64,000 nt of DNA from Candidatus Omnitrophota bacterium (GTDB lineage Bacteria > Omnitrophota > Gorgyraeia > 2-01-FULL-45-10). Below the pieces are notes generated by a model that worked only from the letters and a program-made list of their open reading frames with translations, did no database searches and was not told where the DNA came from. The first letter of the stretch is position 1. Every line of letters begins with the position of its first letter. Below, one piece after another: positions 1 through 64,000 of this stretch. The position numbers and the translations under genes were made by a program. Location of the stretch: positions 18,654-82,653 of the forward strand of contig JAQVUX010000003.1 in NCBI GenBank assembly GCA_028699255.1, in the 5' to 3' direction.

Positions 1-112
1 TCAGGTTAAGAAGATAGCGAAAATAGGCGAACGCATGCCTCGGAAAGCGACGTACTTCTATCCAAAACAGCTATCCGGGCTGGTGTTCAATAAATTTTAG
101 CGATCAAAAATT

Positions 113-1999
113 ATGTGCGGAATCTGCGGCTACATCCATTTAGATAAAACGAAACGTCCGTCCGAATCTATCCTTAAGGCGATGACGGATACTCTCGCCA
201 TGCGCGGGCCCGACGACGAAGGCCTTTATATAAAAGATAACGTCGCGCTTGGCCACAGGCGCCTTTCCATAATAGACCTCCAGACGGGCCACCAGCCGAT
301 ATTCAACGAAGATAACTCCATCGCGATCGTCTATAACGGGGAAGCTTATAATTTCACCGAGATCAAAAACGTTCTTTTAAAAAAAGGACATAGGTTCAGG
401 ACGCATTCCGATACCGAGGTCGTCGTCCACGCGTACGAAGAATACGGCGAGGACTGTCTTAAACTTTTAAACGGCATGTTCGCCTTCGCGATATGGGACT
501 CTAAAAAAGAGTCCCTTTTTATTGCCCGGGACAGGTTCGGGAAGAAGCCGCTTTATTACGGCGAGTTCGACAATCAGTTCATATTCGGCTCGGAATTAAA
601 AGCGATACTCAAGCATCCTTCGATTAAAAGGGAGATAGACTTAAGCGCCCTCAGCAAATATCTCGCGTATGAATATGTGCCGTCCCCGTATTCCATATTC
701 AAAAATATCCGTAAGCTGGAAGCGGGCTCCAAACTCGTCCTTAAAGACGGCAACATTAAGGTGGGGCGTTATTGGGACATGGAGTTTCCGCGGCAGGGCC
801 GTTTCGATCTGAAGGCTTCCGAAGAGCGCTTGGTGGAATTACTGCGGGAGTCGGTAAAGAAGCGGCTGGTAAGCGATGTCCCGCTCGGTGTTTTCTTAAG
901 CGGCGGGATAGATTCATCGAGTGTTGTCGCTATGATGGCGCAGGTTATGGAGCCGAAGGAGATAAAGACATTCTCGATAGGGTTTAAAGAAAAATCTTTC
1001 GATGAGTCGTCCGACGCCAGGCTCGTCGCAAAATATTTCGGCACCGACCATCATGAACAGATACTGAACCCGGGCACGATGCTGGAAGTATTTCCGGATA
1101 TCCTCGACCTTTTGGACGAGCCGTTCGCCGACTCATCCATAATCCCGACGTATCTGGTCTCGAAGTTTACCCGCGATCACGTGAAGGTAGCCCTCGGCGG
1201 AGACGGCGGCGATGAGTTATTTCTCGGTTATCCGTCGTTTCTGGCACATGAGCTGAACGGCTATCTGAAGAAGATACCCGCGCCGCTACGCAATATACCG
1301 CTTAAATTATTGGCAGGCGCTACAGCCGCATCTACCGACTACATGAGCCTGAATTTCAAGATAAAGCGTTTTATCAGGGGGATGGATTTTCCGGATGATG
1401 TGCGCCATCAGGCGTGGATAGGTTCGTTTACGCCGCCGGAGCAGAATAAGCTATTTTTGGCCCGTAAAGAATTGAATAAATCCGGCGATGATATATATGA
1501 AACGACAAAGCGCCTTTTTCATGATGCGAGGAAACTTTCGCCGCTTGACAGGGCTATTTACATATATGTTAAAACATATATGTCGGATGACATACTCGCC
1601 AAGGTCGACAGGGCCAGTATGGCTAATTCGCTCGAGGTGCGGGCGCCATTTCTTGACCCGGATTTCGCAGGATTTGCCGCCGGGATACCGCCCGCGTTCA
1701 AGCTACGAGGGCTTACCACCAAATGGATACTTAAGAGTGCCATGAAGAAATATCTGCCGGCATCGATCCTGACCAAGCGCAAGCAGGGCTTTGCCGTTCC
1801 GGTCGCGAAATGGATGAAGGAAGATTTGAAACCGATGCTTCTTAAGGCTTTCGCCAAAGAGAAGATCGCCCGCGAGGGCATCTTCGACTATTCTTATATC
1901 GAAAATATGCTTAACGAATTCGTGAATAATAAAGAAGATACCAGGAAAGAAATTTGGACACTATTTATGTTCGAAATGTGGTATGATAGATGGATGTAA
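113..1999 (+). CDS. asnB: Asparagine synthase (glutamine-hydrolysing), class II glutamine amidotransferase
   Basis: N-terminus MCGICGY (Cys2 nucleophile), SGGIDSS PP-loop in ATP-pyrophosphatase domain, 628 aa typical length. Confidence 0.85.
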   Translation: MCGICGYIHLDKTKRPSESILKAMTDTLAMRGPDDEGLYIKDNVALGHRRLSIIDLQTGHQPIFNEDNSIAIVYNGEAYNFTEIKNVLLKKGHRFRTHSDTEVVVHAYEEYGEDCLKLLNGMFAFAIWDSKKESLFIARDRFGKKPLYYGEFDNQFIFGSELKAILKHPSIKREIDLSALSKYLAYEYVPSPYSIFKNIRKLEAGSKLVLKDGNIKVGRYWDMEFPRQGRFDLKASEERLVELLRESVKKRLVSDVPLGVFLSGGIDSSSVVAMMAQVMEPKEIKTFSIGFKEKSFDESSDARLVAKYFGTDHHEQILNPGTMLEVFPDILDLLDEPFADSSIIPTYLVSKFTRDHVKVALGGDGGDELFLGYPSFLAHELNGYLKKIPAPLRNIPLKLLAGATAASTDYMSLNFKIKRFIRGMDFPDDVRHQAWIGSFTPPEQNKLFLARKELNKSGDDIYETTKRLFHDARKLSPLDRAIYIYVKTYMSDDILAKVDRASMANSLEVRAPFLDPDFAGFAAGIPPAFKLRGLTTKWILKSAMKKYLPASILTKRKQGFAVPVAKWMKEDLKPMLLKAFAKEKIAREGIFDYSYIENMLNEFVNNKEDTRKEIWTLFMFEMWYDRWM

Positions 2000-2040
2000 G
2001 ATTTTCCATTCCGCCATCCGGCAGAACGGAAAATCTTAAT
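2000..2040 (+). terminator. Hairpin after asnB (gattttccattccgcc / ggcagaacggaaaatc, 14/16 complementary) followed by ttaattaat
   Basis: Inverted repeat read directly from sequence 2 nt after asnB stop codon; T/A-rich tail. Confidence 0.4.
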
Positions 2041-2044
2041 TAAT

Positions 2045-2701
2045 ATGCCCGGGAGAGACATGAAAGAAAAAATATTAAACGATATTAAAGAAGCGCTGAT
2101 GCGCGGCGACAGGAATGGCGTAACGAAGCTTACCAAAGACGCTCTCGACGCCGGCATTGCTATACCCGATATTCTCGATAAAGGCCTCATTGCCGGCATG
2201 GAGACTATAGGGAAGAAGTTCAAAAATAACGAGATATTCATTCCGGAAGTTTTGATATCGGCCAAGGCGATGCATGCCGGTATGGCTCTTATCGAGCCGC
2301 ATTTCCTTAAATGCGGCATAAAGCCGGTCGGCAAGGTCGTTATAGGGACGGTAAAAGGCGACCTCCACGATATAGGCAAGAATATTGTCAGTATGATGTT
2401 TAAAGGCGCGTGCTTCGATGTTACGGATTGCGGTATAGATGTGCCGACGGAGAAGTTTATAGAGGCGATCAGAAATAGCGGCGCGGATATACTGGCCATG
2501 TCGTCGCTTCTTACGACGTCGATGGGTTCGATGAAAGATACCATCAGGGGCCTGAAAGAAGCCGGCCTCCGCGATAAAATAAAGATAATGGTCGGCGGAG
2601 CGCCGGTAACTCAGGAGTTCGCCATGTCGATAGAAGCGGATGGTTACGCTAAGGACGCCGCGCTCGCCGTAGACAAGGCGAAGGAATTGTTAAAAAGGTA
2701 G
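2045..2701 (+). CDS. Cobalamin-binding corrinoid protein (MtaC/MtbC/MetH B12-domain-like); probable true start at ATG 2060 (MKEKIL, GGAG 6 nt upstream)
   Basis: N-terminal helical cap domain plus Rossmann B12-binding domain with DxHxxG (GDLHDIGKN), SxL (MSSLLTT) and GG (MVGGAPV) motifs. Confidence 0.75.
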   Translation: MPGRDMKEKILNDIKEALMRGDRNGVTKLTKDALDAGIAIPDILDKGLIAGMETIGKKFKNNEIFIPEVLISAKAMHAGMALIEPHFLKCGIKPVGKVVIGTVKGDLHDIGKNIVSMMFKGACFDVTDCGIDVPTEKFIEAIRNSGADILAMSSLLTTSMGSMKDTIRGLKEAGLRDKIKIMVGGAPVTQEFAMSIEADGYAKDAALAVDKAKELLKR

Positions 2702-2709
2702 GGACAGAT

Positions 2710-3552
2710 ATGCCGTTTTTTCCTAGAAAACCGAAATATACGATAGTCAGAGTTGCGAAGAAGAGGGACATCCCGAGCGATCTCTGGACCAGATGCGAGG
2801 ATTGCAACGAGCTCATTTATAACAAGAAGCTCGACGAGAATATGCGTGTATGCCCGAAGTGCAATTACCACTTCGGCTTAGGAGCCAGAGAAAGGGTAGC
2901 CCTCCTGACGGATGAGGGCAGTTTTAAAGAGATGGACGCCGACATGGAGTCGCTCGACCCGCTCGTCTTCGCCGGGCCAAAGACATATAAAGAAAAGGTA
3001 AAGAAAGACCAGGAACTTACCAAACTTAAAGACGCCGTCATTACCGGCGAAGGCACTATGAACGGTGTTCCCATAGTCCTGGGTGTTACCGATTCGCGAT
3101 TTATTATGGGTTCGATGGGCTCGGTAGTCGGCGAAAAACTGACAAGGGCGATCGAGCGCGCTACCGCCAAGCGCATTCCTCTTATCATAGTGTCCGCCTC
3201 CGGAGGCGGCGCCAGAATGTATGAGGGGATGTATTCGCTTATGCAGATGGCCAAGACATCGGCGGCTTTATGCAAGCACGACAGGGCCGGATGTGTATTC
3301 ATATCGATTCTTACAAATCCCACCATGGCGGGTATTATGGCGAGCTTTGCGTCGCTGGGCGATATAATAATGGCGGAGCCGAAGGCCCTTATCGGGTTTA
3401 CCGGCCCACGCGTCATAGAGCAGACGATAAGACAGAAGCTTCCGGCCGGTTTCCAAAGGGCGGAGTTTTTGCTCAGCCATGGTCTCATCGACATGATAGT
3501 GCCCCGTAAGAACATGAAGGAGACGCTGTCGAAGCTCCTCACGTATTTTTAA
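2710..3552 (+). CDS. accD: Acetyl-CoA carboxylase carboxyltransferase beta subunit
   Basis: N-terminal C4 zinc ribbon CEDCNELIYNKKLDENMRVCPKCNYHF, carboxyltransferase domain with GGGARM-like motif (SASGGGARMYEG). Confidence 0.85.
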   Translation: MPFFPRKPKYTIVRVAKKRDIPSDLWTRCEDCNELIYNKKLDENMRVCPKCNYHFGLGARERVALLTDEGSFKEMDADMESLDPLVFAGPKTYKEKVKKDQELTKLKDAVITGEGTMNGVPIVLGVTDSRFIMGSMGSVVGEKLTRAIERATAKRIPLIIVSASGGGARMYEGMYSLMQMAKTSAALCKHDRAGCVFISILTNPTMAGIMASFASLGDIIMAEPKALIGFTGPRVIEQTIRQKLPAGFQRAEFLLSHGLIDMIVPRKNMKETLSKLLTYF

Positions 3553-3590
3553 TTTGCATACGAGCGTTATTATGTTAGGATATTAACTAT

Positions 3591-4694
3591 ATGGCGCAGG
3601 TAAGTTTAAATAATGTCTCGAAGTTCTTCCCCGGCAATGTCCAGGCTATAAAGGACATTAATCTGGGAATTGAAAATAAAGAATTCGTAGTCCTCGTAGG
3701 TCCTTCCGGTTGCGGCAAATCCACCACTTTAAGAATAATAGCAGGTCTCGAAGAAGCGTCTTCGGGCGACGTCTATATAGGCGACCAGCGCGTTAATGAT
3801 GTGCCGCCTAAGGACAGGAATATCGCCATGGTGTTCCAGAATTACGCGCTTTATCCTCACATGTCCGTATATGAAAATATGGCCTTCGGACTTCGTCTGC
3901 GGAAATATCCGCGTACCGAAATAGATTCCAGGGTCAGGGAGGCGGCCACTATCCTCGGCATAGAGAAGTTGCTCCACAGGAAGCCCAGGGAACTATCGGG
4001 CGGACAGCGGCAAAGGGTAGCGGTCGGCCGTGCCATAGTCAGGAAGCCGCTCGTATTCTTATTCGACGAACCTCTCTCGAACCTCGACGCGAAGATGCGT
4101 GTCCAGATGAGGACCGAGATAAAGAAACTGCATCTGCGGCTCCAGACGACGATGGTGTACGTGACCCACGACCAGACGGAAGCTTTGACGATGGGCGACA
4201 GAATAGTCATCATGAAGGACGGCATTATTCAGCAGATAGCTGATCCCATCCGGCTTTACGATAAGCCGATAAATAAATTCGTCGCCGGTTTTATCGGCAG
4301 TCCCCCGATGAATTTTATCAAAGGCACTATAATAAAAAAAGACGGGAAGTGCTATTTTAACGAAGGCAAGTTCAGGGTCCGCATCGTCGATTCTATGATG
4401 AAATCCATAGAACCATATATCGATAAAGAGATAATATTCGGCATAAGGCCCGAGGATATATACGATAAGTTGTTTGTGTCGGAAGCTCCTCCGGACAATA
4501 CGATAAAAGCAACCTGCGAGGTTATAGAGCCCATGGGCTCCGAAGCATACTTGTATTTGAACACAGGCAGAAGCTCCTTTATAGCAAAAGTCGGTGGACA
4601 TAACAAGCCGACGTTGAACCAGGATATGGATCTCGTGTTCGATATGTCGAAAGTTCACTTTTTCGATAGAGATACGGAGAACACGATAATCTAA
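3591..4694 (+). CDS. Sugar ABC transporter ATP-binding protein (MalK/UgpC/MsmK-like) with C-terminal TOBE domain
   Basis: Walker [13 protein letters not shown] signature [14 protein letters not shown], Walker [11 protein letters not shown], ~130 aa C-terminal regulatory domain. Confidence 0.85.
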
Positions 4695-4705
4695 ACCGGA
4701 TCCGG

Positions 4706-6133
4706 ATGACACCTTCCATAAAAAGAACGGCCCTCGGCGTTATTTCCATAGCATCATTTATTCTTTCGACATTTCTGTTATTCAGTTTGCCCGCCAATCA
4801 TAGCATACTGTCGCTATTCTATTTTAACCTTGCGGAGAATCTGATATTCACCTACAACATCGCGATCATATTCGCGTGGATCGCGTTTGGCACGATCTTT
4901 GGCATTGTTATAACGGTGCTCTCGGCCATCCTCGTATTGCTCCTGAATATGAGGATAGGGCTCGTCGGGCATACGATATTTACTCTGCCATTTTTTATTA
5001 CCGCTTTCTTCGGTTTTCTTTGCCGCCGCCGCAGGAACCATCTTTACGATTCGTACAGGCTGAAGATGGAGAAGCTACGCGAGGATACAAATATCATTAC
5101 CACCGGTATGGAGGATAGGCGTAAGGGGATATTTTCCGTGGAGGAAAAGCTCCAGCGATATTCTGCTCTCAAGGAGGTTATCGATTCGTTCAGTACCCAG
5201 CTCATGTTTGACGACATAAAGAAACTTATAATGGAGAAGACAGCAAAAACTTTAAGCAAGCCCGGCAGGATACTACTCTTCCTTGTTGATACCGAGAAGC
5301 AGGAGCTTATATTGTCGGCATCACGCGCTACGGCGCGCGCCGCGGCGAAAAAGGGCGATCTTTTCGACCGGTGGGTATTCAAGCACAGGCGTCCGTTGAT
5401 AGTGGAAGATATTGCTACGGACTTCAGATTCTCTACGGACAACCACGGCGATCTCAAGAAAGTGTTCAGGTCGCTTATCGCCGCGCCTCTAATAAGCGGT
5501 GACAAAGTGATCGGCATACTGAGAATGGACAACACCCGTGAATTCGCTTATTCGCAGGACGATCTCCGGCTTTTAGGTATAATAGCCGACCTGGGCGCGG
5601 TTTCAATAGAAAACGCAATGCTTTATGCCAGGACGCAGGAATTGGCGATAAAGGATTCCCTGACAGGCCTGGCTGTCAGAAGATATTTCATGGAACGATT
5701 GCACGAAGAAGTGAAGCGTACGTCGATAAAAAAATCCCACATGTCGCTTCTTATGCTCGACATCGATCGTTTTAAGGAATACAACGATAAATTTGGGCAT
5801 GCGGCGGGCGATATCGTATTGAAACACATGGCCAGGACGCTCGGCGCTTTGGTAAAAGAAGGGGACATCGTCGCCAGATATGGCGGGGAGGAGATCGTCG
5901 TCATGTTGTGCGGCAGGAACAAGGCGGAGGCCGCCCGCGAAGCGGAGGCGATGCGCGTGGCGATCAAGGAGAGTCCGATCACGTTGCGGCGGCATACCGC
6001 CAATGTCACCGTGTCGATAGGCCTCGCGGGTTATCCGGAGGATGCGTTACCCGCGGAGGGGCTGATAAGAATAGCGGACGAGCGGCTTTATAAGGCGAAG
6101 GCCCAGGGGAGGGATAGAGTTTGTTCAGCCTGA
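4706..6133 (+). CDS. Membrane-anchored GAF-GGDEF diguanylate cyclase (degenerate GGEEI, KxxD at I-site position)
   Basis: N-terminal TM helices, central GAF-like region, C-terminal GGDEF domain RYGGEEIVVML. Confidence 0.8.
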   Translation: MTPSIKRTALGVISIASFILSTFLLFSLPANHSILSLFYFNLAENLIFTYNIAIIFAWIAFGTIFGIVITVLSAILVLLLNMRIGLVGHTIFTLPFFITAFFGFLCRRRRNHLYDSYRLKMEKLREDTNIITTGMEDRRKGIFSVEEKLQRYSALKEVIDSFSTQLMFDDIKKLIMEKTAKTLSKPGRILLFLVDTEKQELILSASRATARAAAKKGDLFDRWVFKHRRPLIVEDIATDFRFSTDNHGDLKKVFRSLIAAPLISGDKVIGILRMDNTREFAYSQDDLRLLGIIADLGAVSIENAMLYARTQELAIKDSLTGLAVRRYFMERLHEEVKRTSIKKSHMSLLMLDIDRFKEYNDKFGHAAGDIVLKHMARTLGALVKEGDIVARYGGEEIVVMLCGRNKAEAAREAEAMRVAIKESPITLRRHTANVTVSIGLAGYPEDALPAEGLIRIADERLYKAKAQGRDRVCSA

Positions 6134-7434
6134 AATTCCTGAATATAATGCTTTTAATGGCGGCGCCGCTGGCGTATTTTTTCCTTTCATACCGCATCAT
6201 CGTTATAATATCCGCGATCGTTGTTTCCGTGCTTATGTTCGCGTGCCGGCTTGATCCTTTAAATTCATTTCTGGCCGCCGCTGTTTTCGGTCTTATACAG
6301 GCGAGCGCGATAGTCTATAAAAAAATAATCGAAGAAGAACGCGGCGAGCTTTCTTTAAAACTGGAGAAGGAGAATGGCAGGAAGCTTGGTCTTCAGGAAA
6401 AACTGAAGGCGCTTGAAGATGAAGAGCGCGCGATGAAAGAAGACGAGCTCATGATAGTAAATCTCTTCGAGATAACGAAAAAGATGTCGGAGAGCCTAAA
6501 ATTCATAGATATTTTTAACGTCTTTAGCACTTTTCTTAAAAGCAACTTCTCATTCAGGAAGTGCGATCTTCTTGTGCTGAACTGGGATTCGTCCGGGCTT
6601 CCGCGGCTGGACAGGAGCTACAGCGTATGGCAGGAAGACAGTCAGACTGCGTCGAAACAGATAGCCAACTACGGCAAGCTCATACAAAATTTTCTCCATA
6701 ATCCGCAGAAGATACATGCCTCCATGGATTCCGATAAGGATATGTTTGAAAAGATGGGCGTAGAAGACCCCGGCGTAGCTACGTTCACAGCGATCCCGCT
6801 ATTTAACGAGCAGAAATTAGCCGCCATGCTCACGGTGGAAAATCTGCCTACCGAAGAACTGGAAAAATTCCTTATACTTTCGATGCAGTTTACCCTCGAA
6901 ATAAAGAAGGTGCTTCTCTATGAGACCGTCGAGAAATTGGCCATAACGGATTCCCTGACCGGCCTTTATCTAAGAAGGTATTTTCATGAAAGGATTGCCG
7001 AGGAACTACAAAGATCGAATAGGTATAAATTCGAGTTCGCTTTTCTTATGATAGATATAGATGATTTCAAACGTACAAACGATACATGCGGGCACTTGGT
7101 GGGAGACGTTATATTAAAAGATCTGGGGCATCTGATAAAAGAAAGCGTTCGCGAGATAGATCTTGTTTCGAGATATGGCGGGGAAGAGTTCGCCGTGGTT
7201 TTGCCCGAGACGAGTCCGCAGGGCGCTATGCTCGTCGCGGACAGGATTAGAAAGAGAATAGAGGAACATCTATTCAAAGCCTACGATGAGGCGCTCAAAA
7301 TCACCATCTCGACAGGCGTTTCAGCTTATCCGCAAGATTCGGATGAAGTGAATGCCCTGATAGAGAAGGCCGACATTGCTATGTATGACGCGAAAAAATC
7401 AGGCAAAAATGTTGTGTGCAGGTACAAAAGATAG
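6121..7434 (+). CDS. Membrane-anchored GAF-GGDEF diguanylate cyclase (canonical RxxD + GGEEF); TTG start at 6121 or ATG at 6148
   Basis: TM N-terminus, coiled-coil, GAF-like, GGDEF domain REIDLVSRYGGEEFAVVL. Confidence 0.8.
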   Translation: MFSLKFLNIMLLMAAPLAYFFLSYRIIVIISAIVVSVLMFACRLDPLNSFLAAAVFGLIQASAIVYKKIIEEERGELSLKLEKENGRKLGLQEKLKALEDEERAMKEDELMIVNLFEITKKMSESLKFIDIFNVFSTFLKSNFSFRKCDLLVLNWDSSGLPRLDRSYSVWQEDSQTASKQIANYGKLIQNFLHNPQKIHASMDSDKDMFEKMGVEDPGVATFTAIPLFNEQKLAAMLTVENLPTEELEKFLILSMQFTLEIKKVLLYETVEKLAITDSLTGLYLRRYFHERIAEELQRSNRYKFEFAFLMIDIDDFKRTNDTCGHLVGDVILKDLGHLIKESVREIDLVSRYGGEEFAVVLPETSPQGAMLVADRIRKRIEEHLFKAYDEALKITISTGVSAYPQDSDEVNALIEKADIAMYDAKKSGKNVVCRYKR

Positions 7435-7446
7435 TATAATATCCCA

Positions 7447-8094
7447 ATGAAATTATTCATAGATACCGCGAATATAAATGAGATACGTGAAGCCAACGCT
7501 ATAGGCATCATAGACGGCGTCACCACCAATCCTTCCCTGATAGCGAAAGAAGGCAGGGACTTCATCGCGGTAGTAAAAGAGATCTGTTCGATAGTAGACG
7601 GCCCCATAAGCGCCGAGGTCATAAGTTTAAAATCAGATGAAATGGTCAGGGAAGCGGCTGTTCTCGCGAAGATACACAAGAATATCGTAATAAAGATACC
7701 TCTTATTGCGGAAGGTTTAAAAGCCGCGAAGATATTATCGAAAGAGGGGATAAAGACCAATCTGACTTTGTGTTTTTCTCCAACCCAGGCCTTACTGGCC
7801 GCCAAGGCGGGAGCTACTTACGTCAGCCCGTTTATAGGCCGGCTCGACGATATAAGCCTGACCGGTATGGATCTGATCAGGGACATAAAGACGATATTCA
7901 CCAACTATTCTTTCAAGACCCAGATAATTGTGGCAAGCGTAAGAAATCCGCTCCACGTCCTCGATGCGGCTAGGATAGGGGCGGATATAGCGACGGTGCC
8001 GTATGGCACGTTGATGGCACTGCTGAAACATCCGCTGACCGATATAGGAATAAGCAAATTCCTAAAGGACTGGCAGAGTGTTGCGAAAAAATAA
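7447..8094 (+). CDS. tal: Transaldolase / fructose-6-phosphate aldolase family (short TalC/FSA type)
   Basis: [16 protein letters not shown]...GVTTNPSL N-terminus and 215 aa length typical of FSA/TalC. Confidence 0.8.
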
Positions 8095-10276
8095 CCTCAT
8101 TTCGTTCGCGCTCATATTAGTATTGTTATGCGCGTCTTCCGCGGTTTACGCCGCGTCTCCCAATGAGATTGTCCCCCAGGCTCCCAAAGAGCCGATAATA
8201 GTTAATGGCGATAACGTCGAATATTTCCACGAAAAGAAGATGGTTACCGGTGCCGGCAATATATCCATAAAATATAAAGACATAGAGCTTACCTGCGACA
8301 AGATAACGGTTTATTTAGATACGAGGGAAGCGTTGGCGGAGGGCAATGTCCGCGTTACTCAGAAAGACGCGTATTTTACCGGCGAGCGGATGAATTATAA
8401 TTTTGATACAAAAAAGGGCACGGTACTGAACGGTTATCTGAGCGCGCGGCCATTTTACGGCAAAGCTGAAAAAGTGGAGAAAGTCGAGCGTAAAGACGAA
8501 TATATCATGGAGCGCGGATACGCCACGACCTGCGATCTGGACGAACCGCACTACAGGTTGCAGGCCCGTCGCGTGGAAATATATCTTAATGACAAGGTAG
8601 TGGCTAAACACATCGTTGTATTTGTAGGTAACGTTCCCGTGCTTTATTGGCCTTACTATGTCCAACCGTTAAAGCAGAAGAAGTCGTATGTAAATGTGAT
8701 GGCCGGAAAAAAGAAGGAATGGGGTTATTACGCCCTGACATCTTACCGGTATAATGTCAACGATGCGCTTAAAGGCGACGCCATGCTGGACTACAGGACC
8801 AAGGATGGTCTTGGCCTGGCCGGTGGTATAAATAATTATCACGATTTTGGAAAGATGGGTAAGGGCGCCTTTAAAGTTTATTACACTAAAGAAGACGGTA
8901 AGGGGGATGATAATGATCACCCCAACGAGATCATACACAGGTACCGTTATCAACTGCGTCACATCTGGGACATGGGAGAAGGCACAGACACGACGGCAAT
9001 AATGGAATTTAATAAGTTAAGCGATCGCGATATTATTAAAGATTACTTTTATAATGAATATGCCGAACTCGGCGACGACCCCGATAACTATGTTACGTTT
9101 CTAACCAAGAAACCAGAGTATACGACGGAATTTCTCATCAGGAAACGTGTTAATAAGTTCCAGTCTGTGGTCGAGCGCCTTCCGGAATATAAGTTAAATA
9201 TAAACAATATCGCTCTTATAAAAGATGTGCCGTTATATTATACCGGCGTGACAAGCGGCGTATATTTAAAACAGCGTCTTCCCGCCGATGGGACTAATCA
9301 GAAGGGTATAGATGTAGTGCGTTTTGATACCAATAATCAGCTTTCATATGTATTCAGATTTTTCAGGACGTTCACCGTGACGCCTTATATCGGCAGTGAA
9401 GAAACGTATTATTCCAAAACTAACGGCGGCGAGTCCAATAAGATAAGGACGGTTCTTAATGCAGGTGTTAATAATACCATAAAATTTTACAGGACATTCG
9501 ATTTCTCGACAAATTTCTTAGGCTTGGACATAAATAAACTGCGGCATGTGGTTACGCCTACCGCGAACTATATTTATACCCATCAGCCCGCCATAGGGCC
9601 TAATAAACTTTATCAGCTCGACGAGATAGACGCCGTAGATAAGCAGAATTATATAAGCCTGGGCTTAGAGAACCGTTTGCAGACAAAGAGAAAAAATAAG
9701 TCCGTGGATCTGGCAACTTTGATGATCAACTCCGACTATCATTTCAGAATGAAGAAAGATGTCGGAACTATATTTGAGGAGAAATTCCGTAATGTAGATC
9801 TGCAACTGGAACTAATACCATATGACTGGCTGTATTCCGTATCGCGCTTGTCTTATAGCACAAAGAACGCCGCTGTACGTACGGCGAGTATCGATATAAC
9901 GGGCGGTATAAGCGATAAGTGGTCTGTGAGCGCCAGATATGATTATGAAAAGGAGATCGAAGGGATAAATAATTTACTGACGGCGGATACGATGTATAAG
10001 TTTAACGACAAATGGCGGATCAGGGCCTATCAGACATACAGTTTATTCAAGGGGTCTCTTACCGACCAGGAATATACGATATACAGGGACCTGCATTGTT
10101 TCATTGCCGAGTTGACTCTCGATTTTAGCAGTACAAGCGACCGCGATAATATCGGCCTATGGTTTGCCATCCGGCTGAAGGCGTTCCCGGAAACGCCTAT
10201 AGGGTTGAAACAGACATATTCCCGTCCGAGATTCGGTTCAGCTTCTGTGGCAAGCCGTAGCTCGTTATCTAACTAA
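8078..10276 (+). CDS. lptD: LPS-assembly protein LptD/OstA family outer-membrane protein (GTG start)
   Basis: Signal peptide [25 protein letters not shown], OstA-N-like jellyroll repeats ([35 protein letters not shown]), long Tyr/Asn-rich beta-barrel-like C-terminus. Confidence 0.55.
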
Positions 10277-10301
10277 ATATATAATAATACCAAAGGCCGG
10301 C

Positions 10302-11192
10302 ATGAAAAACACGCATATTATATGGTATGTATTCGAAGCCATGAGGCCGCGGCAATGGCTGAAGAACATCGCCGTTTTTATAGCGCTCGTATTTTCCAGA
10401 TCTCTTTTTGACGCCTCAGCCGTCATTGATTCAACGCTTACTTTTATAGCTTTTTGTCTGATATCCGGTTTTTCATACATGATAAATGATATATATGATA
10501 AGGATTCAGATAATATCCATCCCGAAAAACTTAAAAGGCCGATAGCCTCCGGAGCGCTTAAAGAAAGTACGGCCATGAAGATCGCCGGAATAGCCGGTCC
10601 GGTAATAATAGCAATATGTGTATTATGGTCATGGAAGGTGGCGGCCGTTCTTTTTATTTATTTTATTCTCCAGCTGGCATATTCCCGGTTCTTGAAACAT
10701 GTAGTGTTGTTTGATATACTTGCTATAGCATTTAGTTTTGTGCTCAGGGTGTTCGCAGGTGCCGTCGCGATAAACCTGGCGCCGTCTTCCTGGCTATTAT
10801 TCTGCACTATATTATTGTCGCTGTTCTTGAGCTTATGCAAAAGACGGCACGAGGCCTTGCTCATGAAAGAGACGGCCCATATTCATCGCAGGACATTGAG
10901 CGAATATAGTCCGCTCCTCTTAGACCAGCTTATATCATTTACGACCTCGACATTTCTCATATGCTACATACTCTATACGGTTTATTCGGAAACGGCGACC
11001 CGTTTCGGGGCCGAAGGTTTGAAATATTCCACCGTATTTATACTGTATGGGATATTCAGGTATCTTTATCTGACCTACTCTAAGAATCTGGGCGGTAACC
11101 CGGAAGATATACTGGTAAAAGACAAGCCATTCCTTGTAAATATCGTACTCTACACTATCTTCGTCGTTTGCGTTATATACTTTAAGGGGTAA
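10302..11192 (+). CDS. UbiA-family polyprenyl-phosphate transferase (decaprenyl-phosphate phosphoribosyltransferase-like)
   Basis: 8-9 TM helices, NDxxDxxxD motif (NDIYDKDSD) characteristic of UbiA superfamily / DPPR synthase-like enzymes. Confidence 0.6.
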   Translation: MKNTHIIWYVFEAMRPRQWLKNIAVFIALVFSRSLFDASAVIDSTLTFIAFCLISGFSYMINDIYDKDSDNIHPEKLKRPIASGALKESTAMKIAGIAGPVIIAICVLWSWKVAAVLFIYFILQLAYSRFLKHVVLFDILAIAFSFVLRVFAGAVAINLAPSSWLLFCTILLSLFLSLCKRRHEALLMKETAHIHRRTLSEYSPLLLDQLISFTTSTFLICYILYTVYSETATRFGAEGLKYSTVFILYGIFRYLYLTYSKNLGGNPEDILVKDKPFLVNIVLYTIFVVCVIYFKG

Positions 11193-11195
11193 CGA

Positions 11196-12917
11196 TTGGC
11201 CTATTATATCAAACCTTTTATACTATACTGGACGCTGGCGTTAATATATTTTCTGCTCATCAGGTCTTATTCAAAAGAGGCGATGCGGAAAACGCTGAGC
11301 CGTTTTATCCCGCAGGCAATCATTTGCCAGCTGGTGTACTGGTTGCTGATATTCAGGATATCAATAGATAAACTCAATCCGTTTGTGTTGGGCGGAAGGG
11401 GTATATACGAAGTTTACGCGAAAGTATATTTTTTTATCATGATGGGTATCTTTACCGCTTATGTTGCAAAGAAGATAAGAAATATTTTTAAGGGCCGGGA
11501 AGAGGCTATGATCTATTCTCCCGCGCTTTTTTTATTTTTTTATGCGGCATATTCTCTGTTTGCCAACGCCCAATATACCCACGCCGCCGCTTTTATATTC
11601 CTATTTATTTTAGTGGTTATGATAAAGCCGGGCCTTGGAATCTCCGGTACCGCGTCGGGCTTTAAAGAGGTGTTTTATAAAAAAGAATATATATATGTCA
11701 TTATTATATTTGCCGCGGCATTTACCATGAAATTTCTTTTCTATGAAAGGCTACTGCACATGGCCGGCGACAGGTTTCTTATGGCGAGTGACGACGGGCT
11801 TACGTACGCGCCGTATGCGCTCGACTGGGCGCACGGCAGGATTCCGGAGAACGGCACCTACTGGGGCGGATTCGGATACTGGGTATTTTTAGGCAGTATA
11901 TACAGAATATTCGGAGACTGCAATCATCTGGCCATGGCGCTCATACAGTCTTTAATGGGCGCGTCCGTTCCTGTAGCGGTATTTTATATTGCGAAAACCG
12001 TATTTTCCCGACCTGCCGCTTTCATCGCCTCGGCCCTGACGGCGCTCGACCTGAACCTCACATTTCTTTCCACGGTAATAGGTATGGAGGCGCTGTATAT
12101 CCCCATGTTCTATCTGAGCTTGTCGGCCCTGACGGTATTTTTCTGCCGGCAGGGAACAAAGAAATCTCTCTATGCGGCGGGCATTGGCATCCTTTTCGGT
12201 TTCGCGAACGTCGTAAGGGGGGAGCTCGTTTTTTTTGCGGTGATCACGGCCGTCTTTATCCCGGTATTTTTCGCAAAACAAAACGGCCTGCGCCGTGCGG
12301 CGGTAATAGGAACTATTTTTTTGGCAGGATTTTTTATGCCGCTTACATTGCATGCCGTGAGAAACCACGCGAATTACGGCAAGTTTACGTTTTCTTCCGG
12401 CCAGGCCAAGGCGTGTTTTAAAAAGGCCGCCCATGGCATAACGGAAAATGAAAAGTTGCACAACATGGGATTCAACCCCTTCGAGAGCCCGGAACGTTCG
12501 GTCGAGACGTTTAAATCCAGGCCGGGCGATGTCGCGGGGCTGTTATTTAATGGTTTCTGTAAACGCGCCGCGCTATTTCTTTTTATCCCGAACTTCGGCA
12601 CTTTTGACCCTTTGATACTGATAAATCCCGGTAGCGGATATAAATATCATTACTCCCTCTATCTTTTATTTTATGGGTATATTCTCGTCGCGCTCGGCGC
12701 TGTCTTTGCCTTTATGGATAGAAAGGCCATATTTATCAAGACGCTTTTGGTCTCGTTCATATTTTCTCTGGTATTGATATACGGCGCGATATATGTCACT
12801 AATGCCAGACATAGAGGGGTGGCGATACCGATATTTTATTCCTTTCTCGGTTACGGCGCGGCCGTTTTATACGGGCGCATAAAACACTATGAAAAAAGTA
12901 TTACTCGTAAAGCCTAA
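11196..12917 (+). CDS. GT-C fold membrane glycosyltransferase (ArnT/PMT-like, GT39/GT83-type), paralog of 47641..49443
   Basis: Polytopic membrane protein, DD motif in loop (LMASDDGLTY), clear paralogy with 47641 ORF (shared blocks VIGMEALYIP, FIPNFGTFDP, NPGSGY, NARHRGV). Confidence 0.6.
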   Translation: MAYYIKPFILYWTLALIYFLLIRSYSKEAMRKTLSRFIPQAIICQLVYWLLIFRISIDKLNPFVLGGRGIYEVYAKVYFFIMMGIFTAYVAKKIRNIFKGREEAMIYSPALFLFFYAAYSLFANAQYTHAAAFIFLFILVVMIKPGLGISGTASGFKEVFYKKEYIYVIIIFAAAFTMKFLFYERLLHMAGDRFLMASDDGLTYAPYALDWAHGRIPENGTYWGGFGYWVFLGSIYRIFGDCNHLAMALIQSLMGASVPVAVFYIAKTVFSRPAAFIASALTALDLNLTFLSTVIGMEALYIPMFYLSLSALTVFFCRQGTKKSLYAAGIGILFGFANVVRGELVFFAVITAVFIPVFFAKQNGLRRAAVIGTIFLAGFFMPLTLHAVRNHANYGKFTFSSGQAKACFKKAAHGITENEKLHNMGFNPFESPERSVETFKSRPGDVAGLLFNGFCKRAALFLFIPNFGTFDPLILINPGSGYKYHYSLYLLFYGYILVALGAVFAFMDRKAIFIKTLLVSFIFSLVLIYGAIYVTNARHRGVAIPIFYSFLGYGAAVLYGRIKHYEKSITRKA

Positions 12918-15042
12918 GGACGAATACTCATACGCGGTGATACCGAGCCTCGGGCTCGGGTATCTTGCCGCTTCTTTAAGGAAAAAAGGTTTTGAGCCGC
13001 ACATAATGGATTTGAATAAGCCCGGCTTGAGCGTTGCGGCTTTCGAAAAATATATGGCGGAGCATTCTTTTCCGGTTGTGGGCTTGCAGGTATATACCAG
13101 CAGTATCCGTAGCGCTAACGACGTCGCGGCTATCTCGCGCAGGGTCAATAAAGACACGGTTATAATAGCCGGCGGTCTGCATCCTTCCGGCGACCCGGAG
13201 CACGCCCTGCGGAGCATTCCCGATGTCGATTGTCTCGTCGTAGGTGAAGGCGAGAATGCGATCGCGGCTATCGCGATGTTGTCGAGAAAGGATATGCCGT
13301 TTGCCCTCGAAGGAATCAAGAATACCGCGTTCAGGAGGCCCGACGGTAAAATCATGGTTGGCCCCCTCGAGACGATAGAGGATTTGGAGGATGTGCCGAT
13401 GCCGGCGTGGGACCTTATCGACCCGAGGACATACGGGATATCGCCGCATGGCACATTTTCGCGGTCGTATCCGGTCGCTCCTATAATAACTTCGAGAGGA
13501 TGTCCTTACGCGTGCACGTTTTGCGCGGCGTTCAGGATATTCGGCAGAAAAGTGCGCCGGAGAACGGTTGGGAGTGTTCTCGACGAGATATCGTTTCTGC
13601 GCAATGAATACGGCGTGAGGGAGTTCCATATAGAGGACGATAATTTTACGATCGAGAAAGATTATGTCATGCGGTTCTGCAAAGGCATCAAGGAGCGGTC
13701 GCTCGAGATATGGTGGGCCTGCCCTAACGGCATCCGTATAGACAAAGTCGACGCCGAGATGCTCGCCGCGATGGAGTCCTCGGGATGTTATTCGGTGGCG
13801 CTCGGGATAGAGTCCGGCTCCTCCAGGGTGCTCGGGATGATGAGAAAGAGCCTGAGGGCCGAAAGCGTGGGCGCCATGGTTGACATGATAAAACGTAATT
13901 CGCGCATGAGCGTCACGGGTTTTTTCCTTATAGGGTATCCGGGCGAGACCGTCGATGATATCAAGAAAACGCTCGAGCTTTCCCGGAAGCTCAAGCTCGA
14001 TAAGGCGAGCTTCTCCCCGGTGATGCCGATACCGGGAAGCCAGATATACGGCGAATGGAAGAAGCGCCTCGGGGGCCGCGCTGTTTCATGGGAGAAGTTC
14101 CTGTATTACCAGATAGTGCCTTTTGTCTCCGATATTCCGCCGGCGCTATTGTCGAAATATCTAAAAAAGGCAGTCGTGGGTTTTTACATGCGGCCCAGAG
14201 TAATCATGGGGCTCCTGCGGGAGATAAAGACACAAGATCAGATAAAGGCGCTGTTTAAAAGGGCGTGGACTATATTTTTCGGCAGTACGCTTGCCCGCGG
14301 CGCCGATGGAGGCGAAAAGATGTTGAAAAAATACAAGAGGTATCTATATCCGGTAAAGGCTTTTGGCGAATGGGTGTCAGCGTCTTTTGCCGGGGCGCTG
14401 GTCAGGATGGCAAATGGCGGCAGGATCGGCCGTTACATAAAGTCGCATGATGTAAAGAAACTCCACCTTGGCGCAGGTTCCAATATGCTGGAGGGGTGGT
14501 GTAACACCGATATAAATCCAAAGATGTCCGACGGTGTTTTTTTGGACGCGCGCAGGCGTTTCCCGTTTGTCGACGGTACGTTCGATTACATATTCAGCGA
14601 GCACATGCTTGAGCACCTGGAATTGAAGGATGGCATTCGCATGCTGGGCGAGTGTTTCAGGATACTCAGGCCGGGCGGCAGAATACGCATTTCAACCCCA
14701 GACCTCCGGTATCTTATAGAGCTCTATAATTCGTCAAAGACCGATGTGCAAAAGCGTGAGATTACAAGGATAGTCGATATGATATTCCCGGATGTCGCTA
14801 TCTATCAGGATACATTTGTCATAAATAATTTTTTCAGGAGCTGGGGGCATAAATTTATTTACGATTATAAAGTGCTTAAAGAGTTGATGTCCAGGGTTGG
14901 GTTTACGAATATCATAAACTGCGGCGTAGGAGAATCTGCGGATGAAAACCTGCGTAATCTCGAATCTCATGGAAAACATGTATCGGATGAGATAAATAAA
15001 TTACAAACCTTCGTTGCCGAGGGCCTTAAACCTTATGCCTGA
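12889..15042 (+). CDS. Cobalamin-binding (class B) radical SAM enzyme fused to C-terminal class I SAM-dependent methyltransferase domain
   Basis: N-terminal B12-binding domain (VLLVKP...LGLGYLAASL), radical SAM CxxxCxxC (RGCPYACTFCAA), C-terminal MT motifs LHLGAGSNMLEGW and LRPGGRIRISTPD. Confidence 0.8.
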   Translation: MKKVLLVKPKDEYSYAVIPSLGLGYLAASLRKKGFEPHIMDLNKPGLSVAAFEKYMAEHSFPVVGLQVYTSSIRSANDVAAISRRVNKDTVIIAGGLHPSGDPEHALRSIPDVDCLVVGEGENAIAAIAMLSRKDMPFALEGIKNTAFRRPDGKIMVGPLETIEDLEDVPMPAWDLIDPRTYGISPHGTFSRSYPVAPIITSRGCPYACTFCAAFRIFGRKVRRRTVGSVLDEISFLRNEYGVREFHIEDDNFTIEKDYVMRFCKGIKERSLEIWWACPNGIRIDKVDAEMLAAMESSGCYSVALGIESGSSRVLGMMRKSLRAESVGAMVDMIKRNSRMSVTGFFLIGYPGETVDDIKKTLELSRKLKLDKASFSPVMPIPGSQIYGEWKKRLGGRAVSWEKFLYYQIVPFVSDIPPALLSKYLKKAVVGFYMRPRVIMGLLREIKTQDQIKALFKRAWTIFFGSTLARGADGGEKMLKKYKRYLYPVKAFGEWVSASFAGALVRMANGGRIGRYIKSHDVKKLHLGAGSNMLEGWCNTDINPKMSDGVFLDARRRFPFVDGTFDYIFSEHMLEHLELKDGIRMLGECFRILRPGGRIRISTPDLRYLIELYNSSKTDVQKREITRIVDMIFPDVAIYQDTFVINNFFRSWGHKFIYDYKVLKELMSRVGFTNIINCGVGESADENLRNLESHGKHVSDEINKLQTFVAEGLKPYA

Positions 15043-16471
15043 CAAAGTATTATTGATTATGCCAAAAATAGGCATGGGGAGTTTTGATTTTGGTATCCCC
15101 AATGAACCTCCTGTGGGCCTTGCTTACATAGCGGCAATATTAAAAAGACATTCCGTTGTTTTTAAGGTTATAGATATGCGCCTTGGATATTCCTTCGACG
15201 CCGTAAAAGAGATAGTCGCGGCTTACAAACCTACCGTTATAGGCGTAAGTTATTGGTCTCTTGAGCGAAGCAAGACGCAGGCGCTGATAAAGGCCGTAAA
15301 GGCTATTGCCAGTGTGCCGATAGTCATAGGCGGGCCGCATGTTTCATCGGTAAGGAAAGAGAGCCTCGAAGAAACCGACGCCGAATATGCTGTTAAGGGC
15401 GAAGGCGAATTTACCATCATCGAACTTTTAGGTTTCTTACGCGGTGATAATGTTAAATTGGAAGATATAAATGGCCTTATCTTCAAAAGAGGTGGGGATA
15501 TTTTTGAGAACCCCGATAGAGAACCCAATAAAAACCTGGATGATCTCCCGTTTCCTGCGTATGAAGATTTTGAAACAGCGCGGTATGTAAGAAAGAACAG
15601 GATAAATATCGCTACCTCGCGCGGTTGTCCATACGGATGCAATTATTGTGCCGTCAGGTTGACCATGGGCAGGAATTTCCGCCCTCGTTCTCCGCAGAAT
15701 GTTGTAGATGAGCTCGCGCACTGGAACCGGTTGGGCTACGGGGAATTTCAATTTGTGGACGATTGTTTTACTTTCGACATGGCCCGTGCCGGGGATATAT
15801 GCGATCTCATAATAAAACGTGGTTTAAAAATAGACTGGTTCCTGGATAACGGTATACGGGTGGATAGGGTCAGCGAATCTTTGCTTAAAAAAATGAAAGC
15901 CTCCGGTTGCAGGATAGTAATGTTTGGCGTTGAGAGCGGGGATGATGGCATATTGGCCAGGATGGGTAAGGGGATAAAGATACGCCAGGCGGAAGAGTCG
16001 GTGCGGATGGCAAAGAATGCCGGCATAGAATACGTCGGAGCGACTTTTATAATAGGGCATCCGGGCGAAAATCTGAATATGATTCGGGAGTATATGAAAA
16101 AGATCAGGAAATGGCCCGCGGATAAAATAAATTTCTACAATCTCGTACCGTATCCGGGAACGGAAGTATTTGAGTGGGTAAAGAAAAATGCCGTAATGTT
16201 TGACGCTAAAAACAGCTATCTGGACCACCTTTCCTATTATTCCGGTATTCCAATATTCGAAACAAAAGATTTTCCGGCAAAGGACCGGATAAAGGCCCTT
16301 AAGATGGGCAAGCGGCTCACCAAAAGCATAACTTCCAAATATTATACAAAGGTGTTTACAAAAAAATATGGTCCGGTCATAGGTTTTTTGGGCGGCAAGC
16401 TCGTCAATTTTAAGCGGCTTATGGTTATTCTGTCCAACCTTGGGGTAAGTAGCCTCATTAAAAAAATATAG
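15035..16471 (+). CDS. Cobalamin-binding (class B) radical SAM enzyme (longest ORF starts 15014; ATG 15035 gives 8-nt overlap with upstream gene)
   Basis: B12-binding N-terminus (KVLLIMPK...VGLAYIAAIL), radical SAM motif SRGCPYGCNYCAV. Confidence 0.8.
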   Translation: MPDKVLLIMPKIGMGSFDFGIPNEPPVGLAYIAAILKRHSVVFKVIDMRLGYSFDAVKEIVAAYKPTVIGVSYWSLERSKTQALIKAVKAIASVPIVIGGPHVSSVRKESLEETDAEYAVKGEGEFTIIELLGFLRGDNVKLEDINGLIFKRGGDIFENPDREPNKNLDDLPFPAYEDFETARYVRKNRINIATSRGCPYGCNYCAVRLTMGRNFRPRSPQNVVDELAHWNRLGYGEFQFVDDCFTFDMARAGDICDLIIKRGLKIDWFLDNGIRVDRVSESLLKKMKASGCRIVMFGVESGDDGILARMGKGIKIRQAEESVRMAKNAGIEYVGATFIIGHPGENLNMIREYMKKIRKWPADKINFYNLVPYPGTEVFEWVKKNAVMFDAKNSYLDHLSYYSGIPIFETKDFPAKDRIKALKMGKRLTKSITSKYYTKVFTKKYGPVIGFLGGKLVNFKRLMVILSNLGVSSLIKKI

Positions 16472-16487
16472 CGGGTATATTGCCTTA

Positions 16488-16496
16488 TGCTATAAT
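16488..16496 (+). promoter_or_regulatory. Extended -10 promoter element tgcTATAAT upstream of ugd; RBS aaggat 16510-16515
   Basis: Perfect TATAAT preceded by TGn, 26 nt upstream of ATG 16522 with AGGA RBS at proper spacing. Confidence 0.45.
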
Positions 16497-16521
16497 ATTG
16501 TCTCCAATAAAGGATAAAAAT

Positions 16522-17817
16522 ATGAACATATGTATAATCGGGGCCGGATACGTAGGATTGGTATCGGGCGCGTGTTTCGCGGATCTTGGTAATACCGTAA
16601 TATGTGTTGATAACGACGAAAAGAAAATAAAACGCCTCAAGGCCGGAGCCGTACCCATATACGAACCCGGTTTAGAAGAGATGATAAAACGCAATGTAAA
16701 AGAGGGGCGTTTATCATTTACGCCCAGGATCAAAGAGGGTGTGAAAAAATGCGAGGTTATATTTATCGCTGTAGGCACTCCTTCCAGGTGTAACGGCGAG
16801 GCCGATTTAAGCTTTGTCGAGAACGTTTCCCGCGAGATAGCCGTTTCGATGCCGTCCTACCGTCTTGTCGTAGAGAAATCAACCGTTCCCGTGAATACGG
16901 GTGAATGGGTTGAGCATACCATAAAGGTTTTTAATAAGAGGAATATTAAATTCGACGTTGCTTCCAACCCGGAATTTTTAAAGGAAGGCTCGGCTATAAA
17001 AGATTTCATGAACCCGGACAGGGTAGTCGTTGGCGTTAAATCCAAAAAAGCCCGCGACATACTGGTGGAACTCTACAAACCGCTCAAAGCTCCGATAGTC
17101 GTAACCGACATTAAATCCGCCGAGATAATCAAGCACGCCTCAAATTCCTTTTTAGCCACGAAGATATCTTTTATAAACGCCATATCCGACATCTGTGACA
17201 AGGTGGGCGCGGATATAGTTGAGGTGGCCAAGGGCATAGGCCTCGACAGGCGGATAGGCAAAGATTTTCTGAACGCCGGCATAGGGTTCGGCGGTTCGTG
17301 TTTCCCGAAGGATCTGTCCGCCTTTATCCGTATAGCCGATAAGGTAGGATATAATTTCGGCCTGTTAAAAGAGGTGCAGGAGATAAATAGTTATCAAAAA
17401 AGCCTTATTATAAAGAAGATAGAATCGTTATTATGGAACCTGCCGAAGAAGACGATAGGTGTGCTCGGTCTGGCGTTCAAGCCGGATACCGACGACATAA
17501 GGCAGTCGCCCGCGATCGATATAATATCCGTTCTCCTTAAAGAGGGCGCGCATATAAAAACATATGACCCGGAGGCGATGGAGAAAGCCAGGCGGGAAAT
17601 GCCCCGCAATGTGAAGTTTTGCCGGGACGCTTACTCCGTGGCTAAGAATAGCGATTGCCTTCTTCTCGCGACGGAGTGGAACGAATTCAAAGAACTCGAT
17701 TTTAAAAAGATAAAGAAGATCATGAGACAGCCGATACTCATAGACGGCAGGAACATATATGACCCGGCGGAAATGAAGAAACTCGGGTTTACCTATATCG
17801 GCATAGGGAGGAAATAG
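16522..17817 (+). CDS. ugd: UDP-glucose 6-dehydrogenase
   Basis: MNICIIGAGYVGLVSG Rossmann N-terminus, catalytic GFGGSCFPKD motif, ~430 aa; longer ORF from 16480 runs through the promoter so ATG 16522 preferred. Confidence 0.85.
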   Translation: MNICIIGAGYVGLVSGACFADLGNTVICVDNDEKKIKRLKAGAVPIYEPGLEEMIKRNVKEGRLSFTPRIKEGVKKCEVIFIAVGTPSRCNGEADLSFVENVSREIAVSMPSYRLVVEKSTVPVNTGEWVEHTIKVFNKRNIKFDVASNPEFLKEGSAIKDFMNPDRVVVGVKSKKARDILVELYKPLKAPIVVTDIKSAEIIKHASNSFLATKISFINAISDICDKVGADIVEVAKGIGLDRRIGKDFLNAGIGFGGSCFPKDLSAFIRIADKVGYNFGLLKEVQEINSYQKSLIIKKIESLLWNLPKKTIGVLGLAFKPDTDDIRQSPAIDIISVLLKEGAHIKTYDPEAMEKARREMPRNVKFCRDAYSVAKNSDCLLLATEWNEFKELDFKKIKKIMRQPILIDGRNIYDPAEMKKLGFTYIGIGRK

Positions 17818-17820
17818 CGG

Positions 17821-18267
17821 GTGATAGACGGCGTGAAGGTCAGAAAATTGAAGATCATTCCCGATGAGCGCGGCCGGCTCATGGAAATATTAAGATGCGA
17901 TGACGAAGTTTTTAAGAAATTCGGACAGGTCTATATGACGACGGCGTTTCCCGGCGTCGTGAAGGCGTGGCATTACCATAAAAAACAGGACGATAATTTT
18001 ACATGTATTCACGGGAAAATGCGGCTCGCTTTATATGATGCCCGGGAAGATTCTCCGACTTACAAAGAGGTAAACGATTTTATCATATCGCTCGACGATC
18101 CGATGCGCGTAACGATACCAAAAAATATTTATCACGGCTTCAAATGCATAAGCGATTGCGAAGCGCTGGTGATAAATACCGTGACCGAATCGTATAATTA
18201 CAAAGATCCGGACGAATACAGGCTGGACGCCTACAAAAACGACATTCCGTACGACTGGAGGAAGTAA
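17821..18267 (+). CDS. rmlC: RmlC-like cupin (dTDP-4-dehydrorhamnose 3,5-epimerase or FdtA-type ketoisomerase), GTG start
   Basis: WHYHKKQDDNFTCIHGKMRLALYDAREDSPTY matches RmlC-like HxH...Q...DxR..SPT block; short (148 aa). Confidence 0.55.
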   Translation: MIDGVKVRKLKIIPDERGRLMEILRCDDEVFKKFGQVYMTTAFPGVVKAWHYHKKQDDNFTCIHGKMRLALYDAREDSPTYKEVNDFIISLDDPMRVTIPKNIYHGFKCISDCEALVINTVTESYNYKDPDEYRLDAYKNDIPYDWRK

Positions 18268-18270
18268 CGT

Positions 18271-18999
18271 ATGGGTATGAAGGGTATAATATTGGCCGGA
18301 GGACTTGGGAAGCGCCTGCATCCATTAACCAAGATAACGAATAAACATCTCCTGCCGGTATTTTCCAAACCGATGATCTACTACCCCATCCGGACACTTG
18401 TCGACGCCGGCATAAGGGATATCCTGATCGTGACCGGCGGTATGCATGCCGGAGAGTTTCTGCGGTTACTCGGTAACGGCAAAGAGTTCGGCCTGGAGCA
18501 TATAAATTATACTTACCAGGAGGGCGAGGGAGGCATAGCCGAGGCGTTGAAGCTGGCGAAGCATTTTGCGGAGGATGACAGAATAGTCGTTATCCTGGGT
18601 GACAACATAATAGAGAAGAGCATAAAGAAGGCCGTTGATGATTTCAGCGCTCAGCCGTCGGGCGCCAAGATATTACTGAAGAAGGTGGCTGACCCACAGC
18701 GGTTTGGCGTCGCGGCTTTAAAGGACGGCAGGATACTCGGCATCGAGGAGAAACCAAAAAAACCGAAATCGGACTATGCCGTTACGGGAATATACATGTA
18801 CGACAATAAAGTGTTCGATATCATAAAAACTCTGAAGCCTTCGGGCCGCGGAGAGCTTGAAATAACAGACGTTAATAACGCTTATATAAAACGCGGGACG
18901 CTGACATACAGCATCCTCGACGGATGGTGGACCGACGCCGGGACATTCGAATCGCTTCTGCGCGCGAATAACCTGGTAGCGAAGAGAGAATCGAAATGA
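18271..18999 (+). CDS. rmlA: Glucose-1-phosphate thymidylyltransferase-like sugar nucleotidyltransferase (short form)
   Basis: GIILAGGLGKRLHPLTKITNKHLLPV nucleotidyltransferase signature; operon position before rmlB. Confidence 0.7.
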   Translation: MGMKGIILAGGLGKRLHPLTKITNKHLLPVFSKPMIYYPIRTLVDAGIRDILIVTGGMHAGEFLRLLGNGKEFGLEHINYTYQEGEGGIAEALKLAKHFAEDDRIVVILGDNIIEKSIKKAVDDFSAQPSGAKILLKKVADPQRFGVAALKDGRILGIEEKPKKPKSDYAVTGIYMYDNKVFDIIKTLKPSGRGELEITDVNNAYIKRGTLTYSILDGWWTDAGTFESLLRANNLVAKRESK

Positions 19000-19955
19000 A
19001 GAGACTGCTCATAACAGGCGGGGCCGGGTTCATCGGCTCCAATTTTATAAGGCATATCCTCGGCAAGTATAAGGATTACTCCGTCACGAATTTAGACAAG
19101 CTGACCTATTGCGGTAACCTCGAAAATCTTAAGGATGTCGAAAAGGATAAAAGGTACAGGTTCGTCCAGGGCGATATCGCCGATGATAAATTGGTGGGTA
19201 AGCTTGTGGCGAAGTCGGACATCGTCGTGAATTTCGCGGCGGAGACGCATGTCGATAGATCCGTTACCGATCCACACAGTTTTGTTAAGACCAATGTGCT
19301 TGGAACGCATACTTTGCTTGAGGCCGCGCGAGCGCATGGCGTAGAGAGGTTCATCCAGATATCGACGGACGAGGTTTACGGCAGTATCGAGAAGGGTTCG
19401 TTCAGGGAAGATGACAGGCTTTTACCCAATAGCCCGTATTCCGCGGCAAAAGCCAGCGCCGATCTTTTAGCCAGATCATACTTTATAACGTTTAAATTGC
19501 CGGTGATAATTACCAGGAGCTCGAATAATTTTGGGCCATATCAATATCCCGAGAAAGTGGTACCTTTATTCGTAACCAACGCTATCGATGATAAGAGCCT
19601 TCCTGTTTATGGCGACGGCATGAATGTCAGGGACTGGCTGTTCGTCCTCGATAATTGCGAGGGCATCGATGTCGTCCTGCATAAAGGCGAACCCGGCGAG
19701 ATATACAATATCGGCGGCACAGCCGAGATACCGAACCTGGAACTTACGGATTCTATACTTAGCCTTCTCGGGAAAGACAAGAGCCTTATAAAATTCGTCA
19801 ATGACAGGCCGGGCCATGACAGGCGTTATTCGCTCGATATCGGGAAGATAGCCTCGCTCGGATGGAAGCCGCGCCACGATTTCCGCGCGAGCCTTAAACT
19901 GACCGTCGATTGGTATAAGAATAATAGGATTTGGTGGGAGAAGCTAAAAAAATGA
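18996..19955 (+). CDS. rmlB: dTDP-glucose 4,6-dehydratase
   Basis: [17 protein letters not shown], YxxxK (YSAAKASAD), 319 aa extended SDR. Confidence 0.85.
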   Translation: MKRLLITGGAGFIGSNFIRHILGKYKDYSVTNLDKLTYCGNLENLKDVEKDKRYRFVQGDIADDKLVGKLVAKSDIVVNFAAETHVDRSVTDPHSFVKTNVLGTHTLLEAARAHGVERFIQISTDEVYGSIEKGSFREDDRLLPNSPYSAAKASADLLARSYFITFKLPVIITRSSNNFGPYQYPEKVVPLFVTNAIDDKSLPVYGDGMNVRDWLFVLDNCEGIDVVLHKGEPGEIYNIGGTAEIPNLELTDSILSLLGKDKSLIKFVNDRPGHDRRYSLDIGKIASLGWKPRHDFRASLKLTVDWYKNNRIWWEKLKK

Positions 19956-19970
19956 CCTTCAGTTATATTC

Positions 19971-20066
19971 TTCGAGCGAGGCCTCGCCACCGCAGGTGGC
20001 AGAGCCGAGTCGAGAAGTTCTCGACTCACTCCTGCTTCGGCTTTGCCTCGCAGTCGCTCGCTCGAA
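19971..20066 (+). repeat. GC-rich nested-palindrome element between rmlB and rmlD (REP-like / structured RNA)
   Basis: Outer 10-bp arms ttcgagcgag/ctcgctcgaa enclose gcgaggcctcgc (12-bp palindrome), gccacc-gca-ggtggc hairpin and gagtcgagaaGttctcgactc 21-nt palindrome. Confidence 0.45.
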
Positions 20067-20082
20067 CAGTAATGTCTCCGCT

Positions 20083-20961
20083 ATGAAGCGGCGCGTGCTT
20101 ATAACCGGCTCGGGCGGTATGCTCGGGATCGATCTTTGTAAAGAACTGGAAAGCGCATATAAGATTTACGGAGCCGATGTAATCCCCGGCAAAAACTTTG
20201 TTTGCAATATAACAAACAAAGACAGCGTTTCCGGGATAATTTCAAAAATACGCCCGGATGTTGTCATACATTCGGCCGCATGGACGGATGTAGACGGATG
20301 TGAGCTTAATAAAGTCAAAGCCTTCGCGATAAATGCCGACGGTACGAGGAATGTAGCATCCGCCTGCAGACAGAGCGGCGCGGTTTTGATCTATATAAGT
20401 ACCGATTTCGTATTCGACGGTAAAAAGAAAGCGCCTTATAAAGAGCCCGATGAGCCGCATCCTTTAAATATTTACGCCGAATCTAAATTAAAGGGCGAAG
20501 AGATTGTTAAAAAGTTAGATAAATATTTCATCATTCGCACAAGCTGGCTATACGGAAAGAACGGTAAAAATTTCGTAGATACGATTATTAAAAAGAGCAA
20601 AACAGAAAAAGACCTGAAAGTTGTCGACGATCAGATAGGGTCGCCGACATATACAGTTGACTTATCGAAAGCGATTCATGCGCTGTTAGATAAAATAGCG
20701 GATAGCGAGCGGTGGATAGCGGATAGATCCGGGATATACCATGTAGCTAATTCGGGAGCTATCTCCTGGTTCGGATACGCCGAAACGATTTTACGGTTAA
20801 CCGGGTCGGACGCGAAAGTCTCTCCGATATCGTCGGAAAAACTGAACAGGCCCGCAACGCGGCCCGCGATGTCGGTATTGGACAATGCGAAATTTACCGG
20901 CTTGACCGGTTATAAGATGAGGGATTGGCAGACAGCGTTAAAAGATTACCTTGACCTGTGA
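20083..20961 (+). CDS. rmlD: dTDP-4-dehydrorhamnose reductase
   Basis: MKRRVLITGSGGMLG N-terminus, RmlD-length (~293 aa); ORF-track start 19996 would translate the palindromic element so ATG 20083 preferred. Confidence 0.8.
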   Translation: MKRRVLITGSGGMLGIDLCKELESAYKIYGADVIPGKNFVCNITNKDSVSGIISKIRPDVVIHSAAWTDVDGCELNKVKAFAINADGTRNVASACRQSGAVLIYISTDFVFDGKKKAPYKEPDEPHPLNIYAESKLKGEEIVKKLDKYFIIRTSWLYGKNGKNFVDTIIKKSKTEKDLKVVDDQIGSPTYTVDLSKAIHALLDKIADSERWIADRSGIYHVANSGAISWFGYAETILRLTGSDAKVSPISSEKLNRPATRPAMSVLDNAKFTGLTGYKMRDWQTALKDYLDL

Positions 20962-20964
20962 TTT

Positions 20965-20999
20965 GACCTCCGAGGTCGCCTTTGGCGACCTCGGAGGTC
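20965..20999 (+). terminator. Perfect 16-bp stem / 3-nt loop hairpin after rmlD (gacctccgaggtcgcc ttt ggcgacctcggaggtc), followed by two direct repeats ctgtaaggYgctaaa (20999-21013, 21019-21033)
   Basis: Read directly from sequence; no strong U-tract so may be attenuator/RNA-processing or protein-binding element rather than intrinsic terminator. Confidence 0.4.
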
Positions 21000-21048
21000 T
21001 GTAAGGTGCTAAATTGACCTGTAAGGCGCTAAAAGGAGATGGATAATT

Positions 21049-22353
21049 ATGCTGGCAAAACTTAAGGCTAAGATACTGAAGAAAGAAGCGAAGATCGGGA
21101 TCATCGGGCTGGGTTATGTGGGACTGCCGCTCGCCCTGACATTCGTCAAAAAGGGTTTTGAAGTGTATGGCATGGATGTAGATGAAGCCAGGGTTTTAAA
21201 ACTCGGCAAAGGGGTTTCGCATATACTTGATGTGCCGTCTTCGGATATAAGAGATGCCATAACAAAAAGAAAGTTCGCGGTTACGAACGATTTTAGCCAT
21301 ATTAAAAAGTTGGATGCGCTGATAATCTGCGTACCCACGCCTCTGTATAAAACAAAAGAGCCCGACGTTTCCTACATAGTTTCCGCGGTCAAGAACATAA
21401 AAAAATACATGAAACGTGGCCAGATTATTGTGCTTGAATCGACAACATACCCCGGCACGACCGAAGAGGTTATGTTACCGGTGCTGGAAGAGGGCGGTAT
21501 GAAAGAAGGCAGGGATTTTTATCTCGCGTTCTCGCCGGAGAGAGTCGATCCCGGCAATCCTAAATACGACACTAAGAATACGCCAAAAATCATCGGTGGT
21601 ATATCGAAAAAATCTACCGAAATAGCAAAACTTCTTTACGAACAGGCCATTGATATAGTCGTCCCGGTCTCTTCGGCAAAAGTTGCCGAGATGGTGAAGC
21701 TCCTGGAGAATACTTTCCGGATAGTGAATATAGGCCTTGTTAACGAGATAATGCTCATGTGCGACAAGCTTGGCATTAATGCCTGGGAGGTTATAGACGC
21801 GGCGAAGACGAAACCGTACGGATTTATGCCTTTTTATCCGGGCCCCGGAGTCGGAGGGCACTGCATCCCGATAGATCCGATATATTTATCATGGAAGGCG
21901 AGAATGCACGGTTTCGAGGCGCGATTTATCGATCTGGCCTCGCAGGTCAATTCGGAGATGCCGCGTTATGTGGTGTATAAAGCGGCGGAAGGATTGAATC
22001 TTCATAAGAAACCTTTAATGTGTTCAAAAGTGCTGGTGGTGGGCGCGGCCTACAAGAAAGACGTAAAAGATCTGCGCGAATCTCCCGCCTTGGAAATAAT
22101 AGAAATGCTTATTCAGAAGGGCGCGCTCGTATCGTATTATGATCCGTACCTGCCGTATCTTAAGATCGGCGATATAAATCTTAAATGCCGGAAGTTCGCG
22201 AAGAACTCGTTTTCCGACGTAGATTGTGTAATCATAGTGACAGACCACTCGAACGTGGATTATCAATTTATCGTCGATAATTCCAAGCTGGTAGTCGACA
22301 CCAGAAATATCCTGAAGGATATCAAGAACAGGTCCAACATAGTGAGGTTATAG
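21049..22353 (+). CDS. UDP-N-acetyl-D-hexosamine 6-dehydrogenase (WbpA/TviB/WecC family)
   Basis: KIGIIGLGYVGLPLAL Rossmann, catalytic GPGVGGHCIPID motif, 434 aa. Confidence 0.75.
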   Translation: MLAKLKAKILKKEAKIGIIGLGYVGLPLALTFVKKGFEVYGMDVDEARVLKLGKGVSHILDVPSSDIRDAITKRKFAVTNDFSHIKKLDALIICVPTPLYKTKEPDVSYIVSAVKNIKKYMKRGQIIVLESTTYPGTTEEVMLPVLEEGGMKEGRDFYLAFSPERVDPGNPKYDTKNTPKIIGGISKKSTEIAKLLYEQAIDIVVPVSSAKVAEMVKLLENTFRIVNIGLVNEIMLMCDKLGINAWEVIDAAKTKPYGFMPFYPGPGVGGHCIPIDPIYLSWKARMHGFEARFIDLASQVNSEMPRYVVYKAAEGLNLHKKPLMCSKVLVVGAAYKKDVKDLRESPALEIIEMLIQKGALVSYYDPYLPYLKIGDINLKCRKFAKNSFSDVDCVIIVTDHSNVDYQFIVDNSKLVVDTRNILKDIKNRSNIVRL

Positions 22354-23282
22354 TGGCAAAATATCTTGTTACGGGCGGCGCAGGTTTTATAGGCTCGAAT
22401 ATCGTCGAAGAACTTGTAAGACGAAAACAAAAGGTCAGGGTTTTCGACAGTTTTATTACGGGCAAACGGGAGAATCTCGCGCCGTTTTCGGGCGTGATTG
22501 AAATTGTAAAAGGCGATATCCGTGATGCCGCCGCGCTTAAACGCGCCTTGAAAGGGATCGATTATGTTATCCATCAGGCGGCCTTGCGTTCCGTCCCAAA
22601 ATCGGTCGATGACCCGTTTACGACAAACGATATAAACGTATTTGGTACGCTGAATCTTTTGATGGAGTGTAAGAAGGCCGGTATCAAGAGAGTGGTTTAC
22701 GCTTCATCAAGCTCGGTCTACGGTGATGCCAAAACCTTTCCACAAAGAGAGTCCGACTACGCCTCGCCGATCTCGCCTTACGGTGTTTCGAAGCTTGCCG
22801 CGGAAAATTACTGCGTTACCTTCGCCAAGACGTTCGGGCTGGAGACGGTGAGTTTAAGATATTTCAACGTTTTCGGGCCGAGACAGAATCCGGAATCGAA
22901 ATACTCGGCTGTCATACCGATGTTCATATTCAAGATGCTCAAAGGCGAGCGGCCTATCGTAGAATGGAATGGGAACCAGTCGCGCGATTTTACCTATGTG
23001 GCGAATGTCGTCGCCGCGAATTTAAACGCGTGCGTCGTGCCGGGCATCTCCGGGGAGGTATTCAACGTGGCCTGCGGGACTACGACGTCGGTGAACGACA
23101 TCGTCTCTGCGCTGAACGGTATATTGAAGACTGACATAAGAAGCGAATACGCGCCGAAAAGACGGGGGGACGTCAAAAAGACGCGCGCGGATATAACTAA
23201 GATGAAGCGGCTTTTAAAGATTAAAAAAATAACCGGTTTCGACGAAGGCCTGAAACTCACGGTAGAATGGTTTAAGAAATGA
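22353..23282 (+). CDS. NAD-dependent sugar-nucleotide 4-epimerase (WbpP/TviC/GalE-like)
   Basis: [36 protein letters not shown] (YxxxK); paired with hexosamine dehydrogenase as in WbpA-WbpP/TviB-TviC. Confidence 0.7.
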
Positions 23283-24211
23283 CGAAGAAAAGGATACTCA
23301 TAACCGGCGGCGCAGGGTTTTTAGGTTCGCATCTTTGTGAATTATTCCTGGCGAAGGGCTACCGCGTGATATGCATGGACAATCTTATCACCGGTAAGAT
23401 GAGCAATATAAAGCCTCTCGCAAAAAACAGAGAGTTCCAATTTATAAAACATAATGTTTCGGAATATATAGATGTGAAAGGCCGCCTCGATTATATACTG
23501 CATTTCGCATCCCCCGCAAGCCCGATAGATTATCTCAAATACCCGATACCGACGCTTAAAGTCGGCTCTCTCGGGACGCATAATGTTTTAGGTCTGGCCA
23601 AGGCAAAGAAGAGCATATTCCTTCTTGCCTCGACGAGCGAAGTGTACGGCGATCCCCTCGTAAATCCTCAGCCGGAGAGCTATTGGGGCAACGTCAACCC
23701 TGTCGGCCCGCGCGGTGTTTACGACGAGGCGAAAAGATTTTCGGAAGCGATAACGATGGCCTACCATCGATATCACGGTCTCGATACGAAGATCGTTCGC
23801 ATATTCAATACTTACGGCGAACGGATGAGGGAAGAGGATGGCAGGGCAATCCCTAATTTCATAAGTCAGGCCCTTAAAGACAGGCCGATAACCGTTTATG
23901 GTAATGGTTATCAGACGAGGAGTTTCTGTTATGTGTCGGATCTTGTGGACGGCATTTACAGGCTTCTAATGTCTCGTGAACATGAGCCGGTCAATATCGG
24001 AAACCCCAATGAAATCACCCTATTAAAACTCGCTAAGATAATAATAGCACTTACCGGGTCGAAAAGCAGGATCGTTTATAAACCCCTTCCCGTCGACGAT
24101 CCGAAAGTAAGGCGTCCTGTTATTGAAAAAGCCAAAAGAATACTTGGTTGGAAGCCCAGGGTTGGTCTCGAGGAAGGCCTGTCGCGCACCATAGATTATT
24201 TTACGCTGTAG
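23279..24211 (+). CDS. uxs: UDP-glucuronate decarboxylase (UDP-xylose synthase)
   Basis: [27 protein letters not shown] (YxxxK), 310 aa typical UXS/ArnA-decarboxylase-domain length. Confidence 0.8.
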
Positions 24212-24228
24212 GAAAAATAAAGGTATTT

Positions 24229-24771
24229 ATGCGCGCTACGGATAAAAGATCGCGAATTGTTTTTTTGATAGTACTTATCGCGGGTATTGGAATTATATTG
24301 TTCGCCTGGCGCCATCTTCCCCAAACTGCTTATAATTCATTTGCGTCATCCGTTGATTGTTGCATGAAACGGTCTATGCATGTCTATGAAACATACCCAA
24401 CCGCCACACACTATTACGTATTGCCGGAAAATTGCTCCCTTGAATTTTTTAAGCACGGCGTAACCCCGGGGATGCTATCCGGTATTATAATTAATAGCCT
24501 GTTCAATGCTATATTTCAACCTTTATTCTTATGTGTTTTGTCGCCGCAGACTATTTTAACTTACCTGCTATTCCCGTTCTTTATATACGGATGTATTGTT
24601 TATTTCCGGAAATTACCGCTTATGGTAATATTCTTTTTTGGTTTCTTGATTTATATAGGCATGAGAGATAACGTCGTGGAAGCTCTCATACGGCACAGGA
24701 TGGCATGCGATCTGATATATCTATTAATAGGACTGGCTGGCTTTACGCGCTTGATTACCGAAAAGTCATAA
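24229..24771 (+). CDS. Hypothetical polytopic membrane protein (low-GC segment; possibly 5' part of a frameshifted Wzy-like gene)
   Basis: Hydrophobic helices, ~35% GC, overlaps next ORF in different frame. Confidence 0.35.
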   Translation: MRATDKRSRIVFLIVLIAGIGIILFAWRHLPQTAYNSFASSVDCCMKRSMHVYETYPTATHYYVLPENCSLEFFKHGVTPGMLSGIIINSLFNAIFQPLFLCVLSPQTILTYLLFPFFIYGCIVYFRKLPLMVIFFFGFLIYIGMRDNVVEALIRHRMACDLIYLLIGLAGFTRLITEKS

Positions 24772-25322
24772 TAATAGCTCTTCTTCTTAGAGTTATTTTT
24801 GCTTCGGCATATGACGTTTTTGTATCCGTGACGGACAGGGATGTATTATTACCCGACAGTAAATATTATTCTACCACCGGAGAATACATAGCCTTTTTAT
24901 TGGATAGCCATACTATAGCCGACATGGAAAGCTATTTTAAAGGAAAGGACGCGCATACCCAATTCATTTTCTTCGATACGCTAAAGTACCAGAAAGGGCA
25001 TTTTATAGCCCCTAAGGCCGAAGCAATCATATACATATATATTATCGGCGTGATATATTTTATATTCGGGCACCTGACCATCTTAGTCAGGTTTTTTAAT
25101 ATATTTCTCAGCATAATGAGCGTATATTTTATCTTTATGATCGCGAAACGAAAATTCGGCGATCTGACCGCAAATCTCTTTCTATTATTTGCCTTATTTT
25201 TACCGGCGCATTTTATGTACTCGATAACTTTGTCTAGAGATTTTGTTAGAGTCTTTGTCGTTACTTTTATTTTGTGGCTTTTATATGGAGGGATTATATG
25301 GAAACGAAGCAAAAAAGAATAG
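24705..25322 (+). CDS. Hypothetical polytopic membrane protein (continues previous ORF in +2 frame)
   Basis: Multiple TM segments; frame switches within 24705-24771 overlap. Confidence 0.35.
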   Translation: MRSDISINRTGWLYALDYRKVIIIALLLRVIFASAYDVFVSVTDRDVLLPDSKYYSTTGEYIAFLLDSHTIADMESYFKGKDAHTQFIFFDTLKYQKGHFIAPKAEAIIYIYIIGVIYFIFGHLTILVRFFNIFLSIMSVYFIFMIAKRKFGDLTANLFLLFALFLPAHFMYSITLSRDFVRVFVVTFILWLLYGGIIWKRSKKE

Positions 25323-25621
25323 CGTTGTTCTTGGTGATTTATATCGTCTTATTGTGGGTAGGGTTCAAATCGGGTACGGTATATGCCCGTATGCGTAATA
25401 AATTAGCGGTAGAAAAGGTTTACGTGCCCAGTGTGCCTAAAACGGAAATTTATTATATTGTGTCTTTGAATAAAATGAATGAGGTCATATCCTACGATGA
25501 AGTGGACGAGAATAGCACAGTCATGAAAATATACTTTAATAACGAACTCCGCCCAATACTCAAGGGTAGTAATATTGTAATATATGACTGGAAGGGGAAT
25601 AAATTATACCAATCAAGATAA
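25298..25621 (+). CDS. Hypothetical small membrane-anchored protein
   Basis: GGAGGG RBS 6 nt upstream of ATG 25298; one N-terminal TM helix then soluble domain. Confidence 0.3.
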   Translation: METKQKRIALFLVIYIVLLWVGFKSGTVYARMRNKLAVEKVYVPSVPKTEIYYIVSLNKMNEVISYDEVDENSTVMKIYFNNELRPILKGSNIVIYDWKGNKLYQSR

Positions 25622-25733
25622 TATGCCTCACAATAGTTGTTTAAATCGTTTAAAATAAAGCAAACCATGGTATATTTCGGAATAGAATAAGATTTGTAAC
25701 ACATTGAAAAATAGATTGTTATATCAATGAAAT

Positions 25734-25759
25734 ATGGCCTAAGCACGGGCCATTTTTTA
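25734..25759 (+). terminator. Candidate intrinsic terminator (atggcc-taagcacg-ggccat + TTTTTT)
   Basis: 6-bp stem, 8-nt loop, 6-T run, located at end of low-GC segment immediately before promoter. Confidence 0.45.
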
Positions 25760-25788
25760 TTGACATCATATAGGCTGGGTGCTAAAAT
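25760..25788 (+). promoter_or_regulatory. Sigma70-type promoter TTGACA-17nt-TAAAAT, followed by AAGGAGG RBS (25808-25814) and GTG start 25819
   Basis: Consensus -35 hexamer, 17-nt spacer, near-consensus -10, ideal spacing to downstream RBS/start. Confidence 0.6.
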
Positions 25789-25818
25789 ACTCGCTATTCA
25801 CAATTTAAGGAGGATTAA

Positions 25819-26925
25819 GTGAAAGTACCGATATTGAACTTGAAGCGGCAATACGAACCGATCAAAGCGGAAATAGGCGCGGCTATAGATAAAGTTGTCC
25901 GCGAACAGGATTTTATATTAGGCAAAGAGGTGTCGATGTTGGAAGAAGAGATCGCCAAATATTGCGGTACAGGGTTTGCCGTAGGTTTGGCATCCGGCAC
26001 CGATGCTCTTATACTGGCTCTTAAGGCATTGGGCATAAAAGCAGGCGATGAAGTAATAACGTCGCCGTTTACTTTTTTTGCTACCGCCGAAGCAGTATCG
26101 ATCGTAGGAGCAAAGCCTGTTTTTGTCGACATAGAACCAAAAACATATAATATCGACCCATATCTTATCGAAAAGAGTATTACCAAAGCGACAAAAGCCA
26201 TAATACCCGTTCATATATACGGCCAGTGCGCTGATATGGATCCTGTAATGAATATAGCGAAGAAGCATGCTCTTAAGGTGATCGAAGATACCGCGCAGGC
26301 AATAGGTGCGAAATATAAGGGGCGTTCCGCCGGGTCTATGGGTGATATCGGCGCTTTAAGTTTTTTCCCGAGCAAAAATCTGGGTGGCTTCGGAGACGGC
26401 GGTATGATAATTACAAATGATCGGAATTTAGCTGACAGCGTAAAAATGCTCAGAGTTCACGGAAGCTCGGTAAGATATGAGCACTCTGCCATAGGGATGA
26501 ATTCCCGCCTGGATAATATACAGGCGGCGGTTCTCAGAATAAAGCTGAAGTATCTCGATAAATGGCTGGAACTCCGTCGGAATAAAGCGGATTATTACAC
26601 GACAAACCTGAAGGGCCTTCCTCTTGAGATGCCGGAAGTTCCATCACACAATGTCCATACATATCATCTTTTTACACTCAGAGCGCGGCAGGACGCAGAG
26701 CCGATAGTGCGGTTTTTGACGGATTCCGGGATTGAGTCCAGGGCATATTATCCGATACCACTGCATCTTCAGAAATGTTATGGATACCTGGGGTACAAAC
26801 AGGGCGATTTTAAAGAAGCCGAGAAGGCGTCGAAGCAGGTATTTTCGATACCTCTATATCCGGAGATGAGTGACGATGAAATGAAATATGTGGTAAGCAA
26901 ATTAAAGGAGTATTTTAAAGCCTGA
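25819..26925 (+). CDS. DegT/DnrJ/EryC1/StrS-family PLP-dependent sugar aminotransferase
   Basis: MKVPILNLKRQYEPIKAEI...DFILGKEV N-terminal signature of the family; 368 aa. Confidence 0.85.
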   Translation: MKVPILNLKRQYEPIKAEIGAAIDKVVREQDFILGKEVSMLEEEIAKYCGTGFAVGLASGTDALILALKALGIKAGDEVITSPFTFFATAEAVSIVGAKPVFVDIEPKTYNIDPYLIEKSITKATKAIIPVHIYGQCADMDPVMNIAKKHALKVIEDTAQAIGAKYKGRSAGSMGDIGALSFFPSKNLGGFGDGGMIITNDRNLADSVKMLRVHGSSVRYEHSAIGMNSRLDNIQAAVLRIKLKYLDKWLELRRNKADYYTTNLKGLPLEMPEVPSHNVHTYHLFTLRARQDAEPIVRFLTDSGIESRAYYPIPLHLQKCYGYLGYKQGDFKEAEKASKQVFSIPLYPEMSDDEMKYVVSKLKEYFKA

Positions 26926-26931
26926 TATTCT

Positions 26932-28809
26932 ATGTGCGGGATAACCGGTATATTCAATATAAACGGTATGAATATCGAAGCTCCGGCGTTACGGCGCATG
27001 AATGCCGCTCTTTCGCATCGTGGCCCGGACGATGAAGGGTATTTTACGGATAGAGACATAGGTCTCGGGCATAAGCGGCTTTCTATTATCGACCTGTCGT
27101 CGGCGGCCCGCCAGCCCATATCGAACGAAAACGGTACGATGTGGCTTGTTTACAACGGCGAGATATATAATTATCCCGAGTTGGTGCATGACTTGAAAAA
27201 CCTGGGACACAAATTCAAGTCGCATTCCGATGCGGAGGTTGTGTTGCATGCTTACGAAGAGTGGGGCGCCTCGGCGCTTGATAAATTCCGCGGGATGTGG
27301 GCTTTCGCCTTATGGGATAGCGATAAGAGAGAGTTGTTCTGTTGCAGGGACCGTTTCGGGATAAAACCTTTTTACTACTACCTGGATAAAGATAAATTTG
27401 TATTTGCCTCCGAGATAAAGGCTATTCTTGAACATGGGACTATAGAAAAAAGCCCTAATCTTGAAACCGTACACCGTTATCTTGTGAGAGGTTATGGTTA
27501 CACTGATACGAGCGATGAAACATTCTTTTCGAATATCCGACAGCTTAAGCCCGGGTGTTATCTATCTGTTTCTCGTAGCGGAGCCTCGGAGTGTTCTTAT
27601 TGGCGGCTTTCGCCGCATAAATATAGCGAGCCTGCCGATTTCGGTAAAATAAAAGAGAAATTTTTAAGTCTTCTGGAGGAGTCGACGAGATTAAGCCTGC
27701 GAAGCGACGTCCCTGTGGGCATTGCCTTAAGCGGCGGGATAGACTCATCTTCCATCGCGGTTATCATGTCCGCTTCGACGAAGTGCCGCATCGAAAGTTT
27801 TTCGGCGTGCTTTGACGAAGAAGGGTGTGATGAGCGGGCATTTATTAATGAGATACTTAAAGATGAAAAGTTTATTCCGAATTTTGTATATCCTCAAGCG
27901 TTTTCTTTCGCAGATGAACTTGAAAAGATAGTCTGGCATCAGGATGAGCCTTACAGCAGTCCAAGTATATTCTCCCATTGGGAGGTTATGAAGAAAGCCA
28001 AAGAAAAAGGCATAAAAGTCCTGATCACCGGCCAGGGAGGCGACGAGCTTCTGGGCGGCTATAATAAATTCTACCCCTATTATTTTCTGGATCTTCTGAC
28101 GAATGCAGGCGCAGGCCCATTTTTAAAAGGCCTGTCCGGACTGGATCCGATCACAGGTTACACAAAACGAAGTATTATTGCCGCCATGATAAAGATATTC
28201 TCTTCAAGCGTCGTCCCCGACGGATTAAAAAGAATCGCACGGAGCGTATGCGCATCGAAACGGCCGGCATTTCTGCGCAAAGATTTTTTCGAAACCGGCT
28301 TTGATAAAACTAAGGATAGGACAGGGGGTGTCCGGTACGGTTCATTTTTAAATCAGGAGCTTTATGATTCGACTATCGTATCGCCGCTACCGTCTTTATT
28401 GCATATAGACGATCGAAACAGCATGGCTCATTCTGTCGAGTCACGTCCGCCTTTCCTGGACCATAAGCTTGCGGAATTCGTTTTCTCCCTCTCGTACGAT
28501 GTTAAAATTTCGGGTGGGGTTACCAAATATCTTCTGCGCGAATCACTGTCAGGCTCACTGCCGGAAAAGATCAGAACCAGACGCGATAAGATGGGCTTCG
28601 TTACGCCTGTCGGCATATGGTTCAAGGGCAAGCTAAAAGACCGGGTAATGTCGATGCCGGATTCCTCAGTTATCGAAAAATGGAAGATATTCGATAAAAA
28701 CGGGATGAGGAAAGTTATAGATGAACATATGAGCGGTAAAGCGGATCGCTCTTTTACTATATGGAGCTGGGTAAATTTAGAGATATGGCTGAATACTTTT
28801 TTCGCGTGA
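26932..28809 (+). CDS. Asparagine synthase-family glutamine amidotransferase (probable sugar amidotransferase, WbpS/PseA-like role)
   Basis: MCGITGIF N-terminus, SGGIDSS PP-loop; embedded in glycan locus. Confidence 0.8.
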   Translation: MCGITGIFNINGMNIEAPALRRMNAALSHRGPDDEGYFTDRDIGLGHKRLSIIDLSSAARQPISNENGTMWLVYNGEIYNYPELVHDLKNLGHKFKSHSDAEVVLHAYEEWGASALDKFRGMWAFALWDSDKRELFCCRDRFGIKPFYYYLDKDKFVFASEIKAILEHGTIEKSPNLETVHRYLVRGYGYTDTSDETFFSNIRQLKPGCYLSVSRSGASECSYWRLSPHKYSEPADFGKIKEKFLSLLEESTRLSLRSDVPVGIALSGGIDSSSIAVIMSASTKCRIESFSACFDEEGCDERAFINEILKDEKFIPNFVYPQAFSFADELEKIVWHQDEPYSSPSIFSHWEVMKKAKEKGIKVLITGQGGDELLGGYNKFYPYYFLDLLTNAGAGPFLKGLSGLDPITGYTKRSIIAAMIKIFSSSVVPDGLKRIARSVCASKRPAFLRKDFFETGFDKTKDRTGGVRYGSFLNQELYDSTIVSPLPSLLHIDDRNSMAHSVESRPPFLDHKLAEFVFSLSYDVKISGGVTKYLLRESLSGSLPEKIRTRRDKMGFVTPVGIWFKGKLKDRVMSMPDSSVIEKWKIFDKNGMRKVIDEHMSGKADRSFTIWSWVNLEIWLNTFFA

Positions 28810-28824
28810 AAGGGCCTGGTTAGA

Positions 28825-29460
28825 ATGGAAAATTACTGGAAGATGAAGAGCTGTGGCATAGATCGGGGTGCCGTACAAAAAGGAATTATCGAGACATACC
28901 CATTATCGGCCTGCCGAAAACCTTCCGAGGCGCATAAGTTGTGGCTTAAACATGTCCTTTCCGCAGGCAGTGTTCTTGATTTCGGCGCCGGAGATTTGAG
29001 ATTTAAAAAATTCGCCTGTGACAATGGATTTAAAGGAAATTACAAAACTCTGGATATAGCGGACGGTATCTCATACGATTACCGGGATATATCCCAGGTG
29101 AAAGAAAAATTCGACCTTATCCTGTGTTTTGAGGTTATTGAGCACCTTCCGTTGGAATCATTTTTAAAACTGATCAAATCTTTTAAAGATATTTTGAACG
29201 AAAAAGGGACGCTTATAATCACCACCCCGAATATTCATCATATAAATCATTTCTGGAAGACGGACGTTACACATATAAGGCCGTATCCATACACGGATCT
29301 ATGCGCCATATTGAAAAACCAGGGATACGGTAATCTTAAAGTTTATCGGTTGGTATGGCGTAATTACGGCCGCTTCAGATTTTTCATAAAGAGGATCCTG
29401 GCATATTTCCTGGAAGTTGATTGTGCCACCAATATTTGTGTTATCGCAGAGCGGTTTTAG
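28825..29460 (+). CDS. Class I SAM-dependent methyltransferase
   Basis: Motif I VLDFGAGDL, motif post-I/II LILCFEVIEHLP. Confidence 0.6.
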   Translation: MENYWKMKSCGIDRGAVQKGIIETYPLSACRKPSEAHKLWLKHVLSAGSVLDFGAGDLRFKKFACDNGFKGNYKTLDIADGISYDYRDISQVKEKFDLILCFEVIEHLPLESFLKLIKSFKDILNEKGTLIITTPNIHHINHFWKTDVTHIRPYPYTDLCAILKNQGYGNLKVYRLVWRNYGRFRFFIKRILAYFLEVDCATNICVIAERF

Positions 29461-29472
29461 GGCGGAGGAGAC

Positions 29473-30783
29473 TTGAAGAAGAATAAGGTTCTGATGATAT
29501 CGTATCTGTGGCCTCCCATGGAAGACGTAGGGGTGGGCAGGGCATTAAAGTTTGCAAAGTATCTTTCCGATTATAACTGGGAACCCGTAGTCCTTACTAT
29601 AGATCGCGGAGATGCCCGTTCTGACTATGCGGACGAAGCGGGCAAAATAAGGACTATCAAGACGGATTACGTGGATGTTATCGAAAAAATAAAGAGTGCC
29701 ATATTTTTTAAACGCCCGGCTTCGGCGAACCGATCCGCCGATGTAAAATGCGCAGGCGAGCTTCAAAGACGAAATCATTTGGCGGAAGCCGTTCGCGAGC
29801 TTATCTCTATACCCGACGAAAGAATAGGATGGTATAAATTTGCGGTTCAGTCCGGTATGAATATTATCGAAAAAGAAGGCGTAGATGTCATATTCAGTAC
29901 ATCGCCTCCCGAAACGGCTAACTTGATAGCGCGAACGTTAAAAAAGAAATGCCACATACCATGGGTTGCCGATCTTAGGGATCTTTGGGCTGATGACCAT
30001 TATCGGCAAAGGCATCCGTTTAAAAAATCTGTTTTAAGGTTTATGGAAAAGCGTGTGCTAAAAGATGCGGATGCGGTGATAACGGTATCTGAACCTTGGG
30101 CTGAAACGCTTCGCGCTAATTCTTCCGGCTGTGACAGGGTAAAGGTGATAGAGAACGGATTTGACGAAGACGAATTTTCAGGCAAAAGCTACAAGAAGAA
30201 CGATAAATTAGTCATCGCATACACCGGTAAACTGCACAAAACCTATCAGCCGTTAGAAGCTTTTTTTAAAGCTCTGAGGGATCTGGTCGGCGAAGGCCTG
30301 ATAAGCAGTGATAAGATCGATGTCCGGTTTTATGTTTTCGGATATGATAAGCCGGATATAAAAACGCTCGCAGTCAGGTATGGAATTAGTTCAATAGTAC
30401 ATGAATATGGCAGGACCGGCCGCGAGGAAGCGCTGAAGATACAGCGCGCGGCTGATGCGTTGCTGTTCGTTCAGTGGCAGGGCGCGGGCGGGGATGGATG
30501 GTATTCGGCCAAGATATATGACTACATAGGAGCAAGGCGGCCTATCCTGGCCATAGCCAAAGACGGAGGTATCGTGTCCGGCCTTATCAAAAAAGTCTCC
30601 GGCGGCATAGTTGCCGACGGGGAAGAAGCTTTGAAAAACGCTATTCTGAAACTTTATGACGAGTATATTAAAAACTCCTCCGTAAGGTATGCCGGCGATG
30701 AAAACGAAGTGTTAAAACAGACAAGGTACGCGCGAACCGGCGAGCTGGCCGGTATCTTAAACTCGGTGATAAAACATGGCTAA
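29473..30783 (+). CDS. Glycosyltransferase, GT-B fold (GT4-like)
   Basis: VLMISYLWPP...GVGRAL N-terminal GT4-like start, two Rossmann halves, 436 aa. Confidence 0.6.
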   Translation: MKKNKVLMISYLWPPMEDVGVGRALKFAKYLSDYNWEPVVLTIDRGDARSDYADEAGKIRTIKTDYVDVIEKIKSAIFFKRPASANRSADVKCAGELQRRNHLAEAVRELISIPDERIGWYKFAVQSGMNIIEKEGVDVIFSTSPPETANLIARTLKKKCHIPWVADLRDLWADDHYRQRHPFKKSVLRFMEKRVLKDADAVITVSEPWAETLRANSSGCDRVKVIENGFDEDEFSGKSYKKNDKLVIAYTGKLHKTYQPLEAFFKALRDLVGEGLISSDKIDVRFYVFGYDKPDIKTLAVRYGISSIVHEYGRTGREEALKIQRAADALLFVQWQGAGGDGWYSAKIYDYIGARRPILAIAKDGGIVSGLIKKVSGGIVADGEEALKNAILKLYDEYIKNSSVRYAGDENEVLKQTRYARTGELAGILNSVIKHG

Positions 30784-32134
30784 ACGTAATATGTTAAGCG
30801 TAATTATGTCCCCAATTGATATCGCTGTTTTTCTCGCGCTATATATTGGTACATTTTTATGTATAGCGGTTTTATGTGTAGCAAATAATTTTCGTAAGAC
30901 AAAGAAGGCGGTTGCCGGCAATGTCTTACAGTTGGTCCATTTCAGCATAGATGATATTGAGCGGGATAAAGCCTCGAACATTCTTTTTAAATCGGATCTC
31001 GACGGATATTTTAAAAGAGTGGTTACTGTTCTGTTCTCCAGTTCAAATCCGAGGCGGATCGATAAACAATATAATCCTTCGCACAGAGTTATAAATATTC
31101 CCCAGCGCCCGGAAAATATTCTGGAACTTATAGGTTTCGCGAAAACGAATCTGGCGATAAGCGCCCTCGGTCTTTTTTGCAGGTGCATTAAATTGATCAA
31201 AGCCGAGGAGATATCGCTGATAAGAGCGCAGGATCCGTTTATGCTTGGCCTGACGGCTTTTGTCGCGTCGTTGTGCACGGGCATTCCTTATACGATACAT
31301 GTCGTCCATAATTATGATGTATCGACACGAGCATTGCAAAGGCTGGTATTCCCGCCGTTTTTATTAAGGGCGGTTGAGGATAAAGTTGAAAAGCTTGTGT
31401 TTAAGAACAACCTATTCACAACCTCAAGCTACATAAATTACAGGTTTTATGCCATATCCCACGGCGCGAATGAAGCGACGGCATTTTCATTGCGTACGCC
31501 GGTGCAGGGCGCCCACTTTAAGGAACTGGCGTCGCGCAGAAACCTGAAAGAGGAGTTGGGGCTGTCGGGTAAGTCGATGTTGTTTTACGCGGGGCGGATA
31601 GAGAAGGTTAAGTTCGTCGAAGATCTTGTGGTGTGCCTTAACAATGTGAGAAAAGCGGCGCGGGATGTTGTGCTTGTGGTGGCAGGAGATGGAAAGCTGA
31701 AGAGCCGGATGGAAGCGCAGGCCGAGGAATTCGGTATATCCGATTCTTTGATATTCCTCGGGAAGGTATCGCACGATAGGCTGGCAGACCTTTATTTCTC
31801 ATCGGACGTTATATTATTTACCCATGCGGGTATTACTATAGTCGAGGCCGCTTTATCGGAAAAACCTGTAGTTTCGTATGATCATGACTGGGCATGTGAA
31901 TTTTTAGGATATAACGAGAGAGGGCTTGTGGCGCAATTCAAAGATAGCGGGGAGCTGGCACGATTGACGGTAAAATTATTGAAGGATAGGCAATTGGCAT
32001 CAGAACTGGGCGCCTCAGCCAGGGCTTTCGGGCTTAAATATTTCAATGATAAGGCAATAAAGGATATGGAGATCTCTGTTCTTAACCGGTTTCTTGTGAA
32101 AAATAATTCGCAGGAACAAGGGGAGTTTTTATGA
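30776..32134 (+). CDS. Glycosyltransferase family 4 with N-terminal TM anchor
   Basis: C-terminal GT4 block LFYAGRIEKVKFVEDL...VVLVVAGDG...LYFSSDVILFTHAGITIVEAALSEKPVV. Confidence 0.65.
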   Translation: MAKRNMLSVIMSPIDIAVFLALYIGTFLCIAVLCVANNFRKTKKAVAGNVLQLVHFSIDDIERDKASNILFKSDLDGYFKRVVTVLFSSSNPRRIDKQYNPSHRVINIPQRPENILELIGFAKTNLAISALGLFCRCIKLIKAEEISLIRAQDPFMLGLTAFVASLCTGIPYTIHVVHNYDVSTRALQRLVFPPFLLRAVEDKVEKLVFKNNLFTTSSYINYRFYAISHGANEATAFSLRTPVQGAHFKELASRRNLKEELGLSGKSMLFYAGRIEKVKFVEDLVVCLNNVRKAARDVVLVVAGDGKLKSRMEAQAEEFGISDSLIFLGKVSHDRLADLYFSSDVILFTHAGITIVEAALSEKPVVSYDHDWACEFLGYNERGLVAQFKDSGELARLTVKLLKDRQLASELGASARAFGLKYFNDKAIKDMEISVLNRFLVKNNSQEQGEFL

Positions 32135-33585
32135 AAGGTAAAGCCGTAATAGCGCTGGTGATAATGGAAAGCGACAGGGTTTTGCATCCTCTCGGAGTTT
32201 TGTATCTCGGAGATGCTTTGAAAAAGGCCGGATACGATGTCCGCCTTTTCAATGTATTTCCCGAAGGCATCCCATCCGCCGCCCGCGAGATAGCCGCTAT
32301 TAAGCCGCTCTTTGTCGGAATATCGACGTTGACGGGATTGCAGACGGAGAAGAGTTATGAAATAACCAAAGCTATCAAGGCTATCGATAAAAGCATCAAG
32401 ATAGTGTGGGGAGGCGTTCATCCGAGCATGCTTCCCGAAGATTGCTTAAAAGATGAAGATATCGACATCGTATCCATAGGGGAGGGGGAGGAGCTAATAG
32501 TGGATCTCGCCGACTCTTTTCTCCGGGGCTCGGCCCTTAACGGCGTAAAAGGAATAGGGCATAAATCGGCGGGAAGTAATATTATTAATCCCGCGCGGGA
32601 TTTTATATCGAACCTTGACCTCTATGAGCCGGACTGGACGCTTATTGACGCCGAGAAGTGCATATCCGTCCTACCGGATGGACGCAGACAGATAGATTTT
32701 ATAACTTCCAGGGGGTGCCCGCACAGGTGCGCCTTCTGTTACAATCAAAAATTCAACAAGAGAAGATGGCGGAAACATTCTTACGAATATGTTATCGAAA
32801 AACTGGGTTATCTGAATAAAAAACACGGTGTCCGGGCGATACAACTGCACGATGACAATTTTTTCGTGGATATGCCCCGCGCCTTTCGTATCCTCGAGAA
32901 GATGCAGGAGATGGATATCGCGAATACCAATTGCATGATAAGGCTGGAGGCATTGAATACGGACATATTAAAAAAACTGAGAGCACTCGGAACCAGGCGC
33001 ATATTTGTAGGATGGGAATCCGGCAATGACAGGGTTTTGAAGTTCATAAATAAAGATCTTACCAAAGATACCATATTGAAACAGTTTGAGCTCCTGGCGG
33101 ATTTCCCGGACATAGCGGTAACGGCCGCGGGTATAATAGGATTCCCTACCGAAACGTGGGAAGAGATATGTGAAACGATCGACCTTGGCATTAAATTGGC
33201 CGAGATGGTGCCGAGTACGGTTGTGGAGTATCAGACATTTCTTCCGTATCCTGGATCGCACTTGTACGATATCGCGATAAAGAGCGGTTACAAGGCGCCG
33301 GAAAACATCACCGGTTACGGCAAATTTAATGTCTATGGGACAGACATGGATCTCACGTGGCTTCCGTGGGCCAATAAAAACACCAAGGAGATATTTAACA
33401 GGATTGACAAATACGGAAAGCTTCTTACGCATTCCAAATCGTCAAGCCCGGTGCGGAGTTGCGCAAAAGAGTTGTTTTACAGGCTAAGCAAAGCCAGACT
33501 TCGGAGCAGGCACTTTGCTTTTCCGTGGGAAATATGGGTGCTTTATAATTTTAACAGGTACTACAACCCGAAGAGCCCATTTTAA
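32131..33585 (+). CDS. Cobalamin-binding (class B) radical SAM enzyme
   Basis: B12-binding N-terminus (KAVIALV...LGVLYLGDAL), radical SAM SRGCPHRCAFCYN. Confidence 0.8.
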   Translation: MKGKAVIALVIMESDRVLHPLGVLYLGDALKKAGYDVRLFNVFPEGIPSAAREIAAIKPLFVGISTLTGLQTEKSYEITKAIKAIDKSIKIVWGGVHPSMLPEDCLKDEDIDIVSIGEGEELIVDLADSFLRGSALNGVKGIGHKSAGSNIINPARDFISNLDLYEPDWTLIDAEKCISVLPDGRRQIDFITSRGCPHRCAFCYNQKFNKRRWRKHSYEYVIEKLGYLNKKHGVRAIQLHDDNFFVDMPRAFRILEKMQEMDIANTNCMIRLEALNTDILKKLRALGTRRIFVGWESGNDRVLKFINKDLTKDTILKQFELLADFPDIAVTAAGIIGFPTETWEEICETIDLGIKLAEMVPSTVVEYQTFLPYPGSHLYDIAIKSGYKAPENITGYGKFNVYGTDMDLTWLPWANKNTKEIFNRIDKYGKLLTHSKSSSPVRSCAKELFYRLSKARLRSRHFAFPWEIWVLYNFNRYYNPKSPF

Positions 33586-34446
33586 ATGTCAATATTTCCG
33601 GATAAGATCTCGAAGATAGGGTGGTATCTTAAAAAAGTTGAGTTTCCCGCAAGAAGCTTTCCTGCGGGGTTTAATTTTTGTATTCACACAGAGATGATTC
33701 ACGACGACGACACATATAATTCGGTCAGGAAGTTCGCGAAGAAATTCAACGCGTATACCGGCAAGAAGATTGCTGTTTGTATCATGACACCCGCCTGCCC
33801 GCTCATAAGATCTTCGATGGAAAAGGCGGGTGTTTCGGACGGAGAGTTCCGCTCGAGAGTTACCGCTATATCGGAATTTGCCGAGATCGGGTACCATGGG
33901 CACTTTTATTTAACCGGCGGTAGTACTCTTACGCAGATCTCGCACATGAATTACGACAAGGAGGCCATCAGGGCGCAAATCGATGAAGAGATGGCGTGGT
34001 TTAAAGTCTCCGGTATTTATCCTGCGGTGTATATAGCCGGCTGGTGGTTTTTGACGGCGGATATAGTCGCAAAACTTGAAAGCTGCGGGTTTTTGATAGA
34101 CGTATCGATAAGAAGAGGGAAAATCGATACGGCCGGCGGTAAATATCTTGAAGATGCGATTATCCCGAAATACGGCCAGCCATTTATACTGCCGCCATCA
34201 AAAAACATCGTAGAGATACAGAGCGTTTTCGGTCCCGTGATGCCGCCGCCCATTATGCGGGGGCATTTGTCGCCGTATCTTAAAGAAGACGTTGACCGGC
34301 AGTTATCTTTTATTTTTCCCTTGCACGATTGGGATATTGCGAAGTATTACCGGAATATATGGTTGAATGTGCGCGAACTGGAAGGGTGTAAAAAGACAAT
34401 AGAATGGATGAATCTAAATGAAATGCGTGACCGCTTTCTCCGCTGA
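33586..34446 (+). CDS. Hypothetical protein (possibly divergent carbohydrate esterase/deacetylase-like)
   Basis: No firm motif; His/Asp-rich blocks (IHTEMIHDDD, GYHGHFY) weakly reminiscent of NodB-type metal site. Confidence 0.3.
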   Translation: MSIFPDKISKIGWYLKKVEFPARSFPAGFNFCIHTEMIHDDDTYNSVRKFAKKFNAYTGKKIAVCIMTPACPLIRSSMEKAGVSDGEFRSRVTAISEFAEIGYHGHFYLTGGSTLTQISHMNYDKEAIRAQIDEEMAWFKVSGIYPAVYIAGWWFLTADIVAKLESCGFLIDVSIRRGKIDTAGGKYLEDAIIPKYGQPFILPPSKNIVEIQSVFGPVMPPPIMRGHLSPYLKEDVDRQLSFIFPLHDWDIAKYYRNIWLNVRELEGCKKTIEWMNLNEMRDRFLR

Positions 34447-35356
34447 AATGAGAGAAAAAATAAAAAGCATAGGCGCTAAGGCCAATAAATCGGCCGGTGA
34501 TCTTCAGCCGTGGCCGAACTATTTTGATGCCAAGGCCATGGAATTCGGGATAGTCTCCAACTTTTGCGATATAGGTAATGCGCGGTGTGCTCTTGAAATA
34601 GGGTGCGGCAATGGCTTTACCTCAGCCATGCTTTCCGCGGTTGCGGACAAAGTAGTTGCGTTCGACCTTCCGGGCAAGGCGGAATCCAGTCATTCCCTCG
34701 GGATAAATATTGCGAGGGAGCTTTTTGCGCGGCTTGGAATTAATAAGATCGACGTTGTCGGAGGATCCGCCGAAAGCCTGCCTTTTTCAGATGGTTCCTT
34801 CGATCTGGTTTTTTCCGCATACGCGATCCAGTATGTGAAGGATAAAGACAAGGCACTGAGTGAGATCCGCAGGGTTTTGAAACCCGGCGGCAGGGCTATA
34901 ATGATAATGCCGAATTTTACAGAGCGTCTTTTTGTGCCTGTGATGAAACTCGAATATATAATCGCCGAGGCCTCGCGTAGATTGATGGGACTTTTTCGTA
35001 GAAAAAGAGCGACGCAATATGGTTCCAGCCAAATCGCGTCAGGCGCCCGGAGGGTAAGCGCAGGCGGTATATTGCGCTATATAGCGCTAAAGCCGGATGG
35101 TTGTTACGGAAGTTTCATTGAAGAGCTTTTTCGCCATACTCCGTGGGCCTGGAAGAGTCTTTTTAAAAAGAACGGTTTTATAATAAAAAGCACCTTTTCT
35201 ACCGAAATCTTTCCTGCCGGAGTTTTTGGTATATTGAATTCATCGCTTGGTAAGATGGCCGCCGGAAAAGCAGGCCGTCTTAGTTTAAAGGTCGGCGCTT
35301 TTCCTGTGATAAAAAATGCTGGATACTCTTTTGGCGTTGTTGCAATAAAACCCTGA
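34418..35356 (+). CDS. Class I SAM-dependent methyltransferase (alternative start ATG 34448)
   Basis: Motif I ALEIGCGNGFTS, VLKPGGRAIMIMPN. Confidence 0.65.
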   Translation: MKCVTAFSAEMREKIKSIGAKANKSAGDLQPWPNYFDAKAMEFGIVSNFCDIGNARCALEIGCGNGFTSAMLSAVADKVVAFDLPGKAESSHSLGINIARELFARLGINKIDVVGGSAESLPFSDGSFDLVFSAYAIQYVKDKDKALSEIRRVLKPGGRAIMIMPNFTERLFVPVMKLEYIIAEASRRLMGLFRRKRATQYGSSQIASGARRVSAGGILRYIALKPDGCYGSFIEELFRHTPWAWKSLFKKNGFIIKSTFSTEIFPAGVFGILNSSLGKMAAGKAGRLSLKVGAFPVIKNAGYSFGVVAIKP

Positions 35357-35365
35357 GAAGAAAAC

Positions 35366-36445
35366 ATGGATATCGCCGCTATTAAAGAAGCTGTAAACAC
35401 TATGCTGTCGGACTATACCGCCGGCCAGAAGTTGAATTATCTTAAATATCTTTTTTCATCTGGAAACGAGGTGTTGGGATACGATCCGTTGACTATATCG
35501 ATAGTGGCTACAGGACGCTGTACTTTGGGTTGCGATATGTGCCCGACCCATTCTCGCATCGTGCCCAAAGATTATAAACATATACAGAAAAACACAAAGG
35601 ATATCGACCTCGCGTTATTTACGGACATAGTTGACCGTTTTAAGAACGCGCTTACGCTACAGATAATAGGATCGGGTGAGCCTCTTTTAAACAAAGATCT
35701 TTTCAGGATGATAGATTATGCCGCCGGCAGGTCTATGGTCGTGAAGACGTTTTCTAACGGCACGACGATCAGTGATAATATCGGCAAGATACTTGCTTCA
35801 CGCCTGGAAGGCATCACCATAAGCCTGAACGGGCATAACCCGGAAGAATTTAAAAGGATGACCGGGATGCGGGAAGATATCTATAAAAATATATATAATT
35901 CCGTAAAAAAATTGATCGAAGAGAGAAACCGGACAGGTTCGCGGATCAGAGTCAAGCTGTCGCATATAATCGACAAATATAATTATAAGTTCATCCCCCA
36001 GATGATAAAGGCCTCCCTTGATCTTGGGGCGGATCATGTATTTTTATGTAATTTTCTCGCGGCTCCTTACGACGGATTGAATGCCGCCGAAAGAGTATTG
36101 GAAAATTCCAGTGAGGTGATACGGCAAATAAACGATATGGCAGGCAAGATGCCTTATAGCGCCCGAAGAAAGGTAACATTCCCATCGCTTCTGGATAAGA
36201 ACGCCGGGGAGTGCGCATGTCGCTCACATTTTTCTCAGATACGATTTGATGGTGACGGCAACGTTTCGAGTTGTTCGATGATGCTCCTGAACATGGAAAA
36301 CCAGGGAAATTATAAAGATAAGGATGTGTGGAATAACGATTTTTTTAAGGAAGCCAGAAGACGGTTTTTGTCCGATGACAGGGCGGCTCTCCCTGCGCCA
36401 TGTTTATGGTGCCCCGATAATTTCGGAGTATATCCGTGGAAATAA
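35366..36445 (+). CDS. Radical SAM enzyme with C-terminal SPASM/twitch Cys cluster
   Basis: TGRCTLGCDMCP (CxxxCxxC), C-terminal Cys-rich region CACRSH...SSCSMM...CLWCPDNFG. Confidence 0.7.
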   Translation: MDIAAIKEAVNTMLSDYTAGQKLNYLKYLFSSGNEVLGYDPLTISIVATGRCTLGCDMCPTHSRIVPKDYKHIQKNTKDIDLALFTDIVDRFKNALTLQIIGSGEPLLNKDLFRMIDYAAGRSMVVKTFSNGTTISDNIGKILASRLEGITISLNGHNPEEFKRMTGMREDIYKNIYNSVKKLIEERNRTGSRIRVKLSHIIDKYNYKFIPQMIKASLDLGADHVFLCNFLAAPYDGLNAAERVLENSSEVIRQINDMAGKMPYSARRKVTFPSLLDKNAGECACRSHFSQIRFDGDGNVSSCSMMLLNMENQGNYKDKDVWNNDFFKEARRRFLSDDRAALPAPCLWCPDNFGVYPWK

Positions 36446-36453
36446 AGGCGTGA

Positions 36454-37935
36454 ATGAAGAGGATACTTAAAATTACATCGGTTCTAGGCGCGGCGACCCT
36501 CGTAAAGATGGCCGTGGGCCTTATCCGCGCAAAATTTCTGGCATGGCAGATAGGGCCGGCCGGGGTGGGGCGTCTTGGCCAGGCTATGATGTATTCGATA
36601 TTTACCATACAGCTATGCTCGATGAATATGAGTATGGGCCTGACGAAGAATCTCTCGGAATCGCTTTCACAAAAAAAAGATGAGGATGTTTCAAAGACGA
36701 TTAATATAGCCGCTACCCTACAGTTTGTGTTATCAGCTGTATTTATAATTTCCATATTGCCGTTTTCGGGCAGGGTAACCAAGTTCCTATTTTCGGATAT
36801 GAGATATCTGGGATTTTTTATCGGTATCACTTTGGCTACGCCTTTTGCCGTATATATGAGCGGTATCGCCGATTCGATATTCTATAGTTTCAAGAAGATA
36901 CCGGAATACGCGAAGCTTATGATCTATCACGCATTAGCCGGCCTTGTGATACTTTTTATCCTGGTATGGTTCTTTAAGACGAATGGTGCGATATTGCAGG
37001 TTATAATCGTATCCGTACTGGGATTTATACTTGCGAATTATTTCATACGTAAAGCTACTTTTGTAAAGCAAAAGGTCGATCTTCGCATTCTCGGTAACGA
37101 TAAGGCCAGGCGTATATCGATAGAACTTTTCCAATACGGCCTGATAACTTTTTTGCCGGGCATGCTGACCACATTTACCATACTTTTCCTACGCAGTATA
37201 TTTATAAAAGAATTCGGCATTTCGGCGAACGGATATTATCAGGTTGCCTACGCGCTCAGCTCATACTATCTGCCCTTTGTGATGAACGCGTTATGGGGTC
37301 ATTTCTATCCGGAGATGTGCGCTATCAAAGATAACACCGGCATCAATCATGAAGTGAATCAATACATACGGTTTACGCTCTTTGCTTCTACGGCTATCGC
37401 CGCGCCGGTCATAATCTTCAGTAAGTATATAGTGCTCCTTGTCTTCTCGCGTGATTTTTTGAGCGCGTCGGGGCTTCTTGCCATACAGGTAACAGGAGAT
37501 ATATTCTTCGTCTTGTGCTGTATGTTCAGCACTTCACTCATGGCGAGAAAAAAGGTGAAGGCGCTTATATGGATTTCGATGCTCGGGTATAACCTGGCCA
37601 TTGTATGTTTTTATTTCATATTTGCGAAGCTGTGCGGACTTGATATAAAGAGCCTGAATATGGCCGTAGCCGCGGCGAACGTAGTATTTGCCGTGATATA
37701 CACCATATATTATAAATTGGACACCGGATTTTCACTGGCAATAGAGAATAAGGGGCTTCTTATAAAGAGCGTCATCCTTTTGATGATATTATGGTATTTG
37801 CCGGGCGCTAATATCATGACGTTCCTGGTAAAATCTTTTATTATCCCGGCGTGGTTGTTTTTATCGGCGACAAAAAAAGAGATGGATGGTTTCCGGTCAT
37901 TTGTTCTATCGTTTGTAAAGGAGCGCGCGGCATGA
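36454..37935 (+). CDS. wzx: Polysaccharide biosynthesis protein, Wzx-type flippase (MOP superfamily)
   Basis: ~12-14 TM helices, N-terminal KITSVLGAATLVKMAVGLIRAKFLAWQIGPAGVG typical of Wzx/RfbX. Confidence 0.7.
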   Translation: MKRILKITSVLGAATLVKMAVGLIRAKFLAWQIGPAGVGRLGQAMMYSIFTIQLCSMNMSMGLTKNLSESLSQKKDEDVSKTINIAATLQFVLSAVFIISILPFSGRVTKFLFSDMRYLGFFIGITLATPFAVYMSGIADSIFYSFKKIPEYAKLMIYHALAGLVILFILVWFFKTNGAILQVIIVSVLGFILANYFIRKATFVKQKVDLRILGNDKARRISIELFQYGLITFLPGMLTTFTILFLRSIFIKEFGISANGYYQVAYALSSYYLPFVMNALWGHFYPEMCAIKDNTGINHEVNQYIRFTLFASTAIAAPVIIFSKYIVLLVFSRDFLSASGLLAIQVTGDIFFVLCCMFSTSLMARKKVKALIWISMLGYNLAIVCFYFIFAKLCGLDIKSLNMAVAAANVVFAVIYTIYYKLDTGFSLAIENKGLLIKSVILLMILWYLPGANIMTFLVKSFIIPAWLFLSATKKEMDGFRSFVLSFVKERAA

Positions 37936-39290
37936 GTGATAAAAAAATAAAGATAGCCGTTTTTTCGAATTATTTCTGGGCATATACGTCATCTAAGATA
38001 GCCAGGAAGTGTTTTCCCGGCGCCGAACTGTCGCTTCTGACATTTTCCACAGAAGAGAAGTGCGAAAAATATGATTTTGGGATGGAGGTCATAGACCTCA
38101 ATAGTTTCAAGTCAAAAAATATTACAGCGTTTTTTAACGAGGCGCGCGTTATTAATAGTATGAAGTTCAGCGCGGCGGTCGTAGACCATGGTTTTAACAT
38201 TCACGATGCGATTTTATTATTTTTTATTGGCTTCAAAGATATCTATATCGTAGAGCCGGACAAAGAGGGCAAGTTGCGCCGTATCGGCAGAGCGGGGTTT
38301 TTAGGGATATTCATCCGTAAGATGCCGTATTTTTTCAACAAGGCACTTATAGGTGTTTCTAAACGTTTGCGGATGAGCGTAAGTATGGGGTCGCCGTCAG
38401 AACTTTTTGTCGAAACAACAAGCGCCTGCAACCTCAAGTGCATAGGGTGCCCGACCGGACTGGGTCAGCTTAAGAGGCCACCGGTCATGATAGGCGAAGA
38501 GGTTATCAAGAGGGTTATGGAGGACAGCAGAAAAAATTTCCGGTATCTCGATATAATATACCCATTTTTTTATGGTGAACCATTACTGAATAAAAATATA
38601 TTCGATTATCTCCGGAAATTTCGGGAGACCGTCTATCCGTATACGCGGATAGAGATGCATACTAACGGTAATATAGCGGATTCCGGAGCTATAGCGTCCC
38701 GCCTTATCGCCAGCGGTATTGATCTGGTAAGCATTTCGCTGGATGGCACCGACAGCGCTTCTTATGAAAGCTTCAGGCGGGGCGGGAACTTTAAGCTTGT
38801 TTTTGAGTTCATAAAGAATCTGTCGGCGGCAAAAAAAGAAGCCGGTGTCATGAAACCCGAGATAGTGGTGCAGATGATTCTTACAAAATACTCCGAAGAC
38901 AGGATGGAGCGTTTTAAGGCTATGAGATCGGAGATGGGCGCGGACAGGATCGTATTTAAAGAGTTCTTTCACGAGTTTACTGAACTATCCGATGAGGAAG
39001 CGTATTCTATGGCGCCGTCCAAAAAGGAGCTTGTCCTCGACAGGGATACAAAAAAGAAGATTATAAGAAGCAAGAATAATTCGTGCGGATGGGTATACAG
39101 GGCTATCTGCGTAGCTTCCACCGGTGACATAGCCGCATGTTGTATAGATTCCAACGCTTCTTTACTGCGCGGACTGAATATAAAGGATAAGAATATCGCG
39201 AAAGTATGGAATTCACCGGAGTACAGGCAGTTCAGGAAAGGGCTTTTACGCGGCAAAATAGATATTTGTAATAAATGTTTCATGTCATAG
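37932..39290 (+). CDS. Radical SAM enzyme with SPASM-like C-terminus and ~170 aa N-terminal extension
   Basis: ETTSACNLKCIGCP (CxxxCxxC), C-terminal CGWVYRAICVASTGDIAACCIDSN...CNKC; ATG 37932 overlaps upstream stop (ATGA). Confidence 0.7.
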   Translation: MSDKKIKIAVFSNYFWAYTSSKIARKCFPGAELSLLTFSTEEKCEKYDFGMEVIDLNSFKSKNITAFFNEARVINSMKFSAAVVDHGFNIHDAILLFFIGFKDIYIVEPDKEGKLRRIGRAGFLGIFIRKMPYFFNKALIGVSKRLRMSVSMGSPSELFVETTSACNLKCIGCPTGLGQLKRPPVMIGEEVIKRVMEDSRKNFRYLDIIYPFFYGEPLLNKNIFDYLRKFRETVYPYTRIEMHTNGNIADSGAIASRLIASGIDLVSISLDGTDSASYESFRRGGNFKLVFEFIKNLSAAKKEAGVMKPEIVVQMILTKYSEDRMERFKAMRSEMGADRIVFKEFFHEFTELSDEEAYSMAPSKKELVLDRDTKKKIIRSKNNSCGWVYRAICVASTGDIAACCIDSNASLLRGLNIKDKNIAKVWNSPEYRQFRKGLLRGKIDICNKCFMS

Positions 39291-39297
39291 GAACGCT

Positions 39298-40257
39298 ATG
39301 AACATATCTCTCATAATACCAGTTAAGAACGAAGAAAAGGCTGTAGGGCCTCTCCTGGTTTCTATTATGGCCCAGACACTTGTGCCCGAAGAAATAGTTA
39401 TAACAGACGGTGGTTCAACCGATAATACCGTTAGGGCAATAGAAGATTATATAAAAAAGGGGTTTCCTATAAAGATGGTACGTACGGACGACGCGTTCCC
39501 GGGTAAGGGCAGAAATCTCGCCATCGAGGCATCGGGTAATGAGCTTATCGCCATGACGGATGCGGGGATAACCCTGGATAAGAACTGGCTTGAGGAACTT
39601 GCCCAAATGTTCAGCGCTGACCCTGATCTTAAAGTGGCTTATGGTTCGTATGAGCCTGTTACAGACTCTCTTTTTAAAGAATGTTTCGCGTTACTTGCCC
39701 TATCGGCTCCGGTATCCTTGGGCGGTAGATGGACGAGAACATATTTTGTCGCATCGTCGATGATAAAAAAAGATGTATGGCGCTCCGTAGGCGGTTTCCC
39801 GGATCTGCGCTCGGCGGAGGACAAGATATTCATGGACAGGATAAAGCAAAAGCATTTTAAAACAACGGTGAATCCAAAAGCGATAGTGCATTGGAACCTG
39901 CCGGGAGATTTTTTACAGGTGTTTAAAAAAGTATCGTTATATTCGATGCACGATCTGATAGCGGGAAGATTCAATGATTGGCACAGATCCGTCACACTTA
40001 TGTACCTGGCCGGATTGGTTTTCTTTATGCTTGGTTTTGCCTTCTCTCCGGCGTGGTTTTTTATTCTCGTCTTCTGCGCTCTGGCCAGATCAGCCTTGAT
40101 CCTTGTTAAGAAATCGCCGGGCAGACTTTTGCCATACTTTCTTGACTTAAGAAGATTCGCCTTACTTACCGCATTGATGTTCTGGATAGATATTGCTATG
40201 TTTTATGGTATCGTATGTTATGTCGGTAAAAAATGGAGGCTCGGATGGCACAAATGA
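39298..40257 (+). CDS. Glycosyltransferase family 2 with C-terminal TM region
   Basis: MNISLIIPVKNEEKAVGPLL, DxD-like TDGGSTDNT, DAG (MTDAGIT). Confidence 0.7.
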   Translation: MNISLIIPVKNEEKAVGPLLVSIMAQTLVPEEIVITDGGSTDNTVRAIEDYIKKGFPIKMVRTDDAFPGKGRNLAIEASGNELIAMTDAGITLDKNWLEELAQMFSADPDLKVAYGSYEPVTDSLFKECFALLALSAPVSLGGRWTRTYFVASSMIKKDVWRSVGGFPDLRSAEDKIFMDRIKQKHFKTTVNPKAIVHWNLPGDFLQVFKKVSLYSMHDLIAGRFNDWHRSVTLMYLAGLVFFMLGFAFSPAWFFILVFCALARSALILVKKSPGRLLPYFLDLRRFALLTALMFWIDIAMFYGIVCYVGKKWRLGWHK

Positions 40258-40985
40258 CTATGAGGGAAAAGCTGTTTAAGGACTATCTTTTTAAGAACGA
40301 TCTGCCGAAAGAACTTGACCATACAGTTCCTAATAAAAGGAGTTTGGAAGGCTGTGAAGCGATGTTTTTAAAATTCATACCACCCGATAAAAACATAAAG
40401 ATACTTGACGTAGGGTGCGGATGCGGCCAGCTCCTTTATATGTTACGGGAACACGGCTATAATAGGATCAAGGGGGTGGATCTTGGACAGGCCCAGATAG
40501 ATCTGACGAAAAAGCTCGGCATAGAGGCGGATAAGATCGATGATTTGCCAGACTACTTAGACAAAAATTATGGCTGGGATGTCGTGGTTATGAATCAAGT
40601 CATCGAGCATTTTCCCAAGGACAAAGTATATTTATACCTGGATGCTATAAAAAAATCTATTGTGCCAGGCGGCAAGATTATTATCGGAACGCCTAATATG
40701 GCGTTATTGTCGGGAGGCTTTCAAAGATATATAGATTTTACGCACGAGATAGGATTTACTGAACGATCCCTGCGGCAGGTGCTAAAAATTTGCGGATTTG
40801 AAGAAACGCAGATATCCGGCGAAGTCCCATCTTTAAAATTTCGTCCGAAGTTTTTAGTGTGGTTTTTTCTCAGGTCTATATGGTTTAAGATGCTGAGCTT
40901 TCTTTATCTTCTGGAGAGAGGAACTGAAAGACCAGGGATCATATCGAGGCACTTAATAGCGGTTGCAAAAAAATCTCTCAAATGA
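40233..40985 (+). CDS. Class I SAM-dependent methyltransferase
   Basis: ILDVGCGCGQLLYML motif I, VVVMNQVIEHFP, IVPGGKIIIGTPN. Confidence 0.7.
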   Translation: MEARMAQMTMREKLFKDYLFKNDLPKELDHTVPNKRSLEGCEAMFLKFIPPDKNIKILDVGCGCGQLLYMLREHGYNRIKGVDLGQAQIDLTKKLGIEADKIDDLPDYLDKNYGWDVVVMNQVIEHFPKDKVYLYLDAIKKSIVPGGKIIIGTPNMALLSGGFQRYIDFTHEIGFTERSLRQVLKICGFEETQISGEVPSLKFRPKFLVWFFLRSIWFKMLSFLYLLERGTERPGIISRHLIAVAKKSLK

Positions 40986-42463
40986 AAATCATGCTCATAT
41001 ATCCGCTTCTTTCCAGGCGGCGGGCCAAGGTCGATGAGAACAAACAGTTTTGGCCGCCGTTGGGGCTTGCGTATATAGCTTCCGTATTAGAGAGGGGCGG
41101 CCATGAGGTTGAGATATTGGACAGGGATGTGATATTGCGCAAAAATAATCTCGATTTCGAAAAGGGGGACGCTTTTATACTCGATAGGATCAGGCAATTT
41201 TCTCCGGGCATATTAGGCATAAGCGTAACAACGCCCAATATGCCGGATGTCGCTTACCTGTCGAACCTGATAAAAAGCTCTTTTAAAAAACCTATGATAG
41301 TCGTGGGCGGGCCGCATGTATCAGGCGAGCCGATTTTGACTATGAAAGAGGCGCCTTCATGCGATGTAGCGGTAAGAGGAGAAGGAGAGTTTACGCTATT
41401 GGAATTGGCCGACGGGAAGTCCTTGACGGACGTATCGGGTATCTCTTACAGATCCGCCTCTTCCGCAGTTTCTAATATCGATAGGATGCCTATCGCCGAC
41501 ATAGACGAGCTTCCGCTCCCAGCCCGCCATCTTTTAGATATGAAGCTATATACCCGGCCGAGCCGTTTTACGAGCAGAAACTTAAGCTTACGCACGACGT
41601 CGATCTTTACGGCACGCGGATGTCCCTACAGATGCAATTTTTGCGCCGGTCCGCTTGTATTTAGCGGCAAGGTAAGATTCCATTCTCCGGCGAGAGTTAT
41701 AAAAGAGATAGAGGAGCTTATTACGAAATATGACGTCGAAGCGCTCTACTTTGCCGAAGACATGTTCCTAAGTTCGAAGAAACGCGCCGAGGACATCCTG
41801 AGCCTTTTTATAGAAAAAGGTATAAATAAAAAGATAAAATGGATCGCGCAGGCAAAGGCGAATATTATAACGAAAGAACTGCTCGAACTTATGAAGGAAT
41901 CTGGTTGCGTAGGCGTCGAGTATGGATTTGAATCCGGTTCGCAAAGGGTGCTTGACCTGATGAACAAAAAGCTGAGCATAGAAGATAGCGTTAAGGCGGC
42001 GGCCCTCACAAGGCGTTCGCACCTGCGTTTCCAGGCGAATATCATCGTGGGTTATCCGGGAGAGCGTATCGAAGATTTTAGACAGACTACGTCATTCATA
42101 AAGAAGATACGTGCCAATATGATAGGCTTCAACCTCTTTATGCCGCTTCCCGGCACGCCAAGTTATGAAAAACTGAAGACGAACGGCACTCCTCTACCCA
42201 GATGGGAAGATGTCGGCGACCAGGAATCACCCGGTACAAATTATGCCGACATGCCCGAAGGTGTTTTCGAAAAGATGTATTACGAGGCGCGGCTCAAGAC
42301 CATATTACCAATAAACTTATGGAACTTTATACTCGATAACGCCGCGCATCCGTTGCGGCTTCTCAAAGTAGGGATGACCCAATTTGGCGGAGTGCTGGTC
42401 AAGACACTGCGCAGTATATCGAAGCTGAACGGTATAAATAAAAAGATCAGGGCGGGGCGATAG
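40982..42463 (+). CDS. Cobalamin-binding (class B) radical SAM enzyme
   Basis: B12-binding N-terminus (KIMLIYPLL...PPLGLAYIASVL), radical SAM ARGCPYRCNFCAG. Confidence 0.8.
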   Translation: MKIMLIYPLLSRRRAKVDENKQFWPPLGLAYIASVLERGGHEVEILDRDVILRKNNLDFEKGDAFILDRIRQFSPGILGISVTTPNMPDVAYLSNLIKSSFKKPMIVVGGPHVSGEPILTMKEAPSCDVAVRGEGEFTLLELADGKSLTDVSGISYRSASSAVSNIDRMPIADIDELPLPARHLLDMKLYTRPSRFTSRNLSLRTTSIFTARGCPYRCNFCAGPLVFSGKVRFHSPARVIKEIEELITKYDVEALYFAEDMFLSSKKRAEDILSLFIEKGINKKIKWIAQAKANIITKELLELMKESGCVGVEYGFESGSQRVLDLMNKKLSIEDSVKAAALTRRSHLRFQANIIVGYPGERIEDFRQTTSFIKKIRANMIGFNLFMPLPGTPSYEKLKTNGTPLPRWEDVGDQESPGTNYADMPEGVFEKMYYEARLKTILPINLWNFILDNAAHPLRLLKVGMTQFGGVLVKTLRSISKLNGINKKIRAGR

Positions 42464-43677
42464 TGAGCGAGCAAAGAGCGCTTTACATAACTTACGACGG
42501 TGCGCTGGAGCCGATAGCGCAGTCCCAGGTATTGAATTATATACGCCGTCTGGCTAAAGATGGTTTTAAATTTTATCTCGTTTCTTTTGAAAAGAAAGAA
42601 AATCTGCGCGACGAGGCATATCTTTCCAGAATGGCTGAGGGTATGGCCAGAAACGGGATAGTGTGGCTACGTCTTAAATACCATGCGAGGCCGAAAGTAT
42701 TGGCAACATTTTTTGATATTATCCTGGGTGGTATATTCTGTTTCTTCGTAGTTTTGAAAAATAGGATAGGGATCATACATGTGAGGGCAGAAATGCCGGC
42801 CACTATGGCATTGCCGGCTCTGCTTATACCCGGGATAAGGTTTATCTATGACAGGCGCGGCGTGATGGCATACGATTATGTGGAGGGTGGGCTATGGCCG
42901 AAAAACAGGGCGATGACAAAGTTTTTATGCAGGTCTATAAATGCTCTCGACAGGGTATTCCTGAATCGCGCGGATCATGTGGTAGTCCTGTCGAGGAAGA
43001 TGAAAGATTTCCTCGGGGAGAATTTTTTTAAGTCGAAGAAAAACGATAAGGTGAGAGTTATACCATGCTGTGTTGACGTAGATAAGTTTGTGCCTGCCCG
43101 GCCGGACGCCTCAGGCGATCGCGGCAGTTTTACACTCGTGTACAGCGGTTCTCTCGGGACATGGAATATGCTTAATGAGATGGTGGATTTTTTTAGCGAA
43201 TTAAAAAGGCATAAAAATAACGCGCATTTTTCCATAGTTACGCAATCGCCTGTCCGGATGGTCGAGGATACCGTCGGCGGCCGTTTGAAACGTGAGGATT
43301 ACACTGTCCGCAGTGGCCGGTACGAAGAGATGCCCGGGTATATTGCCGAGGCGGATGCCGGGATCATATTCAGGATACCGGGTTTTGCTAAGACCGCGGC
43401 TTCTCCTACGAAATTCGGTGAGTATCTGGCGTGCGGGGTACCGGTAGTGATAAATTCGGGGATAGGAGACACGGAAGAACTGGTTCGCGGCGGCAGGATA
43501 GGAGTGATCGTCGATAGATTTTGTGAGGATGATTACAGGTCGGCGGCTCTGGAATTACTTAAAATGCACGCTGAAGGCAAGTTTTTACGGCAACGGTGCA
43601 GAGATGCGGGCGTTAAGGAGTTTTCGCTCGCCGGCGGCGTGGAAAAATATCTGGAAATATACAGGAGCTTGAGATGA
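42463..43677 (+). CDS. Glycosyltransferase family 4
   Basis: C-terminal GT4 block PTKFGEYLACGVPVVINSGIGDTEELV. Confidence 0.7.
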   Translation: MSEQRALYITYDGALEPIAQSQVLNYIRRLAKDGFKFYLVSFEKKENLRDEAYLSRMAEGMARNGIVWLRLKYHARPKVLATFFDIILGGIFCFFVVLKNRIGIIHVRAEMPATMALPALLIPGIRFIYDRRGVMAYDYVEGGLWPKNRAMTKFLCRSINALDRVFLNRADHVVVLSRKMKDFLGENFFKSKKNDKVRVIPCCVDVDKFVPARPDASGDRGSFTLVYSGSLGTWNMLNEMVDFFSELKRHKNNAHFSIVTQSPVRMVEDTVGGRLKREDYTVRSGRYEEMPGYIAEADAGIIFRIPGFAKTAASPTKFGEYLACGVPVVINSGIGDTEELVRGGRIGVIVDRFCEDDYRSAALELLKMHAEGKFLRQRCRDAGVKEFSLAGGVEKYLEIYRSLR

Positions 43678-44771
43678 AGATACTATTTTTAGTTCCATAT
43701 CCTTCCGAAGGAGCCTCCAATCGCATAAGGGTTGAACAGTTTATTCCTTACCTGAATTCCGCCGGGATAGTGACCAGAGTCAGACCATTTGTGAACAAAA
43801 AATTTTACGAGGTATTATATCTTCCGAAACATTATATGAAAAAAATATTCTGGTTTTCCCTGTGTACTTTTAACAGGATTCTGGATATCGCCAGAGCAAT
43901 AAAATATGACGTGATATTTATACACAGAGAGGCCTATCCTTTGGGCGGAGCTATTATCGAAAGCATACTGCACATGATGGGCAAGCCGATAGTATATGAT
44001 TTCGACGACGCTATATACCTGCCGAACACAAGCGAGCATAATGTCTATATCGAACGGCTGAAGAATCCGCGTAAGACAGAGCGTATAATAAAAATGGCGA
44101 ATCTGGTTATCGCGGGTAATGGCTATCTAAAAAAATATGCGGAACATTATAGCGCTAACGTGCATATAATCCCGAGTTCCGTCGACACCGCGCGTTATAC
44201 TCATCCCGTGATGCCGGGTTCGGACGATAAGGTCGTTATAGGATGGATTGGCAGTGATACGACAAAGCGTTTTCTTCGCGTTATTAAAGAGGCGCTCGAA
44301 GAGCTATCGGGCCGGTATCCTAAAATGTTCCTTAAGGTGGTAGGAGCGTCGCCTTTCAATTCAAAGCTTCCGAATGTTATAAATAAAAGATGGGCCATGG
44401 AAGACGAGATAACCGATTTGCAAAGTTTCGATATAGGCGTTATGCCAATGCCCAACAATGAATGGACCCGGGGGAAATGTGGATTTAAAGCGCTTCTCTA
44501 TATGTCATGCGGCGTGCCGGTTGTCGCGGCAAATGCCGGCGTCAACGCGGAGATCATAAAAGACGGCGATAATGGTTTTCTCGCTTCCAACACCAGAGAA
44601 TGGATAAAGAAACTCACCATTCTTATAGAGGATAAGGAGCTTCGCCGTAAAATGGGAGACAGGGGCAGGCAGACCGTGGAGAGGTTGTATTCGGTAAAGA
44701 GCAATGCCCCGAAGTTTGTGGCGCTTGTATCTGGTATCGCGAAATCGGACTCAAAAGAGGTGTCCGGGTGA
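43674..44771 (+). CDS. Glycosyltransferase family 4
   Basis: FKALLYMSCGVPVVAANAGVNAEIIKDGDNGFLA GT4 C-terminal signature. Confidence 0.7.
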   Translation: MKILFLVPYPSEGASNRIRVEQFIPYLNSAGIVTRVRPFVNKKFYEVLYLPKHYMKKIFWFSLCTFNRILDIARAIKYDVIFIHREAYPLGGAIIESILHMMGKPIVYDFDDAIYLPNTSEHNVYIERLKNPRKTERIIKMANLVIAGNGYLKKYAEHYSANVHIIPSSVDTARYTHPVMPGSDDKVVIGWIGSDTTKRFLRVIKEALEELSGRYPKMFLKVVGASPFNSKLPNVINKRWAMEDEITDLQSFDIGVMPMPNNEWTRGKCGFKALLYMSCGVPVVAANAGVNAEIIKDGDNGFLASNTREWIKKLTILIEDKELRRKMGDRGRQTVERLYSVKSNAPKFVALVSGIAKSDSKEVSG

Positions 44772-46171
44772 AAATATTACTGATAAACCCGTCGCAGAGA
44801 GCCGCATACGGCAAGTTTACCGATGTGCCGACGTTCTTTCCTATGGGGCTCGGGTATCTGGGCGCCTCACTGGAGAAGGGCGGGCACGAAGTTACTCTTG
44901 TGGATATGGATGCCCAGGGTCTTACCGAAGCGGGCCTTAAAGAAATACTCGATCGTACAGGATATGGCCTTGTAGGCATAACCGCGACTTCACCGACGGT
45001 GAAGAGTGCCTTCAAATTGGCCGCGTTCGTGAAATCCGGCGCGAATGCCCGCGTAGTGCTGGGCGGCGTTCATCCGACGCTTTTTCCTGATCATGTATTC
45101 GAATGTAATGATGTCGATTTTGCGATAAGAGGTGAGGGTGAAAATGCAATATTAGAATTAGCCGAGGCTCTGGGAAAGGATGCGGCGCTGGGTGGAATAT
45201 TGGGGCTATCGTTCAGGGGCCCGGAAGGTATTTTACATAATCCGCCGCGACCCCTGATAGAAGACCTGGACAGCCTGCCTTTTCCCATAATGCATAAACT
45301 GAACAAAAACCTTTATTCTTATCCCAATTCTCTCATGAAAAGGATAGCGCCTATATTGACATCGAGGGGTTGCCCGGGCCGATGCACATTTTGCTGTACA
45401 AAAAAGACTTTTGGGACGCGTATAAGATACAGGAGCGCTGAAAACGTAGTGGCCGAGCTCGCCTATCTTAAAGATAATTTCGGCACTCAGGAAATACATG
45501 TATGGGACGACAATTTTATTACCAATAAAAAATTCATAGTAGAGTTAAAGGATTTGATGAGAAAACGCGGCCTCTCTTTCAAGATATGTCTTGTTAACGG
45601 CGTCCGGGTCGATTTTTTTACGGAAGAGATGGCGGGATATTTGAAGGAGATGGGGGTTTATTCAATCGCTTTTGGCATCGAATCCGGGAGTCAGAGGGTT
45701 CTTGACGGAGTAAAGAAGGGCATAAAACTCGAAACTTCTATTAAAGCTGTGGCTATGGCCAGGAGATTTGGATTTGAGACATGGGGATTTTTCATGCTGG
45801 GCCTGCCCGGGGATGATAAGCAGACGATAAAAGAGACGATAGATTTTTCCGTGAAACTCGACCCTGATATAGCTAAGTTCCATATATTAAAGCCGTTTCC
45901 CGGCACAGAGGTTTATGACAAACTTAAAGAAGACGGCTGTTTATTGAGCATGGATTTTGACAGGTATGGCATACATACCGGGCCAGTCCACAGACTGCCG
46001 GGACTGACAGAGGACGATATGATCAAAGCGCAGAAGGCGGCGTACAAGGCATTCTATTTCAGGCCCAAAAAGATATTGAGCCAAATAAATAAACTTAAAA
46101 GTTTTGAAAGAGTAAAATTCCTGGCCAAGGCATCGTTTAATATGGTGAAAATATTAAGAGGTGACGTATGA
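44768..46171 (+). CDS. Cobalamin-binding (class B) radical SAM enzyme
   Basis: B12-binding N-terminus (KILLINPS...PMGLGYLGASL), radical SAM SRGCPGRCTFCCT. Confidence 0.8.
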   Translation: MKILLINPSQRAAYGKFTDVPTFFPMGLGYLGASLEKGGHEVTLVDMDAQGLTEAGLKEILDRTGYGLVGITATSPTVKSAFKLAAFVKSGANARVVLGGVHPTLFPDHVFECNDVDFAIRGEGENAILELAEALGKDAALGGILGLSFRGPEGILHNPPRPLIEDLDSLPFPIMHKLNKNLYSYPNSLMKRIAPILTSRGCPGRCTFCCTKKTFGTRIRYRSAENVVAELAYLKDNFGTQEIHVWDDNFITNKKFIVELKDLMRKRGLSFKICLVNGVRVDFFTEEMAGYLKEMGVYSIAFGIESGSQRVLDGVKKGIKLETSIKAVAMARRFGFETWGFFMLGLPGDDKQTIKETIDFSVKLDPDIAKFHILKPFPGTEVYDKLKEDGCLLSMDFDRYGIHTGPVHRLPGLTEDDMIKAQKAAYKAFYFRPKKILSQINKLKSFERVKFLAKASFNMVKILRGDV

Positions 46172-46899
46172 AGCTTTCTGTAGTAATGCCGGCGCATAAT
46201 GAGGAAGATTGCATCCAGCAGGCGGTAACTGAAGTGGTCGAAGAGCTGGTGAAGAGCGCGATAGAGTATGAGCTGGTACTGGTAAATGACAACAGTACCG
46301 ACTCTACGCCTGAGGTAGCGAGGAAACTCCAGGCAAAGTTTAAAGGGATAAAGATTATCGACAGGACGCCGCCCGGCGGGTTCGGCAGGGCGGTACGGGA
46401 CGGGCTCGACGCGGCTACCGGGGGCGCGGTCGTGATAGTAATGGGGGATATGTCGGACGACCCAAAGGACATAGTCAGATATTTCCGCAAGATCGAAGAG
46501 GGGTACGATTGCGTGTTCGGATCCCGGTTTATAAAAGGAAGCATAGTCAAAGACTATCCACCGCTTAAACTTTTCATAAATCGCCTCGCGAATAATTTTA
46601 TCCGTACACTTTTTTTTGTAAAACAAAACGATATTACCAATGCCTTTAAGATATATCGGAGGGGAGTGATAGAAGCGTGCCGACCGTTTTTGGCGCCATA
46701 TTTTAACATTACCGTCGAGATACCCTTAAAAGCTGTAAACCGAAAGTTTAAAGTGGCACAGATGCCGATTAGCTGGTATGGCCGTAAGTCAGGTGTCTCC
46801 AAATTGCGCATGAAAGAGATGGGCAGAAAATATTTATTTACGGTTTTGTATGTTTGGTTGGAGCGAATACTGCTGAAGGATGAACTTAGGAGACCCTGA
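46168..46899 (+). CDS. GT2 polyprenol-phosphate glycosyltransferase (Dpm1/ArnC/GtrB-like, soluble form)
   Basis: MKLSVVMPAHNEEDCI, LVNDNSTDST, MGDMSDD (DxD-region), 243 aa. Confidence 0.65.
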   Translation: MKLSVVMPAHNEEDCIQQAVTEVVEELVKSAIEYELVLVNDNSTDSTPEVARKLQAKFKGIKIIDRTPPGGFGRAVRDGLDAATGGAVVIVMGDMSDDPKDIVRYFRKIEEGYDCVFGSRFIKGSIVKDYPPLKLFINRLANNFIRTLFFVKQNDITNAFKIYRRGVIEACRPFLAPYFNITVEIPLKAVNRKFKVAQMPISWYGRKSGVSKLRMKEMGRKYLFTVLYVWLERILLKDELRRP

Positions 46900-47644
46900 C
46901 CATATGCAGAATAAAATAGAAGAAGCGAAATTTTTCAATAATTTTGGAGATGATTATGATGTATTGACCGAAAAAGCGTATAGCAGGATACTAGATTCAT
47001 TCAGTAGGGTGACACATCCTACTGAGGGCGATAGAATAATTGATCTCGGATGCGGTAGCGGCGCTTTTACGGCGAGATTGGCGAAGCGCTATCCGAACGT
47101 GAATATTGTGGGAGTCGATATTTCATCGGTGCTTATAGATAAGGCGAAAAAAGCAAATCCCAACATAAAATACGCCGTTCTGGATATCGAGCACCTGCCC
47201 TACCCCGCAGAGACATTTGATATTGCTGTATTCAGCGGAGTCCTACACCATTTTATTGATATGTCACCGGTTTTGAAGGAGGCGTACAGGGTTTTAAAAA
47301 AAGATGGTAGATGTTTTGCTTACGATCCCAATAATGACAATCCTTTCATGTGGTTATATAGGAACAGAAAATCGCCGTTTTTTTCTTCAAAGGGGATAAC
47401 TTCCAACGAACGTCTTTTATCGCGCAAAGATTTGCGGGTGGCGTTCATGAAGGCTGGGTTTGCGTCCGATGTGTTCGCGATAGGTGGTATAACTTATAGA
47501 TATGTGAACGGCCCATCGGCGCTTTTACCAGTATACAATTTTTTTGAAGAACTATCCATAGTAAATCCGCTTATCCGCCGGATAGGGTCTTTTCTGATCT
47601 CGGTAGCCAGGAAAAATATTAAAAATAAGGTCGACACAATATGA
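46880..47644 (+). CDS. Class I SAM-dependent methyltransferase
   Basis: IIDLGCGSGAFTARL motif I, VLKKDGRCFAYDPN. Confidence 0.7.
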   Translation: MNLGDPDHMQNKIEEAKFFNNFGDDYDVLTEKAYSRILDSFSRVTHPTEGDRIIDLGCGSGAFTARLAKRYPNVNIVGVDISSVLIDKAKKANPNIKYAVLDIEHLPYPAETFDIAVFSGVLHHFIDMSPVLKEAYRVLKKDGRCFAYDPNNDNPFMWLYRNRKSPFFSSKGITSNERLLSRKDLRVAFMKAGFASDVFAIGGITYRYVNGPSALLPVYNFFEELSIVNPLIRRIGSFLISVARKNIKNKVDTI

Positions 47645-49443
47645 AGAAGATGCTTTTAGCGGCATTCGTCATTACAGCTGTAACATACTTAGCGGTTTTC
47701 GATGGGATATTTTATATAAAGAATATATTTAGCGCTGGTGTTATATTCAACGTGCCTTTACCTTATATTATAGTAACGGTCATGTTCATTTTTTTGTATG
47801 CACGGCTGATGAATAAAAAGATAAAAAATATAGCATATGCCGCGATCGCGGCCGCTGTGTATATATCGTTATTTTATCTTTTGACCGATATGAAGCTGGG
47901 GATGATGAAGAATGACCCATTCGGCGGGAATAGGGGTATCTTCGGGCTCTACGGCATATTCTATTATACGGTAGTGACGGCCGCCTTCTCTTTAATCGCA
48001 GGGGTTTCGTTATCGTGGCGGCTGAAACCGGTATTTTGCCTGCCTGCCGTTTTTTCGTTTGTCGTCGTCGAGTCGATGCTCCTGGTAAATGCCCTTTGGT
48101 TTTATGCGTTTACTTTTATAATCTTTTTTGTTTTAGGGGTTTTATTGAACCGGTCCCGGTTTTTCGTAAAAGAGATATGGCGCCGCGCACCGGGATTTTT
48201 AAAAGACGAAAGAATATTTTTAATTGCCCTGTTAATAGCCGCGATAGCGATCAGATATTTCTGGGGCATGCGGCTCCTGGGAATAACCGGCGCCAATTTC
48301 ATAATCGCCAGCGATGACGGTGTCTCCTACGATAGATTTGCGACCATATTGGCTGGAGGGAACATCATTCCGAAAGAAGATGCCCTGTACGTCAGCGGAT
48401 TCGGTTACTGGTACTTTCTGGGTGCCGCCTACAAAATCTTTGGCGTGCACAACTTTAAGGCGATAGTGCTCATACAGTCGCTTTTGGGGGCCATGGTACC
48501 CATCATCACCTATCGTATCGGGAGGGCGATATTTGGTAATAGATCGGCTCCGTCCATAGCCGCCGCCTTTGTGGCAATCGATATGAACCTTATATTCCTT
48601 TCCGTTGTTATAGGGATGGAGGCGATATACATACCGGTGGTTTTATGCGCGATATGGTATATGGTGCGCCTCTTTAGTCGTATCTATAATATATCTACGA
48701 AGGAGGCTTTTCTTGCAGGTTGTCTTTTCGGCCTCGCGCAGATAATAAGGCCTGAACTACTATTGTTCCCGTTCGTGCTGGCGGCATTGATATGCATTTT
48801 TGTAAAAAACGGCATGAAATTGAAAAAGGCGTTCAGGGTGATCGTGTTTTTATTCGCAGGATTCCTTATTCTCATATCGGTGCAGGGGTTTATTACCTAT
48901 CGAAACTACGGCGTATTTTATGTCGTGCCGTCCACCGGTTTGCAAGGAGCGTTTTCAGGAGGTATTTCCGATGGGCAATGCATTGATGAAAATAAGACGC
49001 TGGACAGTATGGGTTTCAATCCATTCAAGGATATGAGAGGTTCGATAGCGGTGTTTTTCGGCCATCCGGCCGAAGTGGCGCGATTAATGACGTTCGGTTT
49101 TTTAAAGCGGTTTATAATATTTTTCTTCAAACCTAATTTCGGCACCTTCGATCCATTCTATCTTGTAAATCCGGGAAGCGGATATGTATTCGGATTCCCG
49201 CTGTTCGTGCAGTTTTACGGACTGTTATTCACGATATTCGGGTTATTCTCAGCGTTTCTTAAAAAAGAAAATATACCGGCCAAGACTGCGCTTGTATCAT
49301 TCGTTGCCCTGATAGCGTTCCAATACAGTTTTGTATGGGTACTGAATGCCAGATATAGAGGCGTTGTCCTCCCGGTAATAATGTTGTTCATGGCATACGG
49401 GATAACGGTGTTTTATAAAAAAGCCAAAGAGAATCTGTCATGA
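47641..49443 (+). CDS. GT-C fold membrane glycosyltransferase (ArnT/PMT-like), paralog of 11196..12917
   Basis: Polytopic; IIASDDGVSY DD motif; shared blocks with 11196 ORF (VIGMEAIYIP, FKPNFGTFDP, NPGSGY, NARYRGV). Confidence 0.6.
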   Translation: MKKMLLAAFVITAVTYLAVFDGIFYIKNIFSAGVIFNVPLPYIIVTVMFIFLYARLMNKKIKNIAYAAIAAAVYISLFYLLTDMKLGMMKNDPFGGNRGIFGLYGIFYYTVVTAAFSLIAGVSLSWRLKPVFCLPAVFSFVVVESMLLVNALWFYAFTFIIFFVLGVLLNRSRFFVKEIWRRAPGFLKDERIFLIALLIAAIAIRYFWGMRLLGITGANFIIASDDGVSYDRFATILAGGNIIPKEDALYVSGFGYWYFLGAAYKIFGVHNFKAIVLIQSLLGAMVPIITYRIGRAIFGNRSAPSIAAAFVAIDMNLIFLSVVIGMEAIYIPVVLCAIWYMVRLFSRIYNISTKEAFLAGCLFGLAQIIRPELLLFPFVLAALICIFVKNGMKLKKAFRVIVFLFAGFLILISVQGFITYRNYGVFYVVPSTGLQGAFSGGISDGQCIDENKTLDSMGFNPFKDMRGSIAVFFGHPAEVARLMTFGFLKRFIIFFFKPNFGTFDPFYLVNPGSGYVFGFPLFVQFYGLLFTIFGLFSAFLKKENIPAKTALVSFVALIAFQYSFVWVLNARYRGVVLPVIMLFMAYGITVFYKKAKENLS

Positions 49444-50174
49444 ATAAGAGCAAAAAGTTTTCATTATTAGTACTGGCGATCCTTTTGGCGGCTGTCATAG
49501 TCTTGGCCAATATCAACGTTTCGATAACGCAGGGCGTTGACGGCCGATTAAGGACTATAACGATGCCGCTCTATGTAAAGTGGATAGAGTTTTTATCGCG
49601 CCATTATGAATACGCGAGGATTGCCAAAGAGGTTACGGCGGGTTGCCGTTCCGACGAAGATAAGACGCTGGCGATACTGAAATGGACGCACGATAATATA
49701 AGAAAAACACCTTCGGAGTGGCCCGTAGTCGATGACCACGTGCTCAATATAATCATACGCGGGTATGGGGTGGCCGATCAGTTCCAGGATGTTTTTACCA
49801 CGTTATGCGCATACAGCGGTTTACCGGCATTTTATGAAGATACATATAACGATAAGAAAGAGGCGCGATATCCGATAGCGTTTGTCAAATTTAACAATTC
49901 ATGGCACGCCTTCGATGCCTATTACTATAAGTATTTTAAGACCAACGACGGCAGGATCGCTACCATCGAAGATATAATAAGGGACAGATCTATAATCGAT
50001 AAGGCTATCGGTGGCGATATGACATGGGGAGGAGTGCCGTATAGGAATTTTTACTATAGTTTAAAGCCGGTGGAGGAAGGAAAGACTCTTCGTCCCGCCA
50101 AACAGATGCCAATGAACAGGATATTATTCGAGATTAAGAAAGCGATAGGGTTGGAGAAGGGTAAGGCCGCATGA
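49440..50174 (+). CDS. Hypothetical exported/membrane-anchored protein (possibly transglutaminase-like Cys-His-Asp fold)
   Basis: N-terminal signal/TM (LLVLAILLAAVIVLA); Cys (TAGCRSDEDK) and downstream WHAFDAY His/Asp spacing loosely resembles transglutaminase-like core. Confidence 0.3.
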   Translation: MNKSKKFSLLVLAILLAAVIVLANINVSITQGVDGRLRTITMPLYVKWIEFLSRHYEYARIAKEVTAGCRSDEDKTLAILKWTHDNIRKTPSEWPVVDDHVLNIIIRGYGVADQFQDVFTTLCAYSGLPAFYEDTYNDKKEARYPIAFVKFNNSWHAFDAYYYKYFKTNDGRIATIEDIIRDRSIIDKAIGGDMTWGGVPYRNFYYSLKPVEEGKTLRPAKQMPMNRILFEIKKAIGLEKGKAA

Positions 50175-50548
50175 TATCTTCGGCAATACACGGCATAGGT
50201 GTTGATATAGAGGAGGTTCGCAGGTTCAAAACCATTAAAAGTAACTCGAGGTTTGCCCGGCGCGTATATACAAAGAACGAGCTTAGTTATTGTAATGCGT
50301 TTTCCGAGCCCGGGCCTCATCTCGCGGTACGGTTTGCCGCCAAAGAAGCCGTTTTGAAAGCCTTGGGCTCAGCGCGTAAAAATACAGGATTTAGCGATAT
50401 AGAAATACTTAACAGGAAAAACAGCGGAGAGCCGGTTGTGAACATTGCTAAAAACGGTATTAATAAAAAGTTTTCGTTTTTTATCAGCCTTTCACACTCG
50501 CAAACCAAGGCCGTAGCATTTTCGGTCATAACCAGGATAGCGCGATAG
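50171..50548 (+). CDS. acpS: Holo-[acyl-carrier-protein] synthase (4'-phosphopantetheinyl transferase, AcpS type)
   Basis: IHGIGVDIEEVRRFK Mg-binding start, 125 aa AcpS length, conserved FAAKEAVLKALG block. Confidence 0.7.
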   Translation: MISSAIHGIGVDIEEVRRFKTIKSNSRFARRVYTKNELSYCNAFSEPGPHLAVRFAAKEAVLKALGSARKNTGFSDIEILNRKNSGEPVVNIAKNGINKKFSFFISLSHSQTKAVAFSVITRIAR

Positions 50549-50556
50549 GGGTAATT

Positions 50557-52341
50557 ATGGAGAACGCGGTAGCTTATTATCACTCGGAAGACAGGAAGGT
50601 CGATAGGAAGAACAGGGTATTCCCAGTTTTTTCGCCGGATCCTAAGGTAGTAAGGGTTGCCATATTGGGAAGTTCCACATTAAAAGGCGTCAAAGAAGCG
50701 CTGAATGTAAAATGCAGTCAGGCAGGGCTCGTTATGAAATCTTATGTCGGGGAATATGCGCAGTATAATCAGGAGATCCTTGATAAAGGGAGCGGATTGT
50801 ATAAATTCAAACCGCACCTGACGATAATGATGATCGATATAATCGATCTTCTGGGGGAGAATTATTATTTTCCTTACAGGTTATCCGAACGCGGCCGCAA
50901 ATCTCTGGTCGAAGCCAAGCGGAAGGAGTTGTTATCTCTGGCAAAAGCTTTCGCCAAAGACTGCGACGGGGTACTTCTCATCAATAATTTCAGTGTACCG
51001 ACCTATTCTCCGATGGGGATACTGGAGCCCAAGCAAAAATTCGGTTTCTTCGAAATGATCCGTGCTCTTAACAGGGCGTTGGAAGAGGCCTCAAGGATGA
51101 ACCCTCAGTTGCATATATTTGATTATGATGCCTTTTTAAGCAAATCCGGAAAGATGGAGTGCTCCGATGATAAGATGCGGTATATAGCGGATATGAAGAT
51201 AAGTCAGAGCTATGTACCCGCTCTTTGTGATGAATATATGCGATACGTGAAAGCCATTAAGGCTAAAATGCGAAAATGCATAGTCCTCGACCTCGACAAT
51301 ACGCTGTGGGGTGGTATCGTAGGCGAGGATGATTTTGCAAGTTTAAGACTCGGCCCGACCGCGCCCGGCAACGCGTTCGTTGAGTTCCAGAAATATATCC
51401 TAAACCTTTTCGAGCGGGGCATCATCCTTGCCATAAACAGCAATAACAACGAAAAGGACTCGCTCGCGGTCATCAGAAAACATCCTCACATGATACTACG
51501 GGAAAAACATTTTGCCGCGATACGGATCAACTGGGAAAACAAAGTGCGAAACCTGGTGGATATAGCTAAAGAGATAAATATCGGCCTCGACAGTATTATA
51601 TATATAGACGACGATAAGGCAAATCGCCAGCTCGTCAGGGAGATGGCGCCGGAAGTGCTTACGCTGGAGATGCCGCCCGACGCCGCATTGTATGTGCGGA
51701 CGATCAGGGAATGTAAAGATCTCGATACTCTCCATATTACCGAAGAAGACATGAAGCGGGGCGCTATGTATGCCGAGGAGAAAAAACGGAAAGACTCGTT
51801 TAAATCTTTCGGCGATATAGGAGATTTTCTCGCTCATCTCAATATAGAGGTCAGGATCGAACGCTCCGGGTCGTTCTCTATTCCGAGGATATCGCAACTT
51901 ACGCAGAGAACCAATCAGTTCAATTTTACCACACGGCGCTTTTCGGATACGGATGTCCGCTCTCTGACAAGCGATAAGGCCGCCGAGATCTATTCGATCA
52001 GCGTAAAGGACAGGTTCGGGGATAGCGGTATATCAGGGATGGTTTCTTTTAAAGCGTCAAAGGATGCTATCATGGTCGAGGATCTTTTGCTGAGTTGCAG
52101 AGTGCTCGGCAAAGGTGTCGAAGAATCCGTGCTGGCTTTTCTCGTGGAGACGGCCCGCAAGTCGGATCTTAATCATATCATATGCAGATATATTCCGACG
52201 GCGAAAAATTCCATGGTACAAAAATTCCTAAAATCATCCGGTTTCGCGCGGGTAAAAATGCCCGGCAACGGCGAAACTTGGCGCTTTATGGTGAAGCGGG
52301 GATTTAAAAGACCGGGGCACATAAAGGTGGTTACAAAATGA
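50557..52341 (+). CDS. FkbH-like protein (HAD-superfamily IIIC phosphatase domain with C-terminal GNAT-like domain), predicted glyceryl-ACP loading enzyme
   Basis: HAD motif I CIVLDLDNTLWGG, HAD motif IV IIYIDDD, 594 aa FkbH-like architecture, directly upstream of ACP. Confidence 0.65.
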   Translation: MENAVAYYHSEDRKVDRKNRVFPVFSPDPKVVRVAILGSSTLKGVKEALNVKCSQAGLVMKSYVGEYAQYNQEILDKGSGLYKFKPHLTIMMIDIIDLLGENYYFPYRLSERGRKSLVEAKRKELLSLAKAFAKDCDGVLLINNFSVPTYSPMGILEPKQKFGFFEMIRALNRALEEASRMNPQLHIFDYDAFLSKSGKMECSDDKMRYIADMKISQSYVPALCDEYMRYVKAIKAKMRKCIVLDLDNTLWGGIVGEDDFASLRLGPTAPGNAFVEFQKYILNLFERGIILAINSNNNEKDSLAVIRKHPHMILREKHFAAIRINWENKVRNLVDIAKEINIGLDSIIYIDDDKANRQLVREMAPEVLTLEMPPDAALYVRTIRECKDLDTLHITEEDMKRGAMYAEEKKRKDSFKSFGDIGDFLAHLNIEVRIERSGSFSIPRISQLTQRTNQFNFTTRRFSDTDVRSLTSDKAAEIYSISVKDRFGDSGISGMVSFKASKDAIMVEDLLLSCRVLGKGVEESVLAFLVETARKSDLNHIICRYIPTAKNSMVQKFLKSSGFARVKMPGNGETWRFMVKRGFKRPGHIKVVTK

Positions 52342-52577
52342 AAACACTGAAAAAAATATTATCCGAAGTTCTGGGCGTGAGCCCCAACAAGATAAATGAT
52401 AATACCTCTCCCAAGAATGTGAAAAAGTGGGATTCCTTCCATGGCCTCTTACTGGTTACCGAGCTGGAAAATAGTTATAAGGTTAAGTTTAGCATGGACG
52501 ATGTTATATCCGTCAGGAATGTGGGAGACATAAAGAAGGCTTTAAAAAAATACGGGGTGAAGATTGAAGAAGCATAA
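52338..52577 (+). CDS. Acyl carrier protein
   Basis: 79 aa, phosphopantetheine-site motif KKWDSFHGLLLVTELE (DSx), acidic helix II. Confidence 0.7.
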   Translation: MKTLKKILSEVLGVSPNKINDNTSPKNVKKWDSFHGLLLVTELENSYKVKFSMDDVISVRNVGDIKKALKKYGVKIEEA

Positions 52578-52998
52578 AACGAGCGCCGGGCTGGAATATA
52601 AGGATATAAAGATCGGCAGTAGATATTCGTTCAGCAGGAGTATATCACAAATGGATGTGGAAAACTTCGCCGCGCTTTCCGGTGATTTCAATCCTCTGCA
52701 TCTGGACGAGAAATACGCCGGCTCCACGATGTTCGGAGGGACGATCGTCCATGGCATGCTCGCGGCCTCGTTTTTCTCGACTCTGATAGGAATGCTCTGC
52801 CCCGGCAGAAACGCCGTTATATTACAGCAGGAGATAAGGTATTTAAGCCCTGTGAGGCCGGGCCGTATTGTCAAGGCAACCGGCAAAGTTATACGAAAAG
52901 TCGACGCTCTGAAAATAATCGTTATGGAACATGCCGTAAAATCTAAGAGCGGCAAGGTTCTTATAGAAGGTGTTTCGAATATAAAAGTTATGAGGTGA
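52564..52998 (+). CDS. MaoC-like (R)-specific hydratase/dehydratase, hot-dog fold
   Basis: FAALSGDFNPLHLDEKYA hydratase motif. Confidence 0.75.
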   Translation: MKKHKTSAGLEYKDIKIGSRYSFSRSISQMDVENFAALSGDFNPLHLDEKYAGSTMFGGTIVHGMLAASFFSTLIGMLCPGRNAVILQQEIRYLSPVRPGRIVKATGKVIRKVDALKIIVMEHAVKSKSGKVLIEGVSNIKVMR

Positions 52999-53001
52999 AA
53001 G

Positions 53002-53751
53002 ATGCTGAGCGGAAAAGTAATTTTAATTACAGGTTCCAGCAGGGGGATAGGTTCCGAAACGGCGCGTCTTGCGGCAGGCCGCGGCGCGTCCGTCGTAATA
53101 AATTATAACAAAGACCGCTCCGGCGCTGAAAGTACGGCGGCGGCCATAAAGAAAGCCGGTAAAGGGCGCGCGGTGGTTGTAAAAGCCGATGTTTCACGGG
53201 AAGACGAGGCCGGTAAATTGATTGACCTGATCGTGAAAAAATTCGGGAAGATAGATGTGCTGATAAATAATGCCAGCGCGCCTATAGAGTACACGCCGCT
53301 TTCGGATATAAAATGGAAGTCGTTCCAGAAACATTATGAGGTGACGCTCCGGGGGGCTTTAAATATGGTGAAGCGCGTAGTCCCATTCATGTCCGCCCGC
53401 GGCCGCGGCAAAATCATAAATATACTTTCTTCCGTTACCGTGGGTGTGCCGCCGTCAAAATTCGCCGATTACATATCGGCCAAATACGCGCTTCTGGGGT
53501 TTTCCCGCGCGCTTGCCGTGGAGCTCGGCTCGTCGGGCATTACGGTAAACTGTATCTCGCCGGGCATGACAAATACTGCGATGACAGAAAAACTACCGGC
53601 GAAGATGAAAGAGATAGTTTCCTATACAACGCCGCTAAAAAGGCTGGCCGAGCCGGTCGACATAGCTCGTGTCGCGGCTTTTTTGTGCTCCAGCGATTCA
53701 GATTATATAACCGGAGTTAATATACCGGTGTGCGGTGGCAGTGTGATGTGA
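53002..53751 (+). CDS. fabG: 3-oxoacyl-ACP reductase-like short-chain dehydrogenase
   Basis: TGSSRGIGSETARLAA cofactor motif, NNAS, catalytic YISAKYALLGF (YxxxK). Confidence 0.8.
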   Translation: MLSGKVILITGSSRGIGSETARLAAGRGASVVINYNKDRSGAESTAAAIKKAGKGRAVVVKADVSREDEAGKLIDLIVKKFGKIDVLINNASAPIEYTPLSDIKWKSFQKHYEVTLRGALNMVKRVVPFMSARGRGKIINILSSVTVGVPPSKFADYISAKYALLGFSRALAVELGSSGITVNCISPGMTNTAMTEKLPAKMKEIVSYTTPLKRLAEPVDIARVAAFLCSSDSDYITGVNIPVCGGSVM

Positions 53752-53761
53752 GGTTTATATA

Positions 53762-54568
53762 GTGAACAGGCGAACGATCAAAAAAAGTATATCAGATATA
53801 GTGCTTTTTGCCGGAGCTTTCTCTGGAAATAATCCTCAGAAAGACGGGCTCCGCGTGCTGAATTATCATTCGATAACCGCTTTGCCGGTTTCGGCCGATC
53901 ATTATCAGATGACTACCCCGAGAGAGCTTTTTGACGGCCAGATGCGCTTCCTTAAAGAGAGTGGCTATAAAGTATTGACATGCGAGGAGGCGTTTTCCGC
54001 AGTCGGTAAAAGCGCGTCTTTGCCGTCCCGGAAGGTCTGTATAACTTTTGATGACGGTTTTAAGGACAATCTGGTTAACGCACTTCCGGTGTTGCGCAAG
54101 TACGGCTTTAAAGCGACGATATTTTTGACGATCGATTTTATCGGCAAGGACGATTCGTACCTTGGCTGGAAAGATATCGACGAACTCGCCATGACGGGGC
54201 TATTTTCTTTTGGCTCGCATACTATGAGTCACAGGAAGCTGTCTTTGCTTGGCGATGATGAGATTATCAAAGAGATCGGAGACTCAAAGAAGATCCTGGA
54301 AGACAGAACCAAAACCCCCGTCGATATATTCGCTTATCCGTTCGGATGTTACGGTTCGTTCGATGACAGATCCATAACAGCGGTCAGGGATAGCGGTTAT
54401 AAGGCGGCGGTGACAACCATAGCCGGGCTTAATTCCTCCGGCGACGATCCGTATCTTGTTAAAAGGATGCGCATATCATGGCAGGACGATACGCGGGAGT
54501 TTTCTAAACAGCTTTGCGGCGCATACGATTGGTACAGATTATGGCAGAGAATAACGACATTACGCTAA
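53762..54568 (+). CDS. Polysaccharide deacetylase (NodB/CE4 family)
   Basis: NodB motif 1 ITFDDGFKDN, motif 2 HTMSHRKL, motif 3-like AYPFG. Confidence 0.8.
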   Translation: MNRRTIKKSISDIVLFAGAFSGNNPQKDGLRVLNYHSITALPVSADHYQMTTPRELFDGQMRFLKESGYKVLTCEEAFSAVGKSASLPSRKVCITFDDGFKDNLVNALPVLRKYGFKATIFLTIDFIGKDDSYLGWKDIDELAMTGLFSFGSHTMSHRKLSLLGDDEIIKEIGDSKKILEDRTKTPVDIFAYPFGCYGSFDDRSITAVRDSGYKAAVTTIAGLNSSGDDPYLVKRMRISWQDDTREFSKQLCGAYDWYRLWQRITTLR

Positions 54569-55641
54569 AAATGGCCGCAGATGCACAGGCGAGGGCATCG
54601 GCCGATGTTTCATTCGGCCGCCTGTCCATGAAGGATGACGAGGAATATACAAAATTTCTTGTTACGGCGCATAAGGGGAGATTTAACGGTTATCTTTTTA
54701 AAGATCCCGGAATGGCCCGCAGGTTGTGGCGCTGGGAATATCTGGACAATCCCGATGCGCGCGACGGAGGGCCGTATATATGGATATGCAGGATAAAAGG
54801 CGCCATCGCCGGCCAGGCTTGCGTCATGCCGGTAATGGTAAAAACGGGTGATAGCTATTTCAGGGGCGGATGGTTTCAGGATCTTATCATGCTTCCGGAA
54901 TTCAGAAATACCGGAATAGGCTATTTTCTCGTTAAGCATGTACTTGGTGAATTAACGGCGTCGCTGGATATAGCGATGGTATCCGGAACCAATGAAGAAT
55001 CTTACCCTCTTTTTAAAACGCTTGGGTTTACCGATATGGGGCATATCGGTCGAAATATATATGTAAATGCGCTGTCCGCGTTTTTTACCACTACCGCCTG
55101 CAAGAGCGCTCTAGAGATAAATGAGATTAAGGATATAGGCGAGAGTTTTAATGAATTGTGGCGCGAACTTTCCGGGCGTTTTACCTGCGCCGTCGAAAGA
55201 GATAGCGAAAGAGTGAAGTGGAGGTTCGTCAATCAGCCATATTGGAGATATCGCATCTTTGCGGCGACACGCGGCGGATCTATGAGGGGTTATGTTGTGC
55301 TAAAGGAGAGCATCAAGCGTAAAGGCCCGCTGGGTTGTTTACGAGCTGGAACCATCTCAGATATATTTTTCGATCCTTCTGAAGAAGGAGTGGGTAGCGC
55401 GCTTATTGCCACGGCCGCACGTTATTTTAAAGGCAGGGCGGATATTATAAAATGCGATATCCTGAACGAAGGCGTAAAAACCGTGGTTATTAAGAATGGG
55501 TTTTTTAATACGGTTTCCAATAGCAGATTTCTTATGTATCCACTAAATAATATGGATGGAAGGGATGGGTTAGTAACTGTGGCAAAAGATCCTCGAACAT
55601 GGTTCCTTACCAATGGGGATTCAGATATGGATTTATCTTAA
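54514..55641 (+). CDS. GNAT-family acyltransferase, two-domain (alternative starts ATG 54541 / 54571)
   Basis: GNAT motif A LPEFRNTGIGYFLVKHVL; 375 aa suggests tandem GNAT-like folds. Confidence 0.5.
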   Translation: MRRIRLVQIMAENNDITLKMAADAQARASADVSFGRLSMKDDEEYTKFLVTAHKGRFNGYLFKDPGMARRLWRWEYLDNPDARDGGPYIWICRIKGAIAGQACVMPVMVKTGDSYFRGGWFQDLIMLPEFRNTGIGYFLVKHVLGELTASLDIAMVSGTNEESYPLFKTLGFTDMGHIGRNIYVNALSAFFTTTACKSALEINEIKDIGESFNELWRELSGRFTCAVERDSERVKWRFVNQPYWRYRIFAATRGGSMRGYVVLKESIKRKGPLGCLRAGTISDIFFDPSEEGVGSALIATAARYFKGRADIIKCDILNEGVKTVVIKNGFFNTVSNSRFLMYPLNNMDGRDGLVTVAKDPRTWFLTNGDSDMDLS

Positions 55642-55649
55642 TCGTAATA

Positions 55650-55678
55650 TTGACAATAAGTTAAAGATGTAGTATTAT
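55650..55678 (+). promoter_or_regulatory. Sigma70-type promoter TTGACA-17nt-TATTAT upstream of HTH regulator gene
   Basis: Consensus -35, 17-nt spacer, 5/6 -10; located in 70-nt intergenic gap. Confidence 0.55.
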
Positions 55679-55679
55679 G

Positions 55680-55695
55680 TTTAAAACGTTTTAAA
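55680..55695 (+). promoter_or_regulatory. Perfect 16-bp palindrome TTTAAAACGTTTTAAA between -10 and start codon: candidate operator
   Basis: Exact reverse-complement symmetry read from sequence, immediately downstream of -10 hexamer, upstream of winged-helix regulator gene. Confidence 0.5.
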
Positions 55696-55710
55696 CAATG
55701 AAAACTGGAG

Positions 55711-56211
55711 ATGGCCATGAATGAAAAATTAGAGTCAGCGCAACATAAATTTATAGAGAGTATAGGAAAGCTATGCGATAGCTTCGGATTCAACAAATTC
55801 ATCGCTCAACTTTATGCCCTTCTATATCTGAGTGACAGGCCTATGTCGCTCGATGAGCTCTCGGAAAAACTTTCGGCAAGTAAGGGCAATGTCAGCCTTA
55901 ATATAAGGGAACTTGAAAAATGGGGGGCTGTGAAGAATATTTGGGTGAAAGGCTCGAGAAAAGATTATTACGAAGCCGATACTGATATCAAAAAAGTCTT
56001 TTCCAACAAGATCAGGACGGCTGTCCAGAAGCGGATCGGCGAAATCTCCGGGATGGTTGGCGAATTCAACACGATAGTTGATTCGGCCAGTGCGGAGTTG
56101 ACTGAAGAAGAGAGGAAGATAGCGGCGCTTTACCGGGAGAGGATGAAGAAGATAGAGGATATGAAGAGTCTGGCATCAACGGCATTAAGTCTTATGGAGA
56201 AGATATTATAA
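55711..56211 (+). CDS. Winged-helix transcriptional regulator (MarR/GbsR/ArsR-like)
   Basis: HTH block LYALLYLSDRPMSLDELSEKLSASKGNVSLNIRELEKWGAV, 166 aa, C-terminal coiled-coil. Confidence 0.6.
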   Translation: MAMNEKLESAQHKFIESIGKLCDSFGFNKFIAQLYALLYLSDRPMSLDELSEKLSASKGNVSLNIRELEKWGAVKNIWVKGSRKDYYEADTDIKKVFSNKIRTAVQKRIGEISGMVGEFNTIVDSASAELTEEERKIAALYRERMKKIEDMKSLASTALSLMEKIL

Positions 56212-56227
56212 TAGGCGGGCATGCATT

Positions 56228-56914
56228 ATGAACAAGGCTATTTTAATACAGGCGCGTTTGTCGTCAAAAAGACTTCCCGGGAAAATGATGCTAAAGCTGG
56301 GCGGTATCCCGTTGGCCGAATTCGTATATCGGCGTTGTGAGATATCCAAAAAAGCCGGTATCATCGCCATTATAACTTCGACGGATAAAAGCGACGACGA
56401 ACTTTTTAAATACTGTGTTTCTAAAAAATTATGTGTTTACAGGGGCTCTCTGGACAACGTATTGGACAGGTATATATCCGCGGCTGAAGCCTATGCCTCG
56501 CATCTGGTATGCCGTGTATGCGGCGATTCGCCATTTGTGGATATTGAATTGGTCGACGCGATGTTCGATATGGTCGAAAAGGAGGGGGTTGATTATGCCG
56601 CCCCGGACAAAAAAAATTGCATGGCCGGGCTTGATTCGGAGGTAATAGCGACCGAAGCCTTAAAGAGAAGCGCCACCTCCGCAACTTCTAAAAACGATTT
56701 TGAGCACGTAACATCCAATATCAGGAATAATCCTGATAATTTCAATATCAGGTATATAAAAACGGAATTAAAACCCCGCGACCTGAATGCCATATCGGTA
56801 ACGGTCGATCATCAGAAAGACATGGATCTGTGCAATAAAGTGCTGAAGTCGATAGGGGATGGATATTCCTTCAGATCCGAAGATATTTTTAACGCTTTAA
56901 GAGAAAACAGGTAA
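56228..56914 (+). CDS. Acylneuraminate cytidylyltransferase-family enzyme (SpsF/PseF/NeuA-like CMP-sugar synthetase)
   Basis: N-terminus AILIQARLSSKRLPGKMMLKLGGIPL characteristic of CTP_transf_3 family. Confidence 0.7.
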   Translation: MNKAILIQARLSSKRLPGKMMLKLGGIPLAEFVYRRCEISKKAGIIAIITSTDKSDDELFKYCVSKKLCVYRGSLDNVLDRYISAAEAYASHLVCRVCGDSPFVDIELVDAMFDMVEKEGVDYAAPDKKNCMAGLDSEVIATEALKRSATSATSKNDFEHVTSNIRNNPDNFNIRYIKTELKPRDLNAISVTVDHQKDMDLCNKVLKSIGDGYSFRSEDIFNALRENR

Positions 56915-56917
56915 GCG

Positions 56918-57778
56918 ATGACAGATATCCCGAAATTCCCGAAAAGACTGGAGCTGGAGCTTGCCAGCAGTTGCAACCTGCGGTGTACGTATTGCCCGCG
57001 CCGTTACCTGGATAATCTGAACGGTTATATGGATTTTACCCTGTTCAAAAAGATAATAGACGAGGCAAGCGCGTATCCGGAGACCATAATAGTCCTGCAC
57101 AGGAGGGGGGAAAGCCTTCTTCATCCCAGATTTAACGACATAATAAATTATATCGCCGGAAAATTCAAAGAGATACAGCTCGCCACTAACGCTACGCTTC
57201 TGACCGAAGAAAAATTCGAGGCGATAGTAAAGGGGTTGAATTTTATCTCCTTCAGCCTCGATACGCCGGGCAATTATGACAAGACTCGTATCCCGGCGCG
57301 TTATGAAATCGTCGAGAGCAGGATATTGAAATTTTTGCAATTTAATAAAGGAAGGGTAAGAACCCAGGCTTCCATGGTCAAAACAGAAAAAACGAAAGAA
57401 ACGGATGTCGCGATATTCAAGGATGTCTGGCGCGCGCGTGTTGACAGGGTCCGCATATACGAGGAGCATTCAGTTGGCGGTGTTTTCGGCGCTATGAATA
57501 ATCCCAGGCGGGAAAGGAAAACCTGCGTTATGCCTTTCTACGAACTGCTGATCTATGACAGCGGTCGGGCCGGCAGGTGCAACCACGACTGGGATGGGGA
57601 ACCGATGGGGGATGTAAATGCCAATACGATCTCGGAAATATGGCACAGCCAACGGTATTCGAGCCTGAGAAAAGAACAGCGGGAGCTTAAGTTCAGCGAT
57701 GCGGTATGTAAAGATTGCGACTGTTGGTACGCGGAGATCGGCAAACAAGGGACGGGCGATGTTATCGAAAAATCTTAG
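56918..57778 (+). CDS. Radical SAM enzyme with SPASM/twitch-like C-terminal Cys cluster
   Basis: LASSCNLRCTYCP (CxxxCxxC); C-terminal CVMPF...CNHDWDG...CKDCDCW. Confidence 0.65.
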   Translation: MTDIPKFPKRLELELASSCNLRCTYCPRRYLDNLNGYMDFTLFKKIIDEASAYPETIIVLHRRGESLLHPRFNDIINYIAGKFKEIQLATNATLLTEEKFEAIVKGLNFISFSLDTPGNYDKTRIPARYEIVESRILKFLQFNKGRVRTQASMVKTEKTKETDVAIFKDVWRARVDRVRIYEEHSVGGVFGAMNNPRRERKTCVMPFYELLIYDSGRAGRCNHDWDGEPMGDVNANTISEIWHSQRYSSLRKEQRELKFSDAVCKDCDCWYAEIGKQGTGDVIEKS

Positions 57779-58913
57779 AAAAGACTTCCTACCTTTATCA
57801 AGGCCGTGCGTTGCGGACGACGAGATATCCGCCGCTTTGGCTGTGGTAAAGTCCGGTTGGTGGACGACGGGCGCGAACGTGGCGAGATTTGAGAGCGAAA
57901 TGTCCGCGTATCTTAAGGAAGACGTCGATGTATTTACGGCGGCGCTTTCATCATGCACGGCAGGGTTGCATCTGGCGCTTCTGGCTCTCGGTATAGGAGC
58001 AGGTGACGAGGTAATAGTGCCGACAATGACATTCGCGGCGACGGCGCAGGTTGTTGGTTGGGTCGGCGCAAAATTAGTGCTGTGCGACATAAACGAAGAC
58101 ACACTGAATATAGATACGGAAAAGGCGGAGAAGCTTATCACCGCCAGAACGAAGGCCATAATCCCGGTCCATATGGGCGGATATCCGTGCGATATGGCGG
58201 AGATAAGCAGGATAGCTAAAAAGTACAAATTGAAAGTGATAGAGGATGCCGCTCACGCGATCGGTACCAGGTACAACGGCAGAAAGATAGGTAACTTTTC
58301 GGATATTACGGTATTCAGTTTCTATGTGACGAAAAATCTGGCGATGGGCGAAGGCGGCATGGCCGTTTCCAGGGATAAGGCGCTTATCGACAAGATAAAG
58401 AGATTGAGCTATTTTGGAATAAATAAAGAGGCCTTTAAGCGCTACGAAAAATCCGGCAGTTGGTTTTATGATATAGAGGAGATGGGCTACAAGTATAATC
58501 TCGACGATCTTCATGGCGCCATAGGCCTGGCGCAGTTGCGCAAATTGGACGCGATGAATGACAGGCGCAGGGAGATCGCGGGTATTTACAGGCGCAAGCT
58601 TATTGCCCCCATCCGGTTTACTAAAGATTCGGACGAGCATTTCCATATTTATTATATATTTCAGATAAAAGTGCCGGGCAGGGATGCATTAATAAATAAG
58701 CTGAAAGAACGCAATATCGGCACAAGTGTGCATTTTATTCCTCTGCACATGCATAGTTTTTACAGATCCCGGTTCCCGGGAGAGAATTTTCCCGTCGCGA
58801 ATAAAGTATTTTCGGAAATATTATCTATTCCCATGTTCCCTTCTATGAATGAAGACGACGTGGGCTATGTCATTACCAATCTAAACGATCTTTTGAGGAG
58901 GCAGGATGGATAA
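57759..58913 (+). CDS. DegT/DnrJ/EryC1-family PLP-dependent sugar aminotransferase (PseC/LegC-like)
   Basis: LPLSRPCVADDEISAALAVVKSGWWTTG family N-terminus; ATG 57759 preferred over ORF-track 57699. Confidence 0.8.
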   Translation: MLSKNLRKDFLPLSRPCVADDEISAALAVVKSGWWTTGANVARFESEMSAYLKEDVDVFTAALSSCTAGLHLALLALGIGAGDEVIVPTMTFAATAQVVGWVGAKLVLCDINEDTLNIDTEKAEKLITARTKAIIPVHMGGYPCDMAEISRIAKKYKLKVIEDAAHAIGTRYNGRKIGNFSDITVFSFYVTKNLAMGEGGMAVSRDKALIDKIKRLSYFGINKEAFKRYEKSGSWFYDIEEMGYKYNLDDLHGAIGLAQLRKLDAMNDRRREIAGIYRRKLIAPIRFTKDSDEHFHIYYIFQIKVPGRDALINKLKERNIGTSVHFIPLHMHSFYRSRFPGENFPVANKVFSEILSIPMFPSMNEDDVGYVITNLNDLLRRQDG

Positions 58914-60213
58914 GTTTAAAAACGAATTACTGGATAGTAAAACGGTTTCTGTTTGGGGTATAGGGTATCTCGGATATACCAAGGCGATGCGGCTTTTATC
59001 GAAAGGGTTTAAGGTCAACATATTCGATCCTACGAACGCTTCGATCGGAAATAATTTTAAAAAGAATATATACCCCGGTAAACAGCAGGTCTATTCATGG
59101 ACGGAGAACGGTCATATACCGCCCATAGATATGTCTAATGTAAATATCGCCAATAGCGACACGATATTTAACGCAAAGATACATATCATTGCGCTTCCCA
59201 CTGCGGACAGGGAAGGCAACAGCCTGCTTAAAGAATTAGCGGGGATATTTAAAAAACATAAGAAACGCCTGAAAGACGCGTTGGTAATATTCGAATCGGC
59301 CGGGATGCCCGGAAGTATCGATAAAAATTTTATCGGCATACTTCATGCGCATAAGATCAGGTGCAGTTTTGTTTCCGCTTTCAGGAGCGACTGGACCCTG
59401 GAAGAATTCATGTCCCGGAACAGAAAACGTGTCCTGGCGGCAAACGACAAAGAATCTCTGGAAAAAGCCAAAGCCCTCTATGATGCCCTGGGCATCAGGT
59501 ACAAAACGCTGTCTTCCATAAAAGAGGCTGAGATATATGAGAACGCGAAGAATGGATTCCAGTTCATTGCCTCGATGTTCATAAACCAGCTGGCATTCGC
59601 CTATCCCGATACCAATATAAGGGAGATGACAAAGTATCTTTTAAACGACGTTGAGCTGAATGAATCGCATCTCAGTATAGGCGCGCTCGGATACAAGATG
59701 TTGTCGTCGGTGCAGAATATAATAGGGGGGAGCGCTAACCCGAACTTCCTTTCGCTTTTGAAGACGGCCGAAGACAGCAACATGAGCATGATATTGACCT
59801 ATGCCGATATCATAAAAAATATGGGATGCAGGAGCGTTTTATTGATGGGCCTTTCCATAAAAGGCAACCAGAAGAATATCGAGCTTTCGCCCTCAGTCGT
59901 ACTCGCGGAGTATTTTAACAGATTAGGCATAAAGGTTTATATAGACGATCCTTTTTACGATAAGGCGGCGCTATCCCGGATACTTCCGTTTAGCAGGAAC
60001 GCGGATATCCTTAAAAAGATGCCGAAGATCGACGCCTTTTTTGTCATGACGGGCCATAACAAATATAAACGTATTACCCAGGCTGACATAAAGCGCTCAC
60101 CTATTTATAACGCATCGATAATAATCGACAATGTTCCGATATTTAAAGAATTTAAATTTTCGGATTCTACGCTTTATCACGCGATCGGTGACGGTAAACT
60201 GAAAGCATTATAA
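58906..60213 (+). CDS. Divergent UDP-glucose/GDP-mannose dehydrogenase-family protein lacking the catalytic Cys
   Basis: Rossmann VSVWGIGYLGYTKAM, central AEIYENAKNGFQFIASMFINQLAF and C-terminal LLMGLSIKGNQ...IKVYIDDPF blocks align to Ugd; position of GFGGSCFPKD is ALGYKMLSSV. Confidence 0.5.
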   Translation: MDKFKNELLDSKTVSVWGIGYLGYTKAMRLLSKGFKVNIFDPTNASIGNNFKKNIYPGKQQVYSWTENGHIPPIDMSNVNIANSDTIFNAKIHIIALPTADREGNSLLKELAGIFKKHKKRLKDALVIFESAGMPGSIDKNFIGILHAHKIRCSFVSAFRSDWTLEEFMSRNRKRVLAANDKESLEKAKALYDALGIRYKTLSSIKEAEIYENAKNGFQFIASMFINQLAFAYPDTNIREMTKYLLNDVELNESHLSIGALGYKMLSSVQNIIGGSANPNFLSLLKTAEDSNMSMILTYADIIKNMGCRSVLLMGLSIKGNQKNIELSPSVVLAEYFNRLGIKVYIDDPFYDKAALSRILPFSRNADILKKMPKIDAFFVMTGHNKYKRITQADIKRSPIYNASIIIDNVPIFKEFKFSDSTLYHAIGDGKLKAL

Positions 60214-60214
60214 A

Positions 60215-61879
60215 ATGTGCGGAATAGCAGGATTTATATCGGAAAACAGAAGTTTTGATTCGGAGAAGCTGGTATCCGGGATGTTGGATCTCATCCGGTA
60301 CCGCGGTCCGGATCAAAAAGACGTCAAGGTTTATGACGGCGTCGCTCTCGGCATGGCCAGGCTTAGTATCATTGATCGGGAGAAACATGCGATCCCATAT
60401 GAGGATTCGACCGGTAATTACGCCATAGTATATAACGGCGAAATCTACAACCACGGTGATATACGGAAGCGCTTGGTAAAAAAATATGCTTTTAAGACCG
60501 CCTCCGACGCGGAAACAGTTCTTTATAATTATATCGAGAACGGACCGGCGTCTTTTAAAGAATATAACGGGATGTACGCGTTCGCTTTATACGATGATAT
60601 CAAAAAAAAGGTATTTATCGTGCGTGATAAGGCTGGCGAGAAACCGCTTTTCTATACGGAAGGCAAAGATTTTATAGCATTCGCCAGCGAAATGAAGTGC
60701 CTGCTTGAATTGGTCGAGCCCGAATTTAACAAGGAAGCCATTTCGTACAAGACATATGAGTTTACGGTCGGTAAAGAGACCCTTTTCAAAAACATATATT
60801 CTCTGGGCCCCGGCGAATACATGGAGATTTGCGGCGGCAAATTAACCAGGCGCGATTACTGGAAGGCGTGGGATAACCTGATAGAAATGAAAGATAACGA
60901 AAAGACCGTTTTAAGCAAACTGTCGGATCTTATCGAAGACGCGGTTCTCCTGAGGACCGGAAACAGCGTTCATGGTTACGGTTGTTTTGTAAGCGGCGGC
61001 GTGGATAGCGCGCTCGTTGCCTGTATAGCCAAGCCTGCGCGCCTGTATACGGTTCATTATGATTACGATGACTTCAATGAGCTTGAGTATGCCCAGCTTG
61101 TGGCAAAAAAGTTGAAAAAGAAACTGACGATAGTAAGGCCGAACAAGAAAGATTTTCTACGTACAAGGGATAAAATAGCATATCACCTCGATACTCCGTC
61201 GATATGGACTACATTCTCTTTGTGGATGCTCCTCGAGAGGGCGCATAAAGACGTAAAGGTGGTGCTTACCGGTGACGGCGCGGATGAGATGTTTTCGGGG
61301 TATCACAGATATTTTCTTCTGTATCACGACGAGCAGATACATAAACTGGAGGCCATGGAAAAATATACATACCTGATCGACAGATACTACGGCAGTCCCG
61401 TTGAAAGATACGCGAAGCTAATAAACAGGTGTGAGAATAAGTTCGATGAAGAGGTAAATAAATATCTGAATAAAAGTGTAGGGTTTTATTTTGACAAGAT
61501 AAATAATGATGTGATGCATTCGATGGGGCTTAATGATTTTTATACTACGATGCAGGTGCTCCTCCAGATGTATGACAGGACCTGCATGGCGTTCAGCGTG
61601 GAGAACAGGTCTCCTTTCCTTGACCATCGGCTTATCCAGTTCGCTTTTTCAATGCCGTCGAAATATAAAATACACAACGGTGTGACAAAATGGGCTATCA
61701 AGGAAGTGGCGAAGAAATTTATTCCCGAAGCGATCGTGAACAGGGTCGATAAGCGCGGGTTCTCGGCGCCGGTGAATAAATGGTTCGAGTGGGATAAGAA
61801 CGGAAAATATAACAGGACGGCGTATAAAAATATGGTATTTGAGGACTGGAAAAAGGTTTTTTCGGTAAAGGGAGCTTAG
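60215..61879 (+). CDS. Asparagine synthase-family glutamine amidotransferase (PseA/WbpS-like candidate)
   Basis: MCGIAGFI N-terminus, SGGVDSA PP-loop, 554 aa; adjacent to NeuB-like gene. Confidence 0.8.
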   Translation: MCGIAGFISENRSFDSEKLVSGMLDLIRYRGPDQKDVKVYDGVALGMARLSIIDREKHAIPYEDSTGNYAIVYNGEIYNHGDIRKRLVKKYAFKTASDAETVLYNYIENGPASFKEYNGMYAFALYDDIKKKVFIVRDKAGEKPLFYTEGKDFIAFASEMKCLLELVEPEFNKEAISYKTYEFTVGKETLFKNIYSLGPGEYMEICGGKLTRRDYWKAWDNLIEMKDNEKTVLSKLSDLIEDAVLLRTGNSVHGYGCFVSGGVDSALVACIAKPARLYTVHYDYDDFNELEYAQLVAKKLKKKLTIVRPNKKDFLRTRDKIAYHLDTPSIWTTFSLWMLLERAHKDVKVVLTGDGADEMFSGYHRYFLLYHDEQIHKLEAMEKYTYLIDRYYGSPVERYAKLINRCENKFDEEVNKYLNKSVGFYFDKINNDVMHSMGLNDFYTTMQVLLQMYDRTCMAFSVENRSPFLDHRLIQFAFSMPSKYKIHNGVTKWAIKEVAKKFIPEAIVNRVDKRGFSAPVNKWFEWDKNGKYNRTAYKNMVFEDWKKVFSVKGA

Positions 61880-61882
61880 CCG

Positions 61883-62977
61883 ATGAGTGGGATAGCAAGG
61901 GACAAGGCCAGATATTATAGCGAACTTGAAAAGTTTGTGAAGGTCTGTAAAAAACTGAACAGATCCGGCGGAGCATATCTGGTGATTATAGCCAGTCATG
62001 AACTGTACAGGTTCCTTTATCCGTATGAACCTTATGAAGGTTTTCATAACAGGATGCCCGTTAAATTCATAGCAAATAAGATAGTCGAGCTTAATGATTT
62101 TTTGGATAAAAGCTCGAGGGCCATCAAGTTTTACGATTTCGATGTTAAAAAATTCGGCGCCGGCGCTTCGCCCGATACCGGTCTGGAGAAGAAGACCTCG
62201 GACCTGTATACGTCCCTTTGGGAAAAATTCGAGCACACGGCTATTATTGAAGAAAGCAAGAAACTGATCTCCAGTCGCATACCGGGTAAGATCATCGAGA
62301 GCTGTATAAAAGGTAAGGTCGTTCTCGATATGGGGTGCGGTAGCGGCAGGTATTCCATCGCGCTCTCGCTTCTTGGCGCGAAGAAAGTTTACGCGCTCGA
62401 TCTTTTTGAACAATCTTTTGCGGCATACAGGAAAATCGCTCGCGGTAAGGGGTTGAACATCGAGTTTCGCGAAGGTAATTTCCATAATCTGCCTTATCCC
62501 GGCGACTACTTTGATTTTATTTTTTGCAACGGTACGATGCATCACTCCACCTCTATCAGGAAGAGTCTGGCGGAATTTAAAAGGGTTCTGAAGCCCGGAC
62601 ACAAGGGGTTTGTATATATTTATGCAAAAGGAGGTATTTTCTGGGATACGCGTAAGAAGATGCGCGAGATATTCAGAGAGGTACCCTCCGGGTACACCAA
62701 TGAAGTATTGAAGATAATGTTTATGCCATCGAATAGATTTATATTCGCGGATACGTGGCATGTGCCCATAGAGGAGCATACCTCCAGAAAAGACCTTGAG
62801 TGTATGTTTAAGGAGCTGGGCCTTAGATTCCGGAAGATAATATCAAAAGGCATGTTCGACCTGGACAGAGTTGCGCACAGGAGCGCCGAGGATTCAGTGA
62901 TGTGGGGAGACGGAGAACATCGTTATATACTGGAGAAGCCGGATGTACATAATAGCGGAAATCGGTATAAATCATAA
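61883..62977 (+). CDS. Class I SAM-dependent methyltransferase with ~150 aa N-terminal extension
   Basis: Motif I VLDMGCGSGRYSIAL, VLKPGHKGFVYIY. Confidence 0.65.
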   Translation: MSGIARDKARYYSELEKFVKVCKKLNRSGGAYLVIIASHELYRFLYPYEPYEGFHNRMPVKFIANKIVELNDFLDKSSRAIKFYDFDVKKFGAGASPDTGLEKKTSDLYTSLWEKFEHTAIIEESKKLISSRIPGKIIESCIKGKVVLDMGCGSGRYSIALSLLGAKKVYALDLFEQSFAAYRKIARGKGLNIEFREGNFHNLPYPGDYFDFIFCNGTMHHSTSIRKSLAEFKRVLKPGHKGFVYIYAKGGIFWDTRKKMREIFREVPSGYTNEVLKIMFMPSNRFIFADTWHVPIEEHTSRKDLECMFKELGLRFRKIISKGMFDLDRVAHRSAEDSVMWGDGEHRYILEKPDVHNSGNRYKS

Positions 62978-64000
62978 CGGCAGTTTCGAGAATTGTATTA
63001 AGATGATAGACGCCTCTGCCGATGCGGGATGCGATGCGGCGAAGTTTCAACTTTTCCGGGCGGCATCTCTTTATCCGAAGAGCGCCGGGAAGCTGGAGTG
63101 GAAGGGCCGAAGGGGTGGATACTCGTACGATATATACGGCGCGGTAAAGGGTTTCGAACTGCCCTATAGCTGGATCGACCCATTGATAGCATATTGCAAA
63201 AAAAGGAAGATAGATTTCCTTTCATCCGTCTTTGATATGAAGGATGCGGATATTCTGGCCGAAAAAGGAGTGAAACGGATAAAACTCAGCTCTTATACGG
63301 TGACGAATATACCGCTTATAGAACATTGCGCGAAAAAGCGAATGTCGATAATTTTGTCTACGGGAGGTGCCCTGCTTGGCGAGGTCGAAGAGGCCGTCGA
63401 TGCGGTGATACGACACCACGGCAGGCTTTCATTGCTCCATTGTAATATAAGTTATCCGACGGCCCCGAGGGATTGCAATCTCGGGATCATAAGCACGTTA
63501 AAAACGGCGTTTCCTGATCTGATGATCGGTTTTTCGGACCATACCGCCGGTATATCCGAAGCCGCGGTCCAATCCGTCTATGTGGGGGCGCAGATAATAG
63601 AAAAACATATTACGCTGGATAAAAAGATGGAAGGCCCGGATCATTTTTTTGCGCTGGAACCTCGCGAACTGAAGCAGATGGTTGGGGACATCAGGAAAGC
63701 ATCGGCCGATGCGGTAAAAAAATGCGGGTTCCGTATCGACAAAACATTTTACGGCAACACCGCGAAGATAGTAGGGCGCAATGAAAAATATCTAAGAGAC
63801 TTCGCTTTCATGAAGTTATTCGCAAAAAGAAGCATTAAAAAAGGCGACAGGATCAGGTGTTCGGATATTTCTATACTGCGCCCGGGTAAAAAGGCGCATG
63901 GCCTCGAACCGAAATATGTCAGTCTTTTTAAAGATTTTGTTGTTACCGCAAAGCGGGACATGAGCCCTGAAGACCCTATAACATGGAGCTCGATACTTAA
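62943..64000 (+). CDS. N-acetylneuraminate/pseudaminate/legionaminate synthase family (NeuB-like), 3'-truncated by window end
   Basis: MYIIAEIGINHNGSFENCIKMIDASADAGCDAAKFQ NeuB TIM-barrel N-terminus; later SAF-domain-like block RCSDISILRPGKKAHGL; no stop in-frame before 64000 (absent from ORF track for that reason). Confidence 0.75.
   Translation, partial: MYIIAEIGINHNGSFENCIKMIDASADAGCDAAKFQLFRAASLYPKSAGKLEWKGRRGGYSYDIYGAVKGFELPYSWIDPLIAYCKKRKIDFLSSVFDMKDADILAEKGVKRIKLSSYTVTNIPLIEHCAKKRMSIILSTGGALLGEVEEAVDAVIRHHGRLSLLHCNISYPTAPRDCNLGIISTLKTAFPDLMIGFSDHTAGISEAAVQSVYVGAQIIEKHITLDKKMEGPDHFFALEPRELKQMVGDIRKASADAVKKCGFRIDKTFYGNTAKIVGRNEKYLRDFAFMKLFAKRSIKKGDRIRCSDISILRPGKKAHGLEPKYVSLFKDFVVTAKRDMSPEDPITWSSIL

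Follow-up and report, generated by a model that had tools for sequence, protein, structure and literature searches.

We propose, at roughly even confidence, that an operon for a CMP-activated 5,7-diamino nonulosonic acid (NulO) has its 5' half at the 3' end of the window (the whole 64,000-nucleotide stretch of Candidatus Omnitrophota DNA analysed here). The sugar would be made by a conserved pathway variant and go into a surface polysaccharide of the Wzx type in this diderm member of the Omnitrophota. The evidence comes from a gene cassette whose order recurs across phyla, from a radical SAM enzyme whose nearest match is the sugar dehydrogenase BtrN, and from NulO genes that continue beyond the window.

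Gene layout and conservation of the cassette

All seven open reading frames reported by the first-pass annotation are present on the forward strand, tightly packed or overlapping, and each of its domain calls was confirmed (Table 1). The DegT start matches the predicted gene and fits the lengths of its homologues. The sole real intergenic gap 5' of the module holds a sigma-70-like promoter match, and the winged-helix regulator that follows is probably the first gene of the transcription unit; a 39%-identical homologue of this regulator lies directly 5' of the radical SAM gene in locus L033.

Table 1. Features of the module and its 5' flank, in window coordinates.
Feature	Position	Strand	Evidence
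Sigma-70-like promoter match, TTGACA-17-TATTAT	55650..55678	+	11/12, consensus match only
Small winged-helix (MarR/ArsR-like) regulator	55711..56211	+	Sub-threshold Pfam HTH matches
CTP_transf_3 cytidylyltransferase, 228 aa	56228..56914	+	PF02348, 95 bits
Twitch-type radical SAM protein, 286 aa	56918..57778	+	Radical_SAM and SPASM
DegT-family PLP aminotransferase, 384 aa	57759..58913	+	PF01041, 404 bits
UGDH-fold protein (Ugd-like, UgdL), 435 aa	58906..60213	+	N- and C-terminal UDPG_MGDP_dh domains only, both weak
AsnB-family amidotransferase, 554 aa	60215..61879	+	GATase_7 and Asn_synthase
Class-I SAM methyltransferase, 364 aa	61883..62977	+	N-terminal region of ~140 aa uncharacterised
NeuB-family nonulosonate synthase with C-terminal SAF	62943..64000	+	NeuB, 241 bits

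The window contains 352 of the 353 NeuB codons, with the last codon and the stop missing, the full length of 353 aa being read from the identical contig L001. Using this contig as an extension (identical over 12,118 nt), we identified a PseG-like hydrolase, a GNAT acetyltransferase, a PIG-L deacetylase, a formyltransferase, HisH, WbuZ, and WbuX beyond the window. The expectation that the NulO module runs on past the window end was thereby borne out, with the PseG-like and GNAT pathway genes downstream of NeuB. A relative with 96% identity carries a second cytidylyltransferase, PseF-like, that begins ~20 kb past the window end.

The order radical SAM-DegT-UgdL-AsnB was found in 26 of the 32 independent loci with enough flanking sequence, from ~12 phyla, and this recurrence argues that the co-localization is not due to chance. 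Cassette loci belong to Nitrospirota, Omnitrophota, Campylobacterota, Desulfobacterota, Nitrospinota, and Pseudomonadota, and further to Planctomycetota, Cloacimonadota, Dependentiae, Myxococcota, and Spirochaetota; three loci of Nitrospinota (L020, L023, and L028) carry the same four genes permuted as DegT-radical SAM-UgdL-AsnB. In 22 of 34 loci, the radical SAM gene has the cytidylyltransferase directly 5' to it. Of the 19 loci flanked by 9 kb or more on each side, 14 have a NeuB or PseG-like gene, and the SpsE-like NeuB, the PseG-like hydrolase, and GNAT usually lie 3' of the core block. The five-gene block can also stand alone: in Nitrospirota loci, the genes that come after it are unrelated, and none within 10 kb is a NeuB. 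The methyltransferase is an accessory gene outside the conserved core, missing from most loci, with a 55%-identical gene at the same position in locus L012. No published account of the cassette was found in the literature.

The radical SAM, DegT, and UGDH-fold proteins

The radical SAM protein is a twitch enzyme with one auxiliary cluster and is closest to the sugar dehydrogenase BtrN. It combines a SAM-cluster CxxxCxxC motif (C19/C23/C26), a partial TIM barrel, and a shortened SPASM domain with a single auxiliary [4Fe-4S] cluster (C203/C221/C264/C267), and all seven cluster cysteines, three of the SAM cluster and four auxiliary, are invariant. BtrN was the best sequence match (E 1.4e-11, identity ~19%), with both domains aligned and the C-terminal auxiliary-cluster segment matching the corresponding BtrN segment; it was also the top Foldseek hit (4m7t, TM 0.72 normalised to target), and further fold matches included the carbohydrate-acting enzymes DesII, BlsE, and SpeY. 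In butirosin 2-deoxystreptamine biosynthesis, the DegT-family aminotransferase BtrS acts after BtrN, a dehydrogenase of the twitch radical SAM type. The protein described here resembles BtrN in size and in its one auxiliary cluster (four aligned cysteines), and its gene adjoins a DegT gene in the manner of BtrN/BtrS, whereas its substrate is presumably a nucleotide sugar and not an aminocyclitol, its context is a surface glycan and not an antibiotic, and its dehydrogenase activity is putative. It could instead act as a dehydratase, as do BlsE and AprD4, or as an epimerase. Orthologues across phyla are 60-79% identical, and divergent relatives (44-47% identity) still adjoin DegT and AsnB, even without UgdL; one adjoins NeuB. 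The remark in the first-pass annotation that a radical SAM gene is unusual in such a setting proved to be its most valuable part; within the widespread cassette, no other gene is as strongly conserved.

By its sequence, the DegT protein is of the UDP-4-keto-sugar 4-aminotransferase type, with a conserved PLP-lysine motif (SFYxTKN). Its profile scores were nearly tied between the ArnB model (354 bits) and the PseC model (342.6 bits, cutoff 423.5), both below cutoff, while the closest solved structure was ArnB (294 bits, compared with 131 bits for PseC); the matches also included KdnA (5k8b), the Kdo8N transaminase. The proposed chemistry is shared with ArnA/ArnB in the synthesis of UDP-4-amino-4-deoxy-L-arabinose, where a 4-keto sugar formed from a UDP-uronic acid undergoes 4-transamination, although the cassette lacks an ArnA-type SDR decarboxylase.

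As modelled, UgdL keeps the three-domain UGDH fold with a remodelled active site. In Foldseek, the AlphaFold2 model (pLDDT 91.7) covered the UGDH/GMD fold in full, with identities of 15-19%; UDP-ManNAc and UDP-Glc dehydrogenases were matched with E 4e-19, and 1mfz with TM 0.76. The GxGxxG motif is kept (G18, G20, and G23 conserved), but the catalytic cysteine is replaced by Lys or Arg and the catalytic lysine by Glu, and the catalytic aspartate is lost. None of the 104 family members has a cysteine in the relevant column (K86/R11/Q6/A1), 95 of the 104 have Glu in the lysine column, and the aspartate column is variable; by contrast, a related protein in locus L032 retains both cysteine and lysine. 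The earlier description of a Cys-less Ugd protein was thus correct and even understated, since the lysine column is substituted as well.

NulO synthesis genes and the two amidotransferases

NeuB scored above the Pfam cutoffs for both the NeuB TIM-barrel domain PF03102 (241 bits) and SAF (24.5 bits), placing it in the NeuB family. Rather than a KDO-8-P/DAHP-type or SAF-less protein with no pathway genes behind it, the outcome named in the first-pass annotation as telling against a NulO module, we found a NeuB/SAF protein with PseG-like and GNAT genes downstream. NeuB aligned over its full length with B. subtilis SpsE (1vli, 263 bits; N. meningitidis NeuB, 113 bits; PseI, 111 bits) and reached 216 against the PseI equivalog cutoff of 340. 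The PseG-like hydrolase scored 117 bits (PseG equivalog cutoff 153.6) and GNAT 20 bits on the PseH model (cutoff 93). The NCBIfam search returned weak KdsB matches and no PseF or NeuA match for the cytidylyltransferase, whose best PDB match was 6oew, annotated "cytidylyltransferase" (80 bits); it is presumed to be a CMP-sugar synthetase. Pse and Leg clusters commonly include a dehydratase. Queries with H. pylori PseB, validated against 2gn4, in tblastn and phmmer recovered no homologue of the PseB/PglF/CapD kind from the window, from ~18 kb downstream, or from 42 loci (10 kb either side); the hits across the window, L001, L044, and the 42 loci were limited to weak ones on SDRs of the RmlB and TviC types. 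The window's SDRs comprise RmlB, a TviC-like protein, and a UXS-like protein, and an SpsM/PglF-type UDP-GlcNAc 4,6-dehydratase is absent from the ~82 kb seen here. Extension of the contig, which had been suggested as a way to find PseB, PseG, or LegB, therefore yielded a PseG-like gene and no PseB or LegB homologue.

A standard Pse or Leg gene set is accordingly not what the module contains: it has no PseB/LegB homologue, its DegT falls below the PseC cutoff, its NeuB is SpsE-like, and none of the five equivalogs PseC, PseH, PseG, PseI, and PseF was matched at equivalog level. The logic of the PseB/C/H/G/I/F pathway of Campylobacter and Helicobacter is the same, namely an amino-sugar nucleotide, N-acetylation, PseG-type UDP hydrolysis, PEP condensation, and CMP activation, but here PseB is missing, DegT, PseG-like, and NeuB are below equivalog cutoffs, GNAT is barely PseH, and PseF is unmatched. 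The B. subtilis legionaminic acid pathway consists of SpsM, SpsC, SpsD, SpsG and SpsE, plus SpsF, with SpsE genetically required for legionaminic acid together with the PseG-like SpsG (PMC7439481). Our module shares with it an SpsE-like NeuB accompanied by a PseG-like hydrolase and not a NeuC-type epimerase, DegT, an acetyltransferase, CTP_transf_3, implied UDP-linked intermediates, and a dehydratase outside the operon; this likeness holds at the family level only, the cytidylyltransferase and GNAT being likened to SpsF and SpsD by family. In contrast, radical SAM, Ugd-like, and AsnB genes are lacking from Sps, which depends on the SDR dehydratase SpsM. As the dehydratase gene spsM occupies a locus separate from spsC-G in B. 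subtilis (PMC7439481), missing linkage does not imply that the dehydratase is absent from the genome.

The AsnB protein, judged by its motifs, is a glutamine-dependent class II amidotransferase of the AsnB family that keeps the glutaminase cysteine and the PP-loop (N-terminal MCGIAG and SGGVDS; TIGR01536, 388 bits, cutoff 267). Orthologues are 55-69% identical, 32 of 33 retain MCG and SGGxDS, and the conservation of the gene neighbourhood speaks against a housekeeping role as asparagine synthetase. N-acetyl sugar amidotransferases of the PseA type are members of the WbuX/NASAT family, whose proteins have a tetracysteine Zn site besides a PP-loop (PMC10607449). Both features are expected within one domain of ~350-400 aa. 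The first-pass annotation had read AsnB as a PseA-like enzyme converting N-acetyl to acetamidino on a standard Pse or Leg acid, a reading with some appeal in that the PP-loop ATP pyrophosphatase superfamily includes both types and the AsnB glutaminase domain looks active from its residues. We regard it as very improbable: AsnB had no TIGR03573 match in the NCBIfam profile search and nothing detectable in common with the downstream WbuX beyond the SGGxDS loop, AsnB chemistry adenylates carboxylates and not amides, and a genuine NASAT is encoded nearby. The label belongs to WbuX, a gene distinct from AsnB, 5.8 kb past the window end, whose 410-aa product scored 322.8 bits on TIGR03573 (cutoff 203.2) and a counterpart of which occurs with the cassette in 11 of 19 loci. 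As an above-cutoff member of the WbuX/WbpG/PseA NASATs, which have HisH/HisF-like partners, located beside HisH and WbuZ, it would account for an acetamidino NulO. Acetamidino formation would thus fall to WbuX/HisH/WbuZ, N-formylation to PIG-L and the formyltransferase, and methylation to the methyltransferase gene, none of them to AsnB. The predicted 5,7-diamino product, amidino-modified and methylated, is still reasonable, and may in addition be N-formylated.

Proposed pathway and alternative explanations

In the proposed pathway, the BtrN-like radical SAM enzyme would abstract the carbinol hydrogen at a sugar hydroxyl (C4 of a UDP-HexNAc derivative is the likeliest site) and oxidise this hydroxyl to a ketone, which the adjacent DegT would convert to an amine, by analogy with BtrN/BtrS and in place of PseB/PseC. 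The new amine would then be acetylated by GNAT, UDP removed by the PseG-like enzyme, the aldose condensed with PEP by NeuB, and the product activated by the cytidylyltransferase. More speculatively, AsnB may use ammonia from glutamine to amidate a sugar carboxylate, the likeliest target being C6 of a UDP-HexNAc-uronic acid, and UgdL, with Lys/Arg replacing the thiol nucleophile, would bind that C6 carboxylate. The biosynthesis of gougerotin-type 4-amino-4-deoxy-glucuronamide offers a lead for such amidation by an AsnB homologue. A possible supply of uronic acid was also observed: a TviB-like UDP-GlcNAc 6-dehydrogenase (524 bits) adjoins the cassette in several loci, and the window itself carries a nucleotide-sugar dehydrogenase and a TviC-like gene at 21-23 kb.

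The main competitor, which we consider unlikely yet the most serious of the alternatives, is a conventional Sps-type Leg/Pse pathway in which a dehydratase encoded elsewhere feeds a 4-keto-6-deoxy sugar to DegT, and the radical SAM, Ugd-like, and AsnB proteins tailor the free or CMP-linked NulO or the polymer at a later stage. It is consistent with the unlinked spsM of B. subtilis, the SpsE-like NeuB, and the 343 bits of DegT on the PseC model, while Kdo8N, with KdnA among the DegT matches, provides a precedent for a finished ulosonic acid being first oxidised and then transaminated by a DegT enzyme; the downstream PseF-like cytidylyltransferase hints at further NulO genes, and a conventional module may lie further downstream. 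Against it, no dehydratase occurs within 10 kb either side in 42 loci or in the ~82 kb here, the single conserved DegT gene has the radical SAM gene on one side and UgdL on the other, and the radical SAM-DegT-AsnB trio is conserved more tightly than NeuB. We find it rather improbable that the locus combines two independent pathways, with radical SAM-DegT-UgdL-AsnB making a diamino-hexuronamide nucleotide sugar used directly by glycosyltransferases, likened to the 2,3- or 2,4-diacetamido-uronamides of O-antigens, and NeuB/PseG-like/GNAT making an unrelated NulO. The five-gene block without NeuB or PseG-like in Nitrospirota loci and in locus L048 speaks for this division, as do the carboxylate substrate implied by AsnB, the nearby TviB-like dehydrogenases, and the precedent of BlsE, found among the fold matches, where a radical SAM enzyme and an aminotransferase act on a hexuronic acid nucleoside; but the cytidylyltransferase and NeuB bracket the block in most loci, NeuB directly abuts the radical SAM gene in a divergent subfamily, and the division would leave NeuB, PseG-like, and GNAT without an aminotransferase of their own.

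If the amidation of C6 by AsnB in our preferred pathway is true, we infer that the product would carry a C9 carboxamide and not the 9-deoxy methyl of Pse and Leg. Collectively, the cassette represents an uncharacterised, multi-phylum version of the gene set for sialic-acid-like nine-carbon surface sugars, in which a radical SAM enzyme, an altered sugar-dehydrogenase homologue, and an amidotransferase occupy the place of the textbook sugar dehydratase.

Gene content of the nonulosonic acid module

The final 8 kb of the window, in which plus-strand ORFs are packed closely or overlap, encodes nonulosonic acid (NulO) biosynthesis with a conserved, uncharacterised radical SAM/aminotransferase/amidotransferase core. 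Five of these genes, encoding a cytidylyltransferase, a radical SAM enzyme, a DegT-family aminotransferase, a Ugd-like protein (UgdL) and AsnB, are referred to here as the cassette, and every domain call of the first-pass annotation was reproduced with Pfam and NCBIfam. A promoter match, a consensus match alone, lies upstream of the winged-helix regulator gene within the sole real intergenic gap. An antisense ORF of 376 aa (61649-62779, minus strand) overlaps the methyltransferase gene and is probably spurious, being supported by neither gene calls nor synteny.

An assembly contig carrying the same methyltransferase gene (L001) was 100% identical to the window across 12,118 overlapping bases and extended past its end. 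Full-length NeuB in L001 has 353 aa, the window falling short of the final codon and stop only. A 96%-identical relative (L044) lengthened the view by another 10 kb. Here lie genes for a Wzx-type flippase, a GT2 glycosyltransferase and a further radical SAM enzyme, after which a second cytidylyltransferase gene begins, this one PseF-like; a second NulO module may lie beyond it. The first-pass annotation had proposed a nonulosonate module running off the window end, and this observation was borne out: NeuB carries its SAF domain, and extension beyond position 64000 recovered a PseG-like gene, a GNAT and tailoring genes after NeuB. The condition that it had set for its refutation, a KDO-8-P/DAHP synthase-type protein or one lacking SAF together with missing pathway genes downstream, therefore did not apply. 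Its interpretation held only in part, since the "PseA-like" label that it gave to AsnB has to be withdrawn (see below).

The entire 64-kb window is a single plus-strand glycan-biosynthesis region of even G+C content. Radical SAM genes are unusually dense at 12889-46171, where they alternate with GT2/GT4 glycosyltransferase and many SAM methyltransferase genes, which suggests an extensively C- or O-methylated polysaccharide. An acyl side-chain module (50171-55641) also includes MaoC dehydratase, SDR ketoreductase, polysaccharide deacetylase and GNAT genes, consistent with transfer of a glyceryl- or hydroxyacyl-ACP-derived N-acyl group onto an amino sugar. A second nucleotide-sugar gene set occupies 16480-28809. 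Genes at 8078-12917 and 24705-25322 encode a 732-aa protein with LptC-/LptA-like domains, a UbiA prenyltransferase and PMT_2 (ArnT-like) glycosyltransferases; these point to a diderm host and perhaps also to lipid-linked sugar transfer.

Features of the window, of contig L001 past the window end, and of the relative L044
Feature	Position	Strand	Evidence or remark
Third AsnB	113-1999		
Two GGDEF diguanylate cyclases	4706-7434		
B12-binding radical SAM	12889-15042		Fused class-I methyltransferase domain
B12-binding radical SAM (four further genes)	15014-16471; 32131-33585; 40982-42463; 44768-46171		
Ugd	16480		
rmlC/A/B/D	17821-20961		
Nucleotide-sugar dehydrogenase and TviC-like 4-epimerase	21049-23282		
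UXS/ArnA-like decarboxylase	23279-24211		
Second DegT	25819		
Second AsnB paralogue	26932		After second DegT
Plain radical SAM	35366-36445		
Radical SAM/SPASM	37851-39290		
4'-Phosphopantetheinyl transferase	50171-50548		
FkbH	50557-52341		TIGR01686, 296 bits
Carrier protein, 79 aa	about 52338-52577		
Sigma-70-like promoter match	55650-55678	+	11/12 to consensus
Winged-helix regulator	55711-56211	+	Ahead of cytidylyltransferase
CTP_transf_3 cytidylyltransferase	56228-56914	+	Pfam/NCBIfam
Radical_SAM + SPASM	56918-57778	+	Pfam/NCBIfam
DegT	57759-58913	+	Pfam/NCBIfam
UgdL	58906-60213	+	Pfam/NCBIfam; weak match, N- and C-terminal UDP-glucose/GDP-mannose dehydrogenase domains only
AsnB (GATase + Asn_synthase)	60215-61879	+	Pfam/NCBIfam
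Class-I methyltransferase	61883-62977	+	Pfam/NCBIfam
NeuB + SAF	62943-64000	+	Pfam/NCBIfam
PseG-like UDP-sugar hydrolase	L001, after NeuB		117 bits, under cutoff 153.6
GNAT, 255 aa	L001, after PseG-like gene		
PIG-L deacetylase	L001, after GNAT		
Methyltransferase	L001, after PIG-L		
ArnA-N-like formyltransferase	L001, after downstream methyltransferase		
HisH, then WbuZ/HisF	L001, after formyltransferase		
WbuX-family N-acetyl sugar amidotransferase, 410 aa	L001, after WbuZ/HisF; 5.8 kb past window end		322.8 bits, cutoff 203.2
Methyltransferase, then radical SAM/SPASM	L001, after WbuX		
Second CTP_transf_3 gene	L044 13907-14421; ~20 kb past window end		Top match PseF (68 bits, partial sequence)

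Conservation of the cassette across phyla

Using tblastn with the window proteins, we compared neighbourhoods on Desulfobacter, Sulfurimonas and Sphaerochaetaceae contigs and in 38 species-representative genomes. The order radical SAM-DegT-UgdL-AsnB was exact in 26 of the 32 loci for which 5 kb or more of downstream sequence was available, and three more loci, all from Nitrospinota (L020, L023 and L028), had the order DegT-radical SAM-UgdL-AsnB. The cytidylyltransferase gene lay directly upstream in 22 of 34 loci. Among the 19 loci flanked by 9 kb or more on each side, 14 contained NeuB or a PseG-like gene, 11 a WbuX-family gene and six PIG-L together with the formyltransferase. Hosts belong to Nitrospirota, Omnitrophota, Campylobacterota, Desulfobacterota, Nitrospinota, Pseudomonadota, Planctomycetota (Scalindua), Cloacimonadota, Dependentiae, Myxococcota and Spirochaetota, and the cassette proteins are 55-79% identical across about a dozen phyla, mostly of uncultured anaerobes. 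No account of a radical SAM enzyme in NulO (nonulosonic, pseudaminic or legionaminic acid) biosynthesis, nor anything relevant on twitch radical SAM enzymes with nucleotide sugars, turned up in our search of the published literature; the absence of publications on the cassette is probably explained by its hosts, almost all of which are metagenome-assembled genomes.

Remoter radical SAM relatives (44-47% identity) still adjoin DegT and AsnB, even where the UgdL gene is absent, and one adjoins NeuB, so that radical SAM, DegT and AsnB appear to form the ancestral unit. Many related loci carry a sub-module between AsnB and NeuB (L003 14959-17062; also L004, L008, L009, L014 and L037), consisting of genes for a WbbJ/WcaF-like hexapeptide acetyltransferase, a WbuX-family amidotransferase (314 bits) and a 116-aa protein that is conserved but matched no family. 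It is often followed by a second AsnB paralogue (~30% identity), which might supply ammonia instead of HisH/HisF.

Relatives and catalytic residues of the cassette enzymes

A 'Candidatus Omnitrophica' MAG encodes a protein 100% identical to the radical SAM enzyme, which has hundreds of close homologues; the best 120 listed are 60-79% identical and 281-300 aa long, save one of 270 aa. Besides C19, C23 and C26 of the SAM cluster, exactly four cysteines (C203, C221, C264 and C267) are invariant, sufficient for one auxiliary cluster. BtrN, the twitch radical SAM dehydrogenase of the butirosin pathway, was the top PDB sequence match (E 1.4e-11), the alignment taking in the core as well as the C-terminal auxiliary-cluster segment, and the first Foldseek match of the AlphaFold2 model (pLDDT 86.6). 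A Cys-dependent radical epimerase of the NeoN type is disfavoured, because the eighth conserved cysteine is absent from the alignment. Foldseek also returned the carbohydrate-acting radical SAM enzymes DesII, BlsE and SpeY; a 3-deoxygenating dehydratase of the BlsE or AprD4 type is likewise disfavoured on chemical grounds, since the hexose 3-OH would end up as the NulO ring oxygen. A radical SAM-DegT fusion (P0247, 577 aa; L045 1909-5190), the nearest 50%-cluster representative, was set aside as Rosetta-stone evidence: because DegT and UgdL are also split on contig L045, it is most likely an assembly frameshift artefact and not a natural fusion.

DegT retains the PLP-lysine motif and scored 354 bits with the ArnB model and 343 bits with the PseC model, each under cutoff; against solved structures it was much nearer ArnB (294 bits) than H. 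pylori PseC (131 bits). NeuB aligned end to end with B. subtilis SpsE (263 bits); N. meningitidis NeuB (113 bits) and PseI (111 bits) scored lower. No match to the PseF or NeuA model was obtained for the cytidylyltransferase, whose nearest structural relative is an unnamed cytidylyltransferase, 6oew.

UgdL was modelled (pLDDT 91.7) with a complete three-domain UGDH/GMD fold and keeps GxGxxG. Among the 104 members examined, the residue at the catalytic Cys position is Lys in 86, Arg in 11, Gln in 6 and Ala in 1; at the catalytic Lys position 95 have Glu, and the residue at the catalytic Asp position varies. With the Cys, Lys and Asp positions lost in all 104, four-electron oxidation via a thiohemiacetal is impossible, ruling out an ordinary UDP-sugar 6-dehydrogenase; a cationic residue at the old nucleophile site would suit binding of a C6-carboxylate. 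A 455-aa relative (L032 12948-14315) has the family-specific motifs RRDW, NQLSLAYP and DPYF in common with UgdL and still possesses the canonical catalytic Cys and Lys. It looks like a halfway form between UDP-HexNAc 6-dehydrogenases that are active and the altered protein of the cassette.

AsnB looks fully active: its N-terminus carries the nucleophile motif MCGIAG, its PP-loop reads SGGVDS, and 32 of 33 orthologues keep MCG and SGGxDS. Among solved structures it is nearest to the hydroxyamidotransferase TsnB9 and to asparagine synthetase B, and the chemistry to be expected of it is ATP-dependent amidation of a carboxylate, giving a carboxamide. The first-pass annotation had called AsnB PseA-like, after the acetamidino-forming enzyme PseA, which is itself a member of the N-acetyl sugar amidotransferase (NASAT/WbuX) family. 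Acetamidino-forming enzymes of this family, whose published alignment takes in Campylobacter proteins, combine a PP-loop with a tetracysteine zinc site (PMC10607449). AsnB did not match the NASAT model and has only the SGGxDS loop in common with the genuine WbuX, which is encoded downstream with HisH and HisF-like partners. AsnB was therefore ruled out as the PseA equivalent, and a PseA-type function for it is highly improbable.

Proposed route and its alternatives

All characterised 5,7-diamino NulO pathways known to us start with an NAD-dependent UDP- or GDP-GlcNAc 4,6-dehydratase (PseB, LegB or PglF/SpsM). H. pylori PseB, validated as a probe on PDB 2gn4 (752 bits), gave only weak cross-family matches to RmlB-/TviC-type SDRs across the window, its downstream extensions and all related loci, and the further 10 kb from L044 again contained no dehydratase. 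The window SDRs at 18996, 22353 and 23279 were ruled out as PseB/LegB/PglF, being RmlB (above cutoff), TviC-like and UXS/ArnA-like, respectively. Because the B. subtilis dehydratase gene spsM is likewise unlinked from spsC-G (PMC7439481), non-linkage here is suggestive, not conclusive, of a replaced 4,6-dehydratase. An alternative that we consider rather unlikely is a conventional Leg pathway of the Sps type, its dehydratase gene lying elsewhere, in which the radical SAM enzyme, UgdL and AsnB would act as tailoring enzymes. Two independent sugar pathways lying side by side would agree with the Nitrospirota loci, in which RCC1-repeat and subtilase genes come after the five-gene block and NeuB is absent within 10 kb; we regard this arrangement as improbable.

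For the central step, we see about an even chance that the BtrN-like radical SAM enzyme converts a hydroxyl group of the sugar by oxidation into a ketone, which the neighbouring DegT would transaminate in the manner of BtrN/BtrS; no 4,6-dehydratase would be needed to supply the second amino group. The GNAT, PseG-like hydrolase, NeuB and cytidylyltransferase would then finish the CMP-NulO. Only tentatively do we propose a UDP-HexNAc-uronic acid as substrate, with UgdL as uronate-binding partner. AsnB would amidate the uronate first, preventing the decarboxylation otherwise expected of a 4-keto-uronate; C4 oxidation, transamination, acetylation, UDP release and PEP condensation would follow. The predicted product, 5,7-diacetamido-3,5,7-trideoxy-nonulosonic acid with a C9 carboxamide, has a monoisotopic mass of 363.13 Da, compared with 334.14 Da for Leg5Ac7Ac or Pse5Ac7Ac. 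As for uronate supply, genes for TviB-like 6-dehydrogenases border the cassette at several loci, and a nucleotide-sugar dehydrogenase is encoded at 21 kb in the window. WbuX, HisH and WbuZ may form an acetamidino group, PIG-L and the formyltransferase may exchange N-acetyl for N-formyl, and the methyltransferases may methylate the product. Taken whole, a PseB/LegB-independent, radical-SAM-initiated route to a new NulO class with a C9 carboxamide, widespread on the surfaces of uncultured anaerobes, is decidedly unlikely.

NulOs, including sialic, pseudaminic and legionaminic acids, occur on bacterial flagella, capsules and LPS, where they shape immune and phage recognition. No member of this widespread, strongly conserved cassette has been characterised, and the concrete predictions that follow from it are testable by mass spectrometry and enzymology. 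If it encodes a separate route, sugar-modifying radical SAM chemistry would reach from antibiotic pathways into primary cell-surface glycan biosynthesis, a new NulO structure would become searchable in mass-spectrometric surveys, and an annotation rule would follow for several hundred to a few thousand genes presently labelled only as 'radical SAM protein', 'UDP binding domain-containing protein' or 'asparagine synthase'.
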